Positions 1-64,000 of a stretch of 64,000 nucleotides of DNA are shown piece by piece. The position numbers and the translations under genes were made by a program. This DNA comes from a virus. How positions within the stretch are numbered: position 1 is the stretch's first letter; each line of letters begins with the position of its first letter. The DNA lies in the IMG/VR virus record IMGVR_UViG_3300050821_006280, positions 32,001 through 96,000 of that record; one strand, written 5' to 3'. The notes under the pieces are model-generated. The model did no database searches. It had not been told where the DNA came from and was given only the letters and a program-made list of their open reading frames with translations.

Positions 1-37
1 GGCGGGCCTCGGTCAGCTGGATGTCTCTCGCTTCCAT
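1..37 (-). CDS. 5' start of a gene truncated by the window edge (MEARDIQLTEAR...), probably the major capsid protein
   Basis: GGAGG RBS 8 nt before ATG at 37; lies directly downstream of the protease/scaffold gene as T4 gp23 does; product identity is inferred from position only. Confidence 0.5.
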   Translation of the reverse strand, partial: MEARDIQLTEAR

Positions 38-56
38 TGAAATTTCCTCCGTGTTC

Positions 57-1721
57 CTAGTTTGTGATCCCCGAGAGAGCACGGAGCTGCTCTAGCGAGA
101 GCCCGAGCCCGTGGTAATCTTGGGAGTTGCCGTTCTTCGCAGAACCGTTCTGGTTTCCGCGTTCCTCGTGTTCGAGGACTGCTTCACGCGTCTGAGCCGA
201 TCCGGCTAGCTTGCGCACGCGTTCACGTGCTTCTTCGATCGTCACCGGATCGCGACGCGGCTCTCTGAACTTCGAGAGAAGCGTGTCAACATCCTCTTTC
301 GAGCCGATGTTGGCGTTTTCCAGGAGAACGCGGACTTCGCCAGCGCGAGGGTGATTCGCCAAGCGCTGCTCGACGTAGGTCTGGAGGCTGAGCTGCTTCG
401 TTGCCTCCAAAGCCTTTTCTGTCGCGAGGCGGAGTTTCTTGTTCTCCTCCTCCAGCCGCATGATCTCGGAATCACGCTCCTCCTTCTGCGAAGCGGTCTT
501 CTGGATTTCCTCAACGATCGCTTCAACCTTGGCGTTGATCGCCTCGACCGACTCGTAGACCTTCACGTCACCGACGAGCTTGCGAATCAGCTCTGCCTGT
601 GGAATCCCATGGAGCAGACCTTCGAGATGGAAGCGGTAGCCGGCTTCCTTGGCAATAGCGGCGAGCTTTTCGTTCTCCTCTGCCAGCTTCACCATCTTCA
701 GCTCTTGCTCGGCAAGCTTCGACTGAAGGGCCTCGATCTGCTGTTCTTTGGTCTTCACCACCGACTCGACATCCGATGGGATCACGAACGGCCGGAGCAT
801 CTCCTTGACCTGCTCCAACGCTGCCTTGGCACCTGCAACAGCTGGATCGCTGAGAAGCTTGTTGCGCTCCTCTTGGGCAATCTGCTCGCGTGCATCGGCA
901 AGAGCCTGCTGGAGTTGCTCAGCAAAGGTTCCACGAAGATCGCTTGCAGCTTCCTGACGTGCTGCTGTGATCTTTTTCGCCCAGATATCCGCGCCCTTCT
1001 TCTCGTACTCACGCTCCGCGTCGTGCATGAACGACTCGTACAGCGCGGGATTCTCCTTGCGGAGCTTCTCCAGGGTCAGATCCTTGCTCATCACTGCCTC
1101 CACCTGGACCGTTTCCGGCCGCGGCTTAGTCGTCGTCTTGGTGATCGTCACGGGTGCTGACGGCTTTGCTTCCACCACGTTTGCAGGCTCAGACTTCTTC
1201 GCTTCCGCGTGAATCGTCGGATACGAAGTGACATTGGCCGGCTCAGCCACGAAATCGAAAGTCATGAGCCGGTAGTCTTCCTGCACTACATCCTCACCCT
1301 TCATGTTCGGGCGAGTTGTTCCAAAACCACGCGAAGACACACCGACCTGTCCACTCGCGTCAAGGATCGCTTTCAGGTTTCGACCTTCAGCGGTATCGAG
1401 GATCTCTGCCTCGCCCACCACCACGCCGTTCTCCATATGGAGACCAGTAATGATGTGCGAGACACGCTTGAGCTGGGTACGTCCGTCCATCGGGTGATCC
1501 AGCTCGCCATAAACTTTGCGTTCTTGGATCGACTTCGAGAGACGAGAGAGTTCACGCTCCCAGAGCTTCAGTGGGTAGACACGCTTGTTCTCAGTAGCGA
1601 GATCCGCCCGCGCGAATTCACCTCGGGCGACGATCCTTGGACGACCGCCTCCCTTGCTACTGTTGTCCTCAAGGAGCTGCACCTTGAAGTTCAGCGTGTC
1701 GACGAGAAGTTTCTTTTCCAT
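57..1721 (-). CDS. T4 gp21-like prohead core protease fused to a coiled-coil scaffold (gp22-like) region
   Basis: Motifs NKRVY, YGELDHP, VGVSSRGFG and TFDFVAEPA; C-terminal ~350 aa is an E/K/A-rich coiled coil; ATG at 1721 preferred over the start at 1736. Confidence 0.9.
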   Translation of the reverse strand: MEKKLLVDTLNFKVQLLEDNSSKGGGRPRIVARGEFARADLATENKRVYPLKLWERELSRLSKSIQERKVYGELDHPMDGRTQLKRVSHIITGLHMENGVVVGEAEILDTAEGRNLKAILDASGQVGVSSRGFGTTRPNMKGEDVVQEDYRLMTFDFVAEPANVTSYPTIHAEAKKSEPANVVEAKPSAPVTITKTTTKPRPETVQVEAVMSKDLTLEKLRKENPALYESFMHDAEREYEKKGADIWAKKITAARQEAASDLRGTFAEQLQQALADAREQIAQEERNKLLSDPAVAGAKAALEQVKEMLRPFVIPSDVESVVKTKEQQIEALQSKLAEQELKMVKLAEENEKLAAIAKEAGYRFHLEGLLHGIPQAELIRKLVGDVKVYESVEAINAKVEAIVEEIQKTASQKEERDSEIMRLEEENKKLRLATEKALEATKQLSLQTYVEQRLANHPRAGEVRVLLENANIGSKEDVDTLLSKFREPRRDPVTIEEARERVRKLAGSAQTREAVLEHEERGNQNGSAKNGNSQDYHGLGLSLEQLRALSGITN

Positions 1722-1886
1722 CAGTCCTTCCGCCACCTGAATCGCCCACGCATCTGAAGTCTCGCGATTGGCGATTTGCTCTGATTCGTTACCCGACGCT
1801 TTACTTGTCCAACGTCAGGCTTCTCGTACCCGATCAACTCCTGGCGACCGGAGGAGTACTGAGTTCTCCTCCCGCGCTGCCATTCG

Positions 1887-3353
1887 TTAGTAGGCTCCTT
1901 CTTCCTCGCCTTTCCGAAAGGGCGCTTTGTGGCCCCCCATCATCGAATCGCGCTTGGACTTGAGGGCATGCATCTTCGCCATCATGTCCTGACGATCACC
2001 ATCGGTATCACCCTCTGGTGATGTGTCATCGTCGCCATCGTGATCGGGATCGCGGTCATCCATCCCGTCATCGTCGCCACCGGCAGCCATTCCATCCTCG
2101 CCGCCATCCTCACCGTCGCCTTCGGCTCCATCGCCCTCGGCATGGTGATGGTGATGAACATCGGAATGGTGATGGATATGGACGTGCGCTCCACCCTCTT
2201 CTCCATCCTGACCATCTTCATCGCCCTGGCCGTCGTCGGCCATGCGCGGATCTTCTTCGTCCTCGTCGTCTGTCGCTGCGTGACCTAGGGCGCCACCTGC
2301 GGCAGCTCCGACTGGACCACCAGCCATTGCTCCGAGCCCAGCGCCGACAGCTGTTCCGAGTGCGCCTTCTTCCTGCTCGCCCTCGTCAAGAGCGGAGTCG
2401 TACGCCTCAAGCGCATCCATGAGCTTGTCGACCATTGCCGAGAAGACCTTCTCCGCCTGCTCCTTGAATGCCGGTGACGGAATGTCATATGGCTTCTCTG
2501 GATCATGGTCCTTGGCCGACTCTTCCTCGGTCTCGTCCATGTCCTCGACGTGCTCATACTCGTCGGCAGCCGAATTCTTGATGGCAGCGTTCTCGTCACC
2601 GTCATCGCCGACATGAGTCATCTCGGTTTCGACGATATCGATCGCCTCAGCGGCAGCCCGCGAAAGCTCCTCCATCTCCGAAACGAGCTTCTCGACGTGA
2701 TAAACGTCAGCCATCTCCGTAAGGCGATCGGCGAGGAGAGCCGCGTCTTCACTGACAAGACGGAAACCGCGCATCAGGTTGTCTACGGCTTCGTCGATCT
2801 GGACTCCGCGAAGCAGCCCGGTGACCTCTTCGATCAGCGTCGCAGCCTTACCCAGAGTACCTACGCTCTCCATCCGAGAGCTGGTCTTGCTCATGCCACC
2901 AATCTTCTTGGCCGGCTTGAGACCCTGAGCAACCGCAGGTGCTTGTCCCTTTCCCTTACCCTTGGGATGGACATTCTTCTTGGCGAGCATGTAGCCCTTG
3001 TTCTCGCCCTTGATCGAAGCTTCCTTCCCTCCAGGAACCTTGTGATAGCTGCCCTTGGACTTGTGAGCGCCCTTCGAGCCACCATCCTCGATCGGATCCA
3101 TGACTGCCGAATCGTCGTCGTCAGGACCCATCGCCGGCTTCGGCTGCTTTGCCGTCTTGTGGTTCGCAGACTTGTCTCCGCCGCTGGTATCCAGACCAGG
3201 AAGCGTCGATGGTTCGGGTGATGGGATGTCTCTCGGCTTGGCCGGATCATCCACTTCGGACAGCTGCTTGCCCTCATTCAAAGGCGGAAGCAATCCGATC
3301 TTGCGGAAGTCTTCTTCGACGGTGGTGAGAATTCTTGGATATCTGTGGATCAT
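1887..3353 (-). CDS. Acidic, low-complexity, His-rich putative head/core protein; candidate +1 frameshift extension
   Basis: 488-aa ORF between portal and protease; D/E/G/H-rich; L-x-E motifs near the N-terminus. Confidence 0.7.
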   Translation of the reverse strand: MIHRYPRILTTVEEDFRKIGLLPPLNEGKQLSEVDDPAKPRDIPSPEPSTLPGLDTSGGDKSANHKTAKQPKPAMGPDDDDSAVMDPIEDGGSKGAHKSKGSYHKVPGGKEASIKGENKGYMLAKKNVHPKGKGKGQAPAVAQGLKPAKKIGGMSKTSSRMESVGTLGKAATLIEEVTGLLRGVQIDEAVDNLMRGFRLVSEDAALLADRLTEMADVYHVEKLVSEMEELSRAAAEAIDIVETEMTHVGDDGDENAAIKNSAADEYEHVEDMDETEEESAKDHDPEKPYDIPSPAFKEQAEKVFSAMVDKLMDALEAYDSALDEGEQEEGALGTAVGAGLGAMAGGPVGAAAGGALGHAATDDEDEEDPRMADDGQGDEDGQDGEEGGAHVHIHHHSDVHHHHHAEGDGAEGDGEDGGEDGMAAGGDDDGMDDRDPDHDGDDDTSPEGDTDGDRQDMMAKMHALKSKRDSMMGGHKAPFRKGEEEGAY

Positions 3354-3389
3354 TTGGCGATTCCTCTCCTGTTTCCGTCGCTTGGTGGA

Positions 3390-4358
3390 CTACTTGGCCT
3401 CAGTGAAACGCTTTGACATATGCTCGACAAATGTCCCAGCGATCTCGTAGTCAGTCAGCGCTTCAGCAAGCGCGTCATGGATCTGTCCGAGGCACATGAC
3501 GCACTGCTCATTCTTGAGAGCGAAGGCCAGATGTTCCCGGGCCTCCTGAAGATCCTCGAAGTAGTCATTTGCAAAGCTCTCGAACTGCTGAAGAACCTGA
3601 TCGTCCTCCGCGGTCCGAGTCACGTTCGCAATCGACTCCGCAAACGGGAGGAATGCCGTCTCTGCTCCCGTTTGAACCTTATCAAGACGGTCGGCAATCA
3701 CGCCGAGATCCATCCCAACAGCATCACGATAGGACTCGAACTTCTCTTCTGGGATCGTTCCGTCGTAGAGGGGGACGTACTTCGCATCAACCTTCCGAGC
3801 GACAAAAGCCTCAGCAAGATCTTTGATCTCTGCCGAGATTGCTTCCTTCTGCTCGGAATAGATGGAACGCCATTGCCGGCTTGTCTGATTCAGGTGATTG
3901 CGGATGATGTCGGTGAGACTCTCTTCTCCCGTCTCAACTGCCTCCTCTAGCTTAACCAGCGCCAGCAAGCGCTCACGCGACTCTGTCTTGTTCCCAGCGA
4001 GAATCGCGTCAACTGCACCAAGGGCATACTCACGGATGTAGTCTCCCGCGTTGCTGCTCTCAACAACCGGAACATCGAGTCTCTCTGGGAGACCCATCTT
4101 GATCCGACCGTTCACATCTTCGTACTTCGCTTTGAAGTATTGGCCGTCCTCAGTGCCAACCAATACGTGACTCTGAAACGTTGCCAGGCGCGCAACATCA
4201 ACTTCGCGCTTGCCGACGAACATGTGTCGGTTCTCTGCAATCGTATCGTCGAGTCGGAAAGAGAGATGCTCGAATGAGCCACGCGACAACTCGCGGAGCA
4301 CATCCACCGGCACCATCTTCTGTGACCCTGAAGTTGCCGCTCTCGTTTTATCGCCCAT
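3390..4358 (-). CDS. Hypothetical head-module protein
   Basis: 322-aa ORF downstream of the portal, with its own promoter-like box. Confidence 0.7.
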   Translation of the reverse strand: MGDKTRAATSGSQKMVPVDVLRELSRGSFEHLSFRLDDTIAENRHMFVGKREVDVARLATFQSHVLVGTEDGQYFKAKYEDVNGRIKMGLPERLDVPVVESSNAGDYIREYALGAVDAILAGNKTESRERLLALVKLEEAVETGEESLTDIIRNHLNQTSRQWRSIYSEQKEAISAEIKDLAEAFVARKVDAKYVPLYDGTIPEEKFESYRDAVGMDLGVIADRLDKVQTGAETAFLPFAESIANVTRTAEDDQVLQQFESFANDYFEDLQEAREHLAFALKNEQCVMCLGQIHDALAEALTDYEIAGTFVEHMSKRFTEAK

Positions 4359-4371
4359 CGATGTGATGGCG

Positions 4372-4401
4372 ATACTATTGGAACGATCAAAACACTGTCA
4401 A
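4372..4401 (-). promoter_or_regulatory. sigma70-type promoter TTGACA-N18-TAGTAT
   Basis: Hexamers read directly upstream of 3390..4358. Confidence 0.55.
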
Positions 4402-4411
4402 ACTAACGATA

Positions 4412-6241
4412 TCATCGATTATTCGAGTAACCGTTACGCGGCATCGAGTGGCGAAGCTCGTGTACTAATTCGCCCAACTCGCCGAGTCTATTAGCCATTC
4501 CACGATTGGACTTCAACACTTTTTCCATGTTGTCCTCCATCCGTTTCTCGTGATCTCGATTCCCGGCCATCAAATCTTTCTCAGTGATTGGCTGATAACC
4601 GGCCAATTGTCTCTTTAGTGGCCACATACGGGACAAAGAGCCTGCTTCGCGCATGTAGGCGCGTGCTTCTTCGGCCTGAACCGTTCCCGGCTTTGCAGTC
4701 ATCGCGTTTTGCAGCGGACCCATGCCGGCCATCTGTGCTTGTTGCTGCGCCTGGACAGCACCCTGAACCTGCAACTGCATGCCTCCAGCCTTCGCTTGGA
4801 TCTCGGCATCAGCGAGCATTTCTTCATGCCGTTGCTTGATGATGTATTCAATCTCGTGATCGCTAAGTCCGAATATCTTCTGGAGAATCCAATGCAGAGA
4901 AACAAACTGAGACATACGCCCTGCGAAGTCTGCCTTGGCGTTCCGAACCTCCAGCTGAGCCAGCTCAAAGATCGAGCTAGGCACGGTCATATAGATGTTG
5001 TAGTCGACCGCCGCGGGGTTGATATTCAGTGCTGCAAGGTGAACTCGCGCGACCTTAGAAAGTCCATTCCGTAGTTCTCGCTGTAAACGCAGGACTGTGC
5101 GAGCAAACCGAACGTCCTCCTGCGAAAGAACTCCTTTGCCGGTGGACTCTGCAAATCCGAGATATGTCTTCGGTACCTTGATCGCCGCGAAAAGCTTGAG
5201 ACGAAAATACTCGATGTCGTCCATGTGCTGCCAGGACGGTGATCCGAGCACGTCGATTCGTGTTCCCTGAACTCCCTTTCGGATTGGCAAGAAGAAGTCT
5301 TCATCTTGCGAAAGGGGATTGAATTTCAGGTCCAGCTTCCCCGTGGACGGATTGTAGAACTTCGTCTTCTTGTATTGCTGGCGAACCTTGTTGAGATACG
5401 CGAAGGCTTCCTTCGGAGGGAGATCGCCAACATCAACATAGAAGGCATACCGCTCAGGAGCGCGCTGAAGGCGATAGACCATGGCCGCGTCTTCGAGCAG
5501 CATCAGGCGCTTCCAAATCCATCGTGCAGGCTCTAAAACCGAGTGCCCGTAGATAGACCGCCGATGCTTGGATCGCATACGCATGTGGACAACTTCCCAG
5601 TCCTCAAGCGCAGCCATTTTCTCCCAGCCTTGGCCAGTTTCTCCGTACGCAGTACGCTGCGCCAAAATCTGCTTGAACTCATCTGGCGAGTATCCAAACC
5701 GACCTTTGAAGTCCTGGATAAAGCCAAACAGCTCTCCTCTGCGACCCTCAATACGTCGCATCGTTGGAGGAGGCAGAAAGTTGAGTCCTACGACACCATC
5801 ATTCGCAACGAGCAATTCCTCATAGTCGTTCCCGTACTTCACCAACGTGCGCGCCATCGACCAGATTTCTTCGTCGATGCGGAGCCGACGCTCCATTAAG
5901 TCGGTAATGATGGTCTCGATGGTCTTGTCTTGTGAATCACACCAGACAGTGCGGTTCTGAAGCGATTCATTCTGTGTGGCGTCGTCGGCGTAGATGTCGA
6001 TCGCAGATGCTAGTTCTGGATAGTCATCCATCTCCTCGTAGTCGACGAACCTCGCCATGAGGTCATGTTCGAGCTTGAGGTAATCAGAAAGTACGTCATA
6101 GCCATAGGCCTGAAGAAGATCGAAACCTGTCTGTGGATATGTAGAAGCCGTACCACCCTTAGCGAGCTGGAGAACAACCTTCTCTTTGTCCCATTGGAGA
6201 AGACTGCGAACCCGACCTGATACAGTTCCCCAGAAGCCCAT
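4412..6241 (-). CDS. Portal protein, T4 gp20-like
   Basis: Motifs LEDAAMVYRLQRAPERYAFYVDVGDLP, EDFFLPIRKG, DDIEYF and EDVRFARTVLRLQ. Confidence 0.93.
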   Translation of the reverse strand: MGFWGTVSGRVRSLLQWDKEKVVLQLAKGGTASTYPQTGFDLLQAYGYDVLSDYLKLEHDLMARFVDYEEMDDYPELASAIDIYADDATQNESLQNRTVWCDSQDKTIETIITDLMERRLRIDEEIWSMARTLVKYGNDYEELLVANDGVVGLNFLPPPTMRRIEGRRGELFGFIQDFKGRFGYSPDEFKQILAQRTAYGETGQGWEKMAALEDWEVVHMRMRSKHRRSIYGHSVLEPARWIWKRLMLLEDAAMVYRLQRAPERYAFYVDVGDLPPKEAFAYLNKVRQQYKKTKFYNPSTGKLDLKFNPLSQDEDFFLPIRKGVQGTRIDVLGSPSWQHMDDIEYFRLKLFAAIKVPKTYLGFAESTGKGVLSQEDVRFARTVLRLQRELRNGLSKVARVHLAALNINPAAVDYNIYMTVPSSIFELAQLEVRNAKADFAGRMSQFVSLHWILQKIFGLSDHEIEYIIKQRHEEMLADAEIQAKAGGMQLQVQGAVQAQQQAQMAGMGPLQNAMTAKPGTVQAEEARAYMREAGSLSRMWPLKRQLAGYQPITEKDLMAGNRDHEKRMEDNMEKVLKSNRGMANRLGELGELVHELRHSMPRNGYSNNR

Positions 6242-6252
6242 CTATGGTGTCC

Positions 6253-6558
6253 TCACAGTGCATCCTCGCCGAGCCGTGCTAAAACAACTCTCGCGATCCA
6301 GCACCAGCCACTCGCCACGGTCCCTGCGACCGCAACGTCCATCCATCGAGACAGGTGGCTGCCAGGACCAAGCCCCAACAGGCACCAAACGGTTCCGACC
6401 CAGAGGCCCATACACATGGGACACTTGATCCAGTAGCCGAGAACCTTCGATCTCCGATCGAGTAACTTCCTAAGCCACTCGAAGATCTTACCTGAGGTTA
6501 CAATATTCGTAACCCCGTATGACGCTAGAAGAAAGATCAGAAGCTGCATTTGATTCAA
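6253..6558 (-). CDS. DUF1360-like small membrane protein
   Basis: Hydrophobic segments plus IFEWLR...CPMCMGLWVG. Confidence 0.6.
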   Translation of the reverse strand: MNQMQLLIFLLASYGVTNIVTSGKIFEWLRKLLDRRSKVLGYWIKCPMCMGLWVGTVWCLLGLGPGSHLSRWMDVAVAGTVASGWCWIARVVLARLGEDAL

Positions 6559-6588
6559 TAGATAAGCCGACCCGAATTAACGGATCGG

Positions 6589-6663
6589 CTATCGTATGCA
6601 ACCGTTCTTGCAGCGGCGGACTGGTCGGAGCAAGCGTTTGCGCGGAGTCGAGTACTGATTCAT
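6589..6663 (-). CDS. Possible 24-aa basic peptide MNQYSTPRKRLLRPVRRCKNGCIR
   Basis: ATGA overlap with the upstream stop codon and a GAAGGAG RBS. Confidence 0.3.
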   Translation of the reverse strand: MNQYSTPRKRLLRPVRRCKNGCIR

Positions 6664-6965
6664 TTTTTGTCGTCTCCTTCAGCGACGGAAACGATACTAA
6701 CCGCCTCGACGGGAATCGGCTCGTGATTACCGAAATCGGCTGGCTTTGGCGAGTCAAGCAATGCGCGCTGATCGCGTTCCGTAACTGGCTTCATCGCTAG
6801 CTTGATCGTATTTGGATCCAATGCTGCTCGTAAGATAGAGCCACTGGAATCTCTAGGACTTTTTTCGACAGTCGTCTGCGGATCTACGGAGCAATATGCC
6901 TCCGTGCGCACGTTCTCCACTGTCTTGTGCTTAAACTCGTCGTTCGATACTGGTTTGTCCATCAA
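6660..6965 (-). CDS. Hypothetical protein
   Basis: ORF in operon context. Confidence 0.55.
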   Translation of the reverse strand: MMDKPVSNDEFKHKTVENVRTEAYCSVDPQTTVEKSPRDSSGSILRAALDPNTIKLAMKPVTERDQRALLDSPKPADFGNHEPIPVEAVSIVSVAEGDDKK

Positions 6966-6992
6966 TCGGACAATACCATTGAGAGGATCTAA

Positions 6993-7313
6993 CTACCAGG
7001 CTTCGATCTCAAAGGCGCCGTTTCCACCAGAGCCCCGAACTGAAATCCCACCCTCGTGACGATCGAAATAGAAGTATTCGTTTCCTGCTGGCACACGGCC
7101 ATGGACGTTTTGTCCATCAAACGAGAACTCAATATCGGCCGTTGTTGCAACGATACGAAGACCCTGAGACCACGCCTGACCACCGCTTCCATTCGGATGA
7201 ACGAACAGGAACGCATTATCAGTAAAGTTTGCTGTCGTCGTCCCGGTCGCCGCGAACCGAAGCGAGTACATATTGGTTGGGATTGGCGGCGGCCAACCAG
7301 TGGGGAATGGCAT
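6993..7313 (-). CDS. Hypothetical beta-rich (possibly structural) protein
   Basis: AGGAG RBS; 106 aa. Confidence 0.65.
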   Translation of the reverse strand: MPFPTGWPPPIPTNMYSLRFAATGTTTANFTDNAFLFVHPNGSGGQAWSQGLRIVATTADIEFSFDGQNVHGRVPAGNEYFYFDRHEGGISVRGSGGNGAFEIEAW

Positions 7314-7326
7314 CGGTCAGTGCTCC

Positions 7327-7713
7327 TTAGCCGTTGAGCGCAGAAGGAACAGCTGTCGGTGGAGTCACAAGCTTCGACAGAGTTGCATCGACCAGCTTCG
7401 ACAACGAATCGCCAGCCTTCTGCTCTAGGTTGTGCTGCGCCAGTTCAGTGTTGACGAAGTCAATGACGGACTTCAGCTTCTGCTCACTTGGAGTTTTCGG
7501 TTTTCCAGCCTTGACTGCATTCTGCGATGCTTTCTCGGCAGCGAGGATTCCCTTCGTCACGAGATCCTGCACCTTGTCTTCGTAGGCCATCGCAGCGTCG
7601 AGATGGAACTTCTTGGCCAGCGCCGTGAATAGATCACGGGCAAGCACCAGAACTACTGGCGTTGCGATGGTGAATACGATCGGAATCAAGTTCTCCAGAA
7701 TCATCTTGAGCAT
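7327..7713 (-). CDS. Putative holin, LL-H family-like
   Basis: N-terminal TM helix, then the GILAAEK...SEQKLKSVIDFVNTEL pattern. Confidence 0.55.
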   Translation of the reverse strand: MLKMILENLIPIVFTIATPVVLVLARDLFTALAKKFHLDAAMAYEDKVQDLVTKGILAAEKASQNAVKAGKPKTPSEQKLKSVIDFVNTELAQHNLEQKAGDSLSKLVDATLSKLVTPPTAVPSALNG

Positions 7714-7725
7714 GAACAGCTCCTC

Positions 7726-7992
7726 TTATGACTTTCGTCGTCTCACCACAAGCGCTGGCTGAATCCGAGGTCTTTGTTCAGAAACCGGCTCTTTCTTCGC
7801 TTGATCGGCATTGCGAAGATACTGCAAAAGTGCCGTTTGGAAAACCTGGGCTGCCGTGCATCCCTCTTTTGCCGCCTGATCAGATATCAATCTATAAGTC
7901 GAAGCTGGAAGCACAAGAAACATGAATTCTGTCTCGGGTGCTTCACCAAGAATTTGGCTAGCCTCTCGAAGCGGCTCGCCTTTCACCTTCAC
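7726..7992 (-). CDS. Ribbon-helix-helix (CopG-like) DNA-binding protein
   Basis: FLVLPASTYRLISDQAAKEGCTAAQVFQTALLQYL; GTG start overlaps the upstream stop. Confidence 0.5.
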   Translation of the reverse strand: MKVKGEPLREASQILGEAPETEFMFLVLPASTYRLISDQAAKEGCTAAQVFQTALLQYLRNADQAKKEPVSEQRPRIQPALVVRRRKS

Positions 7993-8822
7993 GATCCGCC
8001 TCCGACCGGAGCTGGTGTCCCAATAGCTCCAGAACCACCATCTCGTTTTGCTGCAAATGGAACGGGGTCGCTCATGTACCACTGGATGCCCATCTCCAAT
8101 AGACGGACTTCTGCCGGATCCATTTGCGGCATCTTTACTGCCGCACGCTGGAAAGCTGCCTGGAGGATTGCTCCGGTCGGAATCGTTTTGTCTTTCGACA
8201 TGATCTCTAGCGCAGCCTTCCAAACCCGCCACGCCCCTTCACTCCGAAAGCCGAGGCCAGGAGATTTCGCCGGATCGTAAATTCCGCCCTGAGGCTGTCC
8301 ATCGCTATTATTCGAGAACCCAGGACCACCAATCGTTGGACCACCCTGGCGAATATTGACGCTGAGCGGATTCGGGACGGCAAATCCTGTCCATGCTACT
8401 GCACCTGCGCCGCTGCCCCCGGAAAACTCCAATAATCCCAACGAACGCCTCATCTCATGAATGACCCTGACCTTAGACGGCGGCACCCAGGAGGAACCCA
8501 TAGCTCCGCCACCAGGCCCAGCCCCAGCTCCGCCGGCTCCAGCTCCGCTGCCAGATGGAGATGCGCCACCAGCCGCTGGCGCATCGTCAGCGTCATGATC
8601 TCCGTCGTTGCCCGAATACGATCCAGGAGTCTTCGGGGTTCCAAGGCTTCCGCGATAGAACAGAGGAGCAAATGCCGCCGTATAGTGTTTTCTCTTCTTT
8701 TTCTTTGACTTAGTCTCTTCCTTCTTCTCTTCTTGGAAATCTGGCTCGAACACTTGGGCCTGCCGCGCTGATCTTGCAGCGCGATTAAGAACGCTTCCGA
8801 GGTTGTCGAATGAAATCGCCAT
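7989..8822 (-). CDS. Hypothetical Gly-rich protein
   Basis: 277-aa ORF directly after terL. Confidence 0.65.
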   Translation of the reverse strand: MAISFDNLGSVLNRAARSARQAQVFEPDFQEEKKEETKSKKKKRKHYTAAFAPLFYRGSLGTPKTPGSYSGNDGDHDADDAPAAGGASPSGSGAGAGGAGAGPGGGAMGSSWVPPSKVRVIHEMRRSLGLLEFSGGSGAGAVAWTGFAVPNPLSVNIRQGGPTIGGPGFSNNSDGQPQGGIYDPAKSPGLGFRSEGAWRVWKAALEIMSKDKTIPTGAILQAAFQRAAVKMPQMDPAEVRLLEMGIQWYMSDPVPFAAKRDGGSGAIGTPAPVGGGS

Positions 8823-8825
8823 TGT

Positions 8826-10856
8826 TTACCCCGTGAGAAACGGCATAAAAAAGTTCGATGGCTCTACAATTTCGCGCTGTTGATCAACCATCGGATCTCC
8901 ATACTGAGAGATGCCTCTAACGATACCCATAGGTGCACCACGATATTTCGTCGTCAGAGAATACACGACGCCAGCGAGCGCATCGGACACGTCCTTAGAT
9001 CCGAGTCTCGGGTGATCGACCTTGTTCCGTATCCTGTCATGTTGCAGAGCGCGAAGTTCTTTGAGAACAGGCTCATATCTGTACATCATCAATCTATTTT
9101 CGTAGATAGCAGCCTTGAGTGTGTCATAGGCATCCATCGGCTTATCGACAGACACCCGTTCTGCTTCGATCCCTTGTGTTGTAAAAATCTGGAGAGACGC
9201 AGCCGAGTTATATTGATCCATAGAGAGATATCCGACCGCGAATCCGTGTTGCCTCATCTGATGGACCAGTCCTCTAACTTGCGCCTGATCGATTTCCCCG
9301 CCAATGGGCGGAATGATTCTCAACATCAGGTCGATCCAAATGATCGGAGCAGGCTCCGTATATGTCTCGCCAGTCTCCATGTTCCGTCGCTGAACATTTT
9401 TGAATCCCACCACGCAGCCACAGCAAAAACCAGTTGCGTCACTTGTAAGAGATGGGTCGATATGGACATGCCGCGTAGTGCCAGGATGGAATTTCGGAGC
9501 CCACCCATCGAATAATTCGGCCCCATCGCGTACCCTTACCTGGCTTGCAACCCGGTCCCACAGGAACTTGCCACTACCTTTCTGATCCCATTCCTCTACT
9601 GAAAATGGATGTTGATGTGGCGAATCGCTAAGCGAAAGACACTTTTCGAGAAGATCACGCTGCTGAATGAACGGGCTGATCGATACGGTTTCAACACCAG
9701 CAACGTCTCGAATGGACCCTTCTAGATCTGCCTCGAAGTCTTTGCGAAAGTCTTCTGGTACCGAGATGATGATGACACTGTCAAACTGACCGCTCTCCTT
9801 CAGCTTTTCACGGACTGGCTCGACTTCCTCGTCCTTCAAAATGCGTGATGGAACCGTCTCGTTACCGACCAATACGTGGAATGTCTTCTGCCCGTAAGCT
9901 TCCCGCTTTACGTCCCACATAGCGTAATCGCGGACAAAGACCTCGGGGTCATCCTTTGAGTCCCGAATCCTCTTCGCAGTAAAGTCTTCTTTCGTGCGCT
10001 TCGATGACACTACGATCATGAGGCCCGGCATACGGCCGCCTCTCATGAAGCGGGACTTCATACGTCGGACTAGCTGATCGTATAGCGCTTGTGCTTTATC
10101 TCTGTTGCCCCATCTTTCGTTTGCTGACGCTCCACGCTTGAGATTCTCGAAAAAGTTACCTTCGTCCATGATGCCGCCAAAGACGTTCAAACCCAGGGCA
10201 GCCGTATCAGTGGATGCTCGCGGAGCGACCCAGACGTTGTGCGGGAATCGAATTTCGCGTTTCGTTACCTCGAACGGGAAATTCTCCATAAAATATGGGG
10301 ACTGCTTGATTTTCGTGACAATATTCTCGAACACAACCTTCATCGCCAGCTGTTCACTGACGGAGATTGCGATCAGAGCAATGTTGGTGTCTTTAGCAAT
10401 ACCAAAGCTACGGTGTGGATCGCGAAGACAAGAGATCTCGTACAACACTCGGATCAATGCGATCGATGCAAAGAAGGTTTTTCCCCAACCGATCGATCCA
10501 GTGAGAATAGCCTCCCTGTAGCCACCATCAAAAAGCTCTTTAAGATCCTCGACTAACTGAGGATACAGGTTGTCGCATGTGGTGCCGAGGTAATAGGGGT
10601 CCTTGATGAAAGTCTCGATATCCACCATTGGGCGGAGGTATTCTCCGTCGCTGAGCGCATCGTAGATGCGAACTGGACCACCCCCGGTCTGAGCCTCAAT
10701 CGGACTTCGCATCGCAGGATCGCCCATCTCTCGAATCGTGAGAACAAGCGCCTCCTGCTCGGACGGAGATAGCTTCTGAAACTCCTTGAGAAGCATCGAA
10801 AGATACTCCTCGTTTGTCCTCTCAGAATGTACCCGGCCCCCTTTGTCCTTGATCAC
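8826..10856 (-). CDS. terL: Terminase large subunit
   Basis: Walker A ILTGSIGWGKT, Walker B GGIMDEG, nuclease motifs HVHIDPS and KVDHPRLGSKDVSDA. Confidence 0.93.
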   Translation of the reverse strand: MIKDKGGRVHSERTNEEYLSMLLKEFQKLSPSEQEALVLTIREMGDPAMRSPIEAQTGGGPVRIYDALSDGEYLRPMVDIETFIKDPYYLGTTCDNLYPQLVEDLKELFDGGYREAILTGSIGWGKTFFASIALIRVLYEISCLRDPHRSFGIAKDTNIALIAISVSEQLAMKVVFENIVTKIKQSPYFMENFPFEVTKREIRFPHNVWVAPRASTDTAALGLNVFGGIMDEGNFFENLKRGASANERWGNRDKAQALYDQLVRRMKSRFMRGGRMPGLMIVVSSKRTKEDFTAKRIRDSKDDPEVFVRDYAMWDVKREAYGQKTFHVLVGNETVPSRILKDEEVEPVREKLKESGQFDSVIIISVPEDFRKDFEADLEGSIRDVAGVETVSISPFIQQRDLLEKCLSLSDSPHQHPFSVEEWDQKGSGKFLWDRVASQVRVRDGAELFDGWAPKFHPGTTRHVHIDPSLTSDATGFCCGCVVGFKNVQRRNMETGETYTEPAPIIWIDLMLRIIPPIGGEIDQAQVRGLVHQMRQHGFAVGYLSMDQYNSAASLQIFTTQGIEAERVSVDKPMDAYDTLKAAIYENRLMMYRYEPVLKELRALQHDRIRNKVDHPRLGSKDVSDALAGVVYSLTTKYRGAPMGIVRGISQYGDPMVDQQREIVEPSNFFMPFLTG

Positions 10857-11632
10857 GGCGCACCAGGCGGCAACACCGGTGCAGATCCACCTTCGTTCTC
10901 GTTCCCCTCCGCATCGTCTATTGGCTTCGCATCGATCACGTCAGGTTGCTGAACGTCGCTAACTCTCCCCAGCACATCGACGACATCCAAGCTGGCCTTT
11001 GCTCCGAGCTGAAACAGACGCTCTGCAAGACCTAAGACCTTACGCCGCGAGTCTGGATCGGAAATGACCTTCCCAATGGAATCCTTGCCGTAACGCTCAG
11101 TAACTTCTGCGGCGACCTGGCCGGTGACTTCCATCGTTCCAAGCTGTCGTTTTACAAGCCCAAGGTCCATCTTCAGCTCAGCTGATTGCCGCAGGATCTT
11201 CATTGCAACGAAGACTTCTCTGCCCGTCGTCGCAAACAGCTTGCCCAGCTTTTTTTCGTTCTGAAAGTCGATCTGGATACGTTCTTCCTGAAGTTTGTAG
11301 AGCTTCTCTAGCTCATCCAGCTCGCTGATCCCGTCAGCTAGCTTTCTCGTAGCGTTACGAGCCACCAAAGAATTTGCCGAGACCATCGACAGCTCAGCTG
11401 CTGGAATCGTACCGCGGTAAGTATCAATGAGCTTCTTGATGTACGTGGCCGATAGGTCGGTCCACTCGCCAAACTCTTGCTGAATCGCCTTCGTCAAGGC
11501 TGGCGTCGTCCATCCAAGACGAAGCCTACGATCAATCTCGCTAAAACACTCAAGATCACCAAGCCGTCCCATCCCACCGCCGCCGCCACGGCTGATCGGA
11601 GTGATCCTTGGCTTTCTCGGCTCATCATTCAT
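10853..11632 (-). CDS. Putative terminase small subunit
   Basis: Helical 259-aa ORF with an N-terminal HTH-like segment, coupled to terL. Confidence 0.55.
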   Translation of the reverse strand: MNDEPRKPRITPISRGGGGGMGRLGDLECFSEIDRRLRLGWTTPALTKAIQQEFGEWTDLSATYIKKLIDTYRGTIPAAELSMVSANSLVARNATRKLADGISELDELEKLYKLQEERIQIDFQNEKKLGKLFATTGREVFVAMKILRQSAELKMDLGLVKRQLGTMEVTGQVAAEVTERYGKDSIGKVISDPDSRRKVLGLAERLFQLGAKASLDVVDVLGRVSDVQQPDVIDAKPIDDAEGNENEGGSAPVLPPGAP

Positions 11633-11755
11633 CAGGAATGTCCTTACCCGATATAAATCGATCGGGTTATATAGACAATCCTATATCAATAACGAGACTT
11701 ATCGCAACCTGGCGCTAGGTAGGGGAGATCTTCGACGCAAGTGTCTGCGCGGAAG

Positions 11756-13108
11756 CTACTGCTGGGGAGGCATATCATCCGCGGGCTGTTCTTGGATGAT
11801 CGAAAGAAAATCAAATCCTTCATCGCTGATTTGGCCAATCATCGCATTGACATATTCGATGATATTGACGTTCGTAGGGCCATCTGCACCATACCCTCGA
11901 CGCAGAGGTACAAGGACATTGGATACAAACTCGATCGGTCTCTCCAAAACAGAACGAGATTCCATCTGGAGGTATGCCATCCTTGCATAGAAACCTGCGA
12001 TGCCCTGAAGAGGGATATCCAGAGCCGCCAGGACACGTCCAGCATGGAGGGCAATGTCGTCGCTAAGAGCTTCGCATACTTGATCAAACGTTACGAGTGC
12101 CTCCTGGACGTTTATCGGCGAAAGACTCTCTAGCAAAAAAGGAAGATCCCACGAGCTTGCTGGCTGAGCTGACGCAGCCCTGTCCAGTCCTGAGTAATTC
12201 TTCCTGCCCCAGCCCTTAGCCCGTTGGTTCGCATAGGCCTCAGCTGTCATTCCAGGATGCGGAAACGATAGCTGAAGATTCGGAATCACTAAACGATCGG
12301 TATTCATGTTGTACATGTAACTACTGAGCGGGCGCTCTTGTACGCCGAGTACGAAATCGATTGCATAGGCGCGATAGATGCTGTGGCGCAGCCGATCGCT
12401 TGACCGCGCCCACCTCTCTTGGTCTGAGACTCCAAGAGTTCCCCAGTATTCAACAAAATCATCCGCATCCGTGGGACAGAGCTGGAGTATTGCTGCCATC
12501 CCTAAACGCTCATCAATTTCGATAGGAGAAGTGCGCAGCTGGCGAGCCATGCGTTCACGAACCGCATCCGAAATAAGCGGGACGGGATCGATATCCCTCA
12601 CCACCAGTGGTGGTACTAGATCTTCGGACCCGAGGGCCTTTACAACCTCGTATGCAGCCTGCTCGCGACGTAGCAAGGCATAGTCTTCATCGAGCTGGTA
12701 CTCCTCACCCCACCGCTTCTGAAGGCCGTCTGATGGGTCCTCGAACTTGAGCCAACAGCTTCTGAGAGCTTCCCCGAGCCGCACGCGTGCCCAGAAGACA
12801 CCACCAGAGCCATCTAGCACCCTCTCTTCGACAAGCTCGATAGGAGCCTCTAGAAGCATCTCCCAGAGATCAGCCTCCGGCTGATTCCACGGAGGTGCTC
12901 CTGCGTCGCCATCGAACCGAACAGCTGGGAAAAGAACCATACCCGTGTGCGGCGAAATCGTTGGGTGCTCCGGTAGCTCAACTATGCCCTCCGCAGGAGG
13001 TTCCTGGCTTTGAGCTTCGATCTCGGTTGGGATTGGAGCTGGCGGGGAGTGGCTGAGAGTGCCGAAGACGTTGCTCAGCTCAGACAGCGGTCTCTTGCTC
13101 TGCGACAA
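11756..13108 (-). CDS. PI3/4-kinase/HipA-like fold protein K3, probably a pseudokinase
   Basis: CWLKFE, RREQAAYEV, LVPPLVVRD and AIDFVLGVQER; catalytic Asp and DxG/DN motifs are degenerate; paralog of 14880..16559. Confidence 0.7.
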   Translation of the reverse strand: MSQSKRPLSELSNVFGTLSHSPPAPIPTEIEAQSQEPPAEGIVELPEHPTISPHTGMVLFPAVRFDGDAGAPPWNQPEADLWEMLLEAPIELVEERVLDGSGGVFWARVRLGEALRSCWLKFEDPSDGLQKRWGEEYQLDEDYALLRREQAAYEVVKALGSEDLVPPLVVRDIDPVPLISDAVRERMARQLRTSPIEIDERLGMAAILQLCPTDADDFVEYWGTLGVSDQERWARSSDRLRHSIYRAYAIDFVLGVQERPLSSYMYNMNTDRLVIPNLQLSFPHPGMTAEAYANQRAKGWGRKNYSGLDRAASAQPASSWDLPFLLESLSPINVQEALVTFDQVCEALSDDIALHAGRVLAALDIPLQGIAGFYARMAYLQMESRSVLERPIEFVSNVLVPLRRGYGADGPTNVNIIEYVNAMIGQISDEGFDFLSIIQEQPADDMPPQQ

Positions 13109-13379
13109 GTTCAGCCTCCGGGAGAAGTTCGATCAGTTCCGACGACTTCCCAAGGTACTTGAAAGCGGTGCGCACGTCATTCACCTGAGCAACGTACAAA
13201 GGGTTCATCGACGACCGAAGATCGTCATGAGCCGCCTGGAGAGAATCATATGGCAGCTCCTCCTGCGCGATCTTCCCGTCCGACATCAACCGCCTAACAG
13301 CGACCATCCCTTCGTCGTCGATGTAATAGACAGCCGAAACCTTTGAAAAATCCCCTGAATATCCAAACATCACCGTCAT
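13080..13379 (-). CDS. Small partner protein A3 of the kinase cassette
   Basis: 99-aa ORF overlapping the K3 start; GGAG RBS and TATAAT upstream. Confidence 0.6.
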   Translation of the reverse strand: MTVMFGYSGDFSKVSAVYYIDDEGMVAVRRLMSDGKIAQEELPYDSLQAAHDDLRSSMNPLYVAQVNDVRTAFKYLGKSSELIELLPEAELVAEQETAV

Positions 13380-13425
13380 CTGTTACCAGTCTCCTGGCCT
13401 ATTATACGAACGATAATCACACGGA

Positions 13426-14637
13426 TTACCGGCTTTGGTTCCCATGATCTGTCTGTGTTGCATCGTTCTGCCGGAATCTATCTGGTTGATTTATTGCGCG
13501 ATTGGCAAGCGTGCCTTCCAATCCATGAGTTAAAAGCTCATGCGCATTTCGTTGGATCAACGAGGCGTCATCGGGATGGATGCCATGTTGCCCAAAATGC
13601 TCTCCACGCACGTAGGAGTGTAGTTGAGCTTGGACCTCGGGAGGGAAATTCGTCCCCCACTGCATCCCGTTCTTGTCATACGCCAGCTTTCCCCCTGGCA
13701 AGAAGTGAGAACGGACGCTCTCCTTGCCATGCATCTCTCTCCACGCACGCTGCGCATGCGATTCGCCGCCGATATCGTTGTCGAAGAGAACTGGGTGCAC
13801 CTTCCCATTCTGTCCGCGGGACAAACGAATATTCCCACCGTGACCATCTGTCTGACTGTGAAGAACATGAGCGACGGCGCCGATCATTCGATGCTGATCA
13901 TCAACCGCATCAATATCCCCCTGGCTCGAATGAGAGAGATTTTCGCCTGGAGAAAATTCGACAACATGCGCCGGCTGGCCTGCATGCGACCTTGCCATCT
14001 TCAACTGCTTTTCAGGCGTATCACTCTCGTCGGGATATGGGTGGCGCTTCGTCAACTGTCCGTGACCATGAAACGTACCGACGAAATTCGGCGTACCCAT
14101 GTGATGAGCACCGACCGCAGATAGGAAGTCATAGAGATGGGCGTTCTTAGCCCCGATTCTCTCGGGCTGATGAGTTGGATCAATCGTGGCCAACGGCTTC
14201 AAGATGGCCTGGTGACCGTTGCTCATTCGGGAATGAAAAACAGCATTCCGTGAGTCACCGAGATGTCGGACATTTTCAGCACTGGCTTGCTGATCGTTAT
14301 ATCGCTCCATGTGCTGCTGCTGGCGGATATGGCCATGCGGCAAATCTGGGCGCGTCTGCTGTGCAAGCGTCGGCTGCCCCGTGTCATGAGCCATAAATGG
14401 CTGTCGGACAGGCTGAATAGGTGATGCCATAGGCTCAACAGCAGGCGCTCCTCCCGGAACTCCCGTCGCAATTGCCTTCTTCCTAGCCTTTGGAGCCGCG
14501 GCATTTGTTCTAAAATCCGCCATTGGCGGTGCTGGCGCCTTTGGCTCTTTCCTTGGCATGTCCCGCAAATAGGAGAGATCTGGTGTTTCCTCGAACAATG
14601 CCGATACAGGCATTAGCGGCAACTTAGGCGCGCGCAT
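13426..14637 (-). CDS. PI3/4-kinase/HipA-like kinase K2 with intact-looking catalytic motifs
   Basis: AILKP, catalytic loop QTDGHGGNIRL, metal-binding VLFDND. Confidence 0.7.
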   Translation of the reverse strand: MRAPKLPLMPVSALFEETPDLSYLRDMPRKEPKAPAPPMADFRTNAAAPKARKKAIATGVPGGAPAVEPMASPIQPVRQPFMAHDTGQPTLAQQTRPDLPHGHIRQQQHMERYNDQQASAENVRHLGDSRNAVFHSRMSNGHQAILKPLATIDPTHQPERIGAKNAHLYDFLSAVGAHHMGTPNFVGTFHGHGQLTKRHPYPDESDTPEKQLKMARSHAGQPAHVVEFSPGENLSHSSQGDIDAVDDQHRMIGAVAHVLHSQTDGHGGNIRLSRGQNGKVHPVLFDNDIGGESHAQRAWREMHGKESVRSHFLPGGKLAYDKNGMQWGTNFPPEVQAQLHSYVRGEHFGQHGIHPDDASLIQRNAHELLTHGLEGTLANRAINQPDRFRQNDATQTDHGNQSR

Positions 14638-14896
14638 ACCCCATAACCTCGACGGACACACCAGGGCAGCAAGCCAGTTTTTGGCGTAGTAGCTCTAGTG
14701 GGGAGACAAGCATCTCCCTGGCCTTAATCTCTAGATCTTCTTGCGAAGGTACCAGCAACCCTTCCCAGACGCTGGATACAGCAATCTTGCCATCGAGCGT
14801 CTGCCAAGCATCGCAACCTTGATCCAGTATCATCTCGCCTCTGACGAGCTTCGCCCTGAATATACGAAGGCGTCTCGTATCACTGATCGCTGGCAT
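14624..14896 (-). CDS. Small partner protein A2 (paralog of A1)
   Basis: DAWQTLDGKI...SPLELLRQKLA aligns with A1 DAWQDDAGQI...SPLAILEKRLA. Confidence 0.65.
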   Translation of the reverse strand: MPAISDTRRLRIFRAKLVRGEMILDQGCDAWQTLDGKIAVSSVWEGLLVPSQEDLEIKAREMLVSPLELLRQKLACCPGVSVEVMGYARA

Positions 14897-16559
14897 CTTC
14901 TTCCTTGTCTTCCGCACGCATTTCAGCTGAGAAGTCGAACGTTCGGCCTACCACGTTCGACATCACCTCGTTCACATAGTCCTCAACTTCCATGAACTCA
15001 GCTTCAATCGGCGTTGGATCTATGCTTTCTGCCAGGGCGGTAAAGTAGTCGAGCACCAAGAATGGATTCCTCGCGAGCTGCTGGTGATGAGTCCACAGCA
15101 TCCCGACACGAGCAAGCATGCCAGCAATGCTCAGCAATGGAATCTGATGTTCCATAAGCGACCGCACAAGCTCTGGCGATCGGTCATTACGGAGGTGACG
15201 GACAGCTGTTACAGCGATCTCCTCATAGTCACGAAGCTCTTGGTCACCACCACGAGTAGCAACCATCATCACCGGATCGCTCCATAAGAGCGGAAACGCA
15301 TTGGCCTCCACTGGTGGATCAAGATAGGTCTGACCATACTTCGATCGCAGAAGCACAAGACCATGCGGATTGGGCAGCGACAGCTCGTTGTCTCTCAAGA
15401 CAATGGCATGTCGATTATTGATCCCACCTCCCCACCCAATGCTGCCGAATGTTCGATCTCCAGTCCAAAGGATGAAATCGAATACAGCAGCCCGCAAAAT
15501 CGCCATGCGTCGTTCTGTCGGCATCACTTCAAAAAGACGATTCAGAGCGTCGTTTTCTACCCCTTCTGGCTCCTCGAATAATTCATGGAACCACTTTTCT
15601 CCATCTATGCCATGAATTCCATCTACATAGAACTGCACAGCGGCATAGCCCTGGAGATGGCGGCGAATCTTGTCAGGCTGATCGCCAACCACACGAGAAA
15701 TTGACTCCTCGAAGCGTTGCTTCCTCTCGATCAGCTCGTCAGACATAATGGCATCGAGACCACCGAACTCATCATGACGGAGCACTGTCGGTGGCACGAT
15801 ATCGTCAAATCCAGATGCCTTGGCGATCTCATACGCTGCTGCGGCCCGACGAGCAAAACCACCTTCTTTTTGCTCAGCGTCATACAGGTCACCCCAGACA
15901 TCATAAAGGTACGGGTCGTTGAGACCTTCGATCTTCAGATATCCTTTATGGATGTACCCATCACCACCTTCGATCTTGACGAGCATACAACCCGTTGAGC
16001 TGCCAGCCACCCGGAACTGAGTCATCCTTCCCGTACGTAGCCGTCCAACTAATTCTGGCTCTGTAACGCCCCACAGCATCTGCTCGCCAGCAGTTACAGT
16101 GTTTGCAGGGACGTACATCGACAGCGGATTCGTTGCCCGCGCCGTCTTGTTATTTACATCGTAGCGACGACGGACCTCCGGCGGGACTGGGTCTTCTGCG
16201 TCTTTGCCGTCACCAAGCTCCCAGGCTAGGTCCAAAACCTTCACGCTCACGCGAGATGGTAGAGGCGCTTGAATCTGCTCCTGAGGAGACTGCGCAGCTG
16301 CTTGGTCAGAGGCAATCTGATCTGCCGGCTGTGGTTCCTCGTCAGGAACCTGTGACTGTTGAGTTGCTGGCCCACTCGCCGCCGGAAGCTCATGTTCCTT
16401 CCGTTGAGCATAACGATCGCCGGGAGCAGCCTTCTTCACGTGGAATGACTGCTCATACTCATACGTCTTGCCGTCAGGTCCCTTGCGCTTCAGCTTGCGA
16501 ATGACACGGTGAAGCCCTGCGGCCAGATCCTCAGACACCACCTTCTCACTCTGGCTCAT
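14880..16559 (-). CDS. PI3/4-kinase/HipA-like fold protein K1
   Basis: KGYLKIEG, RRAAAAYEIAK, IVPPTVLRH, AVFDFILWTGDR and IVLRDNELS; ATG at 16559 (MSQSEK). Confidence 0.75.
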   Translation of the reverse strand: MSQSEKVVSEDLAAGLHRVIRKLKRKGPDGKTYEYEQSFHVKKAAPGDRYAQRKEHELPAASGPATQQSQVPDEEPQPADQIASDQAAAQSPQEQIQAPLPSRVSVKVLDLAWELGDGKDAEDPVPPEVRRRYDVNNKTARATNPLSMYVPANTVTAGEQMLWGVTEPELVGRLRTGRMTQFRVAGSSTGCMLVKIEGGDGYIHKGYLKIEGLNDPYLYDVWGDLYDAEQKEGGFARRAAAAYEIAKASGFDDIVPPTVLRHDEFGGLDAIMSDELIERKQRFEESISRVVGDQPDKIRRHLQGYAAVQFYVDGIHGIDGEKWFHELFEEPEGVENDALNRLFEVMPTERRMAILRAAVFDFILWTGDRTFGSIGWGGGINNRHAIVLRDNELSLPNPHGLVLLRSKYGQTYLDPPVEANAFPLLWSDPVMMVATRGGDQELRDYEEIAVTAVRHLRNDRSPELVRSLMEHQIPLLSIAGMLARVGMLWTHHQQLARNPFLVLDYFTALAESIDPTPIEAEFMEVEDYVNEVMSNVVGRTFDFSAEMRAEDKEEDASDQ

Positions 16560-17016
16560 TTTCGCCTTCCAGAAGTTCCGTCCTGAACCAGCTTGCACGA
16601 GCCAATCGCTTCTCCAAGATTGCCAATGGAGAAAGATCCCTGGCCAGTGACGCATTCAAATATCGCTGCTTTGCTTGGGGCTCAAATAGCATCACAGCAA
16701 CCATCCCAGAGCCCTGGATCTGGCCAGCGTCATCCTGCCATGCGTCACCAAGGGGTGCTTCACCGGGCTCGTAATCTGGCCGGAGAGCGTAGACCATCAG
16801 GTGTCGACTATCGCCTACTGCCTGATCTTCTGTTGGTCCCGAATATTCATCCGGCTCTTGTTCCTCATCGGGCACGCTTTGCGGCTCTTGAGGCTGTTCC
16901 GATTGGTCTTGATCCTCTGGAGGCAAATCCTCAGGACCAGGCTCTTGCGGCGTGTCTGCCATTGCAGGATCCTGAGCTTCCCCCGAAGAATCAGCCGGCG
17001 CATCCATGTTAGCCAT
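16546..17016 (-). CDS. Small partner protein A1 with an acidic N-terminal extension
   Basis: Paralogy with A2; overlaps the K1 start. Confidence 0.65.
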   Translation of the reverse strand: MANMDAPADSSGEAQDPAMADTPQEPGPEDLPPEDQDQSEQPQEPQSVPDEEQEPDEYSGPTEDQAVGDSRHLMVYALRPDYEPGEAPLGDAWQDDAGQIQGSGMVAVMLFEPQAKQRYLNASLARDLSPLAILEKRLARASWFRTELLEGENEPE

Positions 17017-17871
17017 TTACGCCCTCGCTGCGCCTGTCTTTCCGTTCGCCTTCTTCTCATCGAACGAATCAGCTGCCTTCTGAATCGCTTCTCCAATCAA
17101 TTCATTGATATCGACATTCGCCGTTCGGCACTTAGTCATGATCTTCTTCATTGCATCATGAACTTTCTTGGACATGGCGATATAGGTGTGTTCCTTGCCG
17201 CCCCATGCAAAGACCATGAAGTTGAACCTGATTGAATCCCCATGCTCCTGGAAGAGGTGCTGAATGATACGCTCCAGGTCATTGATGGTACGGGCTTCCT
17301 TGGCTTGTGCCTCAAACTGCTGAGCCATCTCAGGGGGAAGCGTCGCCTTCATCTCTTTCGAGATTTGCTTGATGATCTTCTTCAGCGGCGCATCGCTGGT
17401 ATATCCCATCATTCCAGCGACTTTATCCTTCCCGTACTTGTCCGCCATCTCTGTGTAGAGTTTGGCCATTTTTTCCGGGTTCATCTCGCCATGGATGATA
17501 TTGAGACGCAGGTTCTGGAGTTTTTGATAGTCGAGATCCTTCCACTTCGCGTTCTTGGGGACATCGACTGGAATCTTTTTTAGACCCAGCTCCTTAGCAG
17601 CCTGCCAACGATGATGTCCGCCGATGATGATGTGATGTTCCCCATCCTCGTGAGGGACAGCGATAACTGGATCGATGAAACCGCATTCTGCGATGTTATC
17701 TTTGAGCTTCGCATACTTATCTGGCTTCATTTCATTTGGGTTATATTCCGTAGGGATCAGCTCATCTGGAGAGAGAATGATCCTGTAAGTATCCAGAAGA
17801 TCCTCTGCCTTGATCTCTGCTTCCCCGTTCTCGTCTCCCGCGGCGCGCTTTTGGTCATCCTGCTTATTCAT
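17017..17871 (-). CDS. ParB/Srx N-terminal domain protein
   Basis: YNPNEM, GFIDPVIAVP, IIGGHHRWQAAKELG. Confidence 0.85.
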   Translation of the reverse strand: MNKQDDQKRAAGDENGEAEIKAEDLLDTYRIILSPDELIPTEYNPNEMKPDKYAKLKDNIAECGFIDPVIAVPHEDGEHHIIIGGHHRWQAAKELGLKKIPVDVPKNAKWKDLDYQKLQNLRLNIIHGEMNPEKMAKLYTEMADKYGKDKVAGMMGYTSDAPLKKIIKQISKEMKATLPPEMAQQFEAQAKEARTINDLERIIQHLFQEHGDSIRFNFMVFAWGGKEHTYIAMSKKVHDAMKKIMTKCRTANVDINELIGEAIQKAADSFDEKKANGKTGAARA

Positions 17872-18088
17872 CCAACACCTCGACGATCGATGTAAGACGA
17901 TTCGCCGCTAGCATCAGCTCGCCGCGCAGCTGCATCTCGAAGACCTCCGCATCCAAGTCATTGGCCGGAAGATCTTCGCCGGGGATTCCCTCTTCAAGTC
18001 TCTCTTTCCATTTGGAAATGATGTCAAGGATCTGTGACATCTCTGATCGAAGGGTCTCCGCCCGCAGCTTCATCGCCATGACGGCCAT
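17864..18088 (-). CDS. Hypothetical protein
   Basis: Short ORF overlapping the parB-like start. Confidence 0.5.
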   Translation of the reverse strand: MAVMAMKLRAETLRSEMSQILDIISKWKERLEEGIPGEDLPANDLDAEVFEMQLRGELMLAANRLTSIVEVLDE

Positions 18089-18138
18089 CCTATCCCAAAA
18101 TCTGATCGCTGTTGTCCAGTAAAGAGAAATCGTCGGTA

Positions 18139-18939
18139 TTACTTGGCGATTTCTCCCACGCTAACAAACAAGATCGGTTCTTCGATGTGGATTTCTACGA
18201 CTTCAGAAGTATCCGAAGATATCGTTCTCCAGATATCCTCGGTCAAAAGCACTGGTCGATTTTTGGAAAATGCAGCAACGATCCAAGACCTGGTATGACG
18301 ACGACGATCCCAACAGCGCTTGCACAGCCCATCTCCAGAATGCCGCTCGCGCTCGCCAGTGCCACTAGCACTGCACTGAATGCACCTGTCGATGTCGTAT
18401 TGGCGAGACCACTTCCTCTTCTCGTTCTTTAGATACTCGATGATTTCATGAACCTGGTCATCGGTAATCATGTACTTCCGTAGGCCATAGCGTTTCCAGG
18501 TCTGACCTATCGCATCGCGCGCCCGACGAATCTGACGCCAGTCATAACCAGTTTCTCGCTCGATACGACCACGTGTAAATGTCCCCTGCGTCGGTGAGAA
18601 CCCAAGTTCATAACAACGACGTTCGATTGCTACGCGGTTCCGCCGAGGAAGAAGATCCATCAATTCAAAAATCGACAGATGCCCAACATTCTTGACAAGT
18701 ACTAGATCTTCCTCTCGGCTCCACGGATAGGTTACACGCCCTGGCCTACAACCGGCGCGACGACCCTTTTCCTCTCTCAGCTTGAGAACACTTGCTTTGA
18801 ACCGAACCACGGACACGGTCTTGTTCAACGCCTTGGCCACGTCGGCATCACGCATCGTGCCCCATAGCTCTCTAAGCTTGGTCAGCTCATCCTCCGTCCA
18901 GGTGCTGCGCCTACCAGAAGCCCGGAGTTTGAATCTCAT
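18139..18939 (-). CDS. DNA-binding protein with two Myb/SANT-like repeats and a C-terminal Zn finger
   Basis: WTEDELTKLRELW and WSREEDLVLVKN repeats; CIQC...H.GDGLCKRC. Confidence 0.65.
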   Translation of the reverse strand: MRFKLRASGRRSTWTEDELTKLRELWGTMRDADVAKALNKTVSVVRFKASVLKLREEKGRRAGCRPGRVTYPWSREEDLVLVKNVGHLSIFELMDLLPRRNRVAIERRCYELGFSPTQGTFTRGRIERETGYDWRQIRRARDAIGQTWKRYGLRKYMITDDQVHEIIEYLKNEKRKWSRQYDIDRCIQCSASGTGERERHSGDGLCKRCWDRRRHTRSWIVAAFSKNRPVLLTEDIWRTISSDTSEVVEIHIEEPILFVSVGEIAK

Positions 18940-19056
18940 CTTGTCGCCGATCCTATACCAGCATATCGGTGAGCGCAAATACTAGCGTATCGCCGTTAAA
19001 CTACCACGGACGAACTTCTGATCGTTTTATCTGTAAAAGAGGAAGGGTTGTGGTGA

Positions 19057-19632
19057 TTAAGGAAGCTGATCTTGATACGAGTCGAGAAGATCTTTTGTTG
19101 ATAATGGCTCGCCAGCCATGACCGCAAGACAAGCCTTCCATGCCCATTCAGCCTGAAAAGCTAGAGGCGCAAATTGGACATGCCAGAAATCGGCAACCTC
19201 CCTCTCCTGGTCCGTGGCGAATGCCAGGAGCGCTGCATCTTCCGTAGTCGGCCAGTGGTCGCCCATTATCTTCAGCGCCTCAAGTGCCATCAGATTGCAC
19301 TGAGCAATGAATGGCGCCTTATTTGGCTTTGCCGTGATTTTCGGATCGCCTAGCTCATAGGCTTCGATTCCGTTCAGGCAGCGTCCATCCTTCTGTTCTG
19401 AGAAGTAGACCTTCTTCCAGAATTGGATAGCTCGATCGACCTTATCCCACGGCGTCGGGACTCGTTGAGCGATGACCTTACGGGTCTCAGAGTCTTTTTG
19501 ACGTTGGATGTTTTCGAGGATCTTGGCGACATCATCAGGCGTCTGTACGTCGACCTTGTATTGCGGCTTTAACTTCTCCAGTCGCTGAGCAATCTTCTCC
19601 TGGGTGAGCGAATCTGTTTCCTGATCCTTCAT
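19057..19632 (-). CDS. Hypothetical protein
   Basis: 191-aa ORF with an ATGA overlap. Confidence 0.65.
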   Translation of the reverse strand: MKDQETDSLTQEKIAQRLEKLKPQYKVDVQTPDDVAKILENIQRQKDSETRKVIAQRVPTPWDKVDRAIQFWKKVYFSEQKDGRCLNGIEAYELGDPKITAKPNKAPFIAQCNLMALEALKIMGDHWPTTEDAALLAFATDQEREVADFWHVQFAPLAFQAEWAWKACLAVMAGEPLSTKDLLDSYQDQLP

Positions 19633-20123
19633 GACGTTCGTTTCTCCTCTTGCTCAGGCGCCTGCGATTCGCCATGAAGTGAGCACGGAGCAGCCGGCGC
19701 CACGCCGTCAAGGCCGTTTTGGATGTTCTCGAACTGCCCGCAGACGTAGTGATCGACCATATCTGCAATCCGAAGCTTCTTTAGCGTGCGCCTGATCTCA
19801 GCGGTGCCAGGAATCTGCCGACTCTCAGCAATCTGCATCGCGACCCCGACTGATCGAACAACCGGCCGACCCAGCTTGTCAGCTACCTGAGCAGCCTGAT
19901 GAACTACATGGGCGACAGCTGGGAACCGAGAATCCATCCGGCCATGGTGAGTCTTCCTGCATTCTTGCGACTTCTGGCAGATATCGAGACAGACAGACCT
20001 ATTATGGAGTGGCTTTTCGGTGAATTCACGGATGGCACGTCCATGCCCATAGCCAAAATATCCGTTGCACTGCCAGCTCGGAATCTTATCCTTGATCCGA
20101 TTCCGCTCCTTGCCGAAGCCCAT
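19629..20123 (-). CDS. Hypothetical Cys-containing protein
   Basis: ORF in operon. Confidence 0.6.
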   Translation of the reverse strand: MGFGKERNRIKDKIPSWQCNGYFGYGHGRAIREFTEKPLHNRSVCLDICQKSQECRKTHHGRMDSRFPAVAHVVHQAAQVADKLGRPVVRSVGVAMQIAESRQIPGTAEIRRTLKKLRIADMVDHYVCGQFENIQNGLDGVAPAAPCSLHGESQAPEQEEKRTS

Positions 20124-20126
20124 CGT

Positions 20127-21314
20127 CTACTCCTCGTCGTTGTCCTCTGGAGCCTCGACAAACCCGGGATCTTCGACCAGCTCTACATCGCCGTGAGCTT
20201 CTAGGATCTCGTCCGCTTTAGCTTCCAGGACATTTTCCTTCTTCTTTCGCTTCTTGCCGCGGATCGGAGTGACATTGCTCGGTTCCTCAGCAATCTCACC
20301 GGCACCATTTTTCTCTGCCATCACTCGCTCCTGGACTAACTTCCAGAGCAGATCTCCGCCGTATACCGGCTTGCCAGCCTTGAGGTCTACCGCCACCAGC
20401 TTGAGACCCAGCAGCTTCTCCATCTTGTGGATGTACTGCTTGAGATCTGTTTCTGGCTTCTTACCAAACTCATTGTTCGACAAGAAATCAGTGCAGATCA
20501 TCTCCAGATTGTGACCGATCTTGTCGGAGTGAGACATCCCTTTGGCGCGGTCGAGCGCTGCCTGAACCGTATCCCACTGGCCTTTGTAGAGACTCGTATG
20601 GAACTGGTGCATCTCCTCTGGCTTTGGCGGTGCATTGGGCTCGTCGTCATTGCCATCGCTCCCACCCGTGGCACTTCCGCCAGGGCGCGTCCCGCCCGCA
20701 AGAGCAAGGTCGGTATCACCCTCCATCTCATTGCGATCTGCTTTCGCAGCCTTGGCAACCCTGATCGCCTTCTTCAGCTCGTCATGCGTCATCTCCTGGG
20801 CCTTCTCTAGCCACGACATAACATCGTCTTCGCCGACGAACCCAGAAAGGAGGTAACACTTCGAGCGACCTAGAGCCTTGATCCGCTCTTTGACTTCCTT
20901 CGGCAAGTGCAACTTGATCTCGAACCAGTAGTAGGCATAGCGCATATTCTCTGCCGAACGCTTCAGGATGCCGATCTCCTGTTCGCAATACTCGGCAAAC
21001 GACTTGAATCCCCACTTGTCGAACAGCGCCTTCCTTGTCGCCCGCGCACCTTCGCCATTCATGAGAGCACGATAGCCACCGGGCACGCCGTCAAACACAT
21101 CGTAGAGACACTGGCCCAAATCCCAGTAGCTCTCCTCGATATCCTTGAACAGCTTCTTGGCCTTGGCCCTTAGCTCGTTCTCCGCTCGCTCTAGCTCCTC
21201 GACGGAGACTTCTCGCTTGGGAACAACGACGATCGAGCCATTCATAGCCTTCGGCTTGTTCTTGTCGTCATCGTCGCCAGTGAGAATTGCCAGACCCGTT
21301 GTGTCCGTGCTCAT
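20127..21314 (-). CDS. Hypothetical helical DNA-binding protein (DUF3102-like N-terminal region)
   Basis: YWDLGQCLYDV...FKSFAEYCEQEIGILKRSA; AGGAG RBS. Confidence 0.6.
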   Translation of the reverse strand: MSTDTTGLAILTGDDDDKNKPKAMNGSIVVVPKREVSVEELERAENELRAKAKKLFKDIEESYWDLGQCLYDVFDGVPGGYRALMNGEGARATRKALFDKWGFKSFAEYCEQEIGILKRSAENMRYAYYWFEIKLHLPKEVKERIKALGRSKCYLLSGFVGEDDVMSWLEKAQEMTHDELKKAIRVAKAAKADRNEMEGDTDLALAGGTRPGGSATGGSDGNDDEPNAPPKPEEMHQFHTSLYKGQWDTVQAALDRAKGMSHSDKIGHNLEMICTDFLSNNEFGKKPETDLKQYIHKMEKLLGLKLVAVDLKAGKPVYGGDLLWKLVQERVMAEKNGAGEIAEEPSNVTPIRGKKRKKKENVLEAKADEILEAHGDVELVEDPGFVEAPEDNDEE

Positions 21315-21338
21315 CGAATTGATCTCCTATTAGGAAGA

Positions 21339-21367
21339 AGCGTTGCTGGCTACCAGGCGATTGTCTA
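21339..21367 (-). promoter_or_regulatory. Promoter TAGACA(ATC)-N17-AACGCT; the -35 box overlaps the upstream TAG stop
   Basis: Recurrent TAGACAATC motif. Confidence 0.5.
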
Positions 21368-21562
21368 CTTCTCTTCAGGCTTTTTTTCGATCGGAAGCAG
21401 ACTGTCGCGTCGACCATGAACGATGAAGTCCGCCTGTTCGATGCTATGGCCCTGCGCCTTCAAAAGCTCGATAAACTTCTTAGTCGCGAGATCCGCATCG
21501 ATATCCTCACGACTGTTGTGATGGCAGCCCTGTCCATTGATCAAAATTGTCCAGTTTCCCAT
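21365..21562 (-). CDS. Hypothetical protein (MGNWTILINGQG...)
   Basis: AAGGAG RBS before the ATG at 21562. Confidence 0.6.
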   Translation of the reverse strand: MGNWTILINGQGCHHNSREDIDADLATKKFIELLKAQGHSIEQADFIVHGRRDSLLPIEKKPEEK

Positions 21563-21569
21563 GTTCGGA

Positions 21570-21728
21570 TTACTCCTTGGCTGGAAGGACGAAGTCCTCA
21601 GGTTCGGAAAGCGGATTGCACTTGGTGCTGCCGCAGCCCGCACAGCGCTTCGGCGCATTCATGTCCTCGGTCAGCATCTCCTGCTCTGATCCGCACTTTG
21701 TGCATTTACGTGTCCGCTGGTCCATCAT
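21570..21728 (-). CDS. 52-aa zinc-ribbon protein, not in the ORF track
   Basis: AGGAGG RBS; CTKC...CAGCGS. Confidence 0.6.
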   Translation of the reverse strand: MMDQRTRKCTKCGSEQEMLTEDMNAPKRCAGCGSTKCNPLSEPEDFVLPAKE

Positions 21729-22041
21729 TTGCCTCCTTTGAATCTGAGGATAGGGTCGGAAAAAAGAGAATATCTCTTGCCCGAACCTCGGTCAGCTCGC
21801 CATGTTTCCCCTGCCTGTTCATCAACTCGCCGATGATCGATACGTAGAGACCCTTGGAGACATTTTGCTGACACTTCTGCGCAAGCGCTCCATAGACATT
21901 GATGCGGACCCACGTTGTACCTCGCCCCAGCTCCTCAGCAGCAAGAGAGAACGAACACGCAGGGTTATTGTCTCGCGTCTGACCAGCAACGATCGGCCCA
22001 CCAACATTCCCGCTTACGAGGACGATATTGTGTCCTCTCAC
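21706..22041 (-). CDS. ssb: Single-stranded DNA-binding protein (bacterial SSB OB-fold, no acidic tail)
   Basis: NIVLVSGNVG, TTWVRINVYG, KGLYVSIIGEL. Confidence 0.8.
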   Translation of the reverse strand: MRGHNIVLVSGNVGGPIVAGQTRDNNPACSFSLAAEELGRGTTWVRINVYGALAQKCQQNVSKGLYVSIIGELMNRQGKHGELTEVRARDILFFPTLSSDSKEANDGPADT

Positions 22042-22613
22042 GATCCACCTGCTAGCTGATCCCAGCCGAAACGAGCACAGACATACGCATCCATTTCATC
22101 CTGGCTTTGAAAGGTAAGGCCTTGATCCTTTAACCTCATCCCGATCACATCTTTCACGGTAGCCGGTCGCATCTTTCCATTCTTCCCGGCAATCTTCCCG
22201 TAATCCCTCTTCTTCTTCGCTTTGCCCTTCGCGTCCAACACCTGATCGACCTTGAACGAGATCGAACCTACCACATGACTTCGCAGTTTTGTGGCCTGCT
22301 CAACCGACGGGACGATGCCACATGCCAGATATAGCTGCATCCTTACGCAGTAATGGAGGCCTCCTATCCTTGCCATTTGCCATACTTGGTTCATGGCTGG
22401 CGCCTCGATTACAACTAGATTTGGTGGATGATCTTTTACAACGCGAATGATCCTTGAGCAGATCGAGACAAGCCGATCTAGCTCCGCCTTCTCTCCCTTG
22501 ACCTGCACTTGTTCAACGAGGAAGGTGTTGACCACCGGCGAAGCATTACTATCACCTTGAAGAATACAGATCCCGGTCGAAAGCAGACTGAGATCAATAC
22601 CAATGACAATCAT
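22038..22613 (-). CDS. RuvC-like Holliday junction resolvase
   Basis: VIGIDLSLLSTG, VVIEAP, DEMDAY. Confidence 0.8.
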   Translation of the reverse strand: MIVIGIDLSLLSTGICILQGDSNASPVVNTFLVEQVQVKGEKAELDRLVSICSRIIRVVKDHPPNLVVIEAPAMNQVWQMARIGGLHYCVRMQLYLACGIVPSVEQATKLRSHVVGSISFKVDQVLDAKGKAKKKRDYGKIAGKNGKMRPATVKDVIGMRLKDQGLTFQSQDEMDAYVCARFGWDQLAGGS

Positions 22614-22614
22614 T

Positions 22615-22959
22615 TCAGCGATTACGTAGCTTCTCGAAAACTATCTTGGCAGCGGAAGTCTGTCTGATTGCCACCAGAATACGATCAGCTTCCTCCTCTA
22701 AAACGAGTCCGTCCTCATCAGAGATTTTTCGGCCAAGCTCCTGCTCAACCGCAGCCACAAGCTTCATGATCGAGAATTTGTTCTGCCGTCCCCATTCAGT
22801 CTTCCTGAGGATGCAAAATGAGCACTCGGTCTGGATATACGGACCATCCTGACCCACTCGCCACCGCGCTCTCTTTTGAAGACAGCGCATGCAGATCTCC
22901 GGCTCTTTGCCTTCTAGCGGAGTTAAATGCCTAGGATCAATAAACAAAACCATGGTCAC
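22615..22959 (-). CDS. Hypothetical Zn-finger protein
   Basis: CMRC...CSFC. Confidence 0.55.
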   Translation of the reverse strand: MTMVLFIDPRHLTPLEGKEPEICMRCLQKRARWRVGQDGPYIQTECSFCILRKTEWGRQNKFSIMKLVAAVEQELGRKISDEDGLVLEEEADRILVAIRQTSAAKIVFEKLRNR

Positions 22960-23831
22960 GTCTTGATCTCAAAGCAATAATCCCGCGCCTTGCAGCCGAT
23001 CGCACGCGGGCAGCTGTAATCAGCGCAGACCATCCGCTCGGGAGCTATCCCGCCGACAATACCCCCTCTGATCTGCTTAATCGCCTGGTGAACACGCTCG
23101 ATCACCTCTGGATCGAAATTCATATCGTGCTCAACGATGAAGGTCCCCTTCGCGCCGTTTTTGTTGAAGTAGACGATCTTCGCCTTCTTCAGACCCGTCA
23201 GCCACAGATAACACTGAGCTTGGATCACATGTACGAAGTCTGGAGAATCTTTGTACTTATAGAAATTCCTGTCATTGGCGCTCTTGAACTCCAAGAGCCA
23301 CACGTCCTCGCCGACCGCAAGGTATCCATCTGGGTGACCGCCGATCTTCCACTCGTCATTGCCAACAAATTCTTCGACATACAAGAAGGCGTTCGGATGT
23401 GATCCTTGCTCAGGACGGCCATTGACCCGAGGCGCATCTCCAGCAACGGCACCACAGCGGATGCATCGCGTTGGCATCGCCACTAGGCCACGTTCTCTTC
23501 CCCCGTAGATCTCGCCGCACCATGTGCACCGCCAAGCCCCCACGAGCAGCCCGGTTGGTCCTACGGCGCGATTCTGCATCATCCAATGGACTGCATGGCC
23601 GAGAGCGAAGTTGATCCCCTGATCGCCAGTGATGTCTTCCTCGCGCATGATGTCGTGCTTAGCCACGAGCACTTCTTCGCGAGGACACATAGAACCGATT
23701 CCCGAGACGCGTATCCAGTCATCTTCCCGAAGCGGATGTTTGACCCGGTGCTCAGCCAACGCCCCATGGATCAGAGCTACAAGGCTGACATCCGTTTCGT
23801 TCTTCCGACGAATAACCGTGACAAGCGCCAT
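22956..23831 (-). CDS. Cas4-like PD-(D/E)XK exonuclease
   Basis: GGHPDG, LLEFKS, QAQCY and a C-terminal Cys cluster. Confidence 0.8.
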   Translation of the reverse strand: MALVTVIRRKNETDVSLVALIHGALAEHRVKHPLREDDWIRVSGIGSMCPREEVLVAKHDIMREEDITGDQGINFALGHAVHWMMQNRAVGPTGLLVGAWRCTWCGEIYGGRERGLVAMPTRCIRCGAVAGDAPRVNGRPEQGSHPNAFLYVEEFVGNDEWKIGGHPDGYLAVGEDVWLLEFKSANDRNFYKYKDSPDFVHVIQAQCYLWLTGLKKAKIVYFNKNGAKGTFIVEHDMNFDPEVIERVHQAIKQIRGGIVGGIAPERMVCADYSCPRAIGCKARDYCFEIKT

Positions 23832-24130
23832 AGGAACCCTCTCTTTTTCCTCGTGATCGAAGCAAGTGTCTGGACACTTCGGATCGTGTCATCGCAGAGG
23901 ATCGTCGCCTCCTCTGCGGTCAGCTGGTATCCACAGCTCAGGCACTCAAAGAATCGCTCGCTCTCTCGCCACTCCAGCCGATCAGCACATGTCACGCACT
24001 GGTACCATGGCGCAAGGCCAGGATTACCCTCCTCGGGTGGCAAATAGGTCACACGGATCTCGACAGCCGCGTGCGGCTTGACCATGAATCTCTCTCGGTA
24101 CTTCACGAGATCAGCCACTGACGGCTCCAT
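23777..24130 (-). CDS. Zn-ribbon hypothetical protein
   Basis: CVTC...CLSCG. Confidence 0.55.
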   Translation of the reverse strand: MEPSVADLVKYRERFMVKPHAAVEIRVTYLPPEEGNPGLAPWYQCVTCADRLEWRESERFFECLSCGYQLTAEEATILCDDTIRSVQTLASITRKKRGFLWRLSRLFVGRTKRMSAL

Positions 24131-24968
24131 TGAACAACCCGAGCTGTCGACGATCCTGCATTGGTGGGATCGCGGTGATAATCACCTCGTCAACATCTTT
24201 TCGACTCTCTGCGGTTTTCCCGATCTTATGTCTGACCTTGATGATATCGATCTGAGACCAGCTGCTATACAGGCCACGGATACTCTCGCAGTCGATGTTG
24301 GATGAGAACACGCTCACGCCTCTCTTCACGGCGGACTGAAGACGACGTGCTAGCTGACGCTGATCTTTCTCCGTAAAGCTACGACCAGCGTATCTGTCAT
24401 ACGTCCCCCAGTATGGAGGATCAGCAAAAACCACATCGCCCTTGTGCGTTGCACGGAGTACTAAGCTGTACCCGTTGGAATACAGCGAAGCGCGCCCGAG
24501 CAAATCAGAAGCCCGACGTAGCTCCTCGCGAGGAGGAAACGTCGGCATCTTCTCCATCTTGCCCCAGGCGGCGTTGAACCACAGCTCCTCGTTCAACCGG
24601 AACAAGCCGTTGAAACAAGTGCGATTAAGATACAGCAGTCGAGCCGCAAACTTCACTCCGTAGTCGTGACCGTTCCACTCCTTCTTGAGAGCGTCATAGG
24701 TCTCTTTACAGAAAGGCAACTCCTGTAAGCGATCTAGCTCGTCACTTACCGCGTCTGGCTCACGACGAAGCGCCTCATAAAACGCCATAAGAGGCTTGCA
24801 GATATCAACCAAGACTGCCTTCTTAGGTTCCAGGTGAAAGAAGACAGCTGCCCCGCCAGCAAAGCACTCGACATATCGTCCCCTGTCGTCCATATAGGGA
24901 CGAATACGTTGTGCAATATTCTCAGCAATTCGGCGCTTACCGCCAGGCCATTTCAACAGCGGATTCAT
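24111..24968 (-). CDS. dam: DNA adenine methyltransferase, Dam (D12) family
   Basis: LKWPGGK, YVECFAGG, LYLNRTCFNGLFR and DPPY. Confidence 0.92.
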   Translation of the reverse strand: MNPLLKWPGGKRRIAENIAQRIRPYMDDRGRYVECFAGGAAVFFHLEPKKAVLVDICKPLMAFYEALRREPDAVSDELDRLQELPFCKETYDALKKEWNGHDYGVKFAARLLYLNRTCFNGLFRLNEELWFNAAWGKMEKMPTFPPREELRRASDLLGRASLYSNGYSLVLRATHKGDVVFADPPYWGTYDRYAGRSFTEKDQRQLARRLQSAVKRGVSVFSSNIDCESIRGLYSSWSQIDIIKVRHKIGKTAESRKDVDEVIITAIPPMQDRRQLGLFNGAVSG

Positions 24969-25246
24969 CGTTTGATCCCCATCATCGTGAACTGAGTCGG
25001 TGCAGACTCGGCTCCATCTGGATAAACGAAACACATGCCTGACCACACACTGGCGCGAATGTGATCCCCGGCGAGATTTGTCAGTTGCTCGATGAAATAC
25101 TGGATATCGTCGGCCGTTCCGATCATCTCAACGGGTACTCCGAATCCTTCTCCGGCCTGAAGCGCGATCAGAGCTTCCTGTTGAAGACGCTTGAGAATAC
25201 GAAGCTTCTTCCCTGCTGCCCACCATCGCTTCAGACCGGAGAACAT
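24965..25246 (-). CDS. Hypothetical protein
   Basis: Coupled ORF. Confidence 0.5.
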   Translation of the reverse strand: MFSGLKRWWAAGKKLRILKRLQQEALIALQAGEGFGVPVEMIGTADDIQYFIEQLTNLAGDHIRASVWSGMCFVYPDGAESAPTQFTMMGIKR

Positions 25247-25485
25247 TAGCCAGCCTTGATCCTTCCTGTAGGGCCAATGGGAATCACGAACAGCGTCTGC
25301 CACATCTCGCTGGAATTGAAATGCACCGCGATCTGGCTCACCGTGTACGCGATCACTTCCCCGTTCTCGCTCGTCTCATCGAGAACGCGCGTCCCAGGAT
25401 TGTCAACGAGCGGCAGATCTCCGCTCCATATTACCTTGCCCTCTTCTCCATAGCTCCCGCCAGCAACTCTGATCTTTGTCTTCAT
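25246..25485 (-). CDS. Hypothetical protein
   Basis: Coupled ORF. Confidence 0.5.
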   Translation of the reverse strand: MKTKIRVAGGSYGEEGKVIWSGDLPLVDNPGTRVLDETSENGEVIAYTVSQIAVHFNSSEMWQTLFVIPIGPTGRIKAG

Positions 25486-25853
25486 TCGCCTTGTTCCTTG
25501 TACCAGTCGATCAGCTCTTTGAGAAATGGAGCTGGAACAGCAACCCAGTCCTTCTCAATCAGCGGCGGCATGGCATTAAATTCTAGAGACAATGCCGGAA
25601 CACGACCAGAACCCATAGCCTCACGGCTGATCTTGATCAGCCACTTCTTGTCTACTCGAATAGTCTCTTGTTCCGTTCTCTTGCACTCAGTCAGCAGCTC
25701 AGTCGTCTTCACATCGCCCTTATGGAAGACAAGCGCACCCGAGCCTTTTTGGACCTTGCCTCCCAGTTTCTTCGCGACCCGCTTTTCCTGAAACTTTGAT
25801 TTCTTTCGTTTCTGGTAGTTCGGATCATCCTTCATGTATGTCGGCAAGCCCAT
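25482..25853 (-). CDS. PD-(D/E)XK resolvase-like nuclease
   Basis: QEKRVAK...GSGA...KGDV...LTECK. Confidence 0.7.
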   Translation of the reverse strand: MGLPTYMKDDPNYQKRKKSKFQEKRVAKKLGGKVQKGSGALVFHKGDVKTTELLTECKRTEQETIRVDKKWLIKISREAMGSGRVPALSLEFNAMPPLIEKDWVAVPAPFLKELIDWYKEQGE

Positions 25854-25854
25854 G

Positions 25855-27006
25855 TTAAACTGCCAACAGCACGGGCATCAGCTCATTGCGAAACTCTTCG
25901 TAGGCTCCACGATTCTGCATGAAGTGCTTCGCGAGCGCAGATCCACCTCGATAGGGCTCTCCCTTCCACGACCTCATGGAACCATTGACATCGACGAGAC
26001 CAGCCTTCTCGCCCATATCAATTGCCCACTCTTCGTCAAGGACATCACCAACGTTCTTTACCTCTGTCTTCGACAGGACGAGCTTGTATTCGCCTTCCAT
26101 CTTGGCTGGCGCTGTCTTGTTCTTTTCGATCTTGAAGCGCATCTCAGCAGAAAGCGGCTTCCCTGTGATCTCATCCATCACGTACTTGCCAGATGAGCAG
26201 CGCACCTCAACAGACGTGGCGAAGCCTTGGGCCATTCCGCCAGGCACCGTCTCCGGGTTCCCAAACATAACGCCCACCTTCATGCGTAGCTGATTCGTCA
26301 GCCAGATCGTTGGGCGACGCCCTTCCTGTTGGGCAATCAGGTTTACACCACTGACAAACTTGCGGAACATGACGCCATTCAATCGAGCCTGTGTTCCGAC
26401 GGTCTGCTCGGTCGACGACTTCTCCGTCTCGACGAACGGTGTCATAAAAGCAATGGAATCAATCACGATGATATCGACCTCGCCAGTACGCAGCATTGAA
26501 TCAGCTGTGTCGATCGTCTGCTCAGCCGTCGATGGCTGTGTGAGGATCACATCTTCGGCCTTGAGAAATTTTGCCGCCCATTGGTGATCCCACACTCCTT
26601 CGACATCGAGCCAGCCGATGACAACCTTTCGATTATCGCCGCACTTGCACTTCGGCTTGCCACCTTCGACATCGGCTTTGGGGAACGTCCAGCACAGCGA
26701 ACACAGCCGCTGGGCGATCCCTCCTGCGCGAAGATACTTCGTGCTCTTGGATGAGGATTTCGGACCAAAAAGAAGGCTGACGCGGCCAACAGGTAGGCCA
26801 CCGCCGAGCGCATAGTCGACCTGAAAGATGCCGGTCGGGATCCGCGCCAGCTCCTTCACGTCGAAATCATTGGCCTGGTAGATGGCGCGCTCACCGAACT
26901 TCTTGGTAGTTGCTTTGATCAGCTCCGAGAGCTTCGCCTCTCGTGCCTTGATCGGGTCAAGCGCCTCTGTTCCCTGGTCTACTTCTGCCGCCTTCTTCTT
27001 CGCCAT
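25855..27006 (-). CDS. recA: RecA/UvsX-like recombinase with a Cys-rich insertion
   Basis: IPTGIFQVDYALGGGLPVGR, IIVIDSIA, TNQLRMKVGVMFGNPETVPGG, KIEKNK. Confidence 0.92.
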   Translation of the reverse strand: MAKKKAAEVDQGTEALDPIKAREAKLSELIKATTKKFGERAIYQANDFDVKELARIPTGIFQVDYALGGGLPVGRVSLLFGPKSSSKSTKYLRAGGIAQRLCSLCWTFPKADVEGGKPKCKCGDNRKVVIGWLDVEGVWDHQWAAKFLKAEDVILTQPSTAEQTIDTADSMLRTGEVDIIVIDSIAFMTPFVETEKSSTEQTVGTQARLNGVMFRKFVSGVNLIAQQEGRRPTIWLTNQLRMKVGVMFGNPETVPGGMAQGFATSVEVRCSSGKYVMDEITGKPLSAEMRFKIEKNKTAPAKMEGEYKLVLSKTEVKNVGDVLDEEWAIDMGEKAGLVDVNGSMRSWKGEPYRGGSALAKHFMQNRGAYEEFRNELMPVLLAV

Positions 27007-27015
27007 ACTATCCCC

Positions 27016-27387
27016 TTACAGAGGGTTGACTTTCTTGGACTTGTCCTGAAATGTCCTGATGAGCGACTTCTCGTGCTCGATCTTTTTCTCAACCCAGGAC
27101 TGCACAAATTTCGCAGTCTCTTCCACCTCTTCTTTGTAACAAGGCATCGTGAGCTGAATGTTGATCTTCGCTGACTCCCAATTACCCAGGTTGATGGTCA
27201 GCCCAACAGCAACACTGACCTTCGCCGGCTCAGTGACGAACCTATGGACCGCCAGCATTTCCTCTTCGGCTGTGGATTCTGGATCGGCAGCTTTGTCTCC
27301 ATTTCGAGAGACAGTCCTATTGACAATAGCCGTCGAAGCACGAGCGATTAGCTCATCCATTGGCGACTTTTCCATCGTTCTCTCCAA
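27016..27387 (-). CDS. Hypothetical protein
   Basis: TINLGNWESAKINI pattern, common in phage ORFs. Confidence 0.6.
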   Translation of the reverse strand: MERTMEKSPMDELIARASTAIVNRTVSRNGDKAADPESTAEEEMLAVHRFVTEPAKVSVAVGLTINLGNWESAKINIQLTMPCYKEEVEETAKFVQSWVEKKIEHEKSLIRTFQDKSKKVNPL

Positions 27388-27940
27388 TCTCTAAAGTTGC
27401 GTCGATATCAACGCCTATACCCTTCCATCCATTTACGATCTCTTCGTGGAAGGTACGGTCGGAGATCGAAATGGTGCCACTCCTTGCTTCCATCGCAGAT
27501 CGGACCACTGCGATCATTTCAGACGTATAGAGGCGCTCCTGCTTGTTCCTTCCAACCAGCGTAAACGGTGTCCTTGGCAGAACCCCTGATCTTTCCCATT
27601 GATGTACAGTTGGAACGCTTCTGCTGATTGCACGAGCAAAATAGCCCACGTGCACGAGTTGCTTTAGCGTTAGTACACCGTTGATCGGCACATTGATAGC
27701 GACTGGCTTCCGATGGCGTGGGATACGCACCCTCGGCTTAGGGATCTTCTTGGCCTCAGCCGACTTCTTCTCGCGATAAGCACGATTTTGTTCGAGAACT
27801 TTCTGTTTGTATTCAGGATCGTTCTCATACCGCTGACGACGCTTCTCGGCCAACTCGGCGGCATGCTTTGCATACCAATCCTTGTAACTCCAAGTCGTCT
27901 GATCGTCCTTACCGTTTTTCATCACATACTCCGCGATCAA
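27353..27940 (-). CDS. MerR-like HTH DNA-binding protein
   Basis: VGYFARAISRSVPTVHQWERSGVLP...RLYT. Confidence 0.65.
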   Translation of the reverse strand: MIAEYVMKNGKDDQTTWSYKDWYAKHAAELAEKRRQRYENDPEYKQKVLEQNRAYREKKSAEAKKIPKPRVRIPRHRKPVAINVPINGVLTLKQLVHVGYFARAISRSVPTVHQWERSGVLPRTPFTLVGRNKQERLYTSEMIAVVRSAMEARSGTISISDRTFHEEIVNGWKGIGVDIDATLEIGENDGKVANG

Positions 27941-27987
27941 CCTTTGCGGGGCGCTCTCCTGTTGTCAAGAAAGACTCCGTATCCACT

Positions 27988-29334
27988 TCACCCATTAACA
28001 GCCACTGCTTGCTGAGGATAGAACCTCGCATATGCGCGATCTCTACACTCGGCATATTCCTTACAGAGCGGGATCTGGTCTGCTCGGATATCAACGATCA
28101 CTGGGTCCTTCTTGCCTGGATAGGCCGTCAGTGCCCAGCCGACAGGAGCTTCTGGAGTCTTTATTGGAGACGCCAGCACAACTGTGTCAATCGCCGGGAT
28201 GTCGAGAGTCTTCGCCGAAGTCTTGTAGGACGCAAAGATCACATCTGCCACTGAAGCTGCCTCAATGTCAGAGTCAAGCATGTCTTCAGTGATATGATCC
28301 GTTTTGATAATCCGATCCTTAAACTGCGTCTCTACCTCAGTCCTGAGACGCTTCAGATGATCGAACGTCTCCGAAAACACGACAATCTTCCGACGGGCTG
28401 CTAGTGCCTGAACAATCTGATTTGTAACCTCTTGGTTGTAATTAGTGTTCTTAGAGACCACTTCAACCACAAGCTCACGCGACGCCAGCTGCGGATTGAA
28501 GTATGGATGCGTGATCCTAAACGACGTGAAAACCCTTCTGATTTTCGGCGTCAGTCGCTGCACTTGGCTCGTATATAGACGACGGCCAAGGTGATACTCA
28601 AAGACCTTGTCTGCCTTGTCATCGCGTGCAGGCTTGGAAGATAAGCCCAGGCGCTTCCCCGCGTGGAAGAAGCCAATAGCCCTTGAAAAGTTGGCTGGGT
28701 CTACGGAGTGACACTGGTCGACCACGACTAATCCAAAGCTTCGCTCTATCGACTCGGGCATCGTTTCCTTGACGACTTGCGACGCCACGCCATCAATCGG
28801 CGCCACGACCACATGACATCCATCAATCTCCCACTTACGATTTGCGAGCTGGCCGACCTTCATTGTTGGGCAACGCTCGTTCAATCGCTTTTTCCACAAC
28901 GCAAGTCGCTGAGTGCTATTGACCAGAATCACCGTCGTTGTCTTCAGGCGTGTGATTGCTTCGATGGTGGTGTTAATCTTCCCCCAGCCCGGCGGGGCGT
29001 AGACGATTCCTCCCGTGACCTCACGAGATGCAAGCGACGCAATCAGCATTCGCAAAGCAGTCTCGTTCTCATCTACAACCTTTAGTGCCGGCTCTACATC
29101 AGCGAACTCGGTTCCGGTGCTATGAGCCAATCGGATCTCGTGCTTGCGCGTGAGCTTACTGTAGAAGAATTCACGAGCGATCCCGAGTCGACCTTCCTGT
29201 TCAAGGAAGCAGTTGACGAGAGAGCAATCCTGCCCGACGCGGGGTACGGCCAGTTGACTCTTGAGCCAGCCAAGCTGAACAGGCTCAAGCTCCGATGTCG
29301 AGATCCATGCATATCCAGCGATGACGACTTCCAT
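27988..29334 (-). CDS. SF2 (UvsW/DEAD-like) helicase-fold protein with degenerate motifs
   Basis: APPGWGKI, VVVDQCH, LGLSSKPARDD, LDIPAIDTVVLASP; motif VI degenerate; ATG at 29334. Confidence 0.75.
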   Translation of the reverse strand: MEVVIAGYAWISTSELEPVQLGWLKSQLAVPRVGQDCSLVNCFLEQEGRLGIAREFFYSKLTRKHEIRLAHSTGTEFADVEPALKVVDENETALRMLIASLASREVTGGIVYAPPGWGKINTTIEAITRLKTTTVILVNSTQRLALWKKRLNERCPTMKVGQLANRKWEIDGCHVVVAPIDGVASQVVKETMPESIERSFGLVVVDQCHSVDPANFSRAIGFFHAGKRLGLSSKPARDDKADKVFEYHLGRRLYTSQVQRLTPKIRRVFTSFRITHPYFNPQLASRELVVEVVSKNTNYNQEVTNQIVQALAARRKIVVFSETFDHLKRLRTEVETQFKDRIIKTDHITEDMLDSDIEAASVADVIFASYKTSAKTLDIPAIDTVVLASPIKTPEAPVGWALTAYPGKKDPVIVDIRADQIPLCKEYAECRDRAYARFYPQQAVAVNG

Positions 29335-29428
29335 AGCCTGAGGCCTCACCAAAAAGGAACAAGGCCTCAGGCCTCTGGCGGCAACGCAAAGCCTTGACTC
29401 GACCAATCCGCTCAGAAGGCCTGAGGCC
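29335..29428 (-). promoter_or_regulatory. Three-copy inverted repeat element (A-B-A) able to form mutually exclusive hairpins over the RBS
   Basis: On the mRNA strand: GGCCTCAGGCCT, then AGGCCTGAGGCCT, then AGGCCTCAGGCT-ATG. Confidence 0.55.
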
Positions 29429-29448
29429 CAGTTTCAGCCCAACAGGGC

Positions 29449-30249
29449 CTAGAACGGAACGTCGTCCGTCTGCGTGCCGCCCGAGCTGCCGCCGGACGAG
29501 CCATTTGCCTGGAACCCACGGGCGCCAGACATAGCTGCCCTCATTGCAGCCGGCTCCATCGGGGCATGAACGTTGGCATAGTTGAATGGCGGAACGGAAG
29601 CTGGGATCTCTCCCGTCTCTGGGATCTGGAAGTGATGAGCAAGATAGCGGCGAACTCGTGCCGAGGTTGGGTCCGACGGGTTGTTCGCTGCGTCGATCAT
29701 GTCCTTCAGCTTCTTGCCCTTGTACGAAACGACTTCGTAGAGCTTGACCATATCGACTTCACGCTTGTGCTCGAAGTCATCGCCGGTGCTCGCCGAGTTG
29801 TCGTCCGTACGAAGAACCTGGAACAGCTGTCCGACCAAGCTTCCTTTTGCTTCCTTCTTGGCCTTGAGCTTGTTCAAGACCTTGGTCTTCGGCGACAGCT
29901 CGACCAGCTCGTACTTGTGTTCCTTGCCGTCCTTCGAGACGTATCCGGTCACGTCCACGATCGTGTAGTGACCGATATACTCAGCCTTTTGAACACCCTT
30001 GGCGGCATCGCCTGGACAACCTTCGGGATTGATCTTGGAGATGCAGGTCGCGTATTGGAAGTTCTTGTCATCACCAACGCGCCAGCTGTGCTCCCAGATG
30101 CAGAACGGAGAATCGTCGATGAATACGATCTCCTTGGAGGCACCAACCTTCAACCAGAAGCGACGCGGAGCGGCACCAAGATCTCTTCGCTCCTGTTCCT
30201 TCTCTGCGCCGGCATATCCGGTTTCGTACCACGACTTGTTTGCACTCAT
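29449..30249 (-). CDS. Phage-type ssDNA-binding protein (gp32-like)
   Basis: RRFWLK, metal-site H/C residues, acidic C-terminus ending DDVPF. Confidence 0.7.
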   Translation of the reverse strand: MSANKSWYETGYAGAEKEQERRDLGAAPRRFWLKVGASKEIVFIDDSPFCIWEHSWRVGDDKNFQYATCISKINPEGCPGDAAKGVQKAEYIGHYTIVDVTGYVSKDGKEHKYELVELSPKTKVLNKLKAKKEAKGSLVGQLFQVLRTDDNSASTGDDFEHKREVDMVKLYEVVSYKGKKLKDMIDAANNPSDPTSARVRRYLAHHFQIPETGEIPASVPPFNYANVHAPMEPAAMRAAMSGARGFQANGSSGGSSGGTQTDDVPF

Positions 30250-30355
30250 ATGCGCCCTCCGCGCTGTAGGGGGTCCCTTATGGTGACCCGTGGTAAAGCC
30301 CAAGATCAGATCTTAGGCGAAACGAATTCCATTAAGCGCGTATGACGATCGAATG

Positions 30356-31468
30356 TCAACCGACAAACTTAGATCGGATCTCGTCTAGATGATGGTCACT
30401 TAGCTGATCTGGATCGAGCCCATCAGGTGTCGGAAAAATCTGGGTGTTTATTCGTTTTCCTAACGAATCCGCGATCTGATTTGCGACCTTCCTGCCAGCT
30501 GCGTCTCCGTCGGGAATTATCACCAGACGATCAAACCATCGTACTATCTTCTCACGCTGGTACCTACCAAGGTCTGATCCGAGCATTCCGGTTACATTCT
30601 GTATCCCTCGGTCATCGAGCCAAATCACATCGAACATCCCCTCCACCAAAAACACTGTTCCACGACCTGAGCCATCATACGTGAGATGGTCCTCACCGAA
30701 GAGATACACCTCCTTCTTGAAGCCGGTAGCGTGCATCCATGGCGGTGGCTCCCAGTTATCAAGGGAACACGGCAGAAATCGTCCGCCAATATTCACCAGC
30801 CTCCCGTTACGATCATACTGCGGGATCGCTATGCGTTTAGCGACTGGATGCCAACCAAGCTTCCATTTCTGTATCGCAGCGAGAGAGAGATTTCGGCCCT
30901 TCTCCAAATATAGAAGAGGGTCCACTCCAGTTGCTTCGACCCAGCTACGATCAACGAGCATCGCACGCATATCATCCATGGCTTTGACATGCGTATCTGG
31001 TAAGCTCGGCAATGCATCAGCTACTGAAAGAACGTCACCGTAGTCGCGCCCCTGCGTGTAGAGCTTTGAAATGCTATCATTCGGATCTGGCATCGCGTAG
31101 ATACCGGATCCGTGTTTCAAACGTTCCAGCTGTGGAAGTGGATTGCGCTGGTCCCCGTCCTGAAGTTCATTGATGAGACGATCAATCTTATCTTTCGATT
31201 TCCTTTCAGTGTGCTGTCGTTTGATTCGATAAAGCAGGTCTTTCATCGTCCCGCGGAACATGCATGTTCCCGACAGGCACTTGCATTTGCTCTCATCGTT
31301 ATCGACGGCAAATACAGCGAACGACGGCCTCTTGTCCCGCCCCATCTTATGAGTCCATGGTGCCAAAGGACAAGACGAACGAACGATCTGCCCCGTTGCC
31401 GTGGCTGTCGTGGTGATCCGATCCACATGCAGAGCACGTAGAATTCGTTCGATTTTATCAGCCTTCAC
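30356..31468 (-). CDS. DNA primase (Zn finger + TOPRIM)
   Basis: CPLAPWTH, FLVEGMFD, PDGDAAG, DPD. Confidence 0.88.
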   Translation of the reverse strand: MKADKIERILRALHVDRITTTATATGQIVRSSCPLAPWTHKMGRDKRPSFAVFAVDNDESKCKCLSGTCMFRGTMKDLLYRIKRQHTERKSKDKIDRLINELQDGDQRNPLPQLERLKHGSGIYAMPDPNDSISKLYTQGRDYGDVLSVADALPSLPDTHVKAMDDMRAMLVDRSWVEATGVDPLLYLEKGRNLSLAAIQKWKLGWHPVAKRIAIPQYDRNGRLVNIGGRFLPCSLDNWEPPPWMHATGFKKEVYLFGEDHLTYDGSGRGTVFLVEGMFDVIWLDDRGIQNVTGMLGSDLGRYQREKIVRWFDRLVIIPDGDAAGRKVANQIADSLGKRINTQIFPTPDGLDPDQLSDHHLDEIRSKFVG

Positions 31469-31476
31469 CGACGATC

Positions 31477-31505
31477 AGTGTCGCGTTCGTCGACGAGATT
31501 GTCTA
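31477..31505 (-). promoter_or_regulatory. Promoter TAGACA(ATC)-N17-GACACT
   Basis: Recurrent motif; overlaps the upstream TAG stop. Confidence 0.5.
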
Positions 31506-31922
31506 CTTCTTAGAAGGTGATTGTGGCTGCGGCGCGGCTGGATTGATCCCCGCTCGTTCTTGATCTTGACTGTCCTTGGCGTTGGCTGGCTTTGGTGGCT
31601 GCCGTCCACCAGGCCCATCCAGCTCATAAAGCTTGGGCTCGATCATTTTGAACAAGCGCTCAAACTGGAGATCTTTATTCGAGCCCTGAAAGCCTTCACG
31701 AATATGCTGCTGGTTCCGGGTCCAGCCTTTGCCAGTAAGCCTGATACCTTCAAGAACCTCTTGCCCGGCGGCCGGATAGAGGTATCCCTGCTTACCCAGC
31801 TGAGCACGAGCAATTTTCATTGCCCGGACTACCCCGTCGGCCCCACCGCCGGTGACACCTTTGTTGAAGATCGCTACGACGCAATGCCGAAAGAGAGGAG
31901 GGATGTCACGCCAGCCCGGCAT
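31503..31922 (-). CDS. Hypothetical protein
   Basis: ORF; start uncertain (31922 or 32000). Confidence 0.55.
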   Translation of the reverse strand: MPGWRDIPPLFRHCVVAIFNKGVTGGGADGVVRAMKIARAQLGKQGYLYPAAGQEVLEGIRLTGKGWTRNQQHIREGFQGSNKDLQFERLFKMIEPKLYELDGPGGRQPPKPANAKDSQDQERAGINPAAPQPQSPSKK

Positions 31923-31947
31923 GACTCGATCGTAGCACGAGTAACAG

Positions 31948-32346
31948 CTAGCTGGCCGCGGAGGCGCTCTTTTCTTTCTTCGGGTTCGCCTTCTTGGCAT
32001 TGGCCTTCTTCGTGCTCTCCTTCTTCACACCGGGGTTCCACTTGCCACCCGGCTGTCTCGCGCGATCCCGCAAGACCAACTTCTGCTCGTGGGTATAGGA
32101 CCCGTCGTGAGCCGCGCAGCACATGCCATAGCGAGGAGCCCCAGGCTCCTTGCAGTCCGGCGCAATGCACGGCTTGCGCGGCCTCGGCTTCCGGGCCAAC
32201 GGGACGCTGCCCACGCCCTGGGCGAGCCTGGAGAGGCGCTTCTGCACCTCCACAGCGACCACCGAGTCCACGACTTCCGTGAACATCTTGGCCACGCTGT
32301 CCGCGAGCTGCTTGGCTGCCTGCTTCCGATCCATCTCGTCCTCCAT
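31948..32346 (-). CDS. Small basic C-C-C-H zinc-finger protein, possibly nucleoid-associated
   Basis: N-terminal helix, CIAPDC...YGMCCAAH, Lys/Ala tail; own promoter; GC-rich codons. Confidence 0.6.
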   Translation of the reverse strand: MEDEMDRKQAAKQLADSVAKMFTEVVDSVVAVEVQKRLSRLAQGVGSVPLARKPRPRKPCIAPDCKEPGAPRYGMCCAAHDGSYTHEQKLVLRDRARQPGGKWNPGVKKESTKKANAKKANPKKEKSASAAS

Positions 32347-32419
32347 CTCGCCGGATAGTCCGGCCGTTGTCTCACCCAGTTCTACGAATGAATTAGGCAG
32401 ACATTACAAAACAATCTGG

Positions 32420-32448
32420 AGATTATTTAGAGATGAACCAAGTGTCAA
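32420..32448 (-). promoter_or_regulatory. Promoter TTGACA-N17-TAATCT in an AT-rich gap
   Basis: Hexamers read directly. Confidence 0.55.
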
Positions 32449-32449
32449 G

Positions 32450-32704
32450 CTAGACGTAATCTAGAAACTCGGTATCTACTTCGTCAGATAACCCTAAAGA
32501 TTTAAGCAGTTGCAACCTAAACCCGGACACTTCCTTGCCGCATTGCGGATCTCCGTTGAGATGAATTACGTAGATATCCGCTTGGGCTTTCGCAGCTCTC
32601 TCGATCCTGTATTCGAGCTTGCCAGCACGTTTGTCGAGCAATGCGATGTAGGCACTCTCGTTAGGATTGATCTTTTGCCTGCACCTAACACATCTGCCCA
32701 TCAT
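32450..32704 (-). CDS. Hypothetical protein
   Basis: CVRC motif; AGGAG RBS. Confidence 0.55.
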   Translation of the reverse strand: MMGRCVRCRQKINPNESAYIALLDKRAGKLEYRIERAAKAQADIYVIHLNGDPQCGKEVSGFRLQLLKSLGLSDEVDTEFLDYV

Positions 32705-32715
32705 CCGTACTCCTG

Positions 32716-34065
32716 TCAGAAAGGAAGATCGTCTAGCTTATCTGGATCGTTCTGCACAGCGGTTGGCGCCACATCGTCATCGGCTCCTGGCTCGCGCGGC
32801 TCAAAACTTCCACTGGGTGAAACCGCCCCACCGCTAGACGAGCTGACATCCATGCCAGATTCATCGACCTCGGAAAAGTCCATACGATCAAGATCCCAAC
32901 GGATTCTGATATTTCCTGGCTTCCCCTCACGGATTTTCATCGAGACGATTTCCATCTTTGCATCGGTACGCATCTCGTCAGACTGATGGATTCCGTACAT
33001 GATGTCCGAGTTCCAGCCTGCTACGTCGGTGATTCCAACGTTATCCGCGGTGATAGTCGAGGACTCCCCCTTCTTCGCAGAACGGTTGAATTGCGTGTTT
33101 GCGACAGTTGTCAACTTCCCACGCTTCGCTATTCTCTTGAGGTCATCGAACGTATTCGACACCCTCTCGTGGCGATCCTTCCCGGTATTCTTGATCAGGT
33201 AGGCACCGTCGACGGCTGCAAGTTGACACTCTGAGTCCTCAATTGCAGTTCCAACGTTGTCGATAGAGAAATCGAAATCGCCACCGACGATGTAGATCCC
33301 CTGCTCGTTGAGTATAGACGCAATACCTGAGCGCAGTTTCTGCTCTGCAAATTCGCCAAGCTTCCCCCTGCGAACATCATCGTACGGAAGCCGGAAGTGC
33401 AATGCAAAAAAGCGCATTGCCATCTTGATCTTGTTCATTTCTGTCGAGACGATCATGACTCTCGCCCCGTCCTTCCAAGCTGCATGCGTCACAACAAGCA
33501 GTGTCCAGGTCTTTCCGGTTCCAAGTCTACCGGCGAACAAGACGAGATCTTCGGGCCACCACCCCATGGTCTGGTCGTCCATGGTCGGCCATGGAGTTGC
33601 AATCCCCCGTTTTCCAGCTTTGATGTTGTCGTATTGCTGGAGCACTTCCTTGCCAAGTGCGAAGAGTGATTCGATCTTCGAGACCGAGTTGCACTCACGC
33701 ATAATCTTTCGGTTGATCTCTCGCCAGACCTCTGCTGCCGCCTGAGGATCACGTCCCTCTAGCTTCTCTGTGACCTTGGCAGCACCTTCACGTAAACCCT
33801 GAAATAGCCGTCTGCTGATAACTTCGTTGATCCAGAATACTGGCGTCTCGCTTGTAATGACAGGCAAGTCGACACCCGTCTTCTGCAAGATCACATCTGG
33901 CGTCGGCAGAGACCCATATTCCTTGCGATGGAGCAGCAAATACTCGAACGCGTTGCGCCCATCCCCAAACAAATGATCTGGGGTAATGCCCTTATCAAGC
34001 GCCTGCGACAGCGCTTTGGCTCCGCCCAATGAAACGGAGAGAACAAATTCCTTATCCAGATCCAC
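32716..34065 (-). CDS. dnaB: DnaB-like replicative helicase
   Basis: FAGRLGTGKT, VSTEM, AVDGAYL, NTQFNR, KIREG. Confidence 0.92.
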   Translation of the reverse strand: MDLDKEFVLSVSLGGAKALSQALDKGITPDHLFGDGRNAFEYLLLHRKEYGSLPTPDVILQKTGVDLPVITSETPVFWINEVISRRLFQGLREGAAKVTEKLEGRDPQAAAEVWREINRKIMRECNSVSKIESLFALGKEVLQQYDNIKAGKRGIATPWPTMDDQTMGWWPEDLVLFAGRLGTGKTWTLLVVTHAAWKDGARVMIVSTEMNKIKMAMRFFALHFRLPYDDVRRGKLGEFAEQKLRSGIASILNEQGIYIVGGDFDFSIDNVGTAIEDSECQLAAVDGAYLIKNTGKDRHERVSNTFDDLKRIAKRGKLTTVANTQFNRSAKKGESSTITADNVGITDVAGWNSDIMYGIHQSDEMRTDAKMEIVSMKIREGKPGNIRIRWDLDRMDFSEVDESGMDVSSSSGGAVSPSGSFEPREPGADDDVAPTAVQNDPDKLDDLPF

Positions 34066-34071
34066 GGCTGC

Positions 34072-34422
34072 TTACCGAATCCCGCCCCGGATAACCTTCA
34101 GGTGCAGATGAGACCGACGATCAATTTTCTTCTTAGAAGAAGCTTCGCGACGCGCTTCCTCTCCGATATCTCGTAGCTCCTCCAGCAGAGCGCGGGCTTC
34201 CCAGATGTACGGCACATCATCCATGAGAGGATCGCCTTCTGCCGCCTCAAGGCACGAGCAATGAAATGACGCGAAGATCAAAACCTTGTTCTGGATCAGG
34301 GAGTTGTATTCAGCCGGCCCGTTAGCGATCATGGCATCAGCAACAACCCGAATCTGCGGAACGCCAAAGACAATCTCTTCCTGGCAGATCTCGCAGATAT
34401 CCCTGACCTCCTCGCCAACCAT
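34072..34422 (-). CDS. Hypothetical protein
   Basis: CEIC...FHCSC. Confidence 0.55.
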   Translation of the reverse strand: MVGEEVRDICEICQEEIVFGVPQIRVVADAMIANGPAEYNSLIQNKVLIFASFHCSCLEAAEGDPLMDDVPYIWEARALLEELRDIGEEARREASSKKKIDRRSHLHLKVIRGGIR

Positions 34423-35124
34423 CTACTTGTTCTCCCTTGATTTGATCCGAGCCTGAAATGCGTCCGATGATTTCTGTCTGAGATTCTCTCCCTCGATCGT
34501 GACGCCAATATTCGTTCCCTGGAAGACTCCCCACAGGCTCTTGAGCCGCCGATCGTTCCCCCATGATGATCCCGGGATTCTTGTGGTGAGCATCGTGACC
34601 TTCCCGTCCGCCTGGCGTCGAGTGACCAGCTTCTCCATATGCTTCGGACCGAACCGATTGTCTTCGATAAAGTCCTCGTTGAAGTTGTCGAGAACGAGCA
34701 AGTCTACGGCGCGGATGCGTTCCATCATCGACATGGAGTCATCGAACGGACGATCATTGAATTGAAGCTCTTGCAGCTCCTCGTGGAAGGTGACGCGAAC
34801 AGTGAAGGTCCACCGCCGCGCTTCCATTGCGATGATCGCAGCAGCAGCTGATTTTCCTACGCCAGGCTCACCCGTGAAGACGAAACCATTTCCACTTTGC
34901 ACATACTTGACGATATCGTGACAGTAATTGATGACAGTATTCCTAGCGTCTTCGTCCTGTATGCCCTTCGCCTTTACTCCCCGATAGAGCCTGCCGAGGT
35001 TCATTAGCTTGAAATCGAACTCGACAAGCTGATCCCGCCTCTGCCATCTCGACACGACAGCTTGCGTGACTGGCTGGGTGTCTGGGTCATCGCGGGAAAT
35101 CAGCGGCTTTTTCTCATCACTCAT
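34423..35124 (-). CDS. DnaC/IstB-like helicase loader ATPase
   Basis: GEPGVGKS and DLLVLDN; sits between the initiator and DnaB. Confidence 0.85.
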   Translation of the reverse strand: MSDEKKPLISRDDPDTQPVTQAVVSRWQRRDQLVEFDFKLMNLGRLYRGVKAKGIQDEDARNTVINYCHDIVKYVQSGNGFVFTGEPGVGKSAAAAIIAMEARRWTFTVRVTFHEELQELQFNDRPFDDSMSMMERIRAVDLLVLDNFNEDFIEDNRFGPKHMEKLVTRRQADGKVTMLTTRIPGSSWGNDRRLKSLWGVFQGTNIGVTIEGENLRQKSSDAFQARIKSRENK

Positions 35125-35152
35125 CGATCAACGCAGACGCTTGCGCGGCTCC

Positions 35153-36421
35153 TCAGAAGAACTTCGGCTCTGGCTTCTTATTGGCCGGCGAGGAATCGTT
35201 GCGCGAGATCTTGCCGAGCACCTCGGAGCGCTTGTAGTAGAGCAACGAGATCTCCGGCAAGCCCTCCGCCTTATACTTGCGGCTCCACTTGCTTTCCCAG
35301 CTTGAGATGAAATCCCGAACCCCTTCCTCAACAAGCTCCGGCCCAAAATCCTCCAGCATACGCTTGACTAGGACCATCTCCTGCTTCGTCCAACGTGGAT
35401 TCGGACGCCCATTGAACGAGTCGCGATAGGCCTCATCCCACCAGCTGCGCACGTTGCCAGCATTGACCACGCCAGCAGCGTCCTTCTGCTCCTGGTAGCT
35501 CGAACGGCGCTCAACGGACCCGCCAGCCTCTTCACGGCGGCGGCGCTTCTCCTCAGCCTTGGCAGCCTTCGCGCGCGATTTGGCATCGGTCTGCTCCATC
35601 GTCTGGCGTGACAGGTTTCTTAGCCGTTCAGCTCTCTCGTCGACCAGTTTCTTCTTCTGATCAACGACGCTAGTCCCTTCCCCTTGTGTTTCGCTGGGAT
35701 TTATAGAATCCCTAGTGTTTTCGTCTACCTTTGTCATCTGCTCTTGTACTAGAACATCGTCGATCCGATCCTGATTGTCATCTGCAATCTTCTGATCTTG
35801 AGTTGGTAAATCACCTGTAGGGGCAGCTGCCGGCGAAGCCGGACAATCCTTTATTTCTTTTTCATTAAATTCTTTTCTTTCTTTTCTTTTCATTTGTCCG
35901 AAATTCGCCACGGGTCGACCCGAAGCTTGTTTCGGTCCGACCCGAAATTTCTCACGGATCGACCCGTCGTTTATTTCGGTAGGAGGAATCTCGGTCCTCA
36001 GTATTTTCAAGTCGAGGTCATCACGATCAGCTTCGAGTAGCTTCCATCCGAATAGCTGAGCATGTCCGTATACATCAGACGCTGCGACAACCCACTTTTT
36101 GTCTGCTTTCAAAGCCTTATCAGCCTCGGTCCTGACCAGTCCCAATCTTATAAGTCGAGCTGCAAGCTGCTCTACCCGTCGGAGCGACTTGCCCATGTCA
36201 GCGGCAATTGTCGCCCACGAGGCGAAGGTATAGCCATGCTTGACAGACCGCACAGAAATGACGGCCAGCAGCACCTTCTCCGAGTCGCCGAGACGGCTGT
36301 CAGTCATATGGAGCAGACTTATGGGAGCCCAAGGCCCTGGAATAACCTCGGCAGCCCGCTGCGGAGCAGCAGGCCATTGCAAGACCTTGTGTTCGTCCTC
36401 TAGGCTGTCAGGCGGCATCAA
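35153..36421 (-). CDS. Replication initiator (N-terminal winged HTH), lambda O-like organisation
   Basis: FASWATIAADMGKSLRRVEQLAARLIRLGLV; internal iterons; upstream of dnaC and dnaB. Confidence 0.75.
   Translation of the reverse strand: MMPPDSLEDEHKVLQWPAAPQRAAEVIPGPWAPISLLHMTDSRLGDSEKVLLAVISVRSVKHGYTFASWATIAADMGKSLRRVEQLAARLIRLGLVRTEADKALKADKKWVVAASDVYGHAQLFGWKLLEADRDDLDLKILRTEIPPTEINDGSIREKFRVGPKQASGRPVANFGQMKRKERKEFNEKEIKDCPASPAAAPTGDLPTQDQKIADDNQDRIDDVLVQEQMTKVDENTRDSINPSETQGEGTSVVDQKKKLVDERAERLRNLSRQTMEQTDAKSRAKAAKAEEKRRRREEAGGSVERRSSYQEQKDAAGVVNAGNVRSWWDEAYRDSFNGRPNPRWTKQEMVLVKRMLEDFGPELVEEGVRDFISSWESKWSRKYKAEGLPEISLLYYKRSEVLGKISRNDSSPANKKPEPKFF
35850..35985. repeat. Putative replication origin: AT-rich tract plus four 22-bp iterons
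   Basis: Units starting CCG at 35898, 35920, 35942 and 35964, next to a T-rich tract at 35850-35895. Confidence 0.7.
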
Positions 36422-36693
36422 TCTGTCTCCATCTTGCTGCGAACTTCCAAAACGAACTTCATCAGCTTTTCGTCATCCTTGAACCATTCCCCGAACATCC
36501 TGTTCATACCGAAGCGACGGTGGATCTCGCGTTCCTGAACACGACCACCAGGCATGATCGCGAGGATCATCAGCTCGCGAGGATAGCCAGTTTGGATCTC
36601 GGAAAGACGTTTTTGGGGATCTTTGGAAAAGCCGATCTTGATCGGGCCGCCGGCTTTTTCTTGAATGAAATATACGTACGTCGTCGTCGCCAT
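36418..36693 (-). CDS. GIY-YIG-like (T5orf172/MUG113) nuclease
   Basis: YVYFIQ...IKIGFSKDPQKRL..QTG...EREIHRRF...GEWF. Confidence 0.85.
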   Translation of the reverse strand: MATTTYVYFIQEKAGGPIKIGFSKDPQKRLSEIQTGYPRELMILAIMPGGRVQEREIHRRFGMNRMFGEWFKDDEKLMKFVLEVRSKMETD

Positions 36694-36706
36694 GAGGGAC
36701 GATCAA

Positions 36707-36735
36707 ACGCTAGAAGCTAGATACCTGATTGTCTA
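36707..36735 (-). promoter_or_regulatory. Promoter TAGACA(ATC)-N17-TAGCGT
   Basis: Recurrent motif. Confidence 0.5.
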
Positions 36736-36741
36736 GGAGAT

Positions 36742-37353
36742 CTACTTTTTGAAGCGAGGACCGAAGTCGCGTATCATCGATCGGACGAGATGTGGATGTG
36801 GATTTGCCTGTGGCCTTCCCTTGCGGATCAATCCGAGAGCTTCGACGAAGCCCATCCCTTCGTACAGCATGAGGTACGAAATCGTCGCGGCAACCGAGCG
36901 CGAAATACCAGCTGCGCAGTGAACGATCAGATTGAGCCCCTTCTTCTTCGCTAGATGGATCTCCAGAGCCGCCTTCTCGAAGGCTCCGACGGGAGATAGC
37001 TCGCCATCCTCGATACCCACCTTGGCAAGAAAGATACCTGGCCAAGGCTCATAATCGATCTCCTTGGCCATATTCAAAATCGATTTGACCTCGTCATCGA
37101 CGAAGAAGATGGGCATGAAGACCGCCGCGTGTTCTCCTACCCAGATCCCTGGAAAGACCAGATTTGCTACCTGCTCTGTACGCATCCCATTCTTCCTGTG
37201 AGCCTCGAAGTCCGAATGCACCTTATCGAGGAATGCACGAAGCCCTGGAGGCAGTGCCCTTGCAGTCTGCTGCTTGTACTCCGTTAGCTTGTCAGTGTGG
37301 TCGCGGAAGTTCAAGGTGCCTCGTTCTACGCCAGAACGTCTCCGACCTTTCAC
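36742..37353 (-). CDS. Dual-specificity protein phosphatase
   Basis: CX5R motif LIVHCAAGISRS, acid loop IEDG, RPQANP. Confidence 0.88.
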   Translation of the reverse strand: MKGRRRSGVERGTLNFRDHTDKLTEYKQQTARALPPGLRAFLDKVHSDFEAHRKNGMRTEQVANLVFPGIWVGEHAAVFMPIFFVDDEVKSILNMAKEIDYEPWPGIFLAKVGIEDGELSPVGAFEKAALEIHLAKKKGLNLIVHCAAGISRSVAATISYLMLYEGMGFVEALGLIRKGRPQANPHPHLVRSMIRDFGPRFKK

Positions 37354-37697
37354 GAGAGGATGACGTACCAGGTCTGTGAATTACAAGTTGCACAGGAGAT
37401 GACATAGTACGGCGGCGCTGGAGGCGTCGGCGGCAATGCGTCAGACAGGTCAGATGTAGTGGCTGAAATATCTGACTCGACGACCATGATCTTGTCAGCT
37501 GGCGCAGTGCAGGTCGGACAGGAAATAGCAAGCTCTGGATCTAGGCTGACGATATCTTCCTGGATAAGCTGTACGCGTTTTACTGGAGAAAATATATCCA
37601 GAACACGCAGTCTCTTCTTTGAGAAGGGATGCTTCGTATACTCAGTACGCTTTACTTGCTTAGTCGCCAATTCTATCAATTCCAATTTCGGCATCAT
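37350..37697 (-). CDS. Zn-ribbon hypothetical protein
   Basis: CPTC...CATC. Confidence 0.55.
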   Translation of the reverse strand: MMPKLELIELATKQVKRTEYTKHPFSKKRLRVLDIFSPVKRVQLIQEDIVSLDPELAISCPTCTAPADKIMVVESDISATTSDLSDALPPTPPAPPYYVISCATCNSQTWYVILS

Positions 37698-38071
37698 CCT
37701 TTCCGTATCGCCTTCTTGACTTTGTCGGAGACTGCTTCCTCTCCAATCTGGAGGGCCAGCGTCTCGATCTCCGAGCAGAAGACATCGACGTAAAGTTTGA
37801 TCCGATTGTCAATACCTAGCTTACTCAGAACCCTTTCAGCAAGCAATTGCGATTCCTTATCGGAGAGGATCTCTCCGGGATCTCCATCATTAACCTTTCC
37901 TGCTGCGTACTTGGTGAGAGCCGTGGTGATGATGGTTGTAACATTATCCCGGATCGGGCTCTTGTCCACTAATGCTCCGTCCATCGATCGAAAGGATTTA
38001 CGGGTTCTGGGGCTTGCATGGCCAGCGGGTGGTTCGACTCCCATTGATGATGGCAGAGCCTGCATTTGCAC
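37694..38071 (-). CDS. Hypothetical protein
   Basis: Coupled ORF. Confidence 0.55.
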   Translation of the reverse strand: MQMQALPSSMGVEPPAGHASPRTRKSFRSMDGALVDKSPIRDNVTTIITTALTKYAAGKVNDGDPGEILSDKESQLLAERVLSKLGIDNRIKLYVDVFCSEIETLALQIGEEAVSDKVKKAIRKG

Positions 38072-38190
38072 TCACGTCGCTCGCGTGCAACAGCGCCGCG
38101 GAGATGCTCAGGAAGAAACGTGCTGAAGTTGTACATCGTCCCGACGCGGATGTTGCGAGACTTGCACTTCGGGCAAACGAATGCCTTCAT
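37969..38190 (-). CDS. Zn-ribbon hypothetical protein
   Basis: AGGAGG RBS; CPKC...CRLC. Confidence 0.5.
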   Translation of the reverse strand: MKAFVCPKCKSRNIRVGTMYNFSTFLPEHLRGAVARERRECKCRLCHHQWESNHPLAMQAPEPVNPFDRWTEH

Positions 38191-38200
38191 CGCGTGCCTC

Positions 38201-38560
38201 CTACGGCATGAGATTGGCCAAGGTCTCCAGCGCTCGAATAGCAGCTTCGACCCAGGCTCGGTCGGACATCCCGTCCACCGCGGCGCCTGTCCTTACTTGC
38301 TGGGCAACTTTACGAAGTCCATCAGCTGTCGGTCGTCGAGCGCCAATTAAACAAGCTTTCACTGCCAGAATGCGGTCTGCGACCACTTCCCAAACCGTCG
38401 AGCCCTGCTTGGCTTCGTTGATCATTTGGAGCAGAATTGCCTGGTGCTGTTCAGGCGCTAATCCGCCGACGGCGAAGATTGCCTTGATTCGTTCGTCGTT
38501 GATTTCCCATTGACCGGAGTAACTGTTGAGCATTCGCGCGAGGACTTCAGATGGGGTCAT
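38201..38560 (-). CDS. Hypothetical protein
   Basis: Coupled ORF. Confidence 0.6.
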   Translation of the reverse strand: MTPSEVLARMLNSYSGQWEINDERIKAIFAVGGLAPEQHQAILLQMINEAKQGSTVWEVVADRILAVKACLIGARRPTADGLRKVAQQVRTGAAVDGMSDRAWVEAAIRALETLANLMP

Positions 38561-38790
38561 GGCTCTTCATCGTATCCCTGGTTGTGCCGCATGACGCGCT
38601 TCACCAGCTCGCAGAAATCAAACACCTCGCAGTCCGAGCAAACTGGATGACCCCGCATCTCGCGGCATTTGATGACTTTCAGCTGGTCGAGACGATGTTG
38701 GAACTGCGGAGATGAAGGATCATGGCCTTCTTGAGTGACCGAGGCTTCTAACTGACTAAGCAGGGAGGCTGGTTCTTCTTCGTCGGCCAT
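38557..38790 (-). CDS. Hypothetical Cys-cluster protein
   Basis: CSDCEVFDFC. Confidence 0.55.
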   Translation of the reverse strand: MADEEEPASLLSQLEASVTQEGHDPSSPQFQHRLDQLKVIKCREMRGHPVCSDCEVFDFCELVKRVMRHNQGYDEEP

Positions 38791-39056
38791 CAGGATTCCA
38801 AGATAGATTCTAGATCTTCGAGTAGATCAATACCACCAATAGCTCGACGAAAACACGAGAGATGCATCCTACCCCAAACACGGCGCTTGTGGAATGGAGC
38901 CTTCTCTTTGCCTTCATCGGGCATGAGCAAACCTATTTGGATCTCGACGACTTCATCTCCAGGCTTCCTACGAGATGACGATCGGATAATCGGCTTCGGA
39001 CAGCCGAGGCATTGCGTCGGATCATTTTTCTTTTGATTGGCCATATCTTGATCCAC
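38790..39056 (-). CDS. Hypothetical protein
   Basis: CLGC...HLSC. Confidence 0.55.
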   Translation of the reverse strand: MDQDMANQKKNDPTQCLGCPKPIIRSSSRRKPGDEVVEIQIGLLMPDEGKEKAPFHKRRVWGRMHLSCFRRAIGGIDLLEDLESILES

Positions 39057-39079
39057 GCAAGCGTCTGCGCGGTAAAATC

Positions 39080-39108
39080 AGACTATCGGCCGATCACTTG
39101 ATTGTCAA
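39080..39108 (-). promoter_or_regulatory. Promoter TTGACA(ATC)-N17-TAGTCT
   Basis: Near-consensus hexamers with a 17-nt spacer. Confidence 0.65.
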
Positions 39109-39175
39109 ACGATGGCGCAATAACATGCCAAATCCCATAGAGAATGGGACAGAGACGAAAGCTGGCGGCTAAGAC

Positions 39176-39418
39176 CTAAGAGACGGCGAGCCGTTTCGCG
39201 GTGGCTACTACGTGAGCAGCCTCCAGGGCGCGACGTGCAGCGTCCCGAAACTTATTCTTCATCTCCTCTGGAATGGCTTCCCACGGGCTCTCCCTCTTTG
39301 GGAATTGCCACTCGACGATAGCCCGTGCTGCGGCTTCGATTTCATCGTCGCATGGCTCATGGCGATGCGTTGCCATTTGGGCCTTCCTTTCACGTCTCAT
39401 GAATCTCGGCAGTACCAT
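39176..39418 (-). CDS. Hypothetical protein
   Basis: EAAARAI...WEAIPEEMKNKFRDAARRALEAA. Confidence 0.55.
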   Translation of the reverse strand: MVLPRFMRRERKAQMATHRHEPCDDEIEAAARAIVEWQFPKRESPWEAIPEEMKNKFRDAARRALEAAHVVATAKRLAVS

Positions 39419-39423
39419 CGTTG

Positions 39424-39843
39424 CTAGTCGTCTCCCATCGTCGGATCGTGTTCAACTTCGTGATCTTCGGCCTCAGCCAGAATTCTGGTGATTAAGGCTT
39501 CCCGCTCCTCAACAGTCTGATTCTTGGCAAAGAGCAAGAAGTCCTCGGTCCGACGAGAACCAGTAACGGTCCGGCTGCCAAGCTGGATCGTGTAGTGCTG
39601 CTCGAATACGTAGGACACCTTCTCAAGCGGACCGTGGTTCTGGCAGACGAACACATCGAAATCGTCCACTGCTCTCAAGGTCTGATCTTTCGGCTGCGAT
39701 GACTCCACGCATTGTACGCAGCCAGCAGGCATCCATATCCATAGCCGGCCGTTGTGCATGAGGTGCGCGTTGCGGTCGAGACCCTCCCACTGACTGGGAT
39801 CTTCGGCCAGCTCAATGATTCTCTTCGGTCCACCCATTGCCAT
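39424..39843 (-). CDS. Hypothetical protein
   Basis: 139-aa ORF with AGGA RBS. Confidence 0.6.
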   Translation of the reverse strand: MAMGGPKRIIELAEDPSQWEGLDRNAHLMHNGRLWIWMPAGCVQCVESSQPKDQTLRAVDDFDVFVCQNHGPLEKVSYVFEQHYTIQLGSRTVTGSRRTEDFLLFAKNQTVEEREALITRILAEAEDHEVEHDPTMGDD

Positions 39844-40011
39844 GTCCTGTTGTACGAAGCATTAAGCAGGCGATTACCGCTGCCATAGCTACTGGACTAA
39901 CAGTTAGCTACCAGATTGTAAACACGTTGAATGTACGATTTTTCTTACATGAAAACCATGGCCATGGCATGACTTAGCCCACATTCGACTGACTGTACGG
40001 AAAGCTTAGGA

Positions 40012-40182
40012 CTATTCAGGACGTGGAGCGGTGAGATCTTCGGCACGAACGCAATCGATACGAGCTTTGATGACAGCCATGGCTGTTTCCACGCCAGCGA
40101 TTCCATGCTCTGCCTCCAGGATCTCCAGGAAGCGCAGAGTCATCTTCTCCGCGGGCAGCTCCTTTTGCTCAGATGGAGTCAT
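40012..40182 (-). CDS. 56-aa hypothetical protein (MTPSEQKELPAEK...), not in the ORF track
   Basis: Open frame overlapping the ihfA end and filling the gap. Confidence 0.45.
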   Translation of the reverse strand: MTPSEQKELPAEKMTLRFLEILEAEHGIAGVETAMAVIKARIDCVRAEDLTAPRPE

Positions 40183-40486
40183 TCAGGATGCTCTTGAGTA
40201 CGTCCGATGGTTTGAACTTCAGAACTCGTCGAGCCGAGATATGGACGGGTTCGCCAGTCTGTGGGTTACGCCCGACACGCGCGTTCTTGGCTTTCACGAC
40301 GAACTTCCCGAAGCCTGAGATCTTGACCTCCTCGCCCTTGGCCAAGGTATCTCGCATGGTGTCGATGATGCTGTCGACCACAGCATTGGCATCCTTCTGT
40401 GTCAGTCCCGGAAGCTGATCTAGAAGACGCTTGGTGATGTCCTGTCTCGTGATGTTCTGGTCGTCGGTGGTTGCTTCCGTCGTCAT
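40169..40486 (-). CDS. ihfA: Integration host factor alpha-like subunit
   Basis: EEVKISGFGKF...RVGRNPQTGE..ISARRVLKFKPS. Confidence 0.85.
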   Translation of the reverse strand: MTTEATTDDQNITRQDITKRLLDQLPGLTQKDANAVVDSIIDTMRDTLAKGEEVKISGFGKFVVKAKNARVGRNPQTGEPVHISARRVLKFKPSDVLKSILNDSI

Positions 40487-40770
40487 GGAGTTACTCCGTC
40501 GTTGAGAGCTTTCTTGGCTTCCTTGCCTGGCTTGAAGAACGGAAGACGCTTGGGCGCGATAGGCACGTTCTCGCCAGTGCGCGGATTCCGTCCCATGTAT
40601 CCATCGTAGTCCCGAATCTGAAAGCTTCCGAACCCGCGCAGCTCGACGCGGCGACCAGATTTCAGACCAAGCGACAAGGTCTCGAAGAAGCCGTTTACCG
40701 CGGCCTCCGCCTTGTCGATCGCCAACCCATTCTTCACCGAAATGACGCGAATCAAATCCGACTTCGTCAT
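40483..40770 (-). CDS. ihfB: Integration host factor beta-like subunit
   Basis: MTKSDLI...RVELRGFGSF...GRNPRTGE...PKRLPFFKPGKE. Confidence 0.85.
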   Translation of the reverse strand: MTKSDLIRVISVKNGLAIDKAEAAVNGFFETLSLGLKSGRRVELRGFGSFQIRDYDGYMGRNPRTGENVPIAPKRLPFFKPGKEAKKALNDGVTP

Positions 40771-40783
40771 GCTGTCCCCTTTC

Positions 40784-41410
40784 TTATATGAGTATCGACA
40801 CTTGTCCGTTTTCAATGAAATCAAGAACCGGCTTTGGGATTTGATGAACAGCGCGCTTCGCGCTCGCCACTAGCTTGTCCAAAGCCACGCGATCCTTGAT
40901 CTTTAGCTTCGTGATGTCAGTCTGCGCGTCATCTGTTGCAACCAGTTTCCCATCAGCGAAGATCAGTCTGGATGGTGATATTGACTCACCGGATAGGTAC
41001 TTCAGTGCCTTGCCGGTGAGATGGAACGCTCTATGGCGACCATCTTGTACAACCTGTAGCAGCCCAGCATTCACAGCGTAGTCGATGGAGAGCGGATCTA
41101 ACTCAACACATCGGGGATGCTCGTGCTCGATGATCGATGAGAGAGGCGTCTTCGAGTTGTAGAGGAGGACCGAACGGGTGATTTTCATCGTCTCGGCAAT
41201 AGCCACGAGCTTCTCGACTAGCTTCCCCGAGATCGGTAATGCCTTCTCTTCGGAGAATGGTTTCAAGCAAGCTGGACATTTACCCAGACGCTGCCGTTCC
41301 TCGCGGTCTAGATTCACTACCTGGAGATAGCTCCGCTTCCCGAGCGCGGAGATCAGCTCGTCTGCCCGGTTCTCCTCGACATTAATGACAATGAATCGGC
41401 GACCAGACAT
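40784..41410 (-). CDS. Hypothetical protein (CxxC plus possible winged helix)
   Basis: 208-aa ORF with GAGG RBS. Confidence 0.6.
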   Translation of the reverse strand: MSGRRFIVINVEENRADELISALGKRSYLQVVNLDREERQRLGKCPACLKPFSEEKALPISGKLVEKLVAIAETMKITRSVLLYNSKTPLSSIIEHEHPRCVELDPLSIDYAVNAGLLQVVQDGRHRAFHLTGKALKYLSGESISPSRLIFADGKLVATDDAQTDITKLKIKDRVALDKLVASAKRAVHQIPKPVLDFIENGQVSILI

Positions 41411-41440
41411 AAGACCAGCTGTTTCCTCGTGTTATGAGGA

Positions 41441-41469
41441 ACCGTACGCGTGTTGATCCTGATTGTCTA
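41441..41469 (-). promoter_or_regulatory. Promoter TAGACA(ATC)-N17-TACGGT
   Basis: Recurrent motif. Confidence 0.5.
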
Positions 41470-41520
41470 GGGACGCTTGAAGTTTTTGAGAAAGCGAAGA
41501 TCTGATCGTATGTTAGACGA

Positions 41521-41835
41521 TCAGGATAGCGAGATCAAACCGTTGTCTTCTGTAGAGGGAAGATGGAAGATGGTGAATCCGATTTCAGAGCAGCGCCGAC
41601 ATGAACGTAGGTGCTCATCTTCTTCGTCGGACACGACGGGAGCCTCGGCGGATCGGAGAAGATCTTCCTTCGACATGCAGAATGGACCGGCGACGGCGGT
41701 AGCGGCCTCGGTCAATTTCTGGATCTTCTCCCGACAGCCCACGCACGTCAGAGCGTGAGCACGCACCCTGGACACTTCGTCCTGGGAGGCGATACCGAGA
41801 GCCACACGGGCTGTAATGATCTTACTGAAGCACAT
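41521..41835 (-). CDS. Protein with two HxxxCxxC (ZAS/zf-HC2 anti-sigma-like) motifs
   Basis: RAHALTCVGC and DEHLRSCRRC. Confidence 0.6.
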   Translation of the reverse strand: MCFSKIITARVALGIASQDEVSRVRAHALTCVGCREKIQKLTEAATAVAGPFCMSKEDLLRSAEAPVVSDEEDEHLRSCRRCSEIGFTIFHLPSTEDNGLISLS

Positions 41836-41850
41836 AGATGATGTGCTCTG

Positions 41851-41879
41851 ATCCTAAGGGCGACGACCACGCTTGTCAA
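41851..41879 (-). promoter_or_regulatory. Leftward promoter TTGACA-N17-TAGGAT
   Basis: Divergent control region. Confidence 0.65.
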
Positions 41880-41972
41880 GCATGACTATCGCAAGAGATC
41901 GAATGAGTACGCCGATCTACGATCTTTATCACCTGGTGACATTGTCGTAACCAGTGCGTGTCTCTCCCGTCT

Positions 41973-42001
41973 TTGACACCATAAACTTTGATCGGTAAAC
42001 T
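41973..42001 (+). promoter_or_regulatory. Rightward promoter TTGACA-N17-TAAACT
   Basis: Divergent control region upstream of the structural operon. Confidence 0.7.
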
Positions 42002-42037
42002 CAAATATCGAAATAAGTATATGCGGTCAAAGACGAA

Positions 42038-42559
42038 ATGGCATGCATAATCACTGACTTGGTATTCAACTTCAATTCGTTGAATGCCCCGATCCCGGTC
42101 CCTCTGGTAACGGTATTTGCCGAACCAGCGACGACTCCTTTGTTTTTGTCTTCGTCTAGCTTGTTTCACGAGCAAAGCTTTACGAAGCGGGCCACGTCCA
42201 CTGATCAGACGGGTCAGTGGTCTTTCACTTTGCCGTGGCCAAGCGAGCAAGATCCGGCGTTGACTCAGTGGATCATCACTCTGCCCGACAACTCAAGATG
42301 GATGGGGCTGATTCCACAGGGGGTAAATGGACCGCTGTCACTTCATACGCTGAAGAATACATATGGCTGGGGCCTGATCTCGGCGACTAACCTCAACTTG
42401 CTCCCCGTCGCAGTCCAAGGGCCTCCTGGTCCACTCGGCCCTTATACGCCATCGGCTCCTTTGCAATGGCAGTCGCCTGTGCCGTCGACACCACAAGAAG
42501 CACTTGATCGGCTTGCTGCTGCTGTTTATGCGCTCCGCGGCAATACTCCGATTCCGTAA
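42038..42559 (+). CDS. Putative tail/fibre-associated protein; shares its N-terminal domain with the next gene
   Basis: WPSEQDPAL.WIITLPD.SRWMGL domain; short collagen-like GPPGPLGP. Confidence 0.7.
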   Translation: MACIITDLVFNFNSLNAPIPVPLVTVFAEPATTPLFLSSSSLFHEQSFTKRATSTDQTGQWSFTLPWPSEQDPALTQWIITLPDNSRWMGLIPQGVNGPLSLHTLKNTYGWGLISATNLNLLPVAVQGPPGPLGPYTPSAPLQWQSPVPSTPQEALDRLAAAVYALRGNTPIP

Positions 42560-42587
42560 CTGATCTTCGATTCCCTAGAGGGCAGCG

Positions 42588-43895
42588 ATGGCATGTCAAA
42601 TTGTGGATCTGGTTGCGAAGTTTGATCCTGGCAATATTCCGCAGCCAATTCCTTATGTTTCGGTCTTTGCCGAGCCATCGGTAATTCCTGTCTTCATCCT
42701 AAGCAGCAGCATTTTTCGCGAACCCTTCATGGGTCGACGTGTTGCTTCGACGGACGTGAATGGACAATTCACATTCCTTCTTCCATGGCCAAGCGAGCAG
42801 GACCCTGCGCTAGCTAATTGGATCATCACTCTTCCAGATGGTTCTCGGTGGATGGGTCTTGTTCCTCAGGGAGTCAGCGGCCCTCTAACGATCCACGATC
42901 TAAAAATTCATTATGGCTGGGGGCTGATCGACAACAACGGTGTAATTCCCGTTGCCATTGAAGGAGATCCAGGCCTCAACTGGGTTGGAACTTGGTCGTC
43001 CAGTGTCCCATACGAGGCAAACGATGCAGTCTCATTCCTAGATCCGACCGGCGGCGGCATTCCGCTTATATCGAGCTTCCGTTGCCTTATTGCCAATCTG
43101 AATGTTCCTCCCATTACAGGAGGCGTCCTTTCTCCAGATTGGGCTTATATCGCACAGCATGGCGGATCGCCTGTTCCTGATTTTAGTTCTAGTCCCGATC
43201 AGTTTCTGAGAGTAAATGACGCAGCAACCGCTCTGAACTGGGTCACTCTCACAGCGGATATGATCGCAGCGGCGTTCATCCCAACTCTGAGCGGGCCGGC
43301 TTCTCCTGTCGAAGTCGGATCGACGGTCGTCAATCCAGCGTTCACAGCCTCATACAATCGTCCGGCAGCGGCAGCAACGTTAAACGATGGGACTGGAGCT
43401 ATTGGCCTTACGTCGCCATTCACGGCATTTGCGTATGGATCTGGAACGCTACCGCCGCGGAGTTACACCAGAACAGGGATCAATGCCGTTGTTACTTGGA
43501 CGCTAACCGCAAACGAGACGGGTGGTCCCAGCAAAACCTCGTCAGCTAGTGTCCAATGGGAAGCCCGAGCATATTGGGATACCGCAGTTGATCCAGGCAT
43601 TGGAGGATATACAGCAGCCTTCATTACCTCGCTGACAGGAAACGCATTAGAGCCTGGCTTCGCCCGAACGATTGCTTTTGGAGCTGGCGGTGGCACCAAG
43701 AAGATGTACTACGCGTTTCCTACGTCCTTTGGAACACCTGCACGCTTTTTGAACATCGATACGGGCTTCGCGATCCCGTTCTCCAAAGTGGGGTCAGCTG
43801 TTTCTGTCACTAGTACCTTTGGCGTCACGATCAATTACGATTTGTGGGGCAGTGACTTTGCCGTTGTCGGCGCAGTCAACGCGGGAGTTTCATAA
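42588..43895 (+). CDS. Putative tail/fibre protein (shared N-domain, carbohydrate-binding-like W...Y...D motif, Ig-like C-terminus)
   Basis: Paralogous N-terminus; GTWSSSVPYEANDAV. Confidence 0.7.
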   Translation: MACQIVDLVAKFDPGNIPQPIPYVSVFAEPSVIPVFILSSSIFREPFMGRRVASTDVNGQFTFLLPWPSEQDPALANWIITLPDGSRWMGLVPQGVSGPLTIHDLKIHYGWGLIDNNGVIPVAIEGDPGLNWVGTWSSSVPYEANDAVSFLDPTGGGIPLISSFRCLIANLNVPPITGGVLSPDWAYIAQHGGSPVPDFSSSPDQFLRVNDAATALNWVTLTADMIAAAFIPTLSGPASPVEVGSTVVNPAFTASYNRPAAAATLNDGTGAIGLTSPFTAFAYGSGTLPPRSYTRTGINAVVTWTLTANETGGPSKTSSASVQWEARAYWDTAVDPGIGGYTAAFITSLTGNALEPGFARTIAFGAGGGTKKMYYAFPTSFGTPARFLNIDTGFAIPFSKVGSAVSVTSTFGVTINYDLWGSDFAVVGAVNAGVS

Positions 43896-46800
43896 TGAAC
43901 GGCAAGATCCCTATTCAGGGTACGCTCACTGCTGACGGAACCTTTCCGATCGCCAACGGAGCTATTCAGGTTCCTTCTCAGGCTGGATCACGCCAAGTCA
44001 TCTACGTCCGCCCCACTGGAAATGACACCACTGGAGATGGCAAAACACCAGGAACCGCCTTCCGCACTGTACAATTTGCGCTCGACACGATCCCCGTTCT
44101 CCAACGTAGCGTTAGCTACGTCGTTGATATCACCGGAATCAATGACGCGAACCAGGCGATCAAGGTTCCCCCTTATGCATCTGATAAGCAGATCTCCTTC
44201 AATTTCTCGCCTCCGTCACCAATGCAGCTATATGAGGGATACGTCACCCTCTTAGCTCAGCCAACGGTTGCTGCGACGCTTAATACTGGGACAACCACGA
44301 TCTCCAGCGATCCTATTACTGGGATGAGTATCGTCACCGATACATCGCAGTCATGGACTGTAGATCAATGGAAGAATTCGCTCGTTGCTGGAGGTAGCCT
44401 TTTCGAGGGCGGCATCGTTGAGCACAATACGGCTACCCAGCTCTTTATAGCTGGGTCTGTGTTCTCAACTCCGGTACACCTCTTGACTCCAGGAGCGACG
44501 CTTACCGGAGCAAGCAATGTTCCGACGATATCAATCACCAATGTCCATGCACCATTCGTCATTAGCGGCATAAGTGTACAGAACGCAAACGCCAACACTG
44601 GAGCCATTCAAGCAAACAGCTGTGACTTCGTTGTTCTAGACGCATGCATCACCAACGAACTGATCATTGGCTTGAACGGCGCCTGTGACAGTATTCTCAT
44701 ATTTGGATCATTCATTCTTGGGGCAAGCGGCACCAGCCTCACGGATATGATCATTACGTCTGGAACTATCGATATTCAACGGAGCTATATTCGGAACTCG
44801 ACTCCATCGTTTACGTGTCAATCAGTAAATTTCACATTTTGCGGCCTAGAGAATGTCCGGTTCGCTGACGCAACAACAAGCTCGCCGCCATTCGTCGACA
44901 TTTTTGGTCTTCATATGGTCGGACAGGGCCTGTTGGTTATGGGCCAATGTTCGATCGCTGATATCAAAGTCGACAATGCGACTAATGGCGGGTCTCCGCA
45001 CCAAAATCCAAACGGAAGCGGAATCATAGTCTTTGGCGGCGGCGTTCTTGATATTGCAGGCGATGGCGGCAACGTTGGTGGCAGTGGCAATCAGGGTTAT
45101 GGACTCGAAATCCAGGCGGGTGGTTCTGCCTTTTTTCAATCCGGTCATGTTCCAACCACTGGGACCCTGACGATCACTGGAACACTTGGAGATTGGGCTG
45201 TAGGCCGGCGCGCTGGAACCTGGACCACCCTTGCTGCCAATCACCCGGTTTGGACTGTTTTCGATCCATCAACTAGATCATCTATGGCGCCCAATGCTGG
45301 TGCCGAGATTACTCCTCTGTTCGAGTCGTATGCGACTTCTGGCCGACCCGCAGCTACTACAGTTGCAATCGGCGTCGTCATTCGTGATACGACAAAGAAT
45401 ACTTTCAGCTTTTCGGACGGAACCGGCTGGAACGATCTCGCTGTAAGTCCTGCTGGAGGATATTTGCCGCTTGCAGGCGGCACGATGACTGGTGCGATCG
45501 ATTCAGCCTCTAATCTCCAGCTCGGTACCACCACTGCTACAAACATTTCAATCGGTAACTCTTCGTCCTCGACGACGCTCAGTGGAGTGATCGCAAGCGA
45601 CCTCTCTTTCGTCAAGGAGACTGCACGCAATCTCGGAATTGCCACATCAACCACGATCGGCGCCGCCGGCCCGACGCTATCAATCAATGGCGCTACTTCA
45701 GCCGCTGCTAGCGCAGGAGCCGCAGCTGGACAAGCTGGCTTGCTCGCGCTGGTTGGTGGCGTCGGCGGCACTTCAAGTTCAACGCAGGCTGCGGGTTCTG
45801 GTGGTGACATCAGCATTATTGCGGGCGCAGCCGGATTGAACGCGCTCGGAGGTGGTGCTGCGGCCCGAGGCGGAAATCTCGTACTCGACTCGGGTGCTGG
45901 TGGGACTGTCAATGGCAGTATAACGATAGGTGCAACCAACGCCCTCTCTATTGGTGTTGGGCGCAGTGGTAGTACCACGACCTTCTCTGGTGCCATCACT
46001 TTTCCTGCGGGGTCGATTGCGATTGCTGCTCTGACAGCAGATACAATCGTCATTGCAGCTGGAACAGGATTGTCAGGTGGTGGGTCAGGTACTTTGGGCG
46101 GCAGCGCTCCAGCTCTTAGTGTTGTTTACGGCACTGCAACTAATACAGCGACACAAGGTAACGACTCACGTCTCCCACCTGCTCCTTCTCAGCTTGGAAA
46201 TTTGATCTACGATACGGGATCTGCATACGCAACCGTTGCCCGCGGCGCTGCAAACACTGTCCTATTAGGTCAGGGTGCTGCTTCGCCGTCTTTTGGCGCA
46301 GTGCCTAACGCTGCACTTCAAAATAGCTCTATCACCGTTTCTGGTAGCACTGGACTATCTGTAACAGGATCTCCAGTCTCCCTTGGCGGAACGCTCACGC
46401 TCACTAACTCGGGCGTGACGTCCAATGTTGCCGGTGCGGGCATTGCTGTCTCTGGTGCAACAGGTGCAGTGACGATCTCGATTCCGAGCGGCGCTGTCAC
46501 TACAGGGATGCTCGCTAACGGTGCCTACGTCCAGCTCAGTCCAGGATCACAGCAGACCGGCAGTAGCAACATCAGTTCAACGAGCGAGGCCGATGGAGGG
46601 TTCCTCGGGCCATCGCTGACCGCTTTGTCTGGCAGCAACTTGACGATGTCGAGCGCAGGTGCACAGACCACAACAGTACAAGGCGGTGCAGCTGGCGGAA
46701 TATTGGATCTGTTTTCACCGACTGGGACGATCAATATAGGCACTGGAACCGAAGCAACAATTAACGTAGGCAACGCTGCCGCAAAGCTGTCGATACTTGG

Positions 46801-49800
46801 AACTAATACCCAGGGCGCTGCCCTTAGAATTGGAACCTACGATGCCGATGGAACCGGCACGTCGATGGCGTCGGTACAACCAACAGAAGTCGGGTCATCT
46901 CAGTGGGTCGAGTATTTCAGAGGGTTTGCCAACTCATTAACGTCTCGCTTAGATCAAGTATACGCGATGGGTTGGAACATCAACTCCAACGGGTACAATC
47001 TCAATAGCGGTGATACTGCTCTCCAGGATATCTGGGAAGCCTACTATGAACCTGGTCAGGTCGGCGCCTCCCAGATGGAGCGCCATCTTCAGTTTGTCAA
47101 TCTAGCCGGAACCGCTTTTAGGCCTTTCTCGTTTTTGATGAGACGGGATATCGATTTCATTACGTCCCTCTCGCAGGTCTCGTCAGCTACGTGGTCCGAT
47201 CTGTTCGGGAACACTCTCTTGAGCGTTGTTGGGCAAGGCCTTGCTGCAACGAATGCAGCGCCTGGACAGTCAGGCGGAGCTGCCCTTCTTAATGGTGGCC
47301 CAGGCGGTGCTGGATCGGCCACTCAGCTTGGCGGAAACGGCGGCACTGTTACCATCACAGGCGGCCCCGCAGGTGCAAATTCTGGCGCCGGTACGAACGC
47401 ACCTGGTTATATCCTGATCGTGCCCGGTGCGGGCACCGGGGCGGTTGGCAGTAATAGCCTCGGAGTCAATGCAGGTCAGGTCCAGATAAGGGGTATCGCT
47501 GGCGGTGCGGGGACAGCGACTGCTCCAGGAGGACAGGGCAGTGGAGTCTTCGTCAATGGTGGTAATGCCGGCACAAACAATGGTGGCGGATCATCCCTCG
47601 GTGGGCAGATCCAGCTTCAAACAGGACCGGGCGCGGCTGCTAACGGCTCCAGCGGTGGCACACAAGGCGGAGCGCTTGGTCTAACTGGTGGCGCAGGCGG
47701 TGCGGGCTCCGCGACAGGAAGCGCTTCTGTTGGTGCTTATCTAACATTTACTGGAGGGGTGGGCGGTGCGTCTGGTGGCTTTTCAGCTGGTGGTCAGGGT
47801 GGTGCCGTTATTAGCAAAGGCGGCGCGGGTGGACTTGCGTCTGGATCACAGTCTGGAGGTCGAGGTGGTGAAGTTGATCTAATCGCTGGCACCGGTGGCG
47901 CAGCAGCGATAGGGGCTGGCGCTGGAGGTACGGGAGGTCCAGCCTTCGCCGAAGGTGGAGTTGGTGGAGCTGGCACAGCAAGCGGTGCGGCAGGAAGTGG
48001 CGGCGCCATCACCGTTCTCGGTGGTTCGGCTGGGGCGAATGGCGGAGCAGGTGGTGCAAACGGAGGGAATGCAACTTTCGATGCAGGTGCTGGATCTGGT
48101 GCTGGAATTGGCGGGGTTGTCCAGATAGCTAATGCCAACGCAAGTAGCTTTACTATCGGCGGTACCAATGTAACAGCTAGTTCGACCGTCAGCACTGGAA
48201 GTACATCTACTCTGACGATTCAAGGCGGGGTTTCTGGAGGCATACTCGATCTCCGTGCTCCGCTCGGTACCGTTAATGTTGGTGATATCTCAGCAACGAC
48301 CCTGAATCTAGGAAACGGCACAACCACCGTTTCTCAAAATGGCGCGACTTACACAGGAACGCTGACTGCCCCTTCAACGGTTGGGACTGTTGGTGGAGCA
48401 TGGGCGGAAACTGCTGCAACAGGAGGAGCTGGATCTAGCGTCACAGCTGGCGGTACTGGTGGCACATGGACTGCTACGTCTGGCGCGGGTGGTGCTGGAG
48501 GCACTTCTGGAAATGGTGGCAACGCTGGAAACGCGACTGTTACGGGAGGAACTGGTGGTGCGGCCGGGACAGTCTCTGGTACGGGCGGAGCTGGCGGGCA
48601 AGTCTCTCTTCTTAGTGGTGTTGGAGGTGCCGCATCTACTGGTACAGGTGCGGGTGGTGCGGGTGGTCTTGTTCAACTTATTGCCAACACCGGTGGAGCC
48701 TCTTCAGCGACCGGAAACGGTGGGGCGGGCGGTGGAGTTACGATTCTGTCTGGTTCTGGTGCCAACGCTACAGCGAATGGTGGAACTGGCGGAGGTGCGG
48801 GAAGTATCACGCTGACAGCGGGAACAGCGGGAACTGGCAACGCGACCGGCAATGTTTCAGGTGGCAACGCCGGCAATATCAACTTCAACGCCTCGGCAGC
48901 AGCTAATGCCGCTGGCAGCGCGAACGCAACCATTGCGGGATCTGTATTCGCTACAGCCGGCGCGGGTGGAAATGCAGCAGCCAGTGGTGGTGCCGCAACT
49001 GGCGGAGGATCATTTACTGGGACTGCTGGCGCTGGTGGCACTGGCGCTGTTTCAGTCAATGCTGGTGTCGGTGGAGTAGCCTCTGTCATTGGTGGTGTTG
49101 GTGGTAACTCTGGCAGCTCTGCGTCGTCGCCTGGTACGGGAGGAAATGCCAACGTCACTGGTGGCAACGGTGGGAGTGCCAATACCGGCGGCGGTGCCGT
49201 CGGTGGTACGGGAGGGACGATCAACGTCACGGCCGGTATTGGTGGACTTGGCGATGCTGCAAACAACACAGCGGCTGGAGTTGGTGGTCCAGCAAATGTT
49301 AAGTCTGGTGCAGGTGGAGCGGCTGGAACTGGAACTGGCGCCGCTGGCGCTGGTGGTCTTCTAACTGTTCAAGGTGGTATTGGTGGGGCCTCTTCAGCGA
49401 CTGGTGCTGGCGGTGCTGGTGGTGGTGTAGTCGTACAAGGCGGCACTGGTGCCAATGCAACAGCAAGCGGTGGAGCTGGAGGAGCCGCAGGCTCCGTCAC
49501 AATTACAGCCGGAAATCCCGGTAACGGAAATGCGACGGGCAATGTCGCTGGTGGTGTCGGCGGAAATCTAAATCTAAAAAGCAGCCCCGGAGCAAATGCA
49601 GCTGGCGCTGCCAACGCTACTGCTCCTGGTGCGCTTTCAGCTACGGCAGGAGCTGGCGGTAACGCGTCGACGACTAGTGGAACGGCGTCGATCGGAGGAA
49701 CTTTCTCTGCCACAGGTGGAGCTGGTGGCGCTGGCTCAACAGCACTTATTGGCGCAGCCGGTGGTACTGCTTCTGTTACAGCAGGAGCTGGCGGAGCTTC

Positions 49801-52800
49801 TGGCGCTTCGGGTGGTTTTGGATCTGGTGCTGGTGGTGCTGTCTCACTGGTGAGTGGAGCTGGAGGCACGAACACCTCTGGTCCTGGCGGGGCCGGTGGT
49901 GCCGTCAACATTACTGGTGGTGCGCCAGCAGCTGGTGACGCTTCGAGTGCTGCTGGTGCAACTGGGACGATCACCATTCAGAGCGCTAGTGGTGGAACCA
50001 ACAACGGTGGCGGTGGCTCTGCTGGTGGTGCAATCAATATCCTTTCAGGGAACGGTTCTGCGGCAAACGGAGCAAGTGTTGCTCAAGCCGCCGGCACAAT
50101 CCAAATCTTGCCAGGTGTCGGCGGTGCAGGTTCTGCGAGTGTCGGCGGAGGTACTGGCGGCAATGGTCTGCTTAAAGGCGGCGCTGGTGGTGTGGCTTCA
50201 AGTGGTGGTGTCGGCGGAACAGGTGGTCAAGCAAACGTCCAAGCTGGCGCAGGTGGTGCCGCTGGAACTAGTAATGGTGGTGTTGGTGGTCAGGTAAGTA
50301 TCAATTCTGGTGCGGGTGGCGCTGCATCAGCAAGTGGTGGTGTTGGTGGTGCGGGGGGAATCGTACTTATCCAATCGGGTGCTGGCGGCGCCGGAGTTGC
50401 TGGCTCCAACATCGCCGGTGGACTCGGTGGAAACCTAACCGTTGTTGGTGGTACTGGCGCTGCTGTTGCTGGAAGCGCTGCTGCTAAGAATGGTGGCTCA
50501 TTCCAAGCACAGGGTGGAACTGGCGGCGCCGGTAACACAGGAAGCGCCGCAGCTGGAACAGGTGGTCCCGCTACACTTCTTGGCGGTGCGGGCGGCGTAT
50601 CAAGTGCGACCAGTGCCGGAGGTTCAGGAGGAGGCACATTCGTCACTGGTGGCCCTGGCGCGAATGCGACTGCGTCTGGCGGTGGGGCAGGTAATGGTGG
50701 TGGTGTAGCCATAGTAGGTGGCGGATCCGGTGCAGGAAACGCCACCGGCAACGTCGGCGGCGGGGCAGGCGGTGTCGTTACGATCAACGGCGGAGCCAGT
50801 GCTGCTGCGGCTGGTAGCGCTAATGCGATAACTGGATCCACTGTATCTTTGACGGGCGGTACCGGTGGAGCTGCTGGTGCTGGCACGGGCACTGGTGCAC
50901 CTGGTGGTGGAACAACCGTTGCTTCAGGCGCGGGTGGCGCAGGCAGCGCGACGGCCACTGGTGGTGCGGGTGGTGAGCTTCTTCTCAATTCGGCAGCAGG
51001 AGGTACTAACAGTGGATCAGGAGGCGGTGCAGCTGGGCAAGTAACAATCAGTGCGTCAAACGGTACAGCCGCTAGCAGTGCCTCTGCTGCGACAGCCGGT
51101 GGTGCTATCGTCTTCAATTCCAGCCTGCACGCGGCACTACAGGGAACGGGCGGGGCCGGAGGGACCACTACTGGCGGCGGAGCTGGTGGTGCTGTCACCG
51201 TCAATACTGGTGTCGGTGGCGTAGCAGGATCGACCTCTGGTAACGCGGGAGCTGGTGGCGCCTTCAGTGTCGTCTCGGGCAATGGCGGCGCCGCTGCGGC
51301 TGGAACAGGAACGAGCGGAGCTGGCGGTATCATCTCTCTCAATGCCGGCAACGCAGGCGCTGCTTCTTCAACTGGCGCTGGTGGTCTTGGTGGATCTATC
51401 ACGATCCAGTCTGGTGCTGGTGCTGCGGCAAGTGGGACCAGCAACGGCAGTGCCGCGGGTGGAATCTCCATCCAAGCGAATAACAGCGGCGCTGCGGCAT
51501 CTGGTGGAGGTACCGCTGGTGCTGGTCCCACACTGACTGTTCAGTCCGGCAATGGCGGTGCCGGCGCTGGTGCTGTTGGCGGCGGTAACGGCGGCGTCGT
51601 TGCAATCACTGGCGGCAACGGCGGTGCTGGTGGCACTACCGTTGCTGGCGCTCCTGGTGGTGCAGTTCAATCAATCGGCGGTATCGGTGGAACCGCGGGA
51701 ACCACGTCGGGTACTGGCGGTCTTGGTGGCACAGGTCTAGTCAGAGGTGGTGTTGGCGGGGCGGCTGCTGCTGGCAGCGGGGCGGCAGGCAATGGCGGTC
51801 CTGCGAACATTCAAGGCGGAGCCGGCGGAGCTTCCTCGACAACAGGAGCTGGAGGCAATGGCGGCGCTGCAACGCTCACTGGCGGTGCTGGCGCAGCGGG
51901 TACATCAGGAAGCAACATTTCTGGAGGTATCGGCGGAGACATCACTCTTACGACCGGTGCAGGTGCTGCGGCAGCCGGTACTGCCGTCGGTACCTCTTCT
52001 GGAAACGTAAACGTCAGCATCGGAACAGCAGGAGCTGCTGGCGCAAGTGCTGGTGGCGGAGCTGCCGGTACGATCACTCTGACAGCTGGCACTGGTGCCG
52101 CGGCTGGCAGTGGATCATCTAACGCAACAGCTGGTGGTGTTGCTCAAATGTTTGGTGGTTCGGGCGGGGCTGCATCAACAGGAACTGGTGTAGGTGCTAT
52201 TGGAGGTACAGCTTCACTTATAGGCGGCGCTGGTGGCGCTGCATCAACAGGAACTGGAGCGGCTGGCACCGGCGGCCAAGCAAGAGTAACCGGCGGTGCT
52301 GGTGGTGCATCAACTTCAACTGGTTCTGGTGGTTCTGGTGGTTCTGTCTTAATAAGCGGCGGCGCTGGCGCAGCAGGTAGTGCTGGAACTAATATTTCTG
52401 GCGGTGTAGGCGGTGGCGTAACTATTCAAACAGGAGCTGGAGCTGCCGCAGCTGGTACTGCTGTAGGTACAGCGCCTGGATCTGTTACGATTGCAATTGG
52501 AACTGCCGGTGCTTCAGGTGCCAGTGCTGCTGGTGGTGCAGCCGGAACGGTCTCGATCACCGCTGGGACTGGTGCAGCAGCTGGGACAGGATCAAGCAAC
52601 GCCACTGCGGGCGGTACACTAACAGAGGCAGCCGGCGCAGGTGGAGCAGCGAACGCGACAGGAACTGGTACGGCAGCAGCAGGTGGTGCCTGGTCTGCGA
52701 GTGGTGGAGCTGGAGGCGCAGGAGCTGCTGGAAATACTGCTGGCGCAACAGGTGGCGCTGCATCTGTCATTGGCGGGGCTGGTGGCGCTGGGTCTGGAGC

Positions 52801-53329
52801 TGGCAATCCAGGTGGCGGCGGTCAAGTAAACATTACTGGCGGCGCTGCCGGGACTGGCGGCAGTGGCAATGCGAGCGGTGCCAATGTTGTGATCCGTGGT
52901 GGTCTCAAGGCTGGGACTGGTGCCAATGGCACCGTGACCATCGGTGACACGAATACTGCTGCCGTGAATATTGGTGCCACTGGCATCACGGCCACGATTC
53001 TCGGTGCTCTAAAAGTCAATCAGGGCTTTGGCGGAAATCTTCGCACTGCTGCCTCGACGGTCTCTATCGCCAACACCGATGGCTTTGTCGGAGTAACAGG
53101 AAGCGGGGCTCGCACCGTCAATTTGCCAGCCGCGAACACCGTCATTGTTGGCTTTGAACTTATTATCCAGGAAGTCGGGAATAGCTCTGGTACAATTACG
53201 ATCAATCCATCCGGGGCTGATAATATCAATGGTGCAAATGCGGCCATCACCATTGCGGCTGCGTTCGGGAGAAAGACGTTGGTCAGCGACGGTGCTTCCA
53301 ACTGGTATGTGAATACTGGAGTTGCATGA
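43895..53329 (+). CDS. Giant (3144 aa) Gly/Ala/Thr-rich fibre-like protein
   Basis: N-terminal IYVRPTGNDTTGDG..PFRT-type beta-helix head; ~2000 aa of GGxGG-xVxIx-GG repeats; fibre-type C-terminus VNLPAA...LVSDGASNW. Confidence 0.8.
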   Translation: MNGKIPIQGTLTADGTFPIANGAIQVPSQAGSRQVIYVRPTGNDTTGDGKTPGTAFRTVQFALDTIPVLQRSVSYVVDITGINDANQAIKVPPYASDKQISFNFSPPSPMQLYEGYVTLLAQPTVAATLNTGTTTISSDPITGMSIVTDTSQSWTVDQWKNSLVAGGSLFEGGIVEHNTATQLFIAGSVFSTPVHLLTPGATLTGASNVPTISITNVHAPFVISGISVQNANANTGAIQANSCDFVVLDACITNELIIGLNGACDSILIFGSFILGASGTSLTDMIITSGTIDIQRSYIRNSTPSFTCQSVNFTFCGLENVRFADATTSSPPFVDIFGLHMVGQGLLVMGQCSIADIKVDNATNGGSPHQNPNGSGIIVFGGGVLDIAGDGGNVGGSGNQGYGLEIQAGGSAFFQSGHVPTTGTLTITGTLGDWAVGRRAGTWTTLAANHPVWTVFDPSTRSSMAPNAGAEITPLFESYATSGRPAATTVAIGVVIRDTTKNTFSFSDGTGWNDLAVSPAGGYLPLAGGTMTGAIDSASNLQLGTTTATNISIGNSSSSTTLSGVIASDLSFVKETARNLGIATSTTIGAAGPTLSINGATSAAASAGAAAGQAGLLALVGGVGGTSSSTQAAGSGGDISIIAGAAGLNALGGGAAARGGNLVLDSGAGGTVNGSITIGATNALSIGVGRSGSTTTFSGAITFPAGSIAIAALTADTIVIAAGTGLSGGGSGTLGGSAPALSVVYGTATNTATQGNDSRLPPAPSQLGNLIYDTGSAYATVARGAANTVLLGQGAASPSFGAVPNAALQNSSITVSGSTGLSVTGSPVSLGGTLTLTNSGVTSNVAGAGIAVSGATGAVTISIPSGAVTTGMLANGAYVQLSPGSQQTGSSNISSTSEADGGFLGPSLTALSGSNLTMSSAGAQTTTVQGGAAGGILDLFSPTGTINIGTGTEATINVGNAAAKLSILGTNTQGAALRIGTYDADGTGTSMASVQPTEVGSSQWVEYFRGFANSLTSRLDQVYAMGWNINSNGYNLNSGDTALQDIWEAYYEPGQVGASQMERHLQFVNLAGTAFRPFSFLMRRDIDFITSLSQVSSATWSDLFGNTLLSVVGQGLAATNAAPGQSGGAALLNGGPGGAGSATQLGGNGGTVTITGGPAGANSGAGTNAPGYILIVPGAGTGAVGSNSLGVNAGQVQIRGIAGGAGTATAPGGQGSGVFVNGGNAGTNNGGGSSLGGQIQLQTGPGAAANGSSGGTQGGALGLTGGAGGAGSATGSASVGAYLTFTGGVGGASGGFSAGGQGGAVISKGGAGGLASGSQSGGRGGEVDLIAGTGGAAAIGAGAGGTGGPAFAEGGVGGAGTASGAAGSGGAITVLGGSAGANGGAGGANGGNATFDAGAGSGAGIGGVVQIANANASSFTIGGTNVTASSTVSTGSTSTLTIQGGVSGGILDLRAPLGTVNVGDISATTLNLGNGTTTVSQNGATYTGTLTAPSTVGTVGGAWAETAATGGAGSSVTAGGTGGTWTATSGAGGAGGTSGNGGNAGNATVTGGTGGAAGTVSGTGGAGGQVSLLSGVGGAASTGTGAGGAGGLVQLIANTGGASSATGNGGAGGGVTILSGSGANATANGGTGGGAGSITLTAGTAGTGNATGNVSGGNAGNINFNASAAANAAGSANATIAGSVFATAGAGGNAAASGGAATGGGSFTGTAGAGGTGAVSVNAGVGGVASVIGGVGGNSGSSASSPGTGGNANVTGGNGGSANTGGGAVGGTGGTINVTAGIGGLGDAANNTAAGVGGPANVKSGAGGAAGTGTGAAGAGGLLTVQGGIGGASSATGAGGAGGGVVVQGGTGANATASGGAGGAAGSVTITAGNPGNGNATGNVAGGVGGNLNLKSSPGANAAGAANATAPGALSATAGAGGNASTTSGTASIGGTFSATGGAGGAGSTALIGAAGGTASVTAGAGGASGASGGFGSGAGGAVSLVSGAGGTNTSGPGGAGGAVNITGGAPAAGDASSAAGATGTITIQSASGGTNNGGGGSAGGAINILSGNGSAANGASVAQAAGTIQILPGVGGAGSASVGGGTGGNGLLKGGAGGVASSGGVGGTGGQANVQAGAGGAAGTSNGGVGGQVSINSGAGGAASASGGVGGAGGIVLIQSGAGGAGVAGSNIAGGLGGNLTVVGGTGAAVAGSAAAKNGGSFQAQGGTGGAGNTGSAAAGTGGPATLLGGAGGVSSATSAGGSGGGTFVTGGPGANATASGGGAGNGGGVAIVGGGSGAGNATGNVGGGAGGVVTINGGASAAAAGSANAITGSTVSLTGGTGGAAGAGTGTGAPGGGTTVASGAGGAGSATATGGAGGELLLNSAAGGTNSGSGGGAAGQVTISASNGTAASSASAATAGGAIVFNSSLHAALQGTGGAGGTTTGGGAGGAVTVNTGVGGVAGSTSGNAGAGGAFSVVSGNGGAAAAGTGTSGAGGIISLNAGNAGAASSTGAGGLGGSITIQSGAGAAASGTSNGSAAGGISIQANNSGAAASGGGTAGAGPTLTVQSGNGGAGAGAVGGGNGGVVAITGGNGGAGGTTVAGAPGGAVQSIGGIGGTAGTTSGTGGLGGTGLVRGGVGGAAAAGSGAAGNGGPANIQGGAGGASSTTGAGGNGGAATLTGGAGAAGTSGSNISGGIGGDITLTTGAGAAAAGTAVGTSSGNVNVSIGTAGAAGASAGGGAAGTITLTAGTGAAAGSGSSNATAGGVAQMFGGSGGAASTGTGVGAIGGTASLIGGAGGAASTGTGAAGTGGQARVTGGAGGASTSTGSGGSGGSVLISGGAGAAGSAGTNISGGVGGGVTIQTGAGAAAAGTAVGTAPGSVTIAIGTAGASGASAAGGAAGTVSITAGTGAAAGTGSSNATAGGTLTEAAGAGGAANATGTGTAAAGGAWSASGGAGGAGAAGNTAGATGGAASVIGGAGGAGSGAGNPGGGGQVNITGGAAGTGGSGNASGANVVIRGGLKAGTGANGTVTIGDTNTAAVNIGATGITATILGALKVNQGFGGNLRTAASTVSIANTDGFVGVTGSGARTVNLPAANTVIVGFELIIQEVGNSSGTITINPSGADNINGANAAITIAAAFGRKTLVSDGASNWYVNTGVA

Positions 53330-53379
53330 TCCCACGTCATCAATTTGCATTCAGGCTGATCACCCTCAGGAGAGCCTTC

Positions 53380-55137
53380 ATGATGAAGTTTCTTTATACC
53401 TCTTTCGTCTTCGTGGTCTTTGGATGCACCTCTGGTTACGCGCCAAGTAACAATCCGCGATTATTGAATATCGATGTCACGAAGAGTCCGTATCTTGCTG
53501 TTGCAGATGGAATGACCCACGACTCGGCCGCCATCCAGGCTGCTATCAACGCAGCGTGTGCCACACCGCCCCTTGGCAATCTCTTAACTCCGCCGCCAAT
53601 CGATTTCCCGGAAGGTGAATATTTAGAGGATATGCCACTGATCGTTCCTTGTGACAACATGACCCTTCAGGGTACTGGTGGAGCTAATAACTCCCATATA
53701 CGAGATGTCTTTGGATGGGGTCCGATGATTGCGGTTCTACCTCATAACTACCCCGGAGTGCCAACAGTTCCAAGTTTTCTCCCAGACGGTGGCAATTCTC
53801 TCGCACTTCCGGCCGATGATACTATGTGGTTCAACTTGCGCGCCGATATGATGCCTGTAGCCATCGAGACAAATGGGCTACCCAGCCTGACTGTCGAGGC
53901 GTACATCAAGCCGAAGGCGCTGCCTGGCGGTCCGGCCAGCATCATCACATCAAGCGGGCGTTCAGCACTATCTAAGCCAGTCTCCTTCGCCTTCTCGCTT
54001 TACACGTCGGGGGCATTCATCGGTGCGCTCATGACTGTCGGTGGCCACCAGTATCAGCTCATGGGCCCAACAAGCAATCTTGTTGTTGGCGTTCCTGCCC
54101 ACGTGGCTGTCGACTACGACGGCGCGATGATCCGCCTCTACGCGAATGGTGTGGTGGTCGCAAGCCAGGCCGCGACTGGCACCATCACGCAGGGACCGTT
54201 CGAGGACGTTACCCTCGGTCCCGCTATGCAGGACAGTGAGACGACCTTCCTTTGGGAAGCCTTTCAGGGCTACATCGACTCGGTCCGCATCAGCAACACC
54301 GCGCTCTACGCGGGTACATGCGCGCCCACTTTTCACAAACTCGGCGCCAGTTCCAGCACGATGGTGCTCTTGAATTGGGGGAATCAGGTTGGCGCTCTGG
54401 CGCAGGGTCTCAGCGCGCTCGGCGGCTGGGGCTGGCTCCAGATGCGCGCGAACGGAAATTACGCGCAGTCATCGGTTACGATCCAGCACCTGAAGATAGA
54501 TGGCGTGACCTACGGAACCCCCTTGTTTATGTCGTTCAATCACAACTACACCCTCTCGGATCTCGAGTTGGATTGCGGTGGAGAGGACTGTTTGGTCCTC
54601 GCGAACAACGACTATGAGGGGAAAATAGATAACGTGAGGATCTTAGGTGGTCCGCGAATTGGCTTGCTGGCGGCCATCGCGGCGGGAGTGATCCAAATCG
54701 ATGCGCTTCGATTTGTCGGCGGCATGTATCAGCTGGTCATCACAAATGGGTCAGTACTGTTGAATCAGCCGTACTTCGGTGGTTCCGCGAATACACAGAT
54801 CAGTGCCGTTTTGAAGAGCATCAACATCAGCGTGCAGATGGATCAACCACTATTCGATGCTGAGTCTGCTGGCGGTCCGACCTATCGACCGATGTTGCTG
54901 TCAGGCACCGCAGGTGCTGAGCTGAACATGATTACCTCTGATATGACATCCCACAACAATCTGCCGCCGATCGAAGTCGATATGTGGGACAACGCAACCT
55001 TCATCGGTAGCGCTTTCACTCTGTCTGGCCAGGAGCCAGAAGTCTTTCAGCTGGACTCGCCACATGCGCTCTCGATGCCCCTGACTCTGATAAGCACATG
55101 GCAAAAGAATGGAATGCATGTTCCCTGGACCAACTAA
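53380..55137 (+). CDS. Predicted lipoprotein with pectate-lyase-like beta-helix and LamG domains
   Basis: Signal peptide ending VVFGC; YLAVADGMTHDSAAIQAAINAA..IDFPEGEY; HVAVDYDGAMIRLYANG...FQGYIDSVRIS. Confidence 0.75.
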   Translation: MMKFLYTSFVFVVFGCTSGYAPSNNPRLLNIDVTKSPYLAVADGMTHDSAAIQAAINAACATPPLGNLLTPPPIDFPEGEYLEDMPLIVPCDNMTLQGTGGANNSHIRDVFGWGPMIAVLPHNYPGVPTVPSFLPDGGNSLALPADDTMWFNLRADMMPVAIETNGLPSLTVEAYIKPKALPGGPASIITSSGRSALSKPVSFAFSLYTSGAFIGALMTVGGHQYQLMGPTSNLVVGVPAHVAVDYDGAMIRLYANGVVVASQAATGTITQGPFEDVTLGPAMQDSETTFLWEAFQGYIDSVRISNTALYAGTCAPTFHKLGASSSTMVLLNWGNQVGALAQGLSALGGWGWLQMRANGNYAQSSVTIQHLKIDGVTYGTPLFMSFNHNYTLSDLELDCGGEDCLVLANNDYEGKIDNVRILGGPRIGLLAAIAAGVIQIDALRFVGGMYQLVITNGSVLLNQPYFGGSANTQISAVLKSINISVQMDQPLFDAESAGGPTYRPMLLSGTAGAELNMITSDMTSHNNLPPIEVDMWDNATFIGSAFTLSGQEPEVFQLDSPHALSMPLTLISTWQKNGMHVPWTN

Positions 55138-55147
55138 AGGCGAAACC

Positions 55148-55522
55148 ATGAAACGCGCACTATTAGCCGTATTGATTTTCTCGGCATGTTCGAGTAACCG
55201 ACCAAATACGATCACTCAGCCATGGGTATGTGGCTCTTATACGATGCGTGCCGAATGGGCAAAACACGGCGTCTGTTTATCTGCGTGTAAGATCATGTAC
55301 AGGCAACGCGGAGCGCCCCTCTTCAATGATCCAGTGGCATTCCGTAAGGAGGGAACCGAGAGAGACAGGTGCACGTGTATGTCAATGTTTGCTTCCGATC
55401 CGATCGCCAAGGCAGTCTACGGAGGCTCTCCGCCGTCAGGCTGGATCGACGGAGCGTCTCTGACTATCGCTCACGTTGATACTCCTCCGACACCGCCTCG
55501 TTCACCCGAATGCGCCTTCTAG
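55148..55522 (+). CDS. Predicted lipoprotein, Cys-rich
   Basis: MKRALLAVLIFSAC lipobox. Confidence 0.6.
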   Translation: MKRALLAVLIFSACSSNRPNTITQPWVCGSYTMRAEWAKHGVCLSACKIMYRQRGAPLFNDPVAFRKEGTERDRCTCMSMFASDPIAKAVYGGSPPSGWIDGASLTIAHVDTPPTPPRSPECAF

Positions 55523-55905
55523 CCCTGATCTTTCTCCTAGGATGTACGCAGGCGTTTGCGCCACAGCACGCCGCTGAAGCGGTTTCAATAGTATGGACTT
55601 CATATAAGGCCGTCGGAGAACCACCGTCGATCAACTGGCTCTTGCCGGAATGCGTGGCTCCAAAGGGCCAACATGGAATTCCATTACCTGGCACTGACGA
55701 ATGCGTGGCGAGCTATTATGAGTTCCCGCCGGAAGAATTAGCTGTCATCGCGTGGGTTGGTCAATTTCACAATACAGGTCTAGCTCATGAGCTGATGAAT
55801 TCGGTCGATTGCAGGTCGAATCCAAACTGTCTCGATGAGCAATTTATGATGAGGCAGTATCTCGTAGATAAAGCCAACGCTTCCTTGGCCGCTGCCGGGT
55901 ACTGA
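55510..55905 (+). CDS. Predicted lipoprotein with a degenerate HExxH (HELMN) motif
   Basis: MRLLALIFLLGC lipobox; GLAHELMN. Confidence 0.6.
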   Translation: MRLLALIFLLGCTQAFAPQHAAEAVSIVWTSYKAVGEPPSINWLLPECVAPKGQHGIPLPGTDECVASYYEFPPEELAVIAWVGQFHNTGLAHELMNSVDCRSNPNCLDEQFMMRQYLVDKANASLAAAGY

Positions 55906-56022
55906 TCTCTTTCGAGATTTCTGATCGTTTCCTTGTAAATTAAACATACGCGGTGCTAGCATGCCGTCGTGTCCACCCGTCGAAAACGTCGACGACCAGA
56001 TTACTGGCAAAGGAGAGGAAAG

Positions 56023-56433
56023 ATGAAGTACGTGATGATTCCAAGTCCGGTCAAGCTCGTAGAGCCAAGGACTGGAAAACCCATCAAGCAGCAGAACGAA
56101 GCCGGCGTGCTCGAAGATATTCCACCAGTGACAATGCCTGGTTGGAACAACGATTTCATCATTTCCAACCAGATGATCGGAAAGGGCGGTGACGGCATTC
56201 GTCGTGTGATCCGCCTGGAGAAAGCCTTCAAGGAAGAGAATCTGAAGGTAGCCAACGGCGTCAAGTATGCCGCGGTTGAATCTGACGATCATAAGATGGT
56301 GATGAACATCGTCAACGAGCTGACATGGCAGAATATGCTCGTTGGCAAGCAGTACTTCGTGTTCATGGAGGCCTGGGAGAAGGCGCTCGATGAGCTTCCA
56401 AAGGAAGAAGCCAAGCCAGCTGCCCAGGCCTGA
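56023..56433 (+). CDS. Hypothetical protein
   Basis: Strong AGGAGAGG RBS; 136 aa. Confidence 0.7.
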   Translation: MKYVMIPSPVKLVEPRTGKPIKQQNEAGVLEDIPPVTMPGWNNDFIISNQMIGKGGDGIRRVIRLEKAFKEENLKVANGVKYAAVESDDHKMVMNIVNELTWQNMLVGKQYFVFMEAWEKALDELPKEEAKPAAQA

Positions 56434-56476
56434 AGAAACGCCCATATATAATGGGCCGAGAGCACCTCCCGAAGTT

Positions 56477-56522
56477 TTGTCAAGAACCAACCTTGACAAA
56501 CACCCCCAGCCGACCGTAGACT
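56477..56522 (+). promoter_or_regulatory. tRNA-array promoter TTGACA-N18-TAGACT, with the -35 box inside a 9-bp inverted repeat
   Basis: TTTGTCAAG-N7-CTTGACAAA; -10 box ends ~6 nt before the first tRNA. Confidence 0.65.
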
Positions 56523-56528
56523 CTCTTT

Positions 56529-56602
56529 TGCGGACAAGAGAAACGGCAACTCACTTGGCTCATAACCAAGAGAATCAGGTTCAATTCCTGGGTCCGCAAC
56601 CA
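56529..56602 (+). tRNA. tRNA with CAT anticodon (Met; Ile2 not excluded)
   Basis: TGCGGAC/GTCCGCA acceptor, CTTGG-CTCATAA-CCAAG, encoded CCA. Confidence 0.85.
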
Positions 56603-56625
56603 AGGTAGTTTACAAGAGGAGTCTC

Positions 56626-56862
56626 GCTAGAGAGCTGAACATCATGTTGACCCTGAATTTACATAGGACCATAGGCGAAGCTGCCCTAGCCTCCGGTATC
56701 CAAACCGGACGGTCATGGTCCATCGTGGGTTCGGGATCGCTCTTTAGCTCGGATTGCGTCATGGGCCTGGAGCGCGGTCATAAGTATATCCAGACCCCGG
56801 CGACGACCACAAATCCCGGAGGCCCTTTCAGATAAACCTGCACCAAGGGAACTGAAAGGGCC
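56626..56862 (+). ncRNA. Unassigned structured RNA
   Basis: Nested stems GCTAGAGAGC/GCTCTTTAGC, CCCTGAATTTAC/GTGGGTTCGGG and GGACCAT/ATGGTCC, then GGCCCTTTCAG/CTGAAAGGGCC. Confidence 0.5.
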
Positions 56863-56890
56863 GCCAGGAGAGATCCTAGGCGGCTTTTTT
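56860..56890 (+). terminator. Intrinsic terminator inside the tRNA array
   Basis: GCCGCC-AGGA-GAGA-TCCT-A-GGCGGC followed by T6. Confidence 0.7.
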
Positions 56891-56919
56891 ATTTTCCGGG
56901 GTCAAAAAGGATCAAATAT

Positions 56920-57004
56920 GCGGGCGTTGAGCAGCGTGGTGGGCTCACCTGACTGTAAATCAGGCGCTTCGGCCGTGAAGGTTCGATTCCTTCCGTCCGC
57001 ACCA
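56920..57004 (+). tRNA. trnY: tRNA-Tyr(GTA)
   Basis: Cloverleaf with long variable arm and CCA. Confidence 0.9.
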
Positions 57005-57065
57005 GGAGAAGTAAATGGATCTGATCTACGAGCGAAAACGCGGGCGAACGGAAGGGCATACCTAC

Positions 57066-57138
57066 GCCTCCGTAGCCAAGCGGATAAGGCAGCGAACTTT
57101 TAATTCGTTGATCGCAGGTTCAAATCCTGCCGGGGGCA
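57066..57138 (+). tRNA. trnK: tRNA-Lys(TTT)
   Basis: GCGAA-CTTTTAA-TTCGT; T-loop TTCAAAT. Confidence 0.88.
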
Positions 57139-57155
57139 CCTGAAGGAGAGAAGTC

Positions 57156-57386
57156 ATGAAGGTCTACATGATGCACGCAGGCGGCATGAAGGAAGTCGAG
57201 ATGGAGTTCAAGAGCGCAGAGGGCGCTCTGGATCGTCTCGGTGTCCTCGGGCGTGGCGTGGAGACCATCAAGGATGACACGGGCACGGTGTTCCGTGTCG
57301 ACCTTGGACGTGGCTTCTCGACAAAAAAGGGAGAAGTGATCCGTAAGACCTCGCTGGCCGCTTCTTTGTATCGGCAGGCGGGGTAG
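57156..57386 (+). CDS. Hypothetical protein
   Basis: AAGGAG RBS; 76 aa. Confidence 0.65.
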   Translation: MKVYMMHAGGMKEVEMEFKSAEGALDRLGVLGRGVETIKDDTGTVFRVDLGRGFSTKKGEVIRKTSLAASLYRQAG

Positions 57387-57428
57387 ATAGAAATAACCGA
57401 TCCCCCTCCTAACGGCCGGGGATCGTAT

Positions 57429-57500
57429 TCGGGGATAGGTCAATGGTAGACCAGCAGCCTCTGGAGCTGCGTGTTGGGGGTTCGAGTCCCTCTCCCCGAA
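57429..57500 (+). tRNA. trnQ: tRNA-Gln(CTG)
   Basis: GCAGC-CTCTGGA-GCTGC. Confidence 0.88.
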
Positions 57501-57501
57501 C

Positions 57502-57596
57502 TAGGGTTGTCGTGACTGTGCTGTACGCGACGTGAGTGTCTGATCTTCGGATCCAGGCCAGGGCGAGCGACAGGACGGCGAAACGTCGACAACCTA
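57502..57596 (+). ncRNA. Unassigned structured RNA
   Basis: Closing stem GGGTTGTCG/CGACAACCT, a UUCG hairpin and a GACG-GCGAAA-CGTC hairpin. Confidence 0.45.
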
Positions 57597-57646
57597 TTGA
57601 TAATTTAATAGTTGACGACGCGGGGGCGCACCATCGCCCCCAATAT

Positions 57647-57718
57647 GTCCCCTTAGCTTAATTGGTAGAGCGCTGCGCTGAAGACGCGGAGACCTCGGTT
57701 CGATCCCGAGGGGGGACA
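57647..57718 (+). tRNA. trnF: tRNA-Phe(GAA)
   Basis: CTGCG-CTGAAGA-CGCGG. Confidence 0.88.
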
Positions 57719-57724
57719 CAATAT

Positions 57725-57856
57725 GCACCTGATGGTCAACGGTAGACCACCATCCTGAACAGATGGCAAATCAAATACCAGGATTGCACCTCGGCTCCTT
57801 ACGGAGCCAACTAGTGATCCTCACAAGCAGAGAAGGTTCGACTCCTTCCAGGTGCG
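57725..57856 (+). ncRNA. tRNA-like RNA (anticodon GAA, C37, G73) with a conserved domain inserted in the variable arm
   Basis: Acceptor GCACCTG/CAGGTGC; D, anticodon and T arms intact; insert at 57778-57828. Confidence 0.85.
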
Positions 57857-57862
57857 CAACAT

Positions 57863-57992
57863 GGCGCGTATGGGGATGGTCCCCAGCTCTCTTCCAAAGA
57901 GTGCAATATCCAGGATGGCACCTCGGCTTGAATAACAAGCCAACCAGCGATCCTCACAAGCTTTGTCGGTTCGATTCCGGCACGCGCCTCCA
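57863..57992 (+). ncRNA. tRNA-Gly(TCC)-like RNA (U73, CCA) with the same inserted domain
   Basis: Acceptor GGCGCGT/ACGCGCC; insert at 57910-57961. Confidence 0.85.
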
Positions 57993-58004
57993 CAGTAGCA
58001 ACAT

Positions 58005-58140
58005 GGGTGAACACAGAGGGAGGGTCCCTCGCCAGCCTTGATAGCTGGAGCCAAAAGCTCCCAGAATCACACCTCGATCTCAGCAATGGGATCAACTCGT
58101 GGTTCTTACACGCCATCCGGTTCGACTCCGGGTTCATCCA
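58005..58140 (+). ncRNA. tRNA-like RNA (anticodon TGA, U37) with a covarying copy of the inserted domain
   Basis: Acceptor GGGTGAA(C)/(G)TTCATCC; insert at 58061-58113. Confidence 0.82.
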
Positions 58141-58153
58141 CTGATTTGTTTTT

Positions 58154-58225
58154 GGGTGCGTAGCACAATGGAAGTGCAGTTGATTCTTAATCAATTGGTT
58201 CCGAGTTCGAGTCTCGGCGCACCCA
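58154..58225 (+). tRNA. trnK: tRNA-Lys(CTT)
   Basis: GTTGA-TTCTTAA-TCAAT. Confidence 0.88.
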
Positions 58226-58235
58226 CTATTGAACG

Positions 58236-58336
58236 GGTTCGATTCCCTCCCTGGGCACTATCCTGTGGTAAGATCAAATGGAGCGCAGATGCAGGTAATC
58301 GCCTCGACGTTCTCCAGTCTGATCTTTACCCCAGGG
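58236..58336 (+). ncRNA. Orphan T-arm fragment followed by a rod-shaped hairpin
   Basis: GGG-TTCGATT-CCC, then CCTG.GGTAA.GATCA..TGGAG pairing with CTCCA..TGATC.TTACC.CAGG. Confidence 0.4.
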
Positions 58337-58348
58337 CTTTCTTCCGAT

Positions 58349-58437
58349 GGAAGGGTTTGCACATTGGCAAGTCAGCACCGCTCGAAACGGTGTGGGCCGG
58401 GTAACTGGCTCTGGGAGTTCGACTCTCTCCCCTTCCG
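58349..58437 (+). tRNA. trnS: tRNA-Ser(CGA)
   Basis: CACCG-CTCGAAA-CGGTG, long variable arm, G73. Confidence 0.88.
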
Positions 58438-58463
58438 CTCTCAATACCAGCAAGGAGTACTGC

Positions 58464-58682
58464 ATGCGGACGTGCCCCGAGTGCGCGACATGGCGTGGCG
58501 CTACGAGCGAGATCAACGTTCATAAGCGCGGGACGTACTGTCCGACATGCGGTGCTACCAGGGCATTTGACGATCCTCTCTCAGAAGAGGATAACGAGAT
58601 CCAGCACCACACCATGAAGCGGAAGTTGCGCAAGGTGGACTCTTTGAGTGAGGGAGCGCGCAAGCGTTTGCGCCTCGCATGA
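58464..58682 (+). CDS. Small Zn-ribbon protein
   Basis: AAGGAG RBS; CPEC...CPTC. Confidence 0.6.
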   Translation: MRTCPECATWRGATSEINVHKRGTYCPTCGATRAFDDPLSEEDNEIQHHTMKRKLRKVDSLSEGARKRLRLA

Positions 58683-58813
58683 CCAGCTGGTGGATCTTGC
58701 GCAATATCGTAATCATGTGCAAGATCCACGTTCCAACGCTGTTTCGGTGGATCGGTCCGTTTTTGTTGTAACCGGATTGATCGACCTCCGTATGGATGAT
58801 ACTGTGCTCTGTA

Positions 58814-59248
58814 ATGCGAGAGCTTAGTCACCACACGAAGGATAAAGGCGATCAAGGAGTCGGGTTCGTGATCGCTTCGCTTCTTTCCCACAATATCAAG
58901 ATTGCTCTTCCGCTAAGTGAACATCTTCCGTTTGATCTGATTGCAATTTCTACTTCAGGACAAATGCGAAAGGTGTCAGTTAAGTATCGTGCGGAAAGAG
59001 ATAGCAAAATTGAGGTAAGACCAGAAAGTAATTGGTCGAACGCAAAACAGTTCTGCACTCGCAAATACGAGCCAGGCGAAGTCGATGCATATGCCATCTA
59101 CTGTCCTAATACAAAGACGTGCTATTTTGTTCGGGAGTCAGATGCACTTCATGGAATCATTCTTCGCATGGAACCGCCAGGCAACGGCCAGACAAAGGGC
59201 ATACGAATGGCGAAGGATTTCGTAGATCCAAATTCGATATTTGTATAG
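58814..59248 (+). CDS. Group I intron-associated-type PD-(D/E)XK homing endonuclease (free-standing)
   Basis: TKDKGDQG...PLSEHLPFDLI...KVSVKY...Y...VDAYAIYCP. Confidence 0.8.
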   Translation: MRELSHHTKDKGDQGVGFVIASLLSHNIKIALPLSEHLPFDLIAISTSGQMRKVSVKYRAERDSKIEVRPESNWSNAKQFCTRKYEPGEVDAYAIYCPNTKTCYFVRESDALHGIILRMEPPGNGQTKGIRMAKDFVDPNSIFV

Positions 59249-59255
59249 ATTTCAC

Positions 59256-59344
59256 GGAAGGATGGCAGAGAGGCTTAATGCGGCGGCTTGCTAAGCCGTT
59301 GTGCTGGGTAACCGGTACCGCGGGTTCAAATCCCGCTCCTTCCG
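59256..59344 (+). tRNA. trnS: tRNA-Ser(GCT)
   Basis: GCGGC-TTGCTAA-GCCGT, long variable arm. Confidence 0.9.
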
Positions 59345-59346
59345 CC

Positions 59347-59454
59347 GGTCAGTGAAAGGCCTAGTAGCTGACCAAATAAAACGCTCGCACCCAACGTGAG
59401 TTCCTCGGCATCGGCCGAAGCGTAAAAAGGAATCCCTGCGAAGGGTCTGGGTGT
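59347..59454 (+). ncRNA. Unassigned structured, possibly pseudoknotted RNA
   Basis: GGTCAGT/GCTGACC; GCACCCA/TGGGTGT enclosing TTCCT/AGGAA, TCGGC/GCCGA and CCCT-GCGA-AGGG; ACGCT/AGCGT crossing pair. Confidence 0.45.
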
Positions 59455-59457
59455 TTT

Positions 59458-59531
59458 CCGGGTGTAGCTCAGTTTGGAAGAGCATCCGCTTTGGGAGCGG
59501 AGGGTCACTGGTTCAAATCCAGTCTCCCGGA
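59458..59531 (+). tRNA. trnP: tRNA-Pro(TGG)
   Basis: TCCGC-TTTGGGA-GCGGA. Confidence 0.88.
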
Positions 59532-59550
59532 CTACTGTAGTATTCGAGCC

Positions 59551-59772
59551 ATGAGCCGGCTTCTCTCCGTCGAAATGGCACTGACCATCTTCGTCATGAG
59601 CGCCGCCGGTTGCTATGTCGCTCTCACGCTTCGTGATCTATGGCGTCAGTACAGGCGCTATCGACGATTGAAAAAAGAAGGACCTTCCCCTGGTACCCCG
59701 GTGTACTTCGTCTCGAAGCAGGATAGAGCCAAAGACGATACCCCAGTCACGAAGAAGACGATCAAACACTAA
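59551..59772 (+). CDS. Small membrane protein
   Basis: One TM helix followed by a basic tail. Confidence 0.55.
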   Translation: MSRLLSVEMALTIFVMSAAGCYVALTLRDLWRQYRRYRRLKKEGPSPGTPVYFVSKQDRAKDDTPVTKKTIKH

Positions 59773-59774
59773 AT

Positions 59775-59849
<75 letters not shown>

Positions 59850-59895
59850 GCTTGCAATTCAGGACATGTAACAGTACGCTGTTTAAGATCCAAAT

Positions 59896-59971
59896 GCGGG
59901 TGTAGCTCAATTGGTAGAGCGCTAGCCTTCCAAGCTGGATGCTGTCGGTTCGAGTCCGATCGCCCGCTCCA
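59896..59971 (+). tRNA. trnG: tRNA-Gly(TCC)
   Basis: CTAGC-CTTCCAA-GCTGG, U73, CCA. Confidence 0.92.
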
Positions 59972-60213
59972 TGAGAATCACGAGAGTAATTATCGAAGCT
60001 GAAGGCGATATTTCTGGATCAGCTTATCCGCCAACAGAAATACCGGGCTGCGGCCATGGATATCATGCCAAAGTCACGTATTCAGTCGACATGGAAACTG
60101 GCAAATGCGAAGCGGATGTTGACCTTCCAGGACTTGCAATGATTTCGAGTGACAAGTGGGAGCTTCATCTTCAAGAGGTCGCTGAACGCTGCAAGCGACT
60201 CATCAATCAGTAA
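59971..60213 (+). CDS. Hypothetical protein whose ATG overlaps the tRNA CCA end
   Basis: 80-aa ORF exactly filling the inter-tRNA gap. Confidence 0.5.
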   Translation: MRITRVIIEAEGDISGSAYPPTEIPGCGHGYHAKVTYSVDMETGKCEADVDLPGLAMISSDKWELHLQEVAERCKRLINQ

Positions 60214-60214
60214 T

Positions 60215-60287
60215 GCCCTCATAGCTCATTTGGTAGAGCACCGCTTTCGTAAAGCGGGGGTGGTCAGTTCGATCCTGACTGGGGGCT
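60215..60287 (+). tRNA. trnT: tRNA-Thr(CGT)
   Basis: CCGCT-TTCGTAA-AGCGG. Confidence 0.9.
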
Positions 60288-60291
60288 CCGT

Positions 60292-60364
60292 GCCGGTGTA
60301 GCTCAATTGGCAGAGCGCCTCCCCTGTAAGGAGGATGTTGCGGGTTCGATGCCTGTCGCCGGCT
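60292..60364 (+). tRNA. trnT: tRNA-Thr(TGT), C33 variant
   Basis: CCTCC-CCTGTAA-GGAGG. Confidence 0.85.
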
Positions 60365-60379
60365 CTAAGGAGAGAAACG

Positions 60380-60538
60380 ATGCCGTGTTGGCCATGCGCA
60401 AAAGAGATCGAAGTTGGCAGTCTATGCGCTAGCTGCGAGCGCGGCGGAGATGATGACTGCGTACGAAAGCAGTCCATTTTCATCAAAAAACGTCGAAGCA
60501 ATAAGAAGAAACCTCGGTCTCCAGTCACCGGAAAGTGA
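60380..60538 (+). CDS. Small Cys-rich basic protein
   Basis: AAGGAG RBS; CWPC...CASC. Confidence 0.5.
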   Translation: MPCWPCAKEIEVGSLCASCERGGDDDCVRKQSIFIKKRRSNKKKPRSPVTGK

Positions 60539-60544
60539 TCTTAT

Positions 60545-60566
60545 TCCAGTGTAGCTCAGTCTGGAC
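60545..60566 (+). pseudogene. Orphan 5' fragment of tRNA-Asn left by the endonuclease insertion
   Basis: TCCAGTGTAGCTCAGTCTGG versus TCCAGCGTAACTCAGT-TGG at 61004. Confidence 0.7.
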
Positions 60567-60596
60567 AATTACCCAACTGTCTCGTAGTTTTGCTGC

Positions 60597-61013
60597 ATGA
60601 AAAACGATCCAAAAGCCAAAGGGGAGCGATCGGAGGCTATGGTTCTAGCGGCACTTCTGCGAAGTGGCAAGTCCGTTCTGCGACCGTTCGGTGATAACGA
60701 GCGATACGATCTAGTCATTGACGACGGCGAAAAATTCTCCAGAGTTCAATGCAAAACAGCACGTCGGGTTGGAAACGTCCTTAAATTCGACACGTGTTCA
60801 TCGTATTCGCACCGCGGTGGGAAGAAAAAAGACTACCGCGGCCAGGTTGAGTTCTTTGGCATCTACAGTCCAGATGTCGATCGTGTATTCCTTGTTCCAG
60901 TCAGTCATGTTGGTACCACGAGCGCATCGCTTAGACTTACTCCGACTGTTAATGGCCAGCATGTCAACGTTAGGCTTGCTAGCGATTATGAATTGTCTTT
61001 CATTCCAGCGTAA
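60597..61013 (+). mobile_element. Free-standing PD-(D/E)XK homing endonuclease gene inserted into tRNA-Asn
   Basis: PKAKGERSEAMV...PFGDNERYDLVID...RVQCKT...YRGQVEFFGIY; last codons and stop form the 5' end of tRNA-Asn. Confidence 0.82.
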
Positions 61014-61076
61014 CTCAGTTGGCAGAGTGCCTCACTGTTAATGAGGAGGTCACAGGTTCGAGTCCTGTCGCTGGAG
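61004..61076 (+). tRNA. trnN: tRNA-Asn(GTT)
   Basis: CCTCA-CTGTTAA-TGAGG, G73. Confidence 0.9.
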
Positions 61077-61078
61077 CT

Positions 61079-61205
61079 GTCATTCCTGAGATCGTCACCA
61101 GACGACGCCAGGCGGACGTGGTGAAAGTCCACGTGATCTCACAGCCGCTACGGGGCCGGCAGAAGCACCATCTCCCGCCGCCGTTTGCTCGGTCTTTGGG
61201 ATGAC
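61079..61205 (+). ncRNA. Unassigned rod-like structured RNA
   Basis: GTCATTCC.GAGATCG pairing with CGGTCTT.GGGATGAC; internal ACGTGG/CCACGT hairpin. Confidence 0.5.
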
Positions 61206-61208
61206 AAT

Positions 61209-61282
61209 GAACCGCGCGCCGGACTGGGATGGCACTGGCCTGTTAAGCCAGGATAAGCAGGGTTCGATTCCCTGGCGGTTCG
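61209..61282 (+). tRNA. Second, atypical tRNA-Asn(GTT)
   Basis: GAACCGC/GCGGTTC, CTGGC-CTGTTAA-GCCAG; G8 and unusual D-arm. Confidence 0.75.
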
Positions 61283-61293
61283 CAGACTAGATT

Positions 61294-61366
61294 GCGAGAG
61301 TAGCTCAGCTGGTAGAGCGCATCCTTCCCAAGGATGATGTCGTGGGTTCAAATCCCATCTCTTGCT
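61294..61366 (+). tRNA. trnG: tRNA-Gly(CCC)
   Basis: CATCC-TTCCCAA-GGATG, U73. Confidence 0.9.
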
Positions 61367-61368
61367 CC

Positions 61369-61458
61369 GACGGCAGTTGGTGTTTGGAGCTTCCCCCGAG
61401 CGGAGACGTTCGGAGGATGACGAGCTAGCGGAAGCAGTTCGTCGCCACCTGCCGTCCA
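61369..61458 (+). ncRNA. Unassigned structured RNA ending in CCA
   Basis: GACGGCAG.TGGTG pairing with CGCCA.CTGCCGTC; GAGA and GGAA tetraloop hairpins. Confidence 0.5.
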
Positions 61459-61465
61459 TTTCCAC

Positions 61466-61541
61466 GGCGCCATCGTCTACTGGTTAGGACCCGGGCCTTT
61501 CACGTCCGAGAAGTGGGGTTCAATTCCCCCTGGCGCCACCA
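61466..61541 (+). tRNA. trnE: tRNA-Glu(TTC)
   Basis: CGGGC-CTTTCAC-GTCCG, CCA. Confidence 0.9.
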
Positions 61542-61544
61542 TCT

Positions 61545-61619
61545 GGTCCCATAGTCTAATGGTTAGGACGCCGGCCTCTCACGTCGGAATTCCGAGTTCA
61601 AATCTCGGTGGGATCACCA
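61545..61619 (+). tRNA. trnE: tRNA-Glu(CTC)
   Basis: CCGGC-CTCTCAC-GTCGG, CCA. Confidence 0.9.
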
Positions 61620-61624
61620 TGCAC

Positions 61625-61702
61625 GTCCCATTCGTCTAGCTGGCCTAGGACGCTGCCCTCTCAAGGCGGAAACGGCGAGTTCAAATCTCCCATGGGACAC
61701 CA
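61625..61702 (+). tRNA. trnE: tRNA-Glu(CTC), second copy
   Basis: CTGCC-CTCTCAA-GGCGG, CCA. Confidence 0.88.
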
Positions 61703-61753
61703 CTTCCAAATTGATCAATGGACGGGTAGATTGCTCGATCAAAGGAGATCCAA

Positions 61754-62134
61754 ATGATCAAACCTTCTACCCTGTTCATGATCTTGTTTCCCGTCCTGCT
61801 TTCTGGCTGCCCTGCCCACACCGATATCAAGGCAACGTTGAAGGATTTCGGTATCGGTGAGCTGGACTGTGGCAAGGCTGCTGTGGCGAATGAAATGCCG
61901 ACCATCACTCCCGCAGTTGGGGCTCTCCTCGGTGGCTCCTCGCCAAATGGTCAGTCGCTTCTCGATGCACTGTTTCGCCAGGCGCCAGAGCTGATTGCGT
62001 GTTCGGTGAAGAACTTGATCGCCACCGCTGAGCACCCTGTCATCGGTCAAGAGGTCAATCGCATGATGGCTGAGAAGAGTGCAGTCGTCGTGAAGAATGG
62101 AAAGGACGCACTTTCTCGTTGGGGTGCGCAATAG
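61754..62134 (+). CDS. Predicted lipoprotein
   Basis: AAGGAG RBS; lipobox LLSGC. Confidence 0.7.
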   Translation: MIKPSTLFMILFPVLLSGCPAHTDIKATLKDFGIGELDCGKAAVANEMPTITPAVGALLGGSSPNGQSLLDALFRQAPELIACSVKNLIATAEHPVIGQEVNRMMAEKSAVVVKNGKDALSRWGAQ

Positions 62135-62138
62135 GCTG

Positions 62139-62375
62139 ATGTCGAAGAAAGCTCATATACCAGTGATTGAACGGTTGTTGTCTGGCTGGACTCATCCGCA
62201 AGGCCCGGACATGGCGTTCAATGATGCCCTTGCCGAATGGCACTCTGACAAGGTGTTCACTGGTTCGATCTATGAGTATATGGGCTTGACCTGGGAAGAG
62301 TATCGTCGGTGGGCCGGTGATGCGAAGGCAGCCGCGGTCATCCTTCAAGAGAGACGGAGCCTACGGGCTCAATGA
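62139..62375 (+). CDS. Hypothetical protein
   Basis: EWH...IYEYMGLTWEEYRRW pattern. Confidence 0.6.
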   Translation: MSKKAHIPVIERLLSGWTHPQGPDMAFNDALAEWHSDKVFTGSIYEYMGLTWEEYRRWAGDAKAAAVILQERRSLRAQ

Positions 62376-62414
62376 AACCTCCCCTGGGCTCTGCGAAAGC
62401 AACCTGGGGTTTTT

Positions 62415-62487
62415 GAGACCATAGCTCAGCTGGTAGAGCGTCGCCTCGACACGGCGAAGGTCGCAGGTTCGATCCCTGTTGGTCTCA
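62415..62487 (+). tRNA. trnV: tRNA-Val(GAC), C33 variant
   Basis: TCGCC-TCGACAC-GGCGA. Confidence 0.88.
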
Positions 62488-62489
62488 CC

Positions 62490-62659
62490 GCTCCCGTTGT
62501 CTCAATAGGTAGACCCTATGGGTTCCTGAGAGGGAATGCGTGGGTCGCGCCGAAGTAAGCAGTGGCCTATTCGCGGTAAGCCACTGACGAACGGCATCCG
62601 TAAAGACAGCCATCCTTACGCATGGTGGATGCAGGTACCCAATCCTGCCGGGAGCGCCA
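62490..62659 (+). ncRNA. 170-nt tRNA-shaped RNA with a ~100-nt structured domain in the D-loop
   Basis: Acceptor GCTCCCG/CGGGAGC-G-CCA; D-stem GTCT/AGAC; 8-nt anticodon-like and T-like loops. Confidence 0.75.
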
Positions 62660-62664
62660 ATTCC

Positions 62665-62776
62665 GCTCGCGGAGCGTGTTAAACCGGGTTGATCACCGGC
62701 GAAGACCTAGATCCGCCCGCTACGGCAGGAGGCATCCTGCCAGGGATCAGACACGAAAGAACGTGCTGGCGAGCCA
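62665..62776 (+). ncRNA. Unassigned multi-hairpin RNA
   Basis: Closing GCTCGC/GCGAGC-CA; hairpins CCGG/CCGG, GGCAGGA-GGCA-TCCTGCC and CACG/CGTG. Confidence 0.5.
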
Positions 62777-62779
62777 AAT

Positions 62780-62855
<76 letters not shown>

Positions 62856-62904
62856 GGAACATAAAAGTCGATTCTGGTATTGTTGATCGCATAGGAGGTC
62901 AACG

Positions 62905-63129
62905 ATGACGACCCGAACGACCAAAGAAATGGCCGAGGAAGTCCTTGAATCGTTGAAGTCTGCTCACGAGGACAAGCCTTGGTTCAAAAAGGCAGTACTC
63001 GAAACGAGTGACTTGGGCTATGGCGTTGACCTTTGGGTTGATCGCGAGAAGTTCAGGGCTCGGACCGACAAGTTCATGCCGCCCGGTGCCATCAATCATG
63101 TCGTTGTATGCGTAATGGTGCAGGGCTAA
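62905..63129 (+). CDS. Hypothetical protein
   Basis: AGGAGG RBS; 74 aa. Confidence 0.65.
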   Translation: MTTRTTKEMAEEVLESLKSAHEDKPWFKKAVLETSDLGYGVDLWVDREKFRARTDKFMPPGAINHVVVCVMVQG

Positions 63130-63133
63130 TCGC

Positions 63134-63209
63134 GCCCGTGTAGCTCAGCCTGGACAGAGCACCGGTTTACGAAGCCGGGTTTGCGGGGGTTCAAATCCCT
63201 CCTCGGGCA
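63134..63209 (+). tRNA. trnR: tRNA-Arg(ACG)
   Basis: CCGGT-TTACGAA-GCCGG. Confidence 0.88.
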
Positions 63210-63350
63210 CTTCGCCTCTAGCAATTTGAATGACAGTAGATCAGGATTGGTGTCGTGCACCGGAGTGCTGGACCCGTAATGCGCGTTGGTGGCCACCGAC
63301 GAGTCAAGCCAGCCGGGGATTGATCACGCCCGTTATCACAGTGATCATTT

Positions 63351-63425
63351 GGGCTGGTAGCTCAACGGGAGAGCAGCGGCTTTGCAAGCCGAAGGTTGTG
63401 GGTTCGATCCCCATCCGGTCCACCA
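63351..63425 (+). tRNA. trnA: tRNA-Ala(TGC)
   Basis: G3-U70 pair, TTTGCAA loop, CCA. Confidence 0.9.
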
Positions 63426-63435
63426 CGAGGTCTAG

Positions 63436-63702
63436 ATGTTCGAGATGATCATCGATGGCGTGTATTGTATCTCGGGGCGAGGAATTGTTGTAACAGGCCA
63501 CCCGAACCGAGAATCAATCCGTGTTGGAGAATCCGTCGAAATTTGGAATCCAGATGGATCTGCACTCGACACGGTAATCACGGGGGTGGAGATGGTTTCC
63601 CCTCGTCGGCCGAATGACAATATCGGTCTTCTTCTGCGAACGACAGAAACCTTGAAAACCAAGGACAACATCCACCCCGGCGCAGTCATGCGGCGCAAGT
63701 AA
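63436..63702 (+). CDS. Stand-alone EF-Tu domain II-like protein
   Basis: IDGVYCISGRGIVVTG...IRVGESVEI...TVITGVEM...DNIGLLLR matches the EF-Tu domain II pattern; GAGG RBS. Confidence 0.85.
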   Translation: MFEMIIDGVYCISGRGIVVTGHPNRESIRVGESVEIWNPDGSALDTVITGVEMVSPRRPNDNIGLLLRTTETLKTKDNIHPGAVMRRK

Positions 63703-63710
63703 GGTGACCC

Positions 63711-63893
63711 ATGGAACGCAAGCTGACGATGATCCAAGTCGACCTGGAGCAGTGCCGTTGTGGTGTCGGTGCCCATGGTGATGGCAATGGACCAACCGTG
63801 TTCATCACCATGTTCCACAACGAGTTCGACGAACCGATCGTTGACGACGAAGCACGCCGTCAGATCAAGACAATCTTCCCGCAATTCGAGTAG
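63711..63893 (+). CDS. Hypothetical protein
   Basis: AAGG RBS; 60 aa. Confidence 0.5.
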   Translation: MERKLTMIQVDLEQCRCGVGAHGDGNGPTVFITMFHNEFDEPIVDDEARRQIKTIFPQFE

Positions 63894-63900
63894 TTCAAAT

Positions 63901-63970
63901 GGGCAGCGGTCTGGGACCAAGCGAGTCTCCAAAACTTGCTAGCGCATGGGTTCGATCCCCCGGCGGCCCG
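63901..63970 (+). tRNA. Atypical tRNA-Trp(CCA) with a reduced D-arm and 6-bp anticodon stem
   Basis: GCGAGT-CTCCAAA-ACTTGC; D-arm GGT-CTGGG-ACC; G73. Confidence 0.65.
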
Positions 63971-64000
63971 CTAATGGATGGAGCAGTAGATGAGCGATCC

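Follow-up and report, generated by a model that had tools for sequence, protein, structure and literature searches.

A stretch of 64,000 nucleotides from an uncultured T4-type phage (hereafter the window) encodes, just before its DNA-packaging genes, an alternating series of small (A) and large (K) genes in the order A1-K1-A2-K2-A3-K3, read from open reading frames (ORFs) on the minus strand at 11756-17016. On balance, we regard these six genes as a fixed segment of an operon in one clade of uncultured T4-type phages, in which one kinase predicted to be competent (K2), two paralogs that have degenerated (K1 and K3), and three translationally coupled small proteins would make up what is likely a kinase/pseudokinase complex. 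Such a set of kinase, pseudokinases, and small partners has no earlier description in phages. The original prediction, which took the locus for a kinase/pseudokinase array with cognate inhibitors or adaptors, is partly supported.

The module lies between replication and recombination genes upstream and packaging genes downstream. Its immediate upstream neighbour is a ParB-like gene (17017-17871, minus strand; PF02195, E 1.8e-9; phrog_26387, E 2.3e-55), whose TAA stop codon directly abuts the ATG of A1. Three start sites were refined, all of them considered likely: K1 (14880-16559, minus strand, within ORF 14880-16655) begins with MSQS at ATG 16559 to give 559 aa, in agreement with its homologs; A2 (14624-14896, minus strand, within ORF 14624-14917) begins at ATG 14896 to give 90 aa, in agreement with its orthologs and an Atlas record; and K2 (13426-14637, minus strand, within ORF 13426-14661) begins at ATG 14637 to give 403 aa, the length of the closest homolog cluster. 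ORF coordinates are used for A1 (16546-17016, minus strand, 156 aa), A3 (13080-13379, minus strand, 99 aa), and K3 (11756-13108, minus strand, 450 aa, TTG start). Neighbouring genes overlap by 14 nt (A1/K1), 17 nt (K1/A2), 14 nt (A2/K2), and 29 nt (A3/K3), with a GGAGG-like site 8-10 nt upstream of each downstream start, and the sole separated junction is the 46-nt gap between K2 and A3. All six predicted ORFs are thus present and each small gene does overlap the start of the following large gene, as had been proposed, and these overlaps of 14-29 nt, together with the sites resembling ribosome-binding sites, suggest that small and large genes are translationally coupled. The proposed location just upstream of the terminase was likewise confirmed, K3 being followed immediately by a TerS-like gene (10853-11632, minus strand; phrog_35167) and the large terminase gene TerL (8826-10856, minus strand; phrog_2 and phrog_9). 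A search for the T4 late-promoter motif found none.

K2 is predicted from its residue pattern to be a catalytically competent atypical kinase, because a Lys-Pro pair (K155-P156), a D-x-H-x-x-N loop (D272 to N277), and a D-x-D motif (D294 to D296) are kept throughout its relatives; 8/8 orthologs share these residues without change, and in 30 family representatives they are either invariant or conserved to at least 90%. The canonical loop noted at the outset is indeed found in the window's K2 as TDGHGGN, along with FDND, and the catalytic loop aligns with DRHGQN and IDLG of Tel1. The AF2 model (pLDDT 86.8) comprises a disordered N-terminal region of ~80-110 residues and a kinase domain resembling type II phosphatidylinositol (PI) 4-kinases, for which the nearest solved structure is 4pla_A (Z 16.1, 244 residues aligned, rmsd 3.6), ahead of Fam20 (12.8), actin-fragmin kinase (12.2), and CotH (11.2). 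Weak matches to PF00454 were found in 15 of the 30 family members (best E 3.1e-6), and the window's own K2 fell below every Pfam threshold.

K1 and K3 are paralogs, as originally suggested, with 25% identity over 386 aa in BLASTP (E 4e-12) and a profile-profile E of 1.5e-29 over 359 columns; the shared MSQS start is present in this phage but is not conserved among orthologs. In K1, a conserved basic N-terminal hairpin and a disordered linker of ~100 aa precede a PI4K-type-II-like kinase fold at ~160-530, modelled by AF2 with a pLDDT of 67.9 overall and 77-95 in the core. Its best structural match is again 4pla_A (Z 18.6, 263 residues aligned, rmsd 4.6), followed by Fam20 (15.3) and CtkA (13.1), and Foldseek matched it to PI4KII-alpha with E 1.7e-6. 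The kinase fold of K3 is assigned through its sequence homology to K1. The PI3/PI4-kinase-like fold anticipated for the large proteins therefore holds, for K1 and K2 through models closest to type II PI 4-kinase and for K3 by way of K1. Between K1 and K2, hhalign gives E 0.025 and a colinear alignment that places D368 on D272, S373 on N277, and D390 on D294; K2 is thus related to K1 and K3 at the level of fold and motif only, and homology is not demonstrable from sequence alone.

The graded loss of catalytic motifs described earlier is also evident, K2 being intact, the window's K1 partly degenerate (GDRTFGS, RDNE), and K3 degenerate (QERPLSS, PNLQ). Among K1 orthologs, the beta3 Lys and the metal-binding Asp are not conserved, while the catalytic-loop Asp is kept in 13/13 K1 sequences. 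In K3, E, N, or S stands in place of the catalytic Asp (one ortholog has D), and the DFG-equivalent Asp is missing in all but one ortholog. Most K1/K3 members have G or N at the position of the metal-binding Asp. Both families keep the Gly-rich loop, and nine charged residues are invariant in all 16 K1/K3 sequences (R238, E244, K247, D253, R351, R356, D361, R369, and R484 in K1 numbering). Given that neither the beta3 Lys nor the metal-binding Asp is conserved and that the proteins nonetheless evolve under purifying selection, K1 and K3 are predicted to be pseudokinases. The window's own K1 retains the Lys, the catalytic Asp, and the DFG-equivalent Asp, and so could have residual or alternative activity.

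Among the small proteins, A1 and A2 were correctly recognized as paralogs (BLASTP E 1e-3; profile-profile E 2.6e-8 over 85 columns). A1 consists of a ~90-aa core homologous to A2 plus, in this phage, an acidic N-terminal extension of ~60 aa, and positions invariant across 16 sequences are D..R, WQ, G, S.L, and E. No match to A1 was found in Pfam, PHROG, NCBIfam, or PADLOC. A3 showed no detectable relation to A1/A2 in profile-profile comparison (E 0.4-0.5). Its family carries the C-terminal motif D(L/V/I)R(S/T)A.(K/Q)YLGK..(D/E)L...LP(E/D) (majority sequence DLRSAFKYLGKSSDLVETLPE); the reported ELLPE is present in A3 and takes the family form (T/L)LP(E/D), with L86 and P87 invariant and D at the last position in 1/8. 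A weak search found no A-K fusion that would speak for an interaction of the two. Because A1 is homologous to A2 and K1 to K3, small-gene and large-gene homology are out of register, and the simple triplication of an A-K cassette first envisaged does not hold.

The gene order of the module is identical in 7/7 distinct related viral contigs, each with the TerS/TerL order conserved, and an A1 ortholog precedes K1 and an A3 ortholog precedes K3 in all seven, so that small genes do accompany the large ones in relatives. The ParB-like gene occupies the same position in 6/7 distinct contigs (seven loci with the near-duplicate L006), and the contig L014 begins at A1. Per-protein identity in these contigs is only 32-43% for the module versus 57% for TerL, and none of the homologs bears an informative name. 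Between two relatives, the A2-K2-A3-K3 block is 84-97% identical and the flanks 56-78%. Pairwise dN/dS is below 1 for all six genes, some K1 and A1 estimates being saturated, and is 0.05-0.33 for five genes where dS is unsaturated. Values were 0.09 for K1 (near saturation), 0.05-0.17 for K3, 0.08-0.29 for A2, and 0.13, 0.33, and 0.69 in three pairs for A3. These ratios point to purifying selection on K1 and K3.

In the kinase/pseudokinase complex that we favour, K2 would use ATP to phosphorylate a target, which is most likely a protein of the host or of the phage, while K1 and K3 would act on K2 without catalysis of their own, as regulators, scaffolds, or substrate adaptors, in the manner of the pseudokinase Fam20A with Fam20C. 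A1, A2, and A3 may be stoichiometric subunits (chaperone, inhibitor, or adaptor) held at a fixed ratio by the start/stop overlaps. The position of the module at the boundary between replication and packaging genes suggests that it would act either at a late stage of infection or when the next cell is injected.

Instead of a protein, K2 might phosphorylate a sugar, a lipid head group, a modified DNA base, or a similar substrate in the course of decorating phage DNA or virions. The closest structures of K1 and K2 are the lipid kinase PI4KII and the Fam20 family, which includes a sugar kinase, and the neighbouring gene encodes a ParB-like DNA-binding or nuclease protein; however, the 109.6-kb contig (~68% complete) contains no glycosyltransferase family 2, thymidylate-synthase, or hydroxymethylase-like genes, and protein kinases are frequent in this fold class (HipA, CtkA, Fam20C, CotH, and actin-fragmin kinase), which leaves such a role rather unlikely. 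We give still less weight to the idea that K1 and K3 are not dead but perform other chemistry on a kinase fold, so that the module would comprise three different enzymes. SelO and SidJ use the kinase fold in this way, for chemistry such as AMPylation or glutamylation, and the Gly-rich loop, the catalytic-loop Asp of K1, the invariant charged residues, and the strong purifying selection would all fit. Conserved charged residues are, however, equally expected of a binding surface or structural network, the metal-binding Asp is replaced in most members, and neither SelO nor SidJ shows a specific similarity in the fold lists. Least probable of all is the toxin-antitoxin logic of HipBST, with the K proteins as HipT/HipA-type toxin kinases and the A proteins as HipS-like inhibitors that descend from the N-terminal subdomain of HipA. 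Both HipA and HipT belong to the wider fold class and turned up in the fold searches of K1 as well as K2, but at Z 9.0-10.4 versus 16-18.6 for PI4K, and they are outranked by PI4K type II, Fam20, CtkA, CotH, and actin-fragmin kinase. Domain searches detected no HipA_C, HipA_N, Couple_hipA, or HipB-like HTH domain, PDB searches with profiles of A1/A2 and A3, run up to E 10, returned no HipS chain (for A3, no other PDB or Pfam relative either), and the structural neighbours that the Atlas gives for A2 and A3 (low-confidence models) are unrelated to HipS. Two of the three supposed toxins, moreover, have lost catalytic residues. An overlapping small gene before each kinase-fold gene and the conserved (T/L)LP(E/D) motif of A3 speak for the HipS analogy, which the results as a whole do not support; as a link to HipS, the LLPE-like motif is a four-residue match only. 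Nothing was found in support of the suggested decoy role against kinase-based defence, and PADLOC returned no hits.

A further proposal, compatible with the kinase/pseudokinase complex, is that K1, and perhaps K2 and K3, are targeted by short N-terminal leaders to the prohead core, cut behind a hydrophobic-x-Glu site by the T4-type prohead protease, and delivered along with the DNA so as to act at once on the next host, the A proteins being packaging helpers or inhibitors that quiet the enzymes in the producing cell. The phage encodes a Peptidase_S77 prohead protease (T4 gp21 family) and a T4-type portal, and the module adjoins packaging and head genes. K1 carries V/L/I/F-x-E at residues 4-10 in 8/8 orthologs, before its basic hairpin and long disordered linker, and this phage's K2 (LFE) and K3 (LSE) have such a site within their first 17 residues, as few non-head proteins do. 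The N-terminal L/V-x-E sites first remarked on are therefore real in all three K proteins of this phage but conserved only in K1 orthologs, the position being R, A, or K in those of K2 and R or S in those of K3; the motif is also short and common. Enzyme fusions to MuF or portal domains have been argued to be virion-delivered (PMC5512222). As a precedent for the fold near head genes, the K2 model has its best BFVD match in a 1201-aa protein annotated as an HK97 portal, but global superposition is poor (rmsd 34), and the replication and recombination genes upstream suggest that the module may not be late, which argues against packaging. Packaging into the capsid is accordingly possible but weak, and we hold it to be doubtful, though less so than the readings above.

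Several known systems offer partial parallels. HipA/HipT and HipBST (7ab3, 5k98, 4pu3) share with the phage set a broad atypical-kinase fold class and a small gene upstream of the kinase gene, whereas they form a chromosomal toxin-antitoxin locus and the phage genes belong to a packaging-proximal operon without HipA Pfam domains, a HipB-like HTH, or a detectable HipS-like partner. T4 Alt and the internal proteins are capsid-targeted, protease-trimmed, and injected; they have no sequence or fold relationship to the K proteins, but the phage has the same S77 protease family and portal type, and K1 has a conserved hydrophobic-x-Glu site, the leader being conserved in one of the three K families. 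A viral precedent for the fold near head genes is gene 16 of the haloarchaeal virus HSTV-2 (PF00454, E 1.5e-5), which sits between capsid and tail-sheath genes and, in profile comparison, matches the K2 family (E 5.5e-4, 213 columns) and the catalytic-loop region of K1/K3 (E 4.8e-4), a relationship that we consider marginal. Weak PF00454 similarity and a head/tail setting are thus shared, whereas HSTV-2 is a virus of archaea whose head module is of the HK97 type, and its gene is single, with neither pseudokinase paralogs nor small partners noted; we know of no experimental study of it. Type II PI 4-kinases (PI4KII-alpha/beta; 4pla, 4hnd; PF00454 superfamily) are the best structural match for K1 and K2, and K2 has their beta3 Lys-Pro, D-x-H-x-x-N, and downstream metal-binding Asp in the same order. 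Sequence identity is, however, just 5-14%, the window proteins are below the Pfam threshold, and the phage-encoded set has long disordered N-terminal regions and two of three copies without catalytic residues; phosphatidylinositol is also missing from many bacteria. The second-best structural neighbourhood of K1 and K2 is that of the Fam20C kinase and the Fam20A pseudokinase (5yh3, 5wrr). These are eukaryotic secretory-pathway proteins, unlike the phage set, and close paralogs, whereas K1/K3 and K2 share fold and motif only, but in both systems a kinase that is active, or predicted to be so in the case of K2, stands alongside degenerate relatives of the same fold, and the Fam20 pair offers a model for how K1 and K3 may regulate K2.

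The six genes A1-K1-A2-K2-A3-K3 form a real and conserved module, in which small ORFs (A1-A3) alternate with large ORFs encoding kinase-fold proteins (K1-K3) on the minus strand of the window. The source contig in IMG/VR is 109,558 bp long, with a completeness estimated at 68% by CheckV, and the window covers its bases 32001-96000. In the direction of reading, the module comprises A1 (16546-17016), K1 (14880-16559, read from its MSQS ATG), A2 (14624-14896, with the start set by orthologs), K2 (13426-14637, starting at the ATG at 14637), A3 (13080-13379), and K3 (11756-13108). Three start sites were adjusted by ortholog comparison; for K2, the closest homolog cluster is exactly 403 aa long, which is the length of K2 from the ATG at 14637. 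The stop codon of the preceding ParB-like gene directly abuts the A1 start, as read from the sequence, and consecutive genes overlap by 14 nt (A1/K1), 17 nt (K1/A2), 14 nt (A2/K2), and 29 nt (A3/K3), with a purine-rich, RBS-like site lying 8-10 nt ahead of every downstream start. K2 and A3 are the sole separated pair, with a gap of 46 nt.

Several local features accompany this layout. A TATAAT box is located in the K2/A3 gap at approximately 13401, and a hairpin with a 7-bp stem, ACCCGAT...ATCGGGT (window 11640-11690, minus strand), occurs within the 123 nt that separate K3 from the TerS-like gene; it is preceded by CTATATAA and stands about 15 nt ahead of the TerS RBS. Each of the two, judged from its sequence, may represent an internal promoter or regulatory site. 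The T4 late promoter TATAAATA gave 0 matches, and scans for sigma-70 promoters and terminators produced no excess over shuffled sequences. Additionally, A1 of the window phage is extended at its N-terminus by about 60 residues, among which D, E, P, and Q are highly abundant (window 16830-17016). A long but different N-terminal extension is present in A1 of one related contig, L014 (26-541), while the other six A1 orthologs are about 100 aa long and have no extension.

Seven distinct related contigs, 25-200 kb in length, were recovered when IMG/VR was scanned with profiles of K1/K3 and of K2. In 6/7 of them the gene order is g19057, D5-like regulator, ParB, A1, K1, A2, K2, A3, K3, TerS, and TerL; the seventh, L014, begins at A1 and retains everything from A1 through TerL. 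The small genes therefore accompany the kinase-fold genes in all seven relatives, as the original prediction had anticipated. Across the first four loci compared, the six module proteins are 32-43% identical to those of the window, whereas TerS (49-52%), TerL (about 57%), and the portal (79%) are more similar, indicating that the array is older than the clade and evolves more rapidly than the packaging genes. Comparison of two of these relatives, L003 and L005, points to a recent exchange of A2-K2-A3-K3 as a unit between relatives. This block (L003:11600-15100, corresponding approximately to window 11756-14900) shows 84-97% DNA identity between the two, apart from one interval in the variable C-terminal tail of K2 that falls to 0.56, in contrast to 56-78% in ParB-A1-K1 and TerS; dS is likewise about 0.25 within the block versus more than 1.6 in ParB-A1-K1/TerS. 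The exchange breakpoints would lie near the K1/A2 junction and the K3/TerS gap.

The homologs present in protein collections are all unnamed or annotated as "hypothetical protein". A tblastn search of K1 and K2 against 50,697 GenBank phage records detected no relative among cultured phages, a profile search for further K1/K3 relatives returned the same six proteins only, and searching viral, metagenome, and genome contigs with the distant K2 subgroup gave no loci. Neither the proteins collected nor a search for longer ones, itself a weak one, yielded an A-K fusion.

The paralogy within the array is more complex than a repeated pair. K1 and K3 are paralogs, with 25% identity over 386 aa (BLASTP E 4e-12) and a profile-profile E of 1.5e-29 over 359 columns, and A1 and A2 are likewise paralogs (profile-profile E 2.6e-8) that share, over 16 sequences, the motifs D.RR(L/I)R, AWQ..DG, S.L (mostly SPL), and a C-terminal E; both relationships had been predicted. 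A3 shows no sequence relation to A1/A2 (E about 0.4-0.5) and is marked by a different conserved motif at the C-terminus, D(L/V/I)R(S/T)A.(K/Q)YLGK..(D/E)L...LP(E/D). K2 matches K1/K3 weakly (hhalign E 0.025), yet the alignment is colinear across every kinase landmark. Since the small-gene homology (A1 with A2) and the large-gene homology (K1 with K3) are out of register, a threefold tandem duplication of a single A-K unit is rejected, and the "triplicated cassette" of the original prediction does not hold in that simple form.

The fold of the large proteins was read from structural models. A K2 model built from 30 relatives has a mean pLDDT of 86.8, exceeding 90 over residues 90-390, and against 48,161 representative PDB chains it scores highest with human PI4K type II-alpha (4pla_A; Z 16.1, rmsd 3.6 over 244 aligned residues), followed by Fam20 (Z 12.8), actin-fragmin kinase (12.2), CotH (11.2), and ATM (10.7), with CtkA (10.2) further down; Foldseek matched the same model to more than 100 kinases at E <1e-3. 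The K1 model has an overall pLDDT of 67.9, with 77-95 in the kinase core, and also retrieves 4pla_A first (Z 18.6, rmsd 4.6 over 263 aligned residues; Foldseek E 1.7e-6), followed by Fam20 (Z 15.3) and CtkA (13.1). The modelled K1 and K2 are bilobal and kinase-like, fit best on PI3/PI4-kinase catalytic domains, and so bear out the expected PI3/4-kinase-like fold; K3 can be assigned the same fold through its homology to K1 (E 1.5e-29).

Family models capture these proteins only marginally. Weak matches to PF00454 occur in 15/30 K2-family members (best E 3.1e-6) and in 2/13 K1/K3 members (best E 0.019), whereas K1, K2, and K3 of the window have no match at E up to 1. Because the window's proteins reach no curated threshold, they are placed at the superfamily level, as PI3/PI4-kinase-like relatives and not as PF00454 members. 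Scans of the six proteins with Pfam, PHROG, NCBIfam, and PADLOC returned nothing significant, the sole pointer being a weak match of both K1 and K3 to the SCO1664 family model at the helix-C motif. Against PDB sequences, the K2 sequence and profile gave only a marginal match to the catalytic loop of Tel1, and the K1/K3 profile gave nothing relevant.

The same comparisons bear on the proposal that the module resembles HipBST, which they do not support. HipA/HipT was excluded as the nearest structure: HipT and HipA score Z 9.9 and 9.4 with K2, and HipA and HipT 10.4 and 9.0 with K1, which places them 6-9 Z units under PI4KII-alpha and also below Fam20, CtkA, and CotH, that is, as distant fold neighbours. 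Pfam HipA families are absent from the six proteins, from 30 K2 relatives, and from 13 K1/K3 relatives; the six proteins also lack a HipA match in NCBIfam, and none of them contains an HTH domain, as a HipB-type antitoxin would. The small proteins, proposed to be HipS-like, have no match in Pfam (A1-A3), and at the sequence level, searching the PDB with the A1/A2 profile (16 sequences) and the A3 profile (8 sequences) retrieved no HipS chain up to an E of 10. For A2 and A3, the ESM Atlas offers low-confidence models (pLDDT 0.53 and 0.61) whose neighbours are unrelated to HipS, and the LP(E/D)-type motif of A3 is conserved but too short to carry weight.

The three kinase-fold proteins differ in their catalytic residues. 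In K2, the beta3 Lys-Pro (K155-P156), the catalytic loop D272-x-H274-x-x-N277, and the metal-binding D294-x-D296 show no variation in 8 orthologs, and in 30 family representatives drawn from 1.84 billion proteins they are either invariant or conserved to at least 90%; the loop aligns residue for residue with DRHGQN...IDLG of the PIKK Tel1. K2 alone retains the full set of beta3 Lys, D-x-H-x-x-N, and metal-binding Asp, and is predicted to be active. When K1 is aligned with K2, its D368, S373, and D390 fall on D272, N277, and D294, respectively. The catalytic Asp is kept in all K1 proteins and is E, N, or S in the K3 family, with D in one ortholog; the Asn is S or D in both families, with N in one K1 homolog and one K3 ortholog. 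At the metal-binding position, the K1 family has mostly G or N, with D in the window and two close homologs, and the K3 family has G, with N in the window and D in one ortholog. The candidate beta3 Lys is K, W, C, Q, E, or R in the K1 family and K, R, or C in the K3 family, and no N-lobe Lys is invariant across the K1/K3 orthologs. The "graded loss" of catalytic residues originally described is accurate for the window phage; family-wide, K1 is as unconstrained as K3 at the Lys and metal-binding Asp positions.

Nevertheless, K1 and K3 are preserved. The K1/K3 family retains the Gly-rich loop, together with the invariant residues R238, Y243, E244, K247, D253, P257, R351, R356, D361, R369, and R484. 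Pairwise dN/dS, estimated where dS was unsaturated, is 0.05-0.17 for K3, 0.11-0.33 for K2, 0.08-0.29 for A2, and 0.13-0.69 for A3, and about 0.09 for K1, where dS is near saturation. Judging from these patterns, K1 and K3 appear to be functional but non-canonical, and are most simply read as pseudokinases. We regard this reading of fold and catalytic state as solid.

The module marks the transition from DNA-metabolism to packaging genes, given the replication and recombination genes upstream and the packaging genes downstream. Its immediate upstream neighbours are the ParB-like protein and a 74-aa protein, and the upstream region encodes ParB, the D5-like regulator, RuvC, a Cas4-like exonuclease, a methyltransferase, UvsX, helicases, and a primase. 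Downstream follow TerS, TerL, several small genes, and the portal (Portal_T4, E 9.6e-73), and beyond the portal two proteins without a Pfam or PHROG match and then a prohead protease. The timing of module expression is not readable from gene orientation. Several other features of the neighbourhood were observed. In related contigs, TerL holds two inteins in L005 (1463 aa; L005:16042-20433) and one in L012 (1214 aa; L012:11550-15194), and the L005 homolog of the D5-like regulator (649 aa; L005:6717-8666) holds an intein as well, all with Intein_splicing and LAGLIDADG_3 domains; the window's TerL (8826-10856) and regulator (18139-18978) have no inteins. ORFs 7726-8232 and 7989-8822, both on the minus strand, overlap by 244 nt in different frames; the related contigs contain homologs of 7989-8822 alone, so 7726-8232 may be spurious or start later. 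Farther away, a single plus-strand ORF encodes 3144 aa (window 43895-53329); GC content in the window is highest between 46 and 54 kb, at about 0.57-0.63, and most of the ORF falls within this interval.

The module combines one intact kinase fold with two degenerate ones and three small co-translated proteins, and its genes strictly co-occur under purifying selection; from these features we infer what the module and its small proteins do. K2 would be the catalytic subunit, K1 and K3 would serve as regulators, scaffolds, or substrate adaptors, and the A proteins would be stoichiometric partners; what is seen of the kinase-pseudokinase pairing is co-occurrence (7/7 distinct related contigs) and translational coupling. 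HipA, CtkA, CotH, Fam20C, and actin-fragmin kinase are protein kinases of the same fold class, and since most small members of this class are protein kinases, a protein substrate is favoured for K2 by analogy. Modification of a sugar, a lipid, or DNA by K2 is a real alternative, and the closest structure to its model is a PI4K; as for partners in DNA modification, neither a thymidylate-synthase-like gene nor a GT2 gene is present in the contig.

The original prediction also held that the proteins may be packaged into the virion, given the L/V-x-E motifs in their disordered N-termini and the head-module location. In T4, the gp21 protease trims capsid-targeted proteins after (L/I)-x-E. A gp21-family prohead protease, of the kind used with T4-type internal proteins such as Alt and IPI-III, is encoded by the window phage (window 57-1736; Peptidase_S77 E 5.6e-14, 52.5 bits versus a cut-off of 27). 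In K1, a hydrophobic-x-Glu occurs at residues 4-10 in 8/8 orthologs, just ahead of a conserved basic hairpin that is followed by a disordered linker of about 100 residues, whereas the corresponding K2 and K3 sites are present in the window phage but not conserved in orthologs. PI3/4K-like domains in head modules elsewhere are suggested by two further cases. Gene 16 of the haloarchaeal virus HSTV-2 (KC117376, 10647-12119; 490 aa, annotated as hypothetical), located between the capsid and tail-sheath genes, matches PI3_PI4_kinase/PF00454 (E 1.5e-5), has intact DRHxGN and IDSG motifs, and shows marginal profile similarity to the K2 and K1/K3 families; and in BFVD the K2 model is matched best by entry A0A6J5S481, a protein of 1201 aa that is, by name, an HK97 portal. 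Virion delivery has been argued for effectors in which an enzyme is fused to a MuF or portal domain (PMC5512222). With these observations on both sides, we consider packaging of the module proteins into the capsid unlikely. A fuller version, in which the T4-type clade loads a three-member kinase/pseudokinase machine and its small helpers into the capsid via protease-trimmed leaders and injects them with the DNA, such that host proteins are phosphorylated before any phage gene is switched on and at least one "pseudokinase" may perform non-canonical chemistry, likewise strikes us as improbable.

The immediate gain of this analysis is in annotation, as six ORFs without a Pfam, PHROG, or NCBIfam match can now be labelled by fold and predicted catalytic state. 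If the inferred complex of K2 with its pseudokinases and small partners is true, it would offer a compact bacterial-virus model of kinase control by pseudokinases, a new class of phage effector for host takeover or phage assembly, and a function for a gene block fixed at the replication/packaging boundary across a clade of large environmental phages. No account was found in the literature of a conserved phage operon in which a single intact PI4K-II-like kinase is joined by two pseudokinase paralogs under purifying selection and by three small co-translated proteins. Phages are known to encode protein kinases, T7 gp0.7 being one example, and partnerships of kinases with pseudokinases recur in eukaryotic signalling. 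The best functional analogy for the proposed role of K1 and K3 is the Fam20A/Fam20C pair, found in both fold lists, and a capsid-loaded kinase machine would be the kinase counterpart of T4 Alt.

What the first reader, a model, noticed from the sequence alone, without database searches (positions are those of the whole stretch)
57725..58140. Three tandem tRNA-shaped genes carry the same covarying ~52-nt RNA domain in the variable arm (natural tRNA-scaffolded RNA family)
Seen in sequence: three adjacent 130-136 nt RNAs each keep acceptor, D, anticodon and T arms. Their bodies are unrelated and their anticodons differ (GAA, TCC, TGA). Each has the insert CC-[8-bp P1]-ACCTC-[P2 hairpin]-AAC-NN-[P1']-YACAMGC between the anticodon and T arms. 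P1 is AGGATTGC/GTGATCCT, AGGATGGC/GCGATCCT or AGAATCAC/GTGGTTCT. P2 is GGCTCC-TTAC-GGAGCC, GGCTTG-AATAA-CAAGCC or GATCTCA-GCAA-TGGGATC. Stems change with compensation while ACCTC and AAC stay invariant and the YACAMGC tail is near-invariant, which indicates selection on a functional RNA domain. D-stems are extended to 5 bp and two copies have a pyrimidine at position 37. Canonical tRNA-Phe(GAA) and tRNA-Gly(TCC) exist nearby, so normal decoding is probably not the role. Established knowledge: the insert is far too short for a group I/II intron and is not in the anticodon loop, and I know no tRNA class with this insert. Inference: the tRNA body supplies processing and stability for a cargo motif such as a protein decoy or aptamer. 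Two untested resemblances: CACCUC is anti-Shine-Dalgarno-like, and GC-ACCUC-G facing AAC-NN-GY recalls the base of 23S rRNA helix 89 at the peptidyl transferase centre.
Basis: partly seen in the sequence, partly recalled or inferred. Interest (0 to 1): 0.93.

Follow-up and report, generated by a model that had tools for sequence, protein, structure and literature searches.

The report
Phage tRNA mimics with protein handle
Three tRNA-shaped RNAs in a soil phage carry a conserved two-helix "handle" that elsewhere, in phage contigs, metagenome bins and cultured myxobacteria, lies beside a gene for a Ro60-like ring protein, so they are most likely an undescribed kind of Y RNA, not working tRNAs or introns.

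Summary
Window 57725-58140 holds three tandem 130-136 nt RNAs with acceptor, D, anticodon and T arms and one shared ~52-nt module (CC, P1, internal loop, P2 hairpin, P1', single-stranded tail) between the anticodon and T arms. ARAGORN and Rfam 15 do not call them.

They belong to a large family. A covariance model found 142 copies in 0.96 Mb flanking one conserved phage gene and none in 0.90 Mb of unrelated viral DNA. It found 92 more beside that gene in MAGs and cultured Myxococcota. P1 and P2 covary strongly. Family-wide, only CUC and the ACA-G tail are invariant.

The linked gene encodes a ~625-aa protein with a helical N-domain plus a vWA domain. Its predicted fold is closest to Ro60/Rsr, although Pfam TROVE does not match it. 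The module also occurs in circularly permuted, YrlA-like RNAs.

My best reading (0.6) is that the module is the docking handle of a Ro60-like protein and that these are Y-RNA-like tRNA mimics.

The main caveat is that the held 109 kb of this phage (68% complete) has no such gene. Binding is inferred, not shown.

The scan has noted the same kind of RNA-protein pairing on other DNA before. I found no paper or Rfam family describing it.

The parts
57725..57856 (+). tRNA-shaped RNA 1. Acceptor 57725-57731 / 57849-57855, D arm 57733-57749, anticodon arm 57750-57766 (GAA at 57757-57759, C37), T arm 57832-57848, discriminator G 57856. Starts 5 nt after tRNA-Phe.
   Evidence: MFE cloverleaf, z -4.75; 7/7 acceptor
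57778..57828 (+). Handle module of RNA 1: CC, P1 (8 bp), 5-nt loop ending CUC, P2 hairpin, 5-nt loop, P1', tail CACAAGC.
   Evidence: 76.1 bits to family model R2
57863..57992 (+). tRNA-shaped RNA 2. Acceptor 57863-57869 / 57982-57988, D arm 57871-57885, anticodon arm 57886-57904 (UCC at 57893-57895, A37), T arm 57965-57981, discriminator U 57989, then an encoded CCA.
   Evidence: (z -4.65)
57910..57961 (+). Handle module of RNA 2.
   Evidence: 72.8 bits
58005..58140 (+). tRNA-shaped RNA 3. Acceptor 58005-58011 / 58133-58139, D hairpin, anticodon arm with UGA at 58039-58041 (U37), extra small hairpin 58049-58060, T arm about 58116-58132, discriminator A 58140. tRNA-Lys starts 14 nt later.
   Evidence: (z -3.56)
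58061..58113 (+). Handle module of RNA 3 (tail UACACGC).
   Evidence: 69.7 bits
56529..63425 (+). Surrounding same-strand tRNA array (23 ARAGORN tRNAs in the window, 20 more plus a tmRNA downstream in the record). The three RNAs sit in it at tRNA-like spacing.

Best explanation
The three RNAs are members of a widespread, undescribed family of tRNA-mimic non-coding RNAs. They share one portable 'handle': helix P1, an internal loop with invariant CUC, helix P2, and a single-stranded yACAmGc tail. The handle is most likely the docking site of a divergent Ro60-like protein (helical ring domain plus vWA), and the tRNA-shaped body is the effector part. This is the layout of bacterial Y RNAs of the YrlA type. 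In this phage the handle is grafted at the variable-arm position of an open-ended cloverleaf, so RNase P, a 3' end-trimming enzyme and the CCA-adding enzyme would release it from the tRNA operon like a tRNA. Shown here: the fold, the family, the covariation, the gene linkage and the Ro60-like predicted fold. Inferred: that this protein binds the handle, and that the particle works on tRNAs or on tRNA-directed enzymes in the phage-host contest.
For: 1. Family and structure.
- Model R1, built from the three window copies only, found 4 tandem copies in a 192-kb phage and more in 372-497 kb phages.
- On 81 copies, 92.8% of cells pair, against at most 57.7% when partners are slid. The covariation score is 0.775 against at most 0.144, and 18 of 19 pairs change on both sides.
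- The 17 highest mutual-information column pairs are all predicted base pairs.

2. Linkage to one gene.
- All 4 contigs first found by RNA pattern encode a 55%-identical ~625-aa protein on the same strand.
- Starting from the protein, 41 of 49 viral loci hold 142 R2 hits. Of these, 140 are on the gene's strand, the median distance is 3.9 kb, and 105 lie within 5 kb.
- There were 0 hits in 0.90 Mb of unrelated viral loci.
- Seven further RNA-first contigs: 5 have a strong match to the gene and a sixth (G011) a weak partial one (35 bits over residues 306-499). The seventh is estimated 14% complete.
- The linkage repeats in GTDB genomes: 92 hits in 59 of 80 loci, all on the gene's strand.
- In Corallococcus coralloides the RNA lies about 100 nt upstream of the gene (read). 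Three myxobacterial loci scanned (L392, L385, L382) hold no tRNA gene in about 21.7 kb. So the link is not a by-product of tRNA arrays.

3. The protein.
- It has a C-terminal vWA domain (Pfam) with conserved MIDAS residues D-x-S-x-S.
- For the full-length model, Foldseek's top 9 hits are Ro60/TROVE structures aligned over 527-575 columns.
- For the N-domain alone against 48,161 chains, ranks 1-3 are phage phiLo Ro60 (Z 9.2, 250 aa), D. radiodurans Rsr (Z 8.4, 269 aa) and Xenopus Ro60 (Z 7.8, 294 aa). The next hit has Z 6.6 over 112 aa.

4. Y-RNA likeness.
- Permuted copies have a closed acceptor hairpin, and P2 forms the terminal stem.
- One permuted copy gives a partial Rfam YrlA match (28 bits).
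- YrlA genes lie within 4 kb of rsr on the same strand, and M. smegmatis YrlA is cut by RNase P and receives CCA (PMC4201824).

5. Not ordinary decoders.
- By a crude MFE parse, only about 25 of 99 bodies have a 7-nt anticodon loop with U33 and a purine at 37.
- U8-A9 is present in only 25 of 109.
- Even so, 109 of 119 keep a 7-bp acceptor stem (6/7 or better), and the base after the discriminator is C in nearly all.
- Canonical tRNAs with the same three anticodons exist in this phage.
Against: - The held 109.5 kb of this phage (CheckV 68% complete) has no homolog of the Ro60-like protein and no TROVE, DUF2828 or VWA_2 domain. In most other loci the gene lies within 10 kb of the RNAs.
- No binding data exist.
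- The Ro60 assignment rests on predicted structure with modest scores (TM 0.31-0.47, Z 7.8-9.2). Pfam TROVE and PDB sequence profiles do not match. Foldseek on the N-domain alone gave only weak helical-repeat hits.
- The handle lacks the GNCGAAN0-1G / GGUCCGA Ro60-contact motif, and the window RNAs do not match Rfam YrlA.
- Four other conserved genes travel with the Ro60-like gene, and any of them could be the real binder.
- The three window copies have good 7-nt anticodon loops with U33, so some decoding role is not excluded for them.
Confidence: 0.6

Rival explanations
1. The handle is functional and selected, but its partner is not the Ro60-like protein. It could be another product of the conserved cassette (the ~320-aa unknown protein, the JAB peptidase, the ~95-aa protein or the ThiF/E1-like enzyme) or a host factor. 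Alternatively, the handle could be a processing or stability signal.
For: The Ro60-like gene is followed on the same strand by the same four genes in most loci: 46, 46, 26 and 41 of 49 phage loci, and also in the Myxococcota chromosomes checked. Linkage therefore cannot say which one binds. The same tail motif also abuts the 5' end of tRNA-like units in a 497-kb phage. That position would also suit a processing signal.
Against: Only the Ro60-like protein has a fold with a known habit of binding small structured RNAs encoded next to it. In Corallococcus the RNA sits directly in front of that gene. Its vWA MIDAS residues are conserved. None of this excludes a second binder.
Confidence: 0.17
2. 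They are working tRNAs (Phe, Gly, Ser) with a giant variable arm. They are charged and used in translation, and the arm protects or marks them, for example against host anticodon nucleases.
For: The window copies have perfect 7-bp acceptor stems, 7-nt anticodon loops with U33, G18-G19-type D loops and standard T loops. Copy 2 encodes CCA. The base after the discriminator is C in nearly all members, and CCA is encoded in 29 of 109. Rfam's tRNA model spans two copies in the 192-kb phage at 47 and 36 bits.
Against: Two of the three have a pyrimidine at position 37, and none has U8-A9. Family-wide, about three quarters lack a canonical anticodon loop, with 4-9 nt loops or no U33. Permuted members have a closed acceptor and cannot be charged without cleavage. 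Canonical tRNAs with the same anticodons are encoded nearby.
Confidence: 0.12
3. The insert is an intron, a mobile mini-element or a self-cleaving ribozyme that is removed to leave ordinary 76-nt tRNAs.
For: The position is internal to a tRNA-shaped gene. The array carries homing endonuclease genes (PD-(D/E)XK and HNH).
Against: There is no Rfam intron or ribozyme match at E<=1. The module is far too small for a group I or II intron. The bodies are unrelated, and the stems covary, instead of showing near-identical copies as recent mobility would give. The same module forms the terminal stem of permuted RNAs and clamps leader and trailer in others. It also sits alone in front of a chromosomal gene in myxobacteria. 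An intron reading does not fit these placements.
Confidence: 0.04
4. The module mimics ribosomal RNA (the anti-Shine-Dalgarno end of 16S, or the base of 23S helix 89) and acts as a decoy for a ribosome-directed factor.
For: The three window copies read CACCUC.
Against: Across 81-116 family members the two bases before CUC are not conserved (A/C/U in roughly equal shares, then C 55%). So the anti-SD string is a local feature of this phage. No rRNA family matched.
Confidence: 0.03

Closest known systems
Bacterial and mycobacteriophage Y RNAs of the YrlA type with Ro60/Rsr (Rfam RF02553; Chen et al. 2014, PMC4201824)
   Same: Small RNAs built from a protein-binding stem plus a tRNA-like domain with D and T arms. 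They are encoded within a few kb of a ring-plus-vWA protein gene on the same strand. The permuted members here have the YrlA layout (T arm, closed acceptor hairpin, D arm, ends in a long stem). M. smegmatis YrlA is cut by RNase P and receives CCA, which gives an open tRNA-like end like the window RNAs.
   Different: The window RNAs are not permuted. The handle sits at the variable-arm position, whereas the Ro60-binding stem of YrlA replaces the anticodon arm. A full anticodon arm is kept. The conserved bases are CUC and yACAmGc, not GNCGAAN0-1G. The Rfam YrlA model does not reach its threshold. The partner protein is not recognised by Pfam TROVE. No partner gene is found in the held part of this phage.
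Ro60 of Thermus phage phiLo (PDB 9L5Y; PMC12135203) and D. radiodurans Rsr (2NVO)
   Same: They are the best structural matches to the N-domain of the linked protein (Z 9.2 and 8.4). Both are followed by a vWA domain in the same order.
   Different: Sequence identity is 12-16% and no sequence-profile match was found. The protein here has an extra beta-sheet insert at about residues 36-99. It is embedded in a cassette with JAB and ThiF/E1-like genes.
Class II tRNAs (Ser, Leu, Tyr) with long variable arms
   Same: An extra helix emerges between the anticodon and T arms of a cloverleaf.
   Different: Class II arms are simple 3-7 bp hairpins of 10-20 nt without conserved loop bases. Here there are two stacked helices, an internal loop and a conserved tail, 51-53 nt in all. 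Copy 3 carries a small class-II-like hairpin in addition to the module.
Class I RNAs of dictyostelid amoebae (Kjellin et al. 2021, PMC7919456)
   Same: A short covarying closing stem is followed by a conserved ~11-nt single-stranded motif next to the 5' strand of the stem, with variable interiors. Earlier notes of this scan say the motif resembles the phage handle tail.
   Different: The paper's text does not print the motif, so I could not compare sequences. This is an untested lead, not a finding. Class I RNAs are eukaryotic, are reported only in Dictyostelia, and have no tRNA-like parts.

Membership tests
YrlA Y RNA (RF02553) | Match to the Rfam covariance model at or above its gathering score (69 bits) | tested here: not met
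   No YrlA match on the three RNAs at E<=1. The best family match is a partial one of 28.1 bits, model positions 30-81, on a permuted relative.
YrlA Y RNA (RF02553) | GNCGAAN0-1G motif near the 5' end (proposed Ro60 contact) | tested here: not met
   Reading: none of the three RNAs contains CGAA. The family's conserved single-stranded motif is yACAmGc.
YrlA Y RNA (RF02553) | tRNA-like domain with D and T arms able to form the elbow | tested here: met
   Folds. The T loop UUCGAnU is invariant or nearly so in 81 copies. GG is present in the D loops.
YrlA Y RNA (RF02553) | Encoded within about 4 kb of a Ro60 (TROVE) gene on the same strand | tested here: not met
   For this window there is no TROVE, DUF2828, VWA_2 or Ro60-like homolog in the 109.5-kb record. 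For the family the feature is met with a Ro60-like, non-TROVE-scoring gene: 140 of 142 hits on its strand, median distance 3.9 kb.
Canonical tRNA (RF00005) | Detected by tRNA models; U8, 7-nt anticodon loop with U33 and purine 37, variable region of 4-21 nt | tested here: not met
   ARAGORN and Rfam miss all three. Positions 8-9 are AU, AU, or a 4-nt linker. Position 37 is C, A, U. The region between the anticodon and T stems is 60-70 nt.
Ro60 / TROVE protein (for the linked protein, not encoded in the window) | Helical-repeat ring domain followed by a vWA domain with MIDAS | tested here: met
   Predicted models have pLDDT 79.5 and 82.3. Ro60 structures are the top full-length Foldseek hits and ranks 1-3 for the N-domain alone. 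vWA is found by Pfam, and D-x-S-x-S is invariant. Whether the helices close into a ring was not checked.
Ro60 / TROVE protein (for the linked protein) | Match to Pfam TROVE (PF05731) | tested here: not met
   No hit at E<=1 in 34 members or in two phage records. A PDB sequence profile finds only vWA proteins.
Group I/II or bulge-helix-bulge intron; known self-cleaving ribozymes | Match to an Rfam intron or ribozyme model; removal leaves a normal tRNA | tested here: not met
   No such match at E<=1 over 56000-64000. Splicing itself cannot be tested with these tools.

The most novel reading that the evidence does not exclude
The handle-tagged tRNA mimics are the RNA arm of a compound system. In it, a Ro60-like ring is coupled to a ubiquitin-like activating and cleaving pair (ThiF/E1-like and JAB) that is conserved from huge phages to Myxococcus-group chromosomes. 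The RNAs would display tRNA look-alikes to sense, trap or direct modification of tRNA-targeting enzymes. This phage, which seems to lack the protein cassette, may deploy handle RNAs alone to hijack or jam a host-encoded version.
Probability: 0.15. Interest if true: 0.9.

Novelty: new variant of a known kind. Interest (0 to 1): 0.72.

Why it matters
Y RNAs and Ro60 are known from animals and a limited set of bacteria, and their function is still debated. This family extends the idea of a 'Ro60-type ring plus tRNA-mimic RNA'. It now includes a protein clade that domain databases miss and an RNA handle that no RNA catalogue holds. The family is present in at least a hundred loci of huge uncultured phages.

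It is also present in cultured, genetically tractable Myxococcus and Corallococcus species, so binding and function can be tested directly. The handle is a portable module. It is found inserted in the variable arm, used as the terminal stem of permuted tRNAs, or clamped around whole tRNAs. This makes it a natural example of tRNA scaffolding.

For annotation, such RNAs are missed by tRNA finders and leave unexplained gaps in phage tRNA arrays.

Tried and rejected
- Rfam at E<=1 on the array and on three related loci gave no family for the module.
- A strict DNA pattern copied from the three copies found nothing in IMG/VR. Looser patterns were needed, and they return mostly chance hits that the covariance model removes.
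- blastn against GenBank phages found only tRNA matches. tblastn with the linked protein found a single uncultured virus, Rctr197k.
- My first guess, that the 603-aa ORF upstream in the window was the partner, was wrong. It is a lectin/pectate-lyase-type fibre protein.
- TROVE, DUF2828, VWA_2 and the Ro60-like profile were all absent from the held record.
- No RNA holder was listed among public runs. There were only soil DNA runs, so nothing can be said on expression.
- Foldseek with the N-domain alone gave only weak helical-repeat hits. VIA on the full model was swamped by vWA chains.
- The protein atlas gave nothing usable for the ~320-aa cassette protein.
- Two ad hoc regex scans for permuted handles failed on the known positives and were dropped. 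The absence of permuted copies in this phage is therefore not established.
- No extra covariation linking the tail to the internal loop was seen.
- The Class I RNA paper does not print its motif, so that resemblance stayed untested.
- Complex prediction was not used, because it does not take RNA.

Full report
**What is in the window**

Window 57725-58140 (+) lies inside a long same-strand tRNA array. ARAGORN finds 23 tRNAs in the window and 20 more plus a tmRNA further along the record. The stretch itself is left blank by ARAGORN and by Rfam 15 even at E<=1.

Read and folded, it holds three RNAs of 130-136 nt. Each has:
- a 7-bp acceptor stem;
- a D hairpin with a 5-6 bp stem and GG in the loop;
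- a 5-bp anticodon stem with a 7-nt loop (GAA, UCC, UGA);
- a standard T arm.

Between the anticodon and T arms sits a 51-53 nt module: CC, an 8-bp P1, a 5-nt strand ending CUC, a P2 hairpin, a 5-nt strand, the P1 return strand, and a single-stranded tail CACAAGC or UACACGC.

The minimum-energy folds reproduce exactly this layout, with z-scores of -3.6 to -4.8. The motif occurs three times against 0.01 expected. The gaps to the flanking tRNAs and between the copies are 5-14 nt, as between tRNA genes.

**The RNAs belong to a large family**

The record is an IMG/VR virus contig of 109,558 bp from soil, estimated 68% complete. It has no close relative among GenBank phages.

A covariance model built only from the three copies (R1) was run on loci fetched by loose DNA patterns. 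It found four tandem copies in a complete 192-kb phage. It found further copies in contigs of 372, 416 and 497 kb.

An alignment of 81 copies gives 92.8% paired cells, against at most 57.7% when partners are slid by 1-3 columns. The covariation score is 0.775 against at most 0.144, and 18 of 19 pairs show changes on both sides. In a later set of 116 copies, the 17 strongest mutual-information column pairs are all predicted base pairs. These alignments are fitted to the model, which favours pairing, but the margin is large.

CUC and the tail bases A-C-A-(A/C)-G are invariant or nearly so, and CC before P1 is common. The bases before CUC and the 'AAC' are only partly conserved. The anti-Shine-Dalgarno look of CACCUC is therefore local to this phage.

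**The family is linked to one gene**

In the 192-kb phage the RNAs end about 200 nt before a 628-aa ORF with a C-terminal vWA domain. All four contigs found by RNA pattern encode a 55%-identical homolog on the same strand as the RNAs. The protein family has at least 1,722 database members, mostly on large contigs.

I then fetched 55 viral loci by the protein and searched 49 non-redundant ones with the family model R2. The results were:
- 142 hits at E<=1e-3 in 41 loci;
- 140 hits on the gene's strand;
- 1-8 copies per locus;
- a median distance of 3.9 kb, with 105 hits within 5 kb.

The same model gave no hit in 0.90 Mb of unrelated viral loci. Those loci had been selected for containing a T-arm-like string.

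A third, RNA-first pattern scan found seven new contigs with strong module hits. Five have a strong match to the gene, and a sixth a weak partial one (35 bits). The seventh is a fragment estimated 14% complete.

**The linkage repeats in bacterial genome records**

In GTDB genomes, 59 of 80 loci around homologs of the gene hold 92 hits, all on the gene's strand. Many of these records are MAGs labelled Myxococcota that probably contain phage contigs. Homologs of 38-41% identity also lie in chromosomes of cultured Myxococcus, Corallococcus, Pyxidicoccus and Citreicoccus.

In Corallococcus coralloides a permuted handle RNA sits about 100 nt upstream of the gene. I parsed it by eye from the sequence. 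The three myxobacterial loci I scanned contain no tRNA gene in about 21.7 kb. So the association is with the gene, not with tRNA arrays.

**What the linked protein is**

Pfam sees only the vWA domain. TROVE does not match, and neither does a PDB sequence profile.

The AlphaFold model of the full protein (pLDDT 79.5) has Ro60/TROVE structures as its nine best Foldseek hits, aligned over 527-575 columns.

I also folded the N-terminal 418 residues alone (pLDDT 82.3) and compared the model with 48,161 representative chains without Foldseek. Ranks 1-3 were:
- Thermus phage phiLo Ro60 (Z 9.2, 250 aligned);
- D. radiodurans Rsr (Z 8.4, 269 aligned);
- Xenopus Ro60 (Z 7.8, 294 aligned).

The next hit has Z 6.6 over 112 residues. 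These Z values are modest for a helical repeat. Still, all three Ro60 representatives rank first, and a vWA domain with invariant MIDAS residues follows in the same order. I therefore take the protein to be a divergent Ro60-like protein, with odds of about 80%.

**Likeness to Y RNAs, and the topologies of the handle**

Chen et al. 2014 (PMC4201824) showed three things. Bacterial and mycobacteriophage Ro60 genes are accompanied within 4 kb, on the same strand, by YrlA RNAs. These RNAs combine a Ro60-binding stem with a tRNA-like domain. M. smegmatis YrlA is cut by RNase P and receives CCA.

The family here shows the same logic in several topologies:
- Type 1 (the window, and most copies): the handle sits at the variable-arm position of an open cloverleaf.
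- Type 2: a circular permutation with a closed acceptor hairpin, in which P2 forms the terminal stem. Examples are in the 497-kb phage, in GenBank virus Rctr197k, where it is unannotated, and in Corallococcus.
- Type 3: the handle closes around a whole tRNA-like unit as leader and trailer.

One type-2 copy gives a partial Rfam YrlA match of 28 bits.

The bodies look tRNA-derived, but most are not decoders. Of 119 full-length copies, 109 have a 7-bp acceptor stem (6/7 or better; 96 perfect). The base after the discriminator is C in nearly all, and CCA is encoded in 29. Yet only about 25 of 99 have a 7-nt anticodon loop with U33 and a purine at 37, by a crude MFE parse.

**Membership**

These RNAs work like YrlA, but they are not members of RF02553. 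The model does not match them. The GNCGAAN0-1G motif is absent. The handle emerges from a different arm. The partner is outside Pfam TROVE.

**The main weakness for this window**

The 109.5 kb held for this phage has no homolog of the Ro60-like protein and no TROVE, DUF2828 or VWA_2 domain. It also has none of the cassette genes. This is unlike most loci, where the gene lies within 10 kb.

The record does share a tail sheath (49% identity) and tube with one phage that carries the Ro60-like gene. Three outcomes remain possible: the gene lies in the missing third, the gene has been lost, or the phage uses a host protein.

**Context of the cassette**

The Ro60-like gene is followed on the same strand by:
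- a ~320-aa protein of no known family;
- a JAB-domain protein;
- a ~95-aa protein;
- a ThiF/E1-like protein.

This holds in most phage loci and in the Myxococcota chromosomes checked. The cassette leaves open which protein binds the handle, and it suggests a link to ubiquitin-like chemistry. I did not follow this further.

**Earlier notes and the literature**

After I had reached the reading above, I found that notes from this scan report the same kind of pairing on many other genomes: handle-bearing tRNA mimics beside a Ro60-like gene, some with an E1/JAB cassette. Later checks reported that part of some of those readings fell. These are AI notes, not evidence. They agree with what I tested here and add leads (a small ubiquitin-like gene, the Class I RNA resemblance) that I did not test.

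In the paper library I found no description of this RNA family or of this protein clade as Ro60-like. A review of jumbo phages mentions only canonical TROVE proteins in a small subset (PMC7824862).

**Verdict**

My best explanation is that these are Y-RNA-like tRNA mimics whose module is the docking handle of a Ro60-like protein (0.6). I classify this as a new variant of a known kind. It is of high interest because the family is widespread, is missed by current catalogues, and can be tested in cultured myxobacteria.

Noticed in passing
L173 9968-21606; L188 9869-15026; L392 10001-20211 (Corallococcus coralloides chromosome): A conserved same-strand cassette: the Ro60-like/vWA gene, a ~320-aa protein with no Pfam match, a Prok-JAB protein, a ~95-aa protein and a ThiF/E1-like protein. 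It is shared by huge phages (46, 46, 26 and 41 of 49 loci) and by the cultured Myxococcota chromosomes checked.
   Followed up: partly
L061 7775-7900 and 8075-8200 (497-kb IMG/VR phage): The same handle (P2 terminal stem, CUC, tail) closes around whole tRNA-like units that ARAGORN calls tRNA-Ala(CGC) and tRNA-Met(CAU). The tail runs into the acceptor 5' strand.
   Followed up: partly
L061 8566-8658: A bacterial-type small SRP RNA (Rfam RF00169, 57.7 bits, above threshold) is encoded in the tRNA region of a 497-kb phage contig.
   Followed up: no
L228 10238-10635 (same record, 106238-106635; outside the window): A phage-encoded tmRNA with tag peptide ANDNMYPAASLRAAA lies at the end of the tRNA array.
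   Followed up: no
window 58796-59248 and 60597-61013; L228 4460-12282: PD-(D/E)XK (PF11645) and several HNH endonuclease genes are interspersed in the tRNA array. Homologs sit in the tRNA regions of the phages that carry the Ro60-like gene.
   Followed up: no
window 58227-58348: The spacer between tRNA-Lys(CUU) and tRNA-Ser(CGA) starts with an orphan T-arm-like fragment (GGTTCGATTCC at about 58236-58246) that has no matching 5' half. It may be a tRNA remnant.
   Followed up: no
window 43895-53329: A single 3,144-aa ORF is followed by a 603-aa protein with Laminin_G_3 and pectate-lyase-like domains. These are probably tail or fibre proteins.
   Followed up: no
L230 19503-19695 (GenBank KX853510.1, Virus Rctr197k): An unannotated permuted handle RNA lies 8.5 kb downstream of the Ro60-like gene. 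That gene is annotated only as a misc_feature 'similar to conserved hypothetical protein', directly after a 36-tRNA array.
   Followed up: yes
protein P0084: One homolog of the Ro60-like protein is 1,043 aa long and carries intein/homing-endonuclease domains (PF14528, PF14890).
   Followed up: no

Follow-up and report, generated by a model that had tools for sequence, protein, structure and literature searches.

The transcript of the tRNA cluster of bacteriophage T4 is the precursor of eight tRNAs together with the species I and II RNAs (PMC2330249), and the function of the T4 RNAs RNAC and RNAD remains unknown (PMC9697503). The T4 genes rnaC (139 nt) and rnaD (119 nt) are small non-coding RNA genes within the tRNA cluster, and in this they are placed like the 170-nt gene that is the subject of the present report. 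In the rnaC RNA a tRNA-type T arm adjoins the 3' end, and two long hairpins separate the two ends; it differs, however, in having a canonical UUCGAAU T loop, a mismatched terminal stem and no D-arm, whereas the 170-nt gene has all four tRNA arms and an encoded CCA, an aberrant 8-nt T loop and an added domain where the D-arm meets the anticodon-like arm. A single-sequence covariance model of the 170-nt gene (R1) gave no match at E ≤ 0.1 within T4 positions 70500–73500, and the folds differ. By analogy, the 170-nt RNA would resemble T4 species 1 and 2 in position and in presumed maturation without being homologous to them; what is new relative to those RNAs is that the full cloverleaf is kept and that the added domain sits at a new site.

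Three further systems invite comparison. A foreign RNA placed in a tRNA scaffold is processed in E. coli and stabilised there (Ponchon and Dardel; PMC3753655), the foreign structured RNA being carried within a tRNA body much as is proposed here for the 170-nt RNA; however, the engineered scaffold is man-made, its cargo replaces the anticodon stem-loop and its T loop is canonical, whereas the phage RNA retains its anticodon-like arm and would have its cargo between the D and anticodon arms. In tmRNA (RF00023) a large domain is likewise set between the strands of an acceptor/T-arm module that ends in CCA, but the 170-nt RNA has no tag reading frame, no series of pseudoknots and, in place of G3-U70, the pair U3-A70; with no tmRNA call from either Rfam (RF00023 / RF04321) or ARAGORN, a tmRNA was rejected. 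Finally, tRNA genes containing group I introns (RF00028) resemble the present gene in being interrupted by a structured RNA; in bacterial tRNAs it is the anticodon loop that houses such introns, which measure at least about 200 nt and contain a catalytic core.

The gene lies in a stretch of DNA of 64 kb (hereafter the window; all positions are numbered from its first base unless a contig is named), which comprises bases 32001–96000 of a 109.6-kb IMG/VR virus record with an estimated completeness of 68%. Its portal protein marks the source phage as a distant T4-type myovirus. Both the portal gene and that for the prohead protease have matches in T4-type PHROG families, the portal is 27–36% identical to those of T4-like phages of Flavobacterium, Microcystis and Synechococcus (tblastn), and many uncultured relatives of roughly 160–200 kb, with portal identities of 46–76%, are present in IMG/VR. 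A tRNA array runs along the + strand from 56.5 kb onward, with a single strong promoter-like site just upstream of it (56493–56522) and a PD-(D/E)XK endonuclease gene inside it (60597–61010). ARAGORN finds 23 tRNAs in the window, and the remainder of the record contributes another 20 and one tmRNA (a true tmRNA gene lies at L102:10238–10637); CCA is encoded in 14 of the genome's 43 tRNA genes. The 170-nt gene occupies a position in this array with no spacer at all between it and the preceding tRNA, while the structured spacer that follows it contains short copies of tRNA-arm sequences (repeats D3, D4, I3 and I4). The features of the locus are collected in Table 1.

Table 1. Features of the 170-nt gene and its immediate neighbours (positions in the window; nt, position within the RNA).
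Feature	Position	Strand	Description
tRNA-Val(GAC)	62415–62489	+	Called by ARAGORN; Rfam tRNA 66.4 bits; ends ...A-C-C
170-nt tRNA-shaped gene	62490–62659	+	Between tRNA-Val(GAC) and tRNA-Thr(GGU)
Acceptor stem, 5' strand (nt 1–7)	62490–62496	+	Pairs with 62649–62655; pair probability 0.65–1.0; inverted repeat I7
Canonical D-arm (nt 10–25)	62499–62514	+	4-bp stem GUCU/AGAC; 8-nt loop containing GG
Insert, 93 nt (nt 26–118)	62515–62607	+	At the hinge of the D-arm and anticodon-like arm, tRNA positions 25/26; ends in the second AGAC
Insert hairpin 1	62515–62544	+	About 12 bp with one G/G mismatch; GAGA tetraloop 62528–62531
Insert hairpin 2	62549–62595	+	4-bp base, 7 × 5 nt internal loop, 7-bp helix, distal stem-loop
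Anticodon-like arm	62609–62626	+	5-bp stem (one G-U); 8-nt loop CCUUACGC
T-like arm	62631–62648	+	5-bp stem GCAGG/CCUGC; 8-nt loop UACCCAAU; pair probability 0.91–1.0
Acceptor stem, 3' strand	62649–62655	+	
G73	62656	+	
Encoded CCA	62657–62659	+	
Structured spacer, 120 nt	62660–62779	+	Before tRNA-Thr(GGU); −47 kcal/mol, z = −2.5
tRNA-Thr(GGU)	62780–62855	+	Downstream neighbour of the 170-nt gene

A preliminary description of this region had proposed a tRNA-shaped RNA with a perfect 7-bp acceptor stem followed by G73 and an encoded CCA, an anticodon stem GCCAT/ATGGT closed by an 8-nt loop, and a T-stem with a non-canonical loop, also of 8 nt, and in all these respects the frame is as it was described. 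The seven acceptor pairs are all Watson–Crick, an eighth being possible between C62489 and G73, and the T-like loop lacks the UUC motif. The loop of the anticodon-like arm can be read in two ways, either as presenting UAC (Val) with an extra 5' C, i.e. as C + CUUACGC, or as presenting ACG (Arg), and this arm is thermodynamically weak, with a pair probability of only 0.06–0.08. Taken together the four stems comprise 21 pairs with zero mismatches and only one G-U. The T stem is the same as that of tRNA-Lys(UUU) at 57114–57130, and the acceptor stem differs from that of tRNA-Thr(GGU) by one base pair at which pairing is preserved, but, T stem apart, the arms match no other tRNA of the genome. Since the arms are thus not copies of the genome's other tRNAs, the frame has diverged and yet kept every pair, which fits selection on the structure, although a recent capture of a foreign tRNA would fit this observation as well. 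It may also be mentioned that part of the T loop, ACCCA (62637–62641), is complementary to UGGGU at both 62519–62523 and 62541–62545; a contact between them might stand in for the usual contact between D-loop and T-loop.

The position of the extra RNA needed to be redrawn. It had been suggested that a domain of about 100 nt takes the place of the D-loop, enclosed by a D-stem formed between GTCT at 62499 and AGAC at 62604. A canonical D-arm is in fact retained at the usual place, so that the D-loop is not replaced and the extra RNA is instead an insert at the hinge. Over 13 nt, covering its loop and 3' strand, this D-arm is in register with its counterparts in tRNA-Val and tRNA-Thr (77% and 85% identity respectively; repeat family D2). 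The complementarity that underlay the earlier assignment is genuine, but AGAC occurs twice, at 62511–62514 and at 62604–62607, and the 5' strand thus has a local partner as well as a distant one. In constrained folds the long-range D-stem gave −69.1 kcal/mol and the local D-arm, with the insert folding alone, −66.8 kcal/mol; energy does not clearly separate these alternatives, and both may form. An anticodon stem interrupted by an intron, built either with hairpin 2 or with an outer helix 27–31/132–136, is weaker (−58.8 kcal/mol). A reading in which the D-stem carries three compensatory changes relative to that of tRNA-Thr was given up, the repeat alignment pointing to a register shift instead.

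Within the insert, two of the three hairpins proposed earlier are predicted. Hairpin 1, given before as TTCCT-GAGA-GGGAA, has a folding energy of −16.6 kcal/mol, accounts for 91% of the ensemble and has pair probabilities of 0.95–1.0, and the long GCCG...CGGC hairpin reappears as hairpin 2, for which the probabilities are 0.99–1.0 in the inner helix and 0.64–0.66 in the outer. The third, ATAGG/CCTAT, must be abandoned: its pair probability is 0.0, and the bases concerned form the loop of the ordinary D-arm. The internal loop of hairpin 2 sets 62553–62559 against 62587–62591, and within it AGUA (62554–62557) stands opposite GAA (62589–62591), between the 4-bp and 7-bp helices. Of the suggestion that this is a loop-E or sarcin-ricin-type internal loop, therefore, the AGUA/GAA pattern stands and fits the loop-E / bulged-G consensus, while the loop-E fold itself would be a prediction from that pattern. 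Mimicry of SRP RNA or 5S rRNA by hairpin 2 found no support in Rfam and was rejected, as was a hammerhead core in CUGAGAG, which is a misfit to CUGANGA. By-eye comparison of the two ends of the insert showed no terminal inverted repeats.

To what extent such an arrangement might arise by chance can be judged from a scan for frames having acceptor (7), D (4), anticodon (5) and T (5) stems in tRNA order, with anticodon and T loops of 7–8 nt and a D-loop of 12–220 nt. None of 100 random 64-kb sequences generated by a first-order Markov model contained such a frame on either strand, whereas the real window contains the 170-nt gene and one other. When only the acceptor and T stems were required, about 140 matches per window were obtained, so the significance lies in the cloverleaf as a whole, together with the CCA end and the lack of a gap to the preceding tRNA, rather than in the terminal stem alone. 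The whole RNA folds with −70.7 kcal/mol (z = −3.4 against shuffles) and the insert alone with −35.5 kcal/mol (z = −3.0), while the z-scores of hairpins 1 and 2 taken separately are −5.35 and −2.7. These features are real and not the product of chance, and the RNA gene is tRNA-derived; the proposal of a tRNA-derived frame bearing a large structured insert is accordingly upheld. That the region might be no more than a fortuitous fold in non-coding spacer, or else a small protein-coding region, is barely credible on these figures. Three short ORFs of 42–55 codons do overlap it, but none has a Pfam or PHROG match at E ≤ 1, and in the ORF of 48 codons the AUG follows only 2–3 nt after GAGG.

Nor does the gene belong to any family that could be recognised. 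Rfam, searched both at gathering scores and at E ≤ 10 over 8 kb and over 301 nt, returned nothing beyond a noise match to b55 (E = 9.5), and this includes the tRNA family itself (RF00005), to which the 170-nt gene has no match even at E ≤ 10; ARAGORN does not call the gene with or without its intron options. A YrlA / Y RNA (RF02553) was considered and rejected, the ends making an acceptor stem with CCA and not a Ro-binding stem. Weak matches to RF02553 do occur elsewhere in the window, at 59798–59946 and 58086–58207.

The question of decoding turns largely on the loops. By the usual standards for a tRNA, the gene possesses the 7-bp acceptor stem, the discriminator, the CCA and a D-arm with a GG loop, but lacks both the 7-nt anticodon loop with U33 and purine 37 and the 7-nt T loop with UUC(R)A. 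It could nevertheless be supposed that the RNA is a decoding tRNA in which the insert is either an intron or simply tolerated, with the 8-nt anticodon loop reading a four-base codon. When nt 26–118 are deleted in silico a 77-nt cloverleaf results, which ARAGORN accepts at the 90% threshold (-ps90) with acg as its reading, G73 and CCA are encoded, and relatives of this phage have tRNAs with 8-nt anticodon loops bearing the four-base anticodons taag and ctcg. However, the insert-less form keeps its 8-nt T loop without UUC and fails ARAGORN at default settings, and in neither of the possible four-base readings is the anticodon preceded by U. An intron is also difficult to accommodate: we know of no bacterial or phage splicing system acting between tRNA positions 25 and 26, and the introns that bacterial tRNAs are known to contain belong to group I and interrupt the anticodon loop, while the present insert lies at positions 25/26, has no match to RF00028 at E ≤ 10 and, at 93 nt, is too short for a group I intron. 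Given the 8-nt anticodon and T loops, the missing UUC and the presence in the same genome of a canonical tRNA-Val(UAC) and two canonical tRNA-Arg(ACG) genes, the RNA is probably not a decoder, and we regard a decoding role of either kind as very improbable.

If the RNA does not decode, it may yet be matured in the manner of a tRNA. Transcription would occur within a long transcript of the tRNA array, and RNase P would cut at 62489/62490, directed by the 12-bp stack of acceptor and T stems and by the GCCA 3' end. Such a GCCA end agrees with the RCCA contact that bacterial RNase P makes. The RCCA motif is mentioned in PMC12710915. As there is no spacer after tRNA-Val, one cut at this position would make both its 3' end and the 5' end of the 170-nt RNA, and subsequent 3' trimming would expose the encoded CCA. 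It could then be argued that liberating tRNA-Val(GAC) is all that the structure is for, i.e. that it is a cis-acting processing element, a tRNA-like RNase P site that, after the fashion of tRNA punctuation, frees the 3' end of this tRNA from a structured spacer and leaves the 170-nt RNA as a by-product. The flush junction would suit such a role, as would the acceptor and T stems, of all the helices the best preserved and the most probable; tRNA-Val ends ...ACC, and the cut would leave it one A short of CCA. On the other hand, neither a folded 93-nt insert nor an encoded CCA is needed for this purpose, and the other tRNAs of the array are set apart by plain spacers or simply by the next tRNA. 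On balance a purely cis-acting role seems unlikely, although not as improbable as decoding.

For the 170-nt RNA as a product in its own right, the tRNA body would serve as a scaffold for processing and stability, as it does in the engineered tRNA scaffolds and as is assumed for T4 species 1 and 2, while the 93-nt insert, projecting where the D and anticodon arms join and made up of one hairpin with a GNRA loop and one with a loop-E-like internal loop, would be the working part. It would most likely offer a protein-binding surface and could, for instance, be a sponge or decoy to which a tRNA-binding factor is drawn. That the gene encodes a non-decoding small RNA which undergoes tRNA-like maturation and can be compared with T4 species 1 and 2 seems about as likely as not; this reading is favoured by the non-random cloverleaf, the tRNA-like placement, the 8-nt loops, the folded insert and the analogues found in the clade (see below).

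The absence of conserved homologues had been named beforehand as one way in which the proposal could be refuted. None was found in any collection searched. Searches with blastn gave no homologue among GenBank phages, nor in five related records and all of the fetched arrays; model R1 found none in 44 related IMG/VR records, and an unfiltered run on seven arrays together with the T4 tRNA region brought up nothing but ordinary tRNAs, either singly or as two neighbours taken together. A gapped loop-E pattern found no homologue in IMG/VR viral contigs or JGI metagenome contigs, and its three matches in GTDB genomes, compared with about two expected by our own estimate, include none that forms the hairpin. 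The 170-nt RNA thus appears as a singleton among the searched collections, some of which may lack records very close to the genome of this phage. Much the same is true of its surroundings. Nearby small ORFs show no conservation in the sister arrays; a 603-aa ORF has no relative in viral contigs, and an adjacent 126-aa lipoprotein-like ORF none in viral or JGI metagenome contigs, while in Logan the latter has four homologues of 49–58% identity, the 58%-identical neighbour protein being carried by a contig of 116 kb, and an identical protein (P0001) is encoded on two further contigs. Among the reachable records the neighbouring small ORFs seem to be peculiar to this phage.

The slot itself is variable. 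Between tRNA-Val(GAC) and tRNA-Thr(GGU) sister phage G001 has only 8 nt and G004 has two small ORFs, while G002 and G003 have a tRNA-Val(CAC) and a 205-nt gene resembling tRNA-Arg(ACG), in which about 134 nt are inserted in the anticodon loop. Orthology with this last gene, as it occurs in G002, was considered and rejected: the motifs AAGCAG and UGACGAA are all that the two have in common, and the alignment is unconvincing.

These observations lend themselves to a quite different account, in which the gene is a decaying tRNA duplicate or a recombination scar, having suffered a 93-nt insertion and one-base expansions of two loops, still cut by RNase P but without a function of its own. A singleton in so variable a slot, with unconserved small ORFs around it, is what such an account would lead one to expect, and there are more specific signs: tRNA-arm fragments are repeated in the adjacent spacer, an endonuclease gene of the PD-(D/E)XK type lies in the array, the T loop has lost UUC with both loops at 8 nt, and the direct repeat of AGAC at the borders of the insert resembles an insertion or duplication junction. 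Against it, all 21 stem pairs are intact even though the arms are unlike those of the genome's other tRNAs, and this speaks against neutral decay, since decay should break stems as readily as it changes loops. Moreover, the insert has a significantly stable fold, the gene still encodes GCCA at its end and still begins exactly where tRNA-Val stops, and analogous insert-bearing genes are under selection in sister phages. A scar is the main rival to the non-decoding small RNA, though the less likely of the two.

The analogous genes deserve closer attention. Oversized tRNA-shaped genes are common in the arrays of this clade (G000–G004), with inserts in the D-arm, the anticodon loop or the variable arm. 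Three such genes of 126–135 nt, with variable-arm inserts, lie in tandem at 57725–58139 of the window and have counterparts in G001, G002 and G004, and genes of 105–113 nt with long anticodon-type arms also occur in the clade. The most informative is a gene of 112/113 nt (G001, L103:3027–3142; G002, L105:15098–15214; also in G003), in which the D-stem encloses some 50 extra nt. It occurs in those three records only and is 90% identical between two lineages; there are two compensatory changes in acceptor pairs and a re-paired anticodon-like hairpin, and the insert differs at only two bases. These compensatory changes make the grafting of domains onto tRNA frames a recurring theme of the clade, and on comparative evidence its insert-bearing tRNA-shaped genes are real, selected and lineage-restricted. 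That they are lineage-restricted makes a 170-nt singleton less surprising. None of the oversized genes of the sister phages, including that of 112/113 nt, is homologous to the 170-nt gene. Like it, they belong to this clade, lie in a tRNA array, have their acceptor and T stems complete and carry large inserts, but they occur in two or more phages, and those that are conserved keep a canonical T loop of UUCGA type, which the 170-nt gene does not.

This last difference is not a trivial one for the view that the 170-nt gene yields a small RNA matured like a tRNA. The conserved T-loop motif helps RNase P and other tRNA enzymes to recognise the elbow. As both T4 rnaC and the conserved genes of the clade keep a T loop of UUCGA type, the 170-nt gene looks more degenerate than the proven members of the class. 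The T loop without its conserved motif and the weak anticodon-like arm therefore count against the non-decoding small RNA, as does the empty outcome of the searches for homologues in which selection on the 170-nt RNA might show; so too does a highly variable slot with repeats of tRNA fragments, such as recombination debris would show.

The earlier description had gone further, and taken the gene as a sign that the grafting of cargo onto tRNA frames is a general strategy of the phage. In so far as this concerns the clade, the recurrence of grafted genes supports it; for the 170-nt RNA itself, of which no homologue was found, it gains no such support. A more ambitious form of the idea may be put forward tentatively, namely that phages of this clade use the cloverleaf as a general cassette for small RNAs, each of which would be matured by the tRNA machinery of the host. 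Domains would then be grafted at different sites in different genes: at the hinge between D and anticodon arms in the 170-nt RNA, in the D-loop in G001 and G002, in the anticodon loop in G002, and in the variable arm in the three tandem genes. The 170-nt RNA would be a young, lineage-specific member of such a set, and its loop-E hairpin might bind a host or phage protein, perhaps to decoy a translation factor or a defence directed at tRNAs.

Ever since T4 species 1 and 2 it has been clear that phage tRNA clusters give rise to small stable RNAs, which still await an explanation. Even if the 170-nt gene is only a scar, it documents the rapid churn of tRNA arrays. There is also a consequence for annotation: tRNA finders miss genes of this kind, and apparent spacers in phage tRNA arrays can hide RNA genes. 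If the gene is expressed, it would show how freely the tRNA frame can serve as a natural carrier, and the 170-nt RNA would offer a tractable case in which to address the question of what such a cargo binds.

Oversized tRNA-shaped genes occur both in this phage and in related phages (their positions, with those of the other features considered here, are collected in the table), and they differ in which part of the tRNA frame is enlarged. In a 112/113-nt gene restricted to three related records (G001, G002 and G003) the D-stem encloses about 50 nt and a capped hairpin replaces the anticodon loop; between G001 and G002 there are two compensatory changes in acceptor pairs, while the insert is almost invariant. 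The 105-106-nt genes of this phage (G000) and of G004 have acceptor, D and T arms of tRNA type, with a very long hairpin in place of the anticodon and variable arms. Finally, in G002 and G003 the slot between tRNA-Val(GAC) and tRNA-Thr(GGU), which in the present phage is the home of the 170-nt gene, is occupied by a 205-nt tRNA-Arg(ACG)-like gene, the anticodon loop of which carries an insert of about 134 nt; no group I intron match was found in the G002 copy. Two further tRNAs, in G001 and G004, have 8-nt anticodon loops, in which four-base anticodons (taag and ctcg) are read by ARAGORN.

Features in the window, in the array stretch of the same phage beyond it (G000, L102) and in array stretches of related phage records (G001, G002, G004)
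Feature	Location	Strand	Basis or remark
112/113-nt tRNA-shaped gene	G001 L103:3027-3142; G002 L105:15098-15214	-	same in G003
205-nt tRNA-Arg(ACG)-like gene	G002 L106:3894-4102	-	identical copy in G003
105-106-nt tRNA-shaped gene	G000 L102:8740-8845		beyond window
105-106-nt tRNA-shaped gene	G004 L110:1616-1724	-	
tRNAs with 8-nt anticodon loop	G001 L103:2824-2901; G004 L110:1536-1613	-	ARAGORN
Well-folded 120-nt spacer, 3' of 170-nt gene	window 62660-62779		folding and repeat analysis
tRNA-like sequence	window 63901-63969		canonical UUCGAUC T loop; not among ARAGORN calls
Second full tRNA-like frame	window 7612-7759	-	frame scan and folding
Bacterial small SRP RNA match	G001 L103:7127-7209; G002 L105:19750-19793	-	Rfam
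One-piece tmRNA, phage's own	G000 L102:10238-10637		112 bits; beyond window
PD-(D/E)XK endonuclease gene	window 60597-61010		PF11645, E = 8e-34

The spacer that follows the 170-nt gene (fold z = -2.5; outer stem 62665-62670/62768-62773) contains short copies of tRNA-arm sequence, such as a T-arm-like hairpin at 62723-62741, and no homologue of it was found in the sister-phage arrays compared. For the tRNA-like sequence further downstream, Rfam returned tRNA-Sec alone, at a sub-threshold 20.5 bits; by eye, its anticodon-type stem has 6 bp and the loop 9 nt.

Apart from the 170-nt gene, only one full tRNA-like frame is present in the window. Its terminal stem is 8 bp long, some 80 nt are enclosed by a D-type stem, and there are two more arms (fold -58.8 kcal/mol, z = -4.8). 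The large loop of this frame contains the ATG (7713) of a 128-codon ORF of the structural module, as well as a GAGGAG ribosome-binding site. No DNA-level conservation of its tRNA-like part was found in the sister phages.

The small SRP RNA matches lie within the tRNA arrays of the sister phages and score 42.1 (G001) and 40.7 bits (G002), at or just over the Rfam gathering score. Each has a promoter-like TTGACA...TATTAG or CATTAG just before it and an ORF start just after, and these elements may be mimics of 4.5S domain IV serving as mRNA leaders.

The tRNA array ends with the phage's tmRNA, which has the tag ANDNMYPAASLRAAA. The endonuclease gene lies inside the array and adjoins tRNA-Asn, a position consistent with endonuclease-driven rearrangement of the array.
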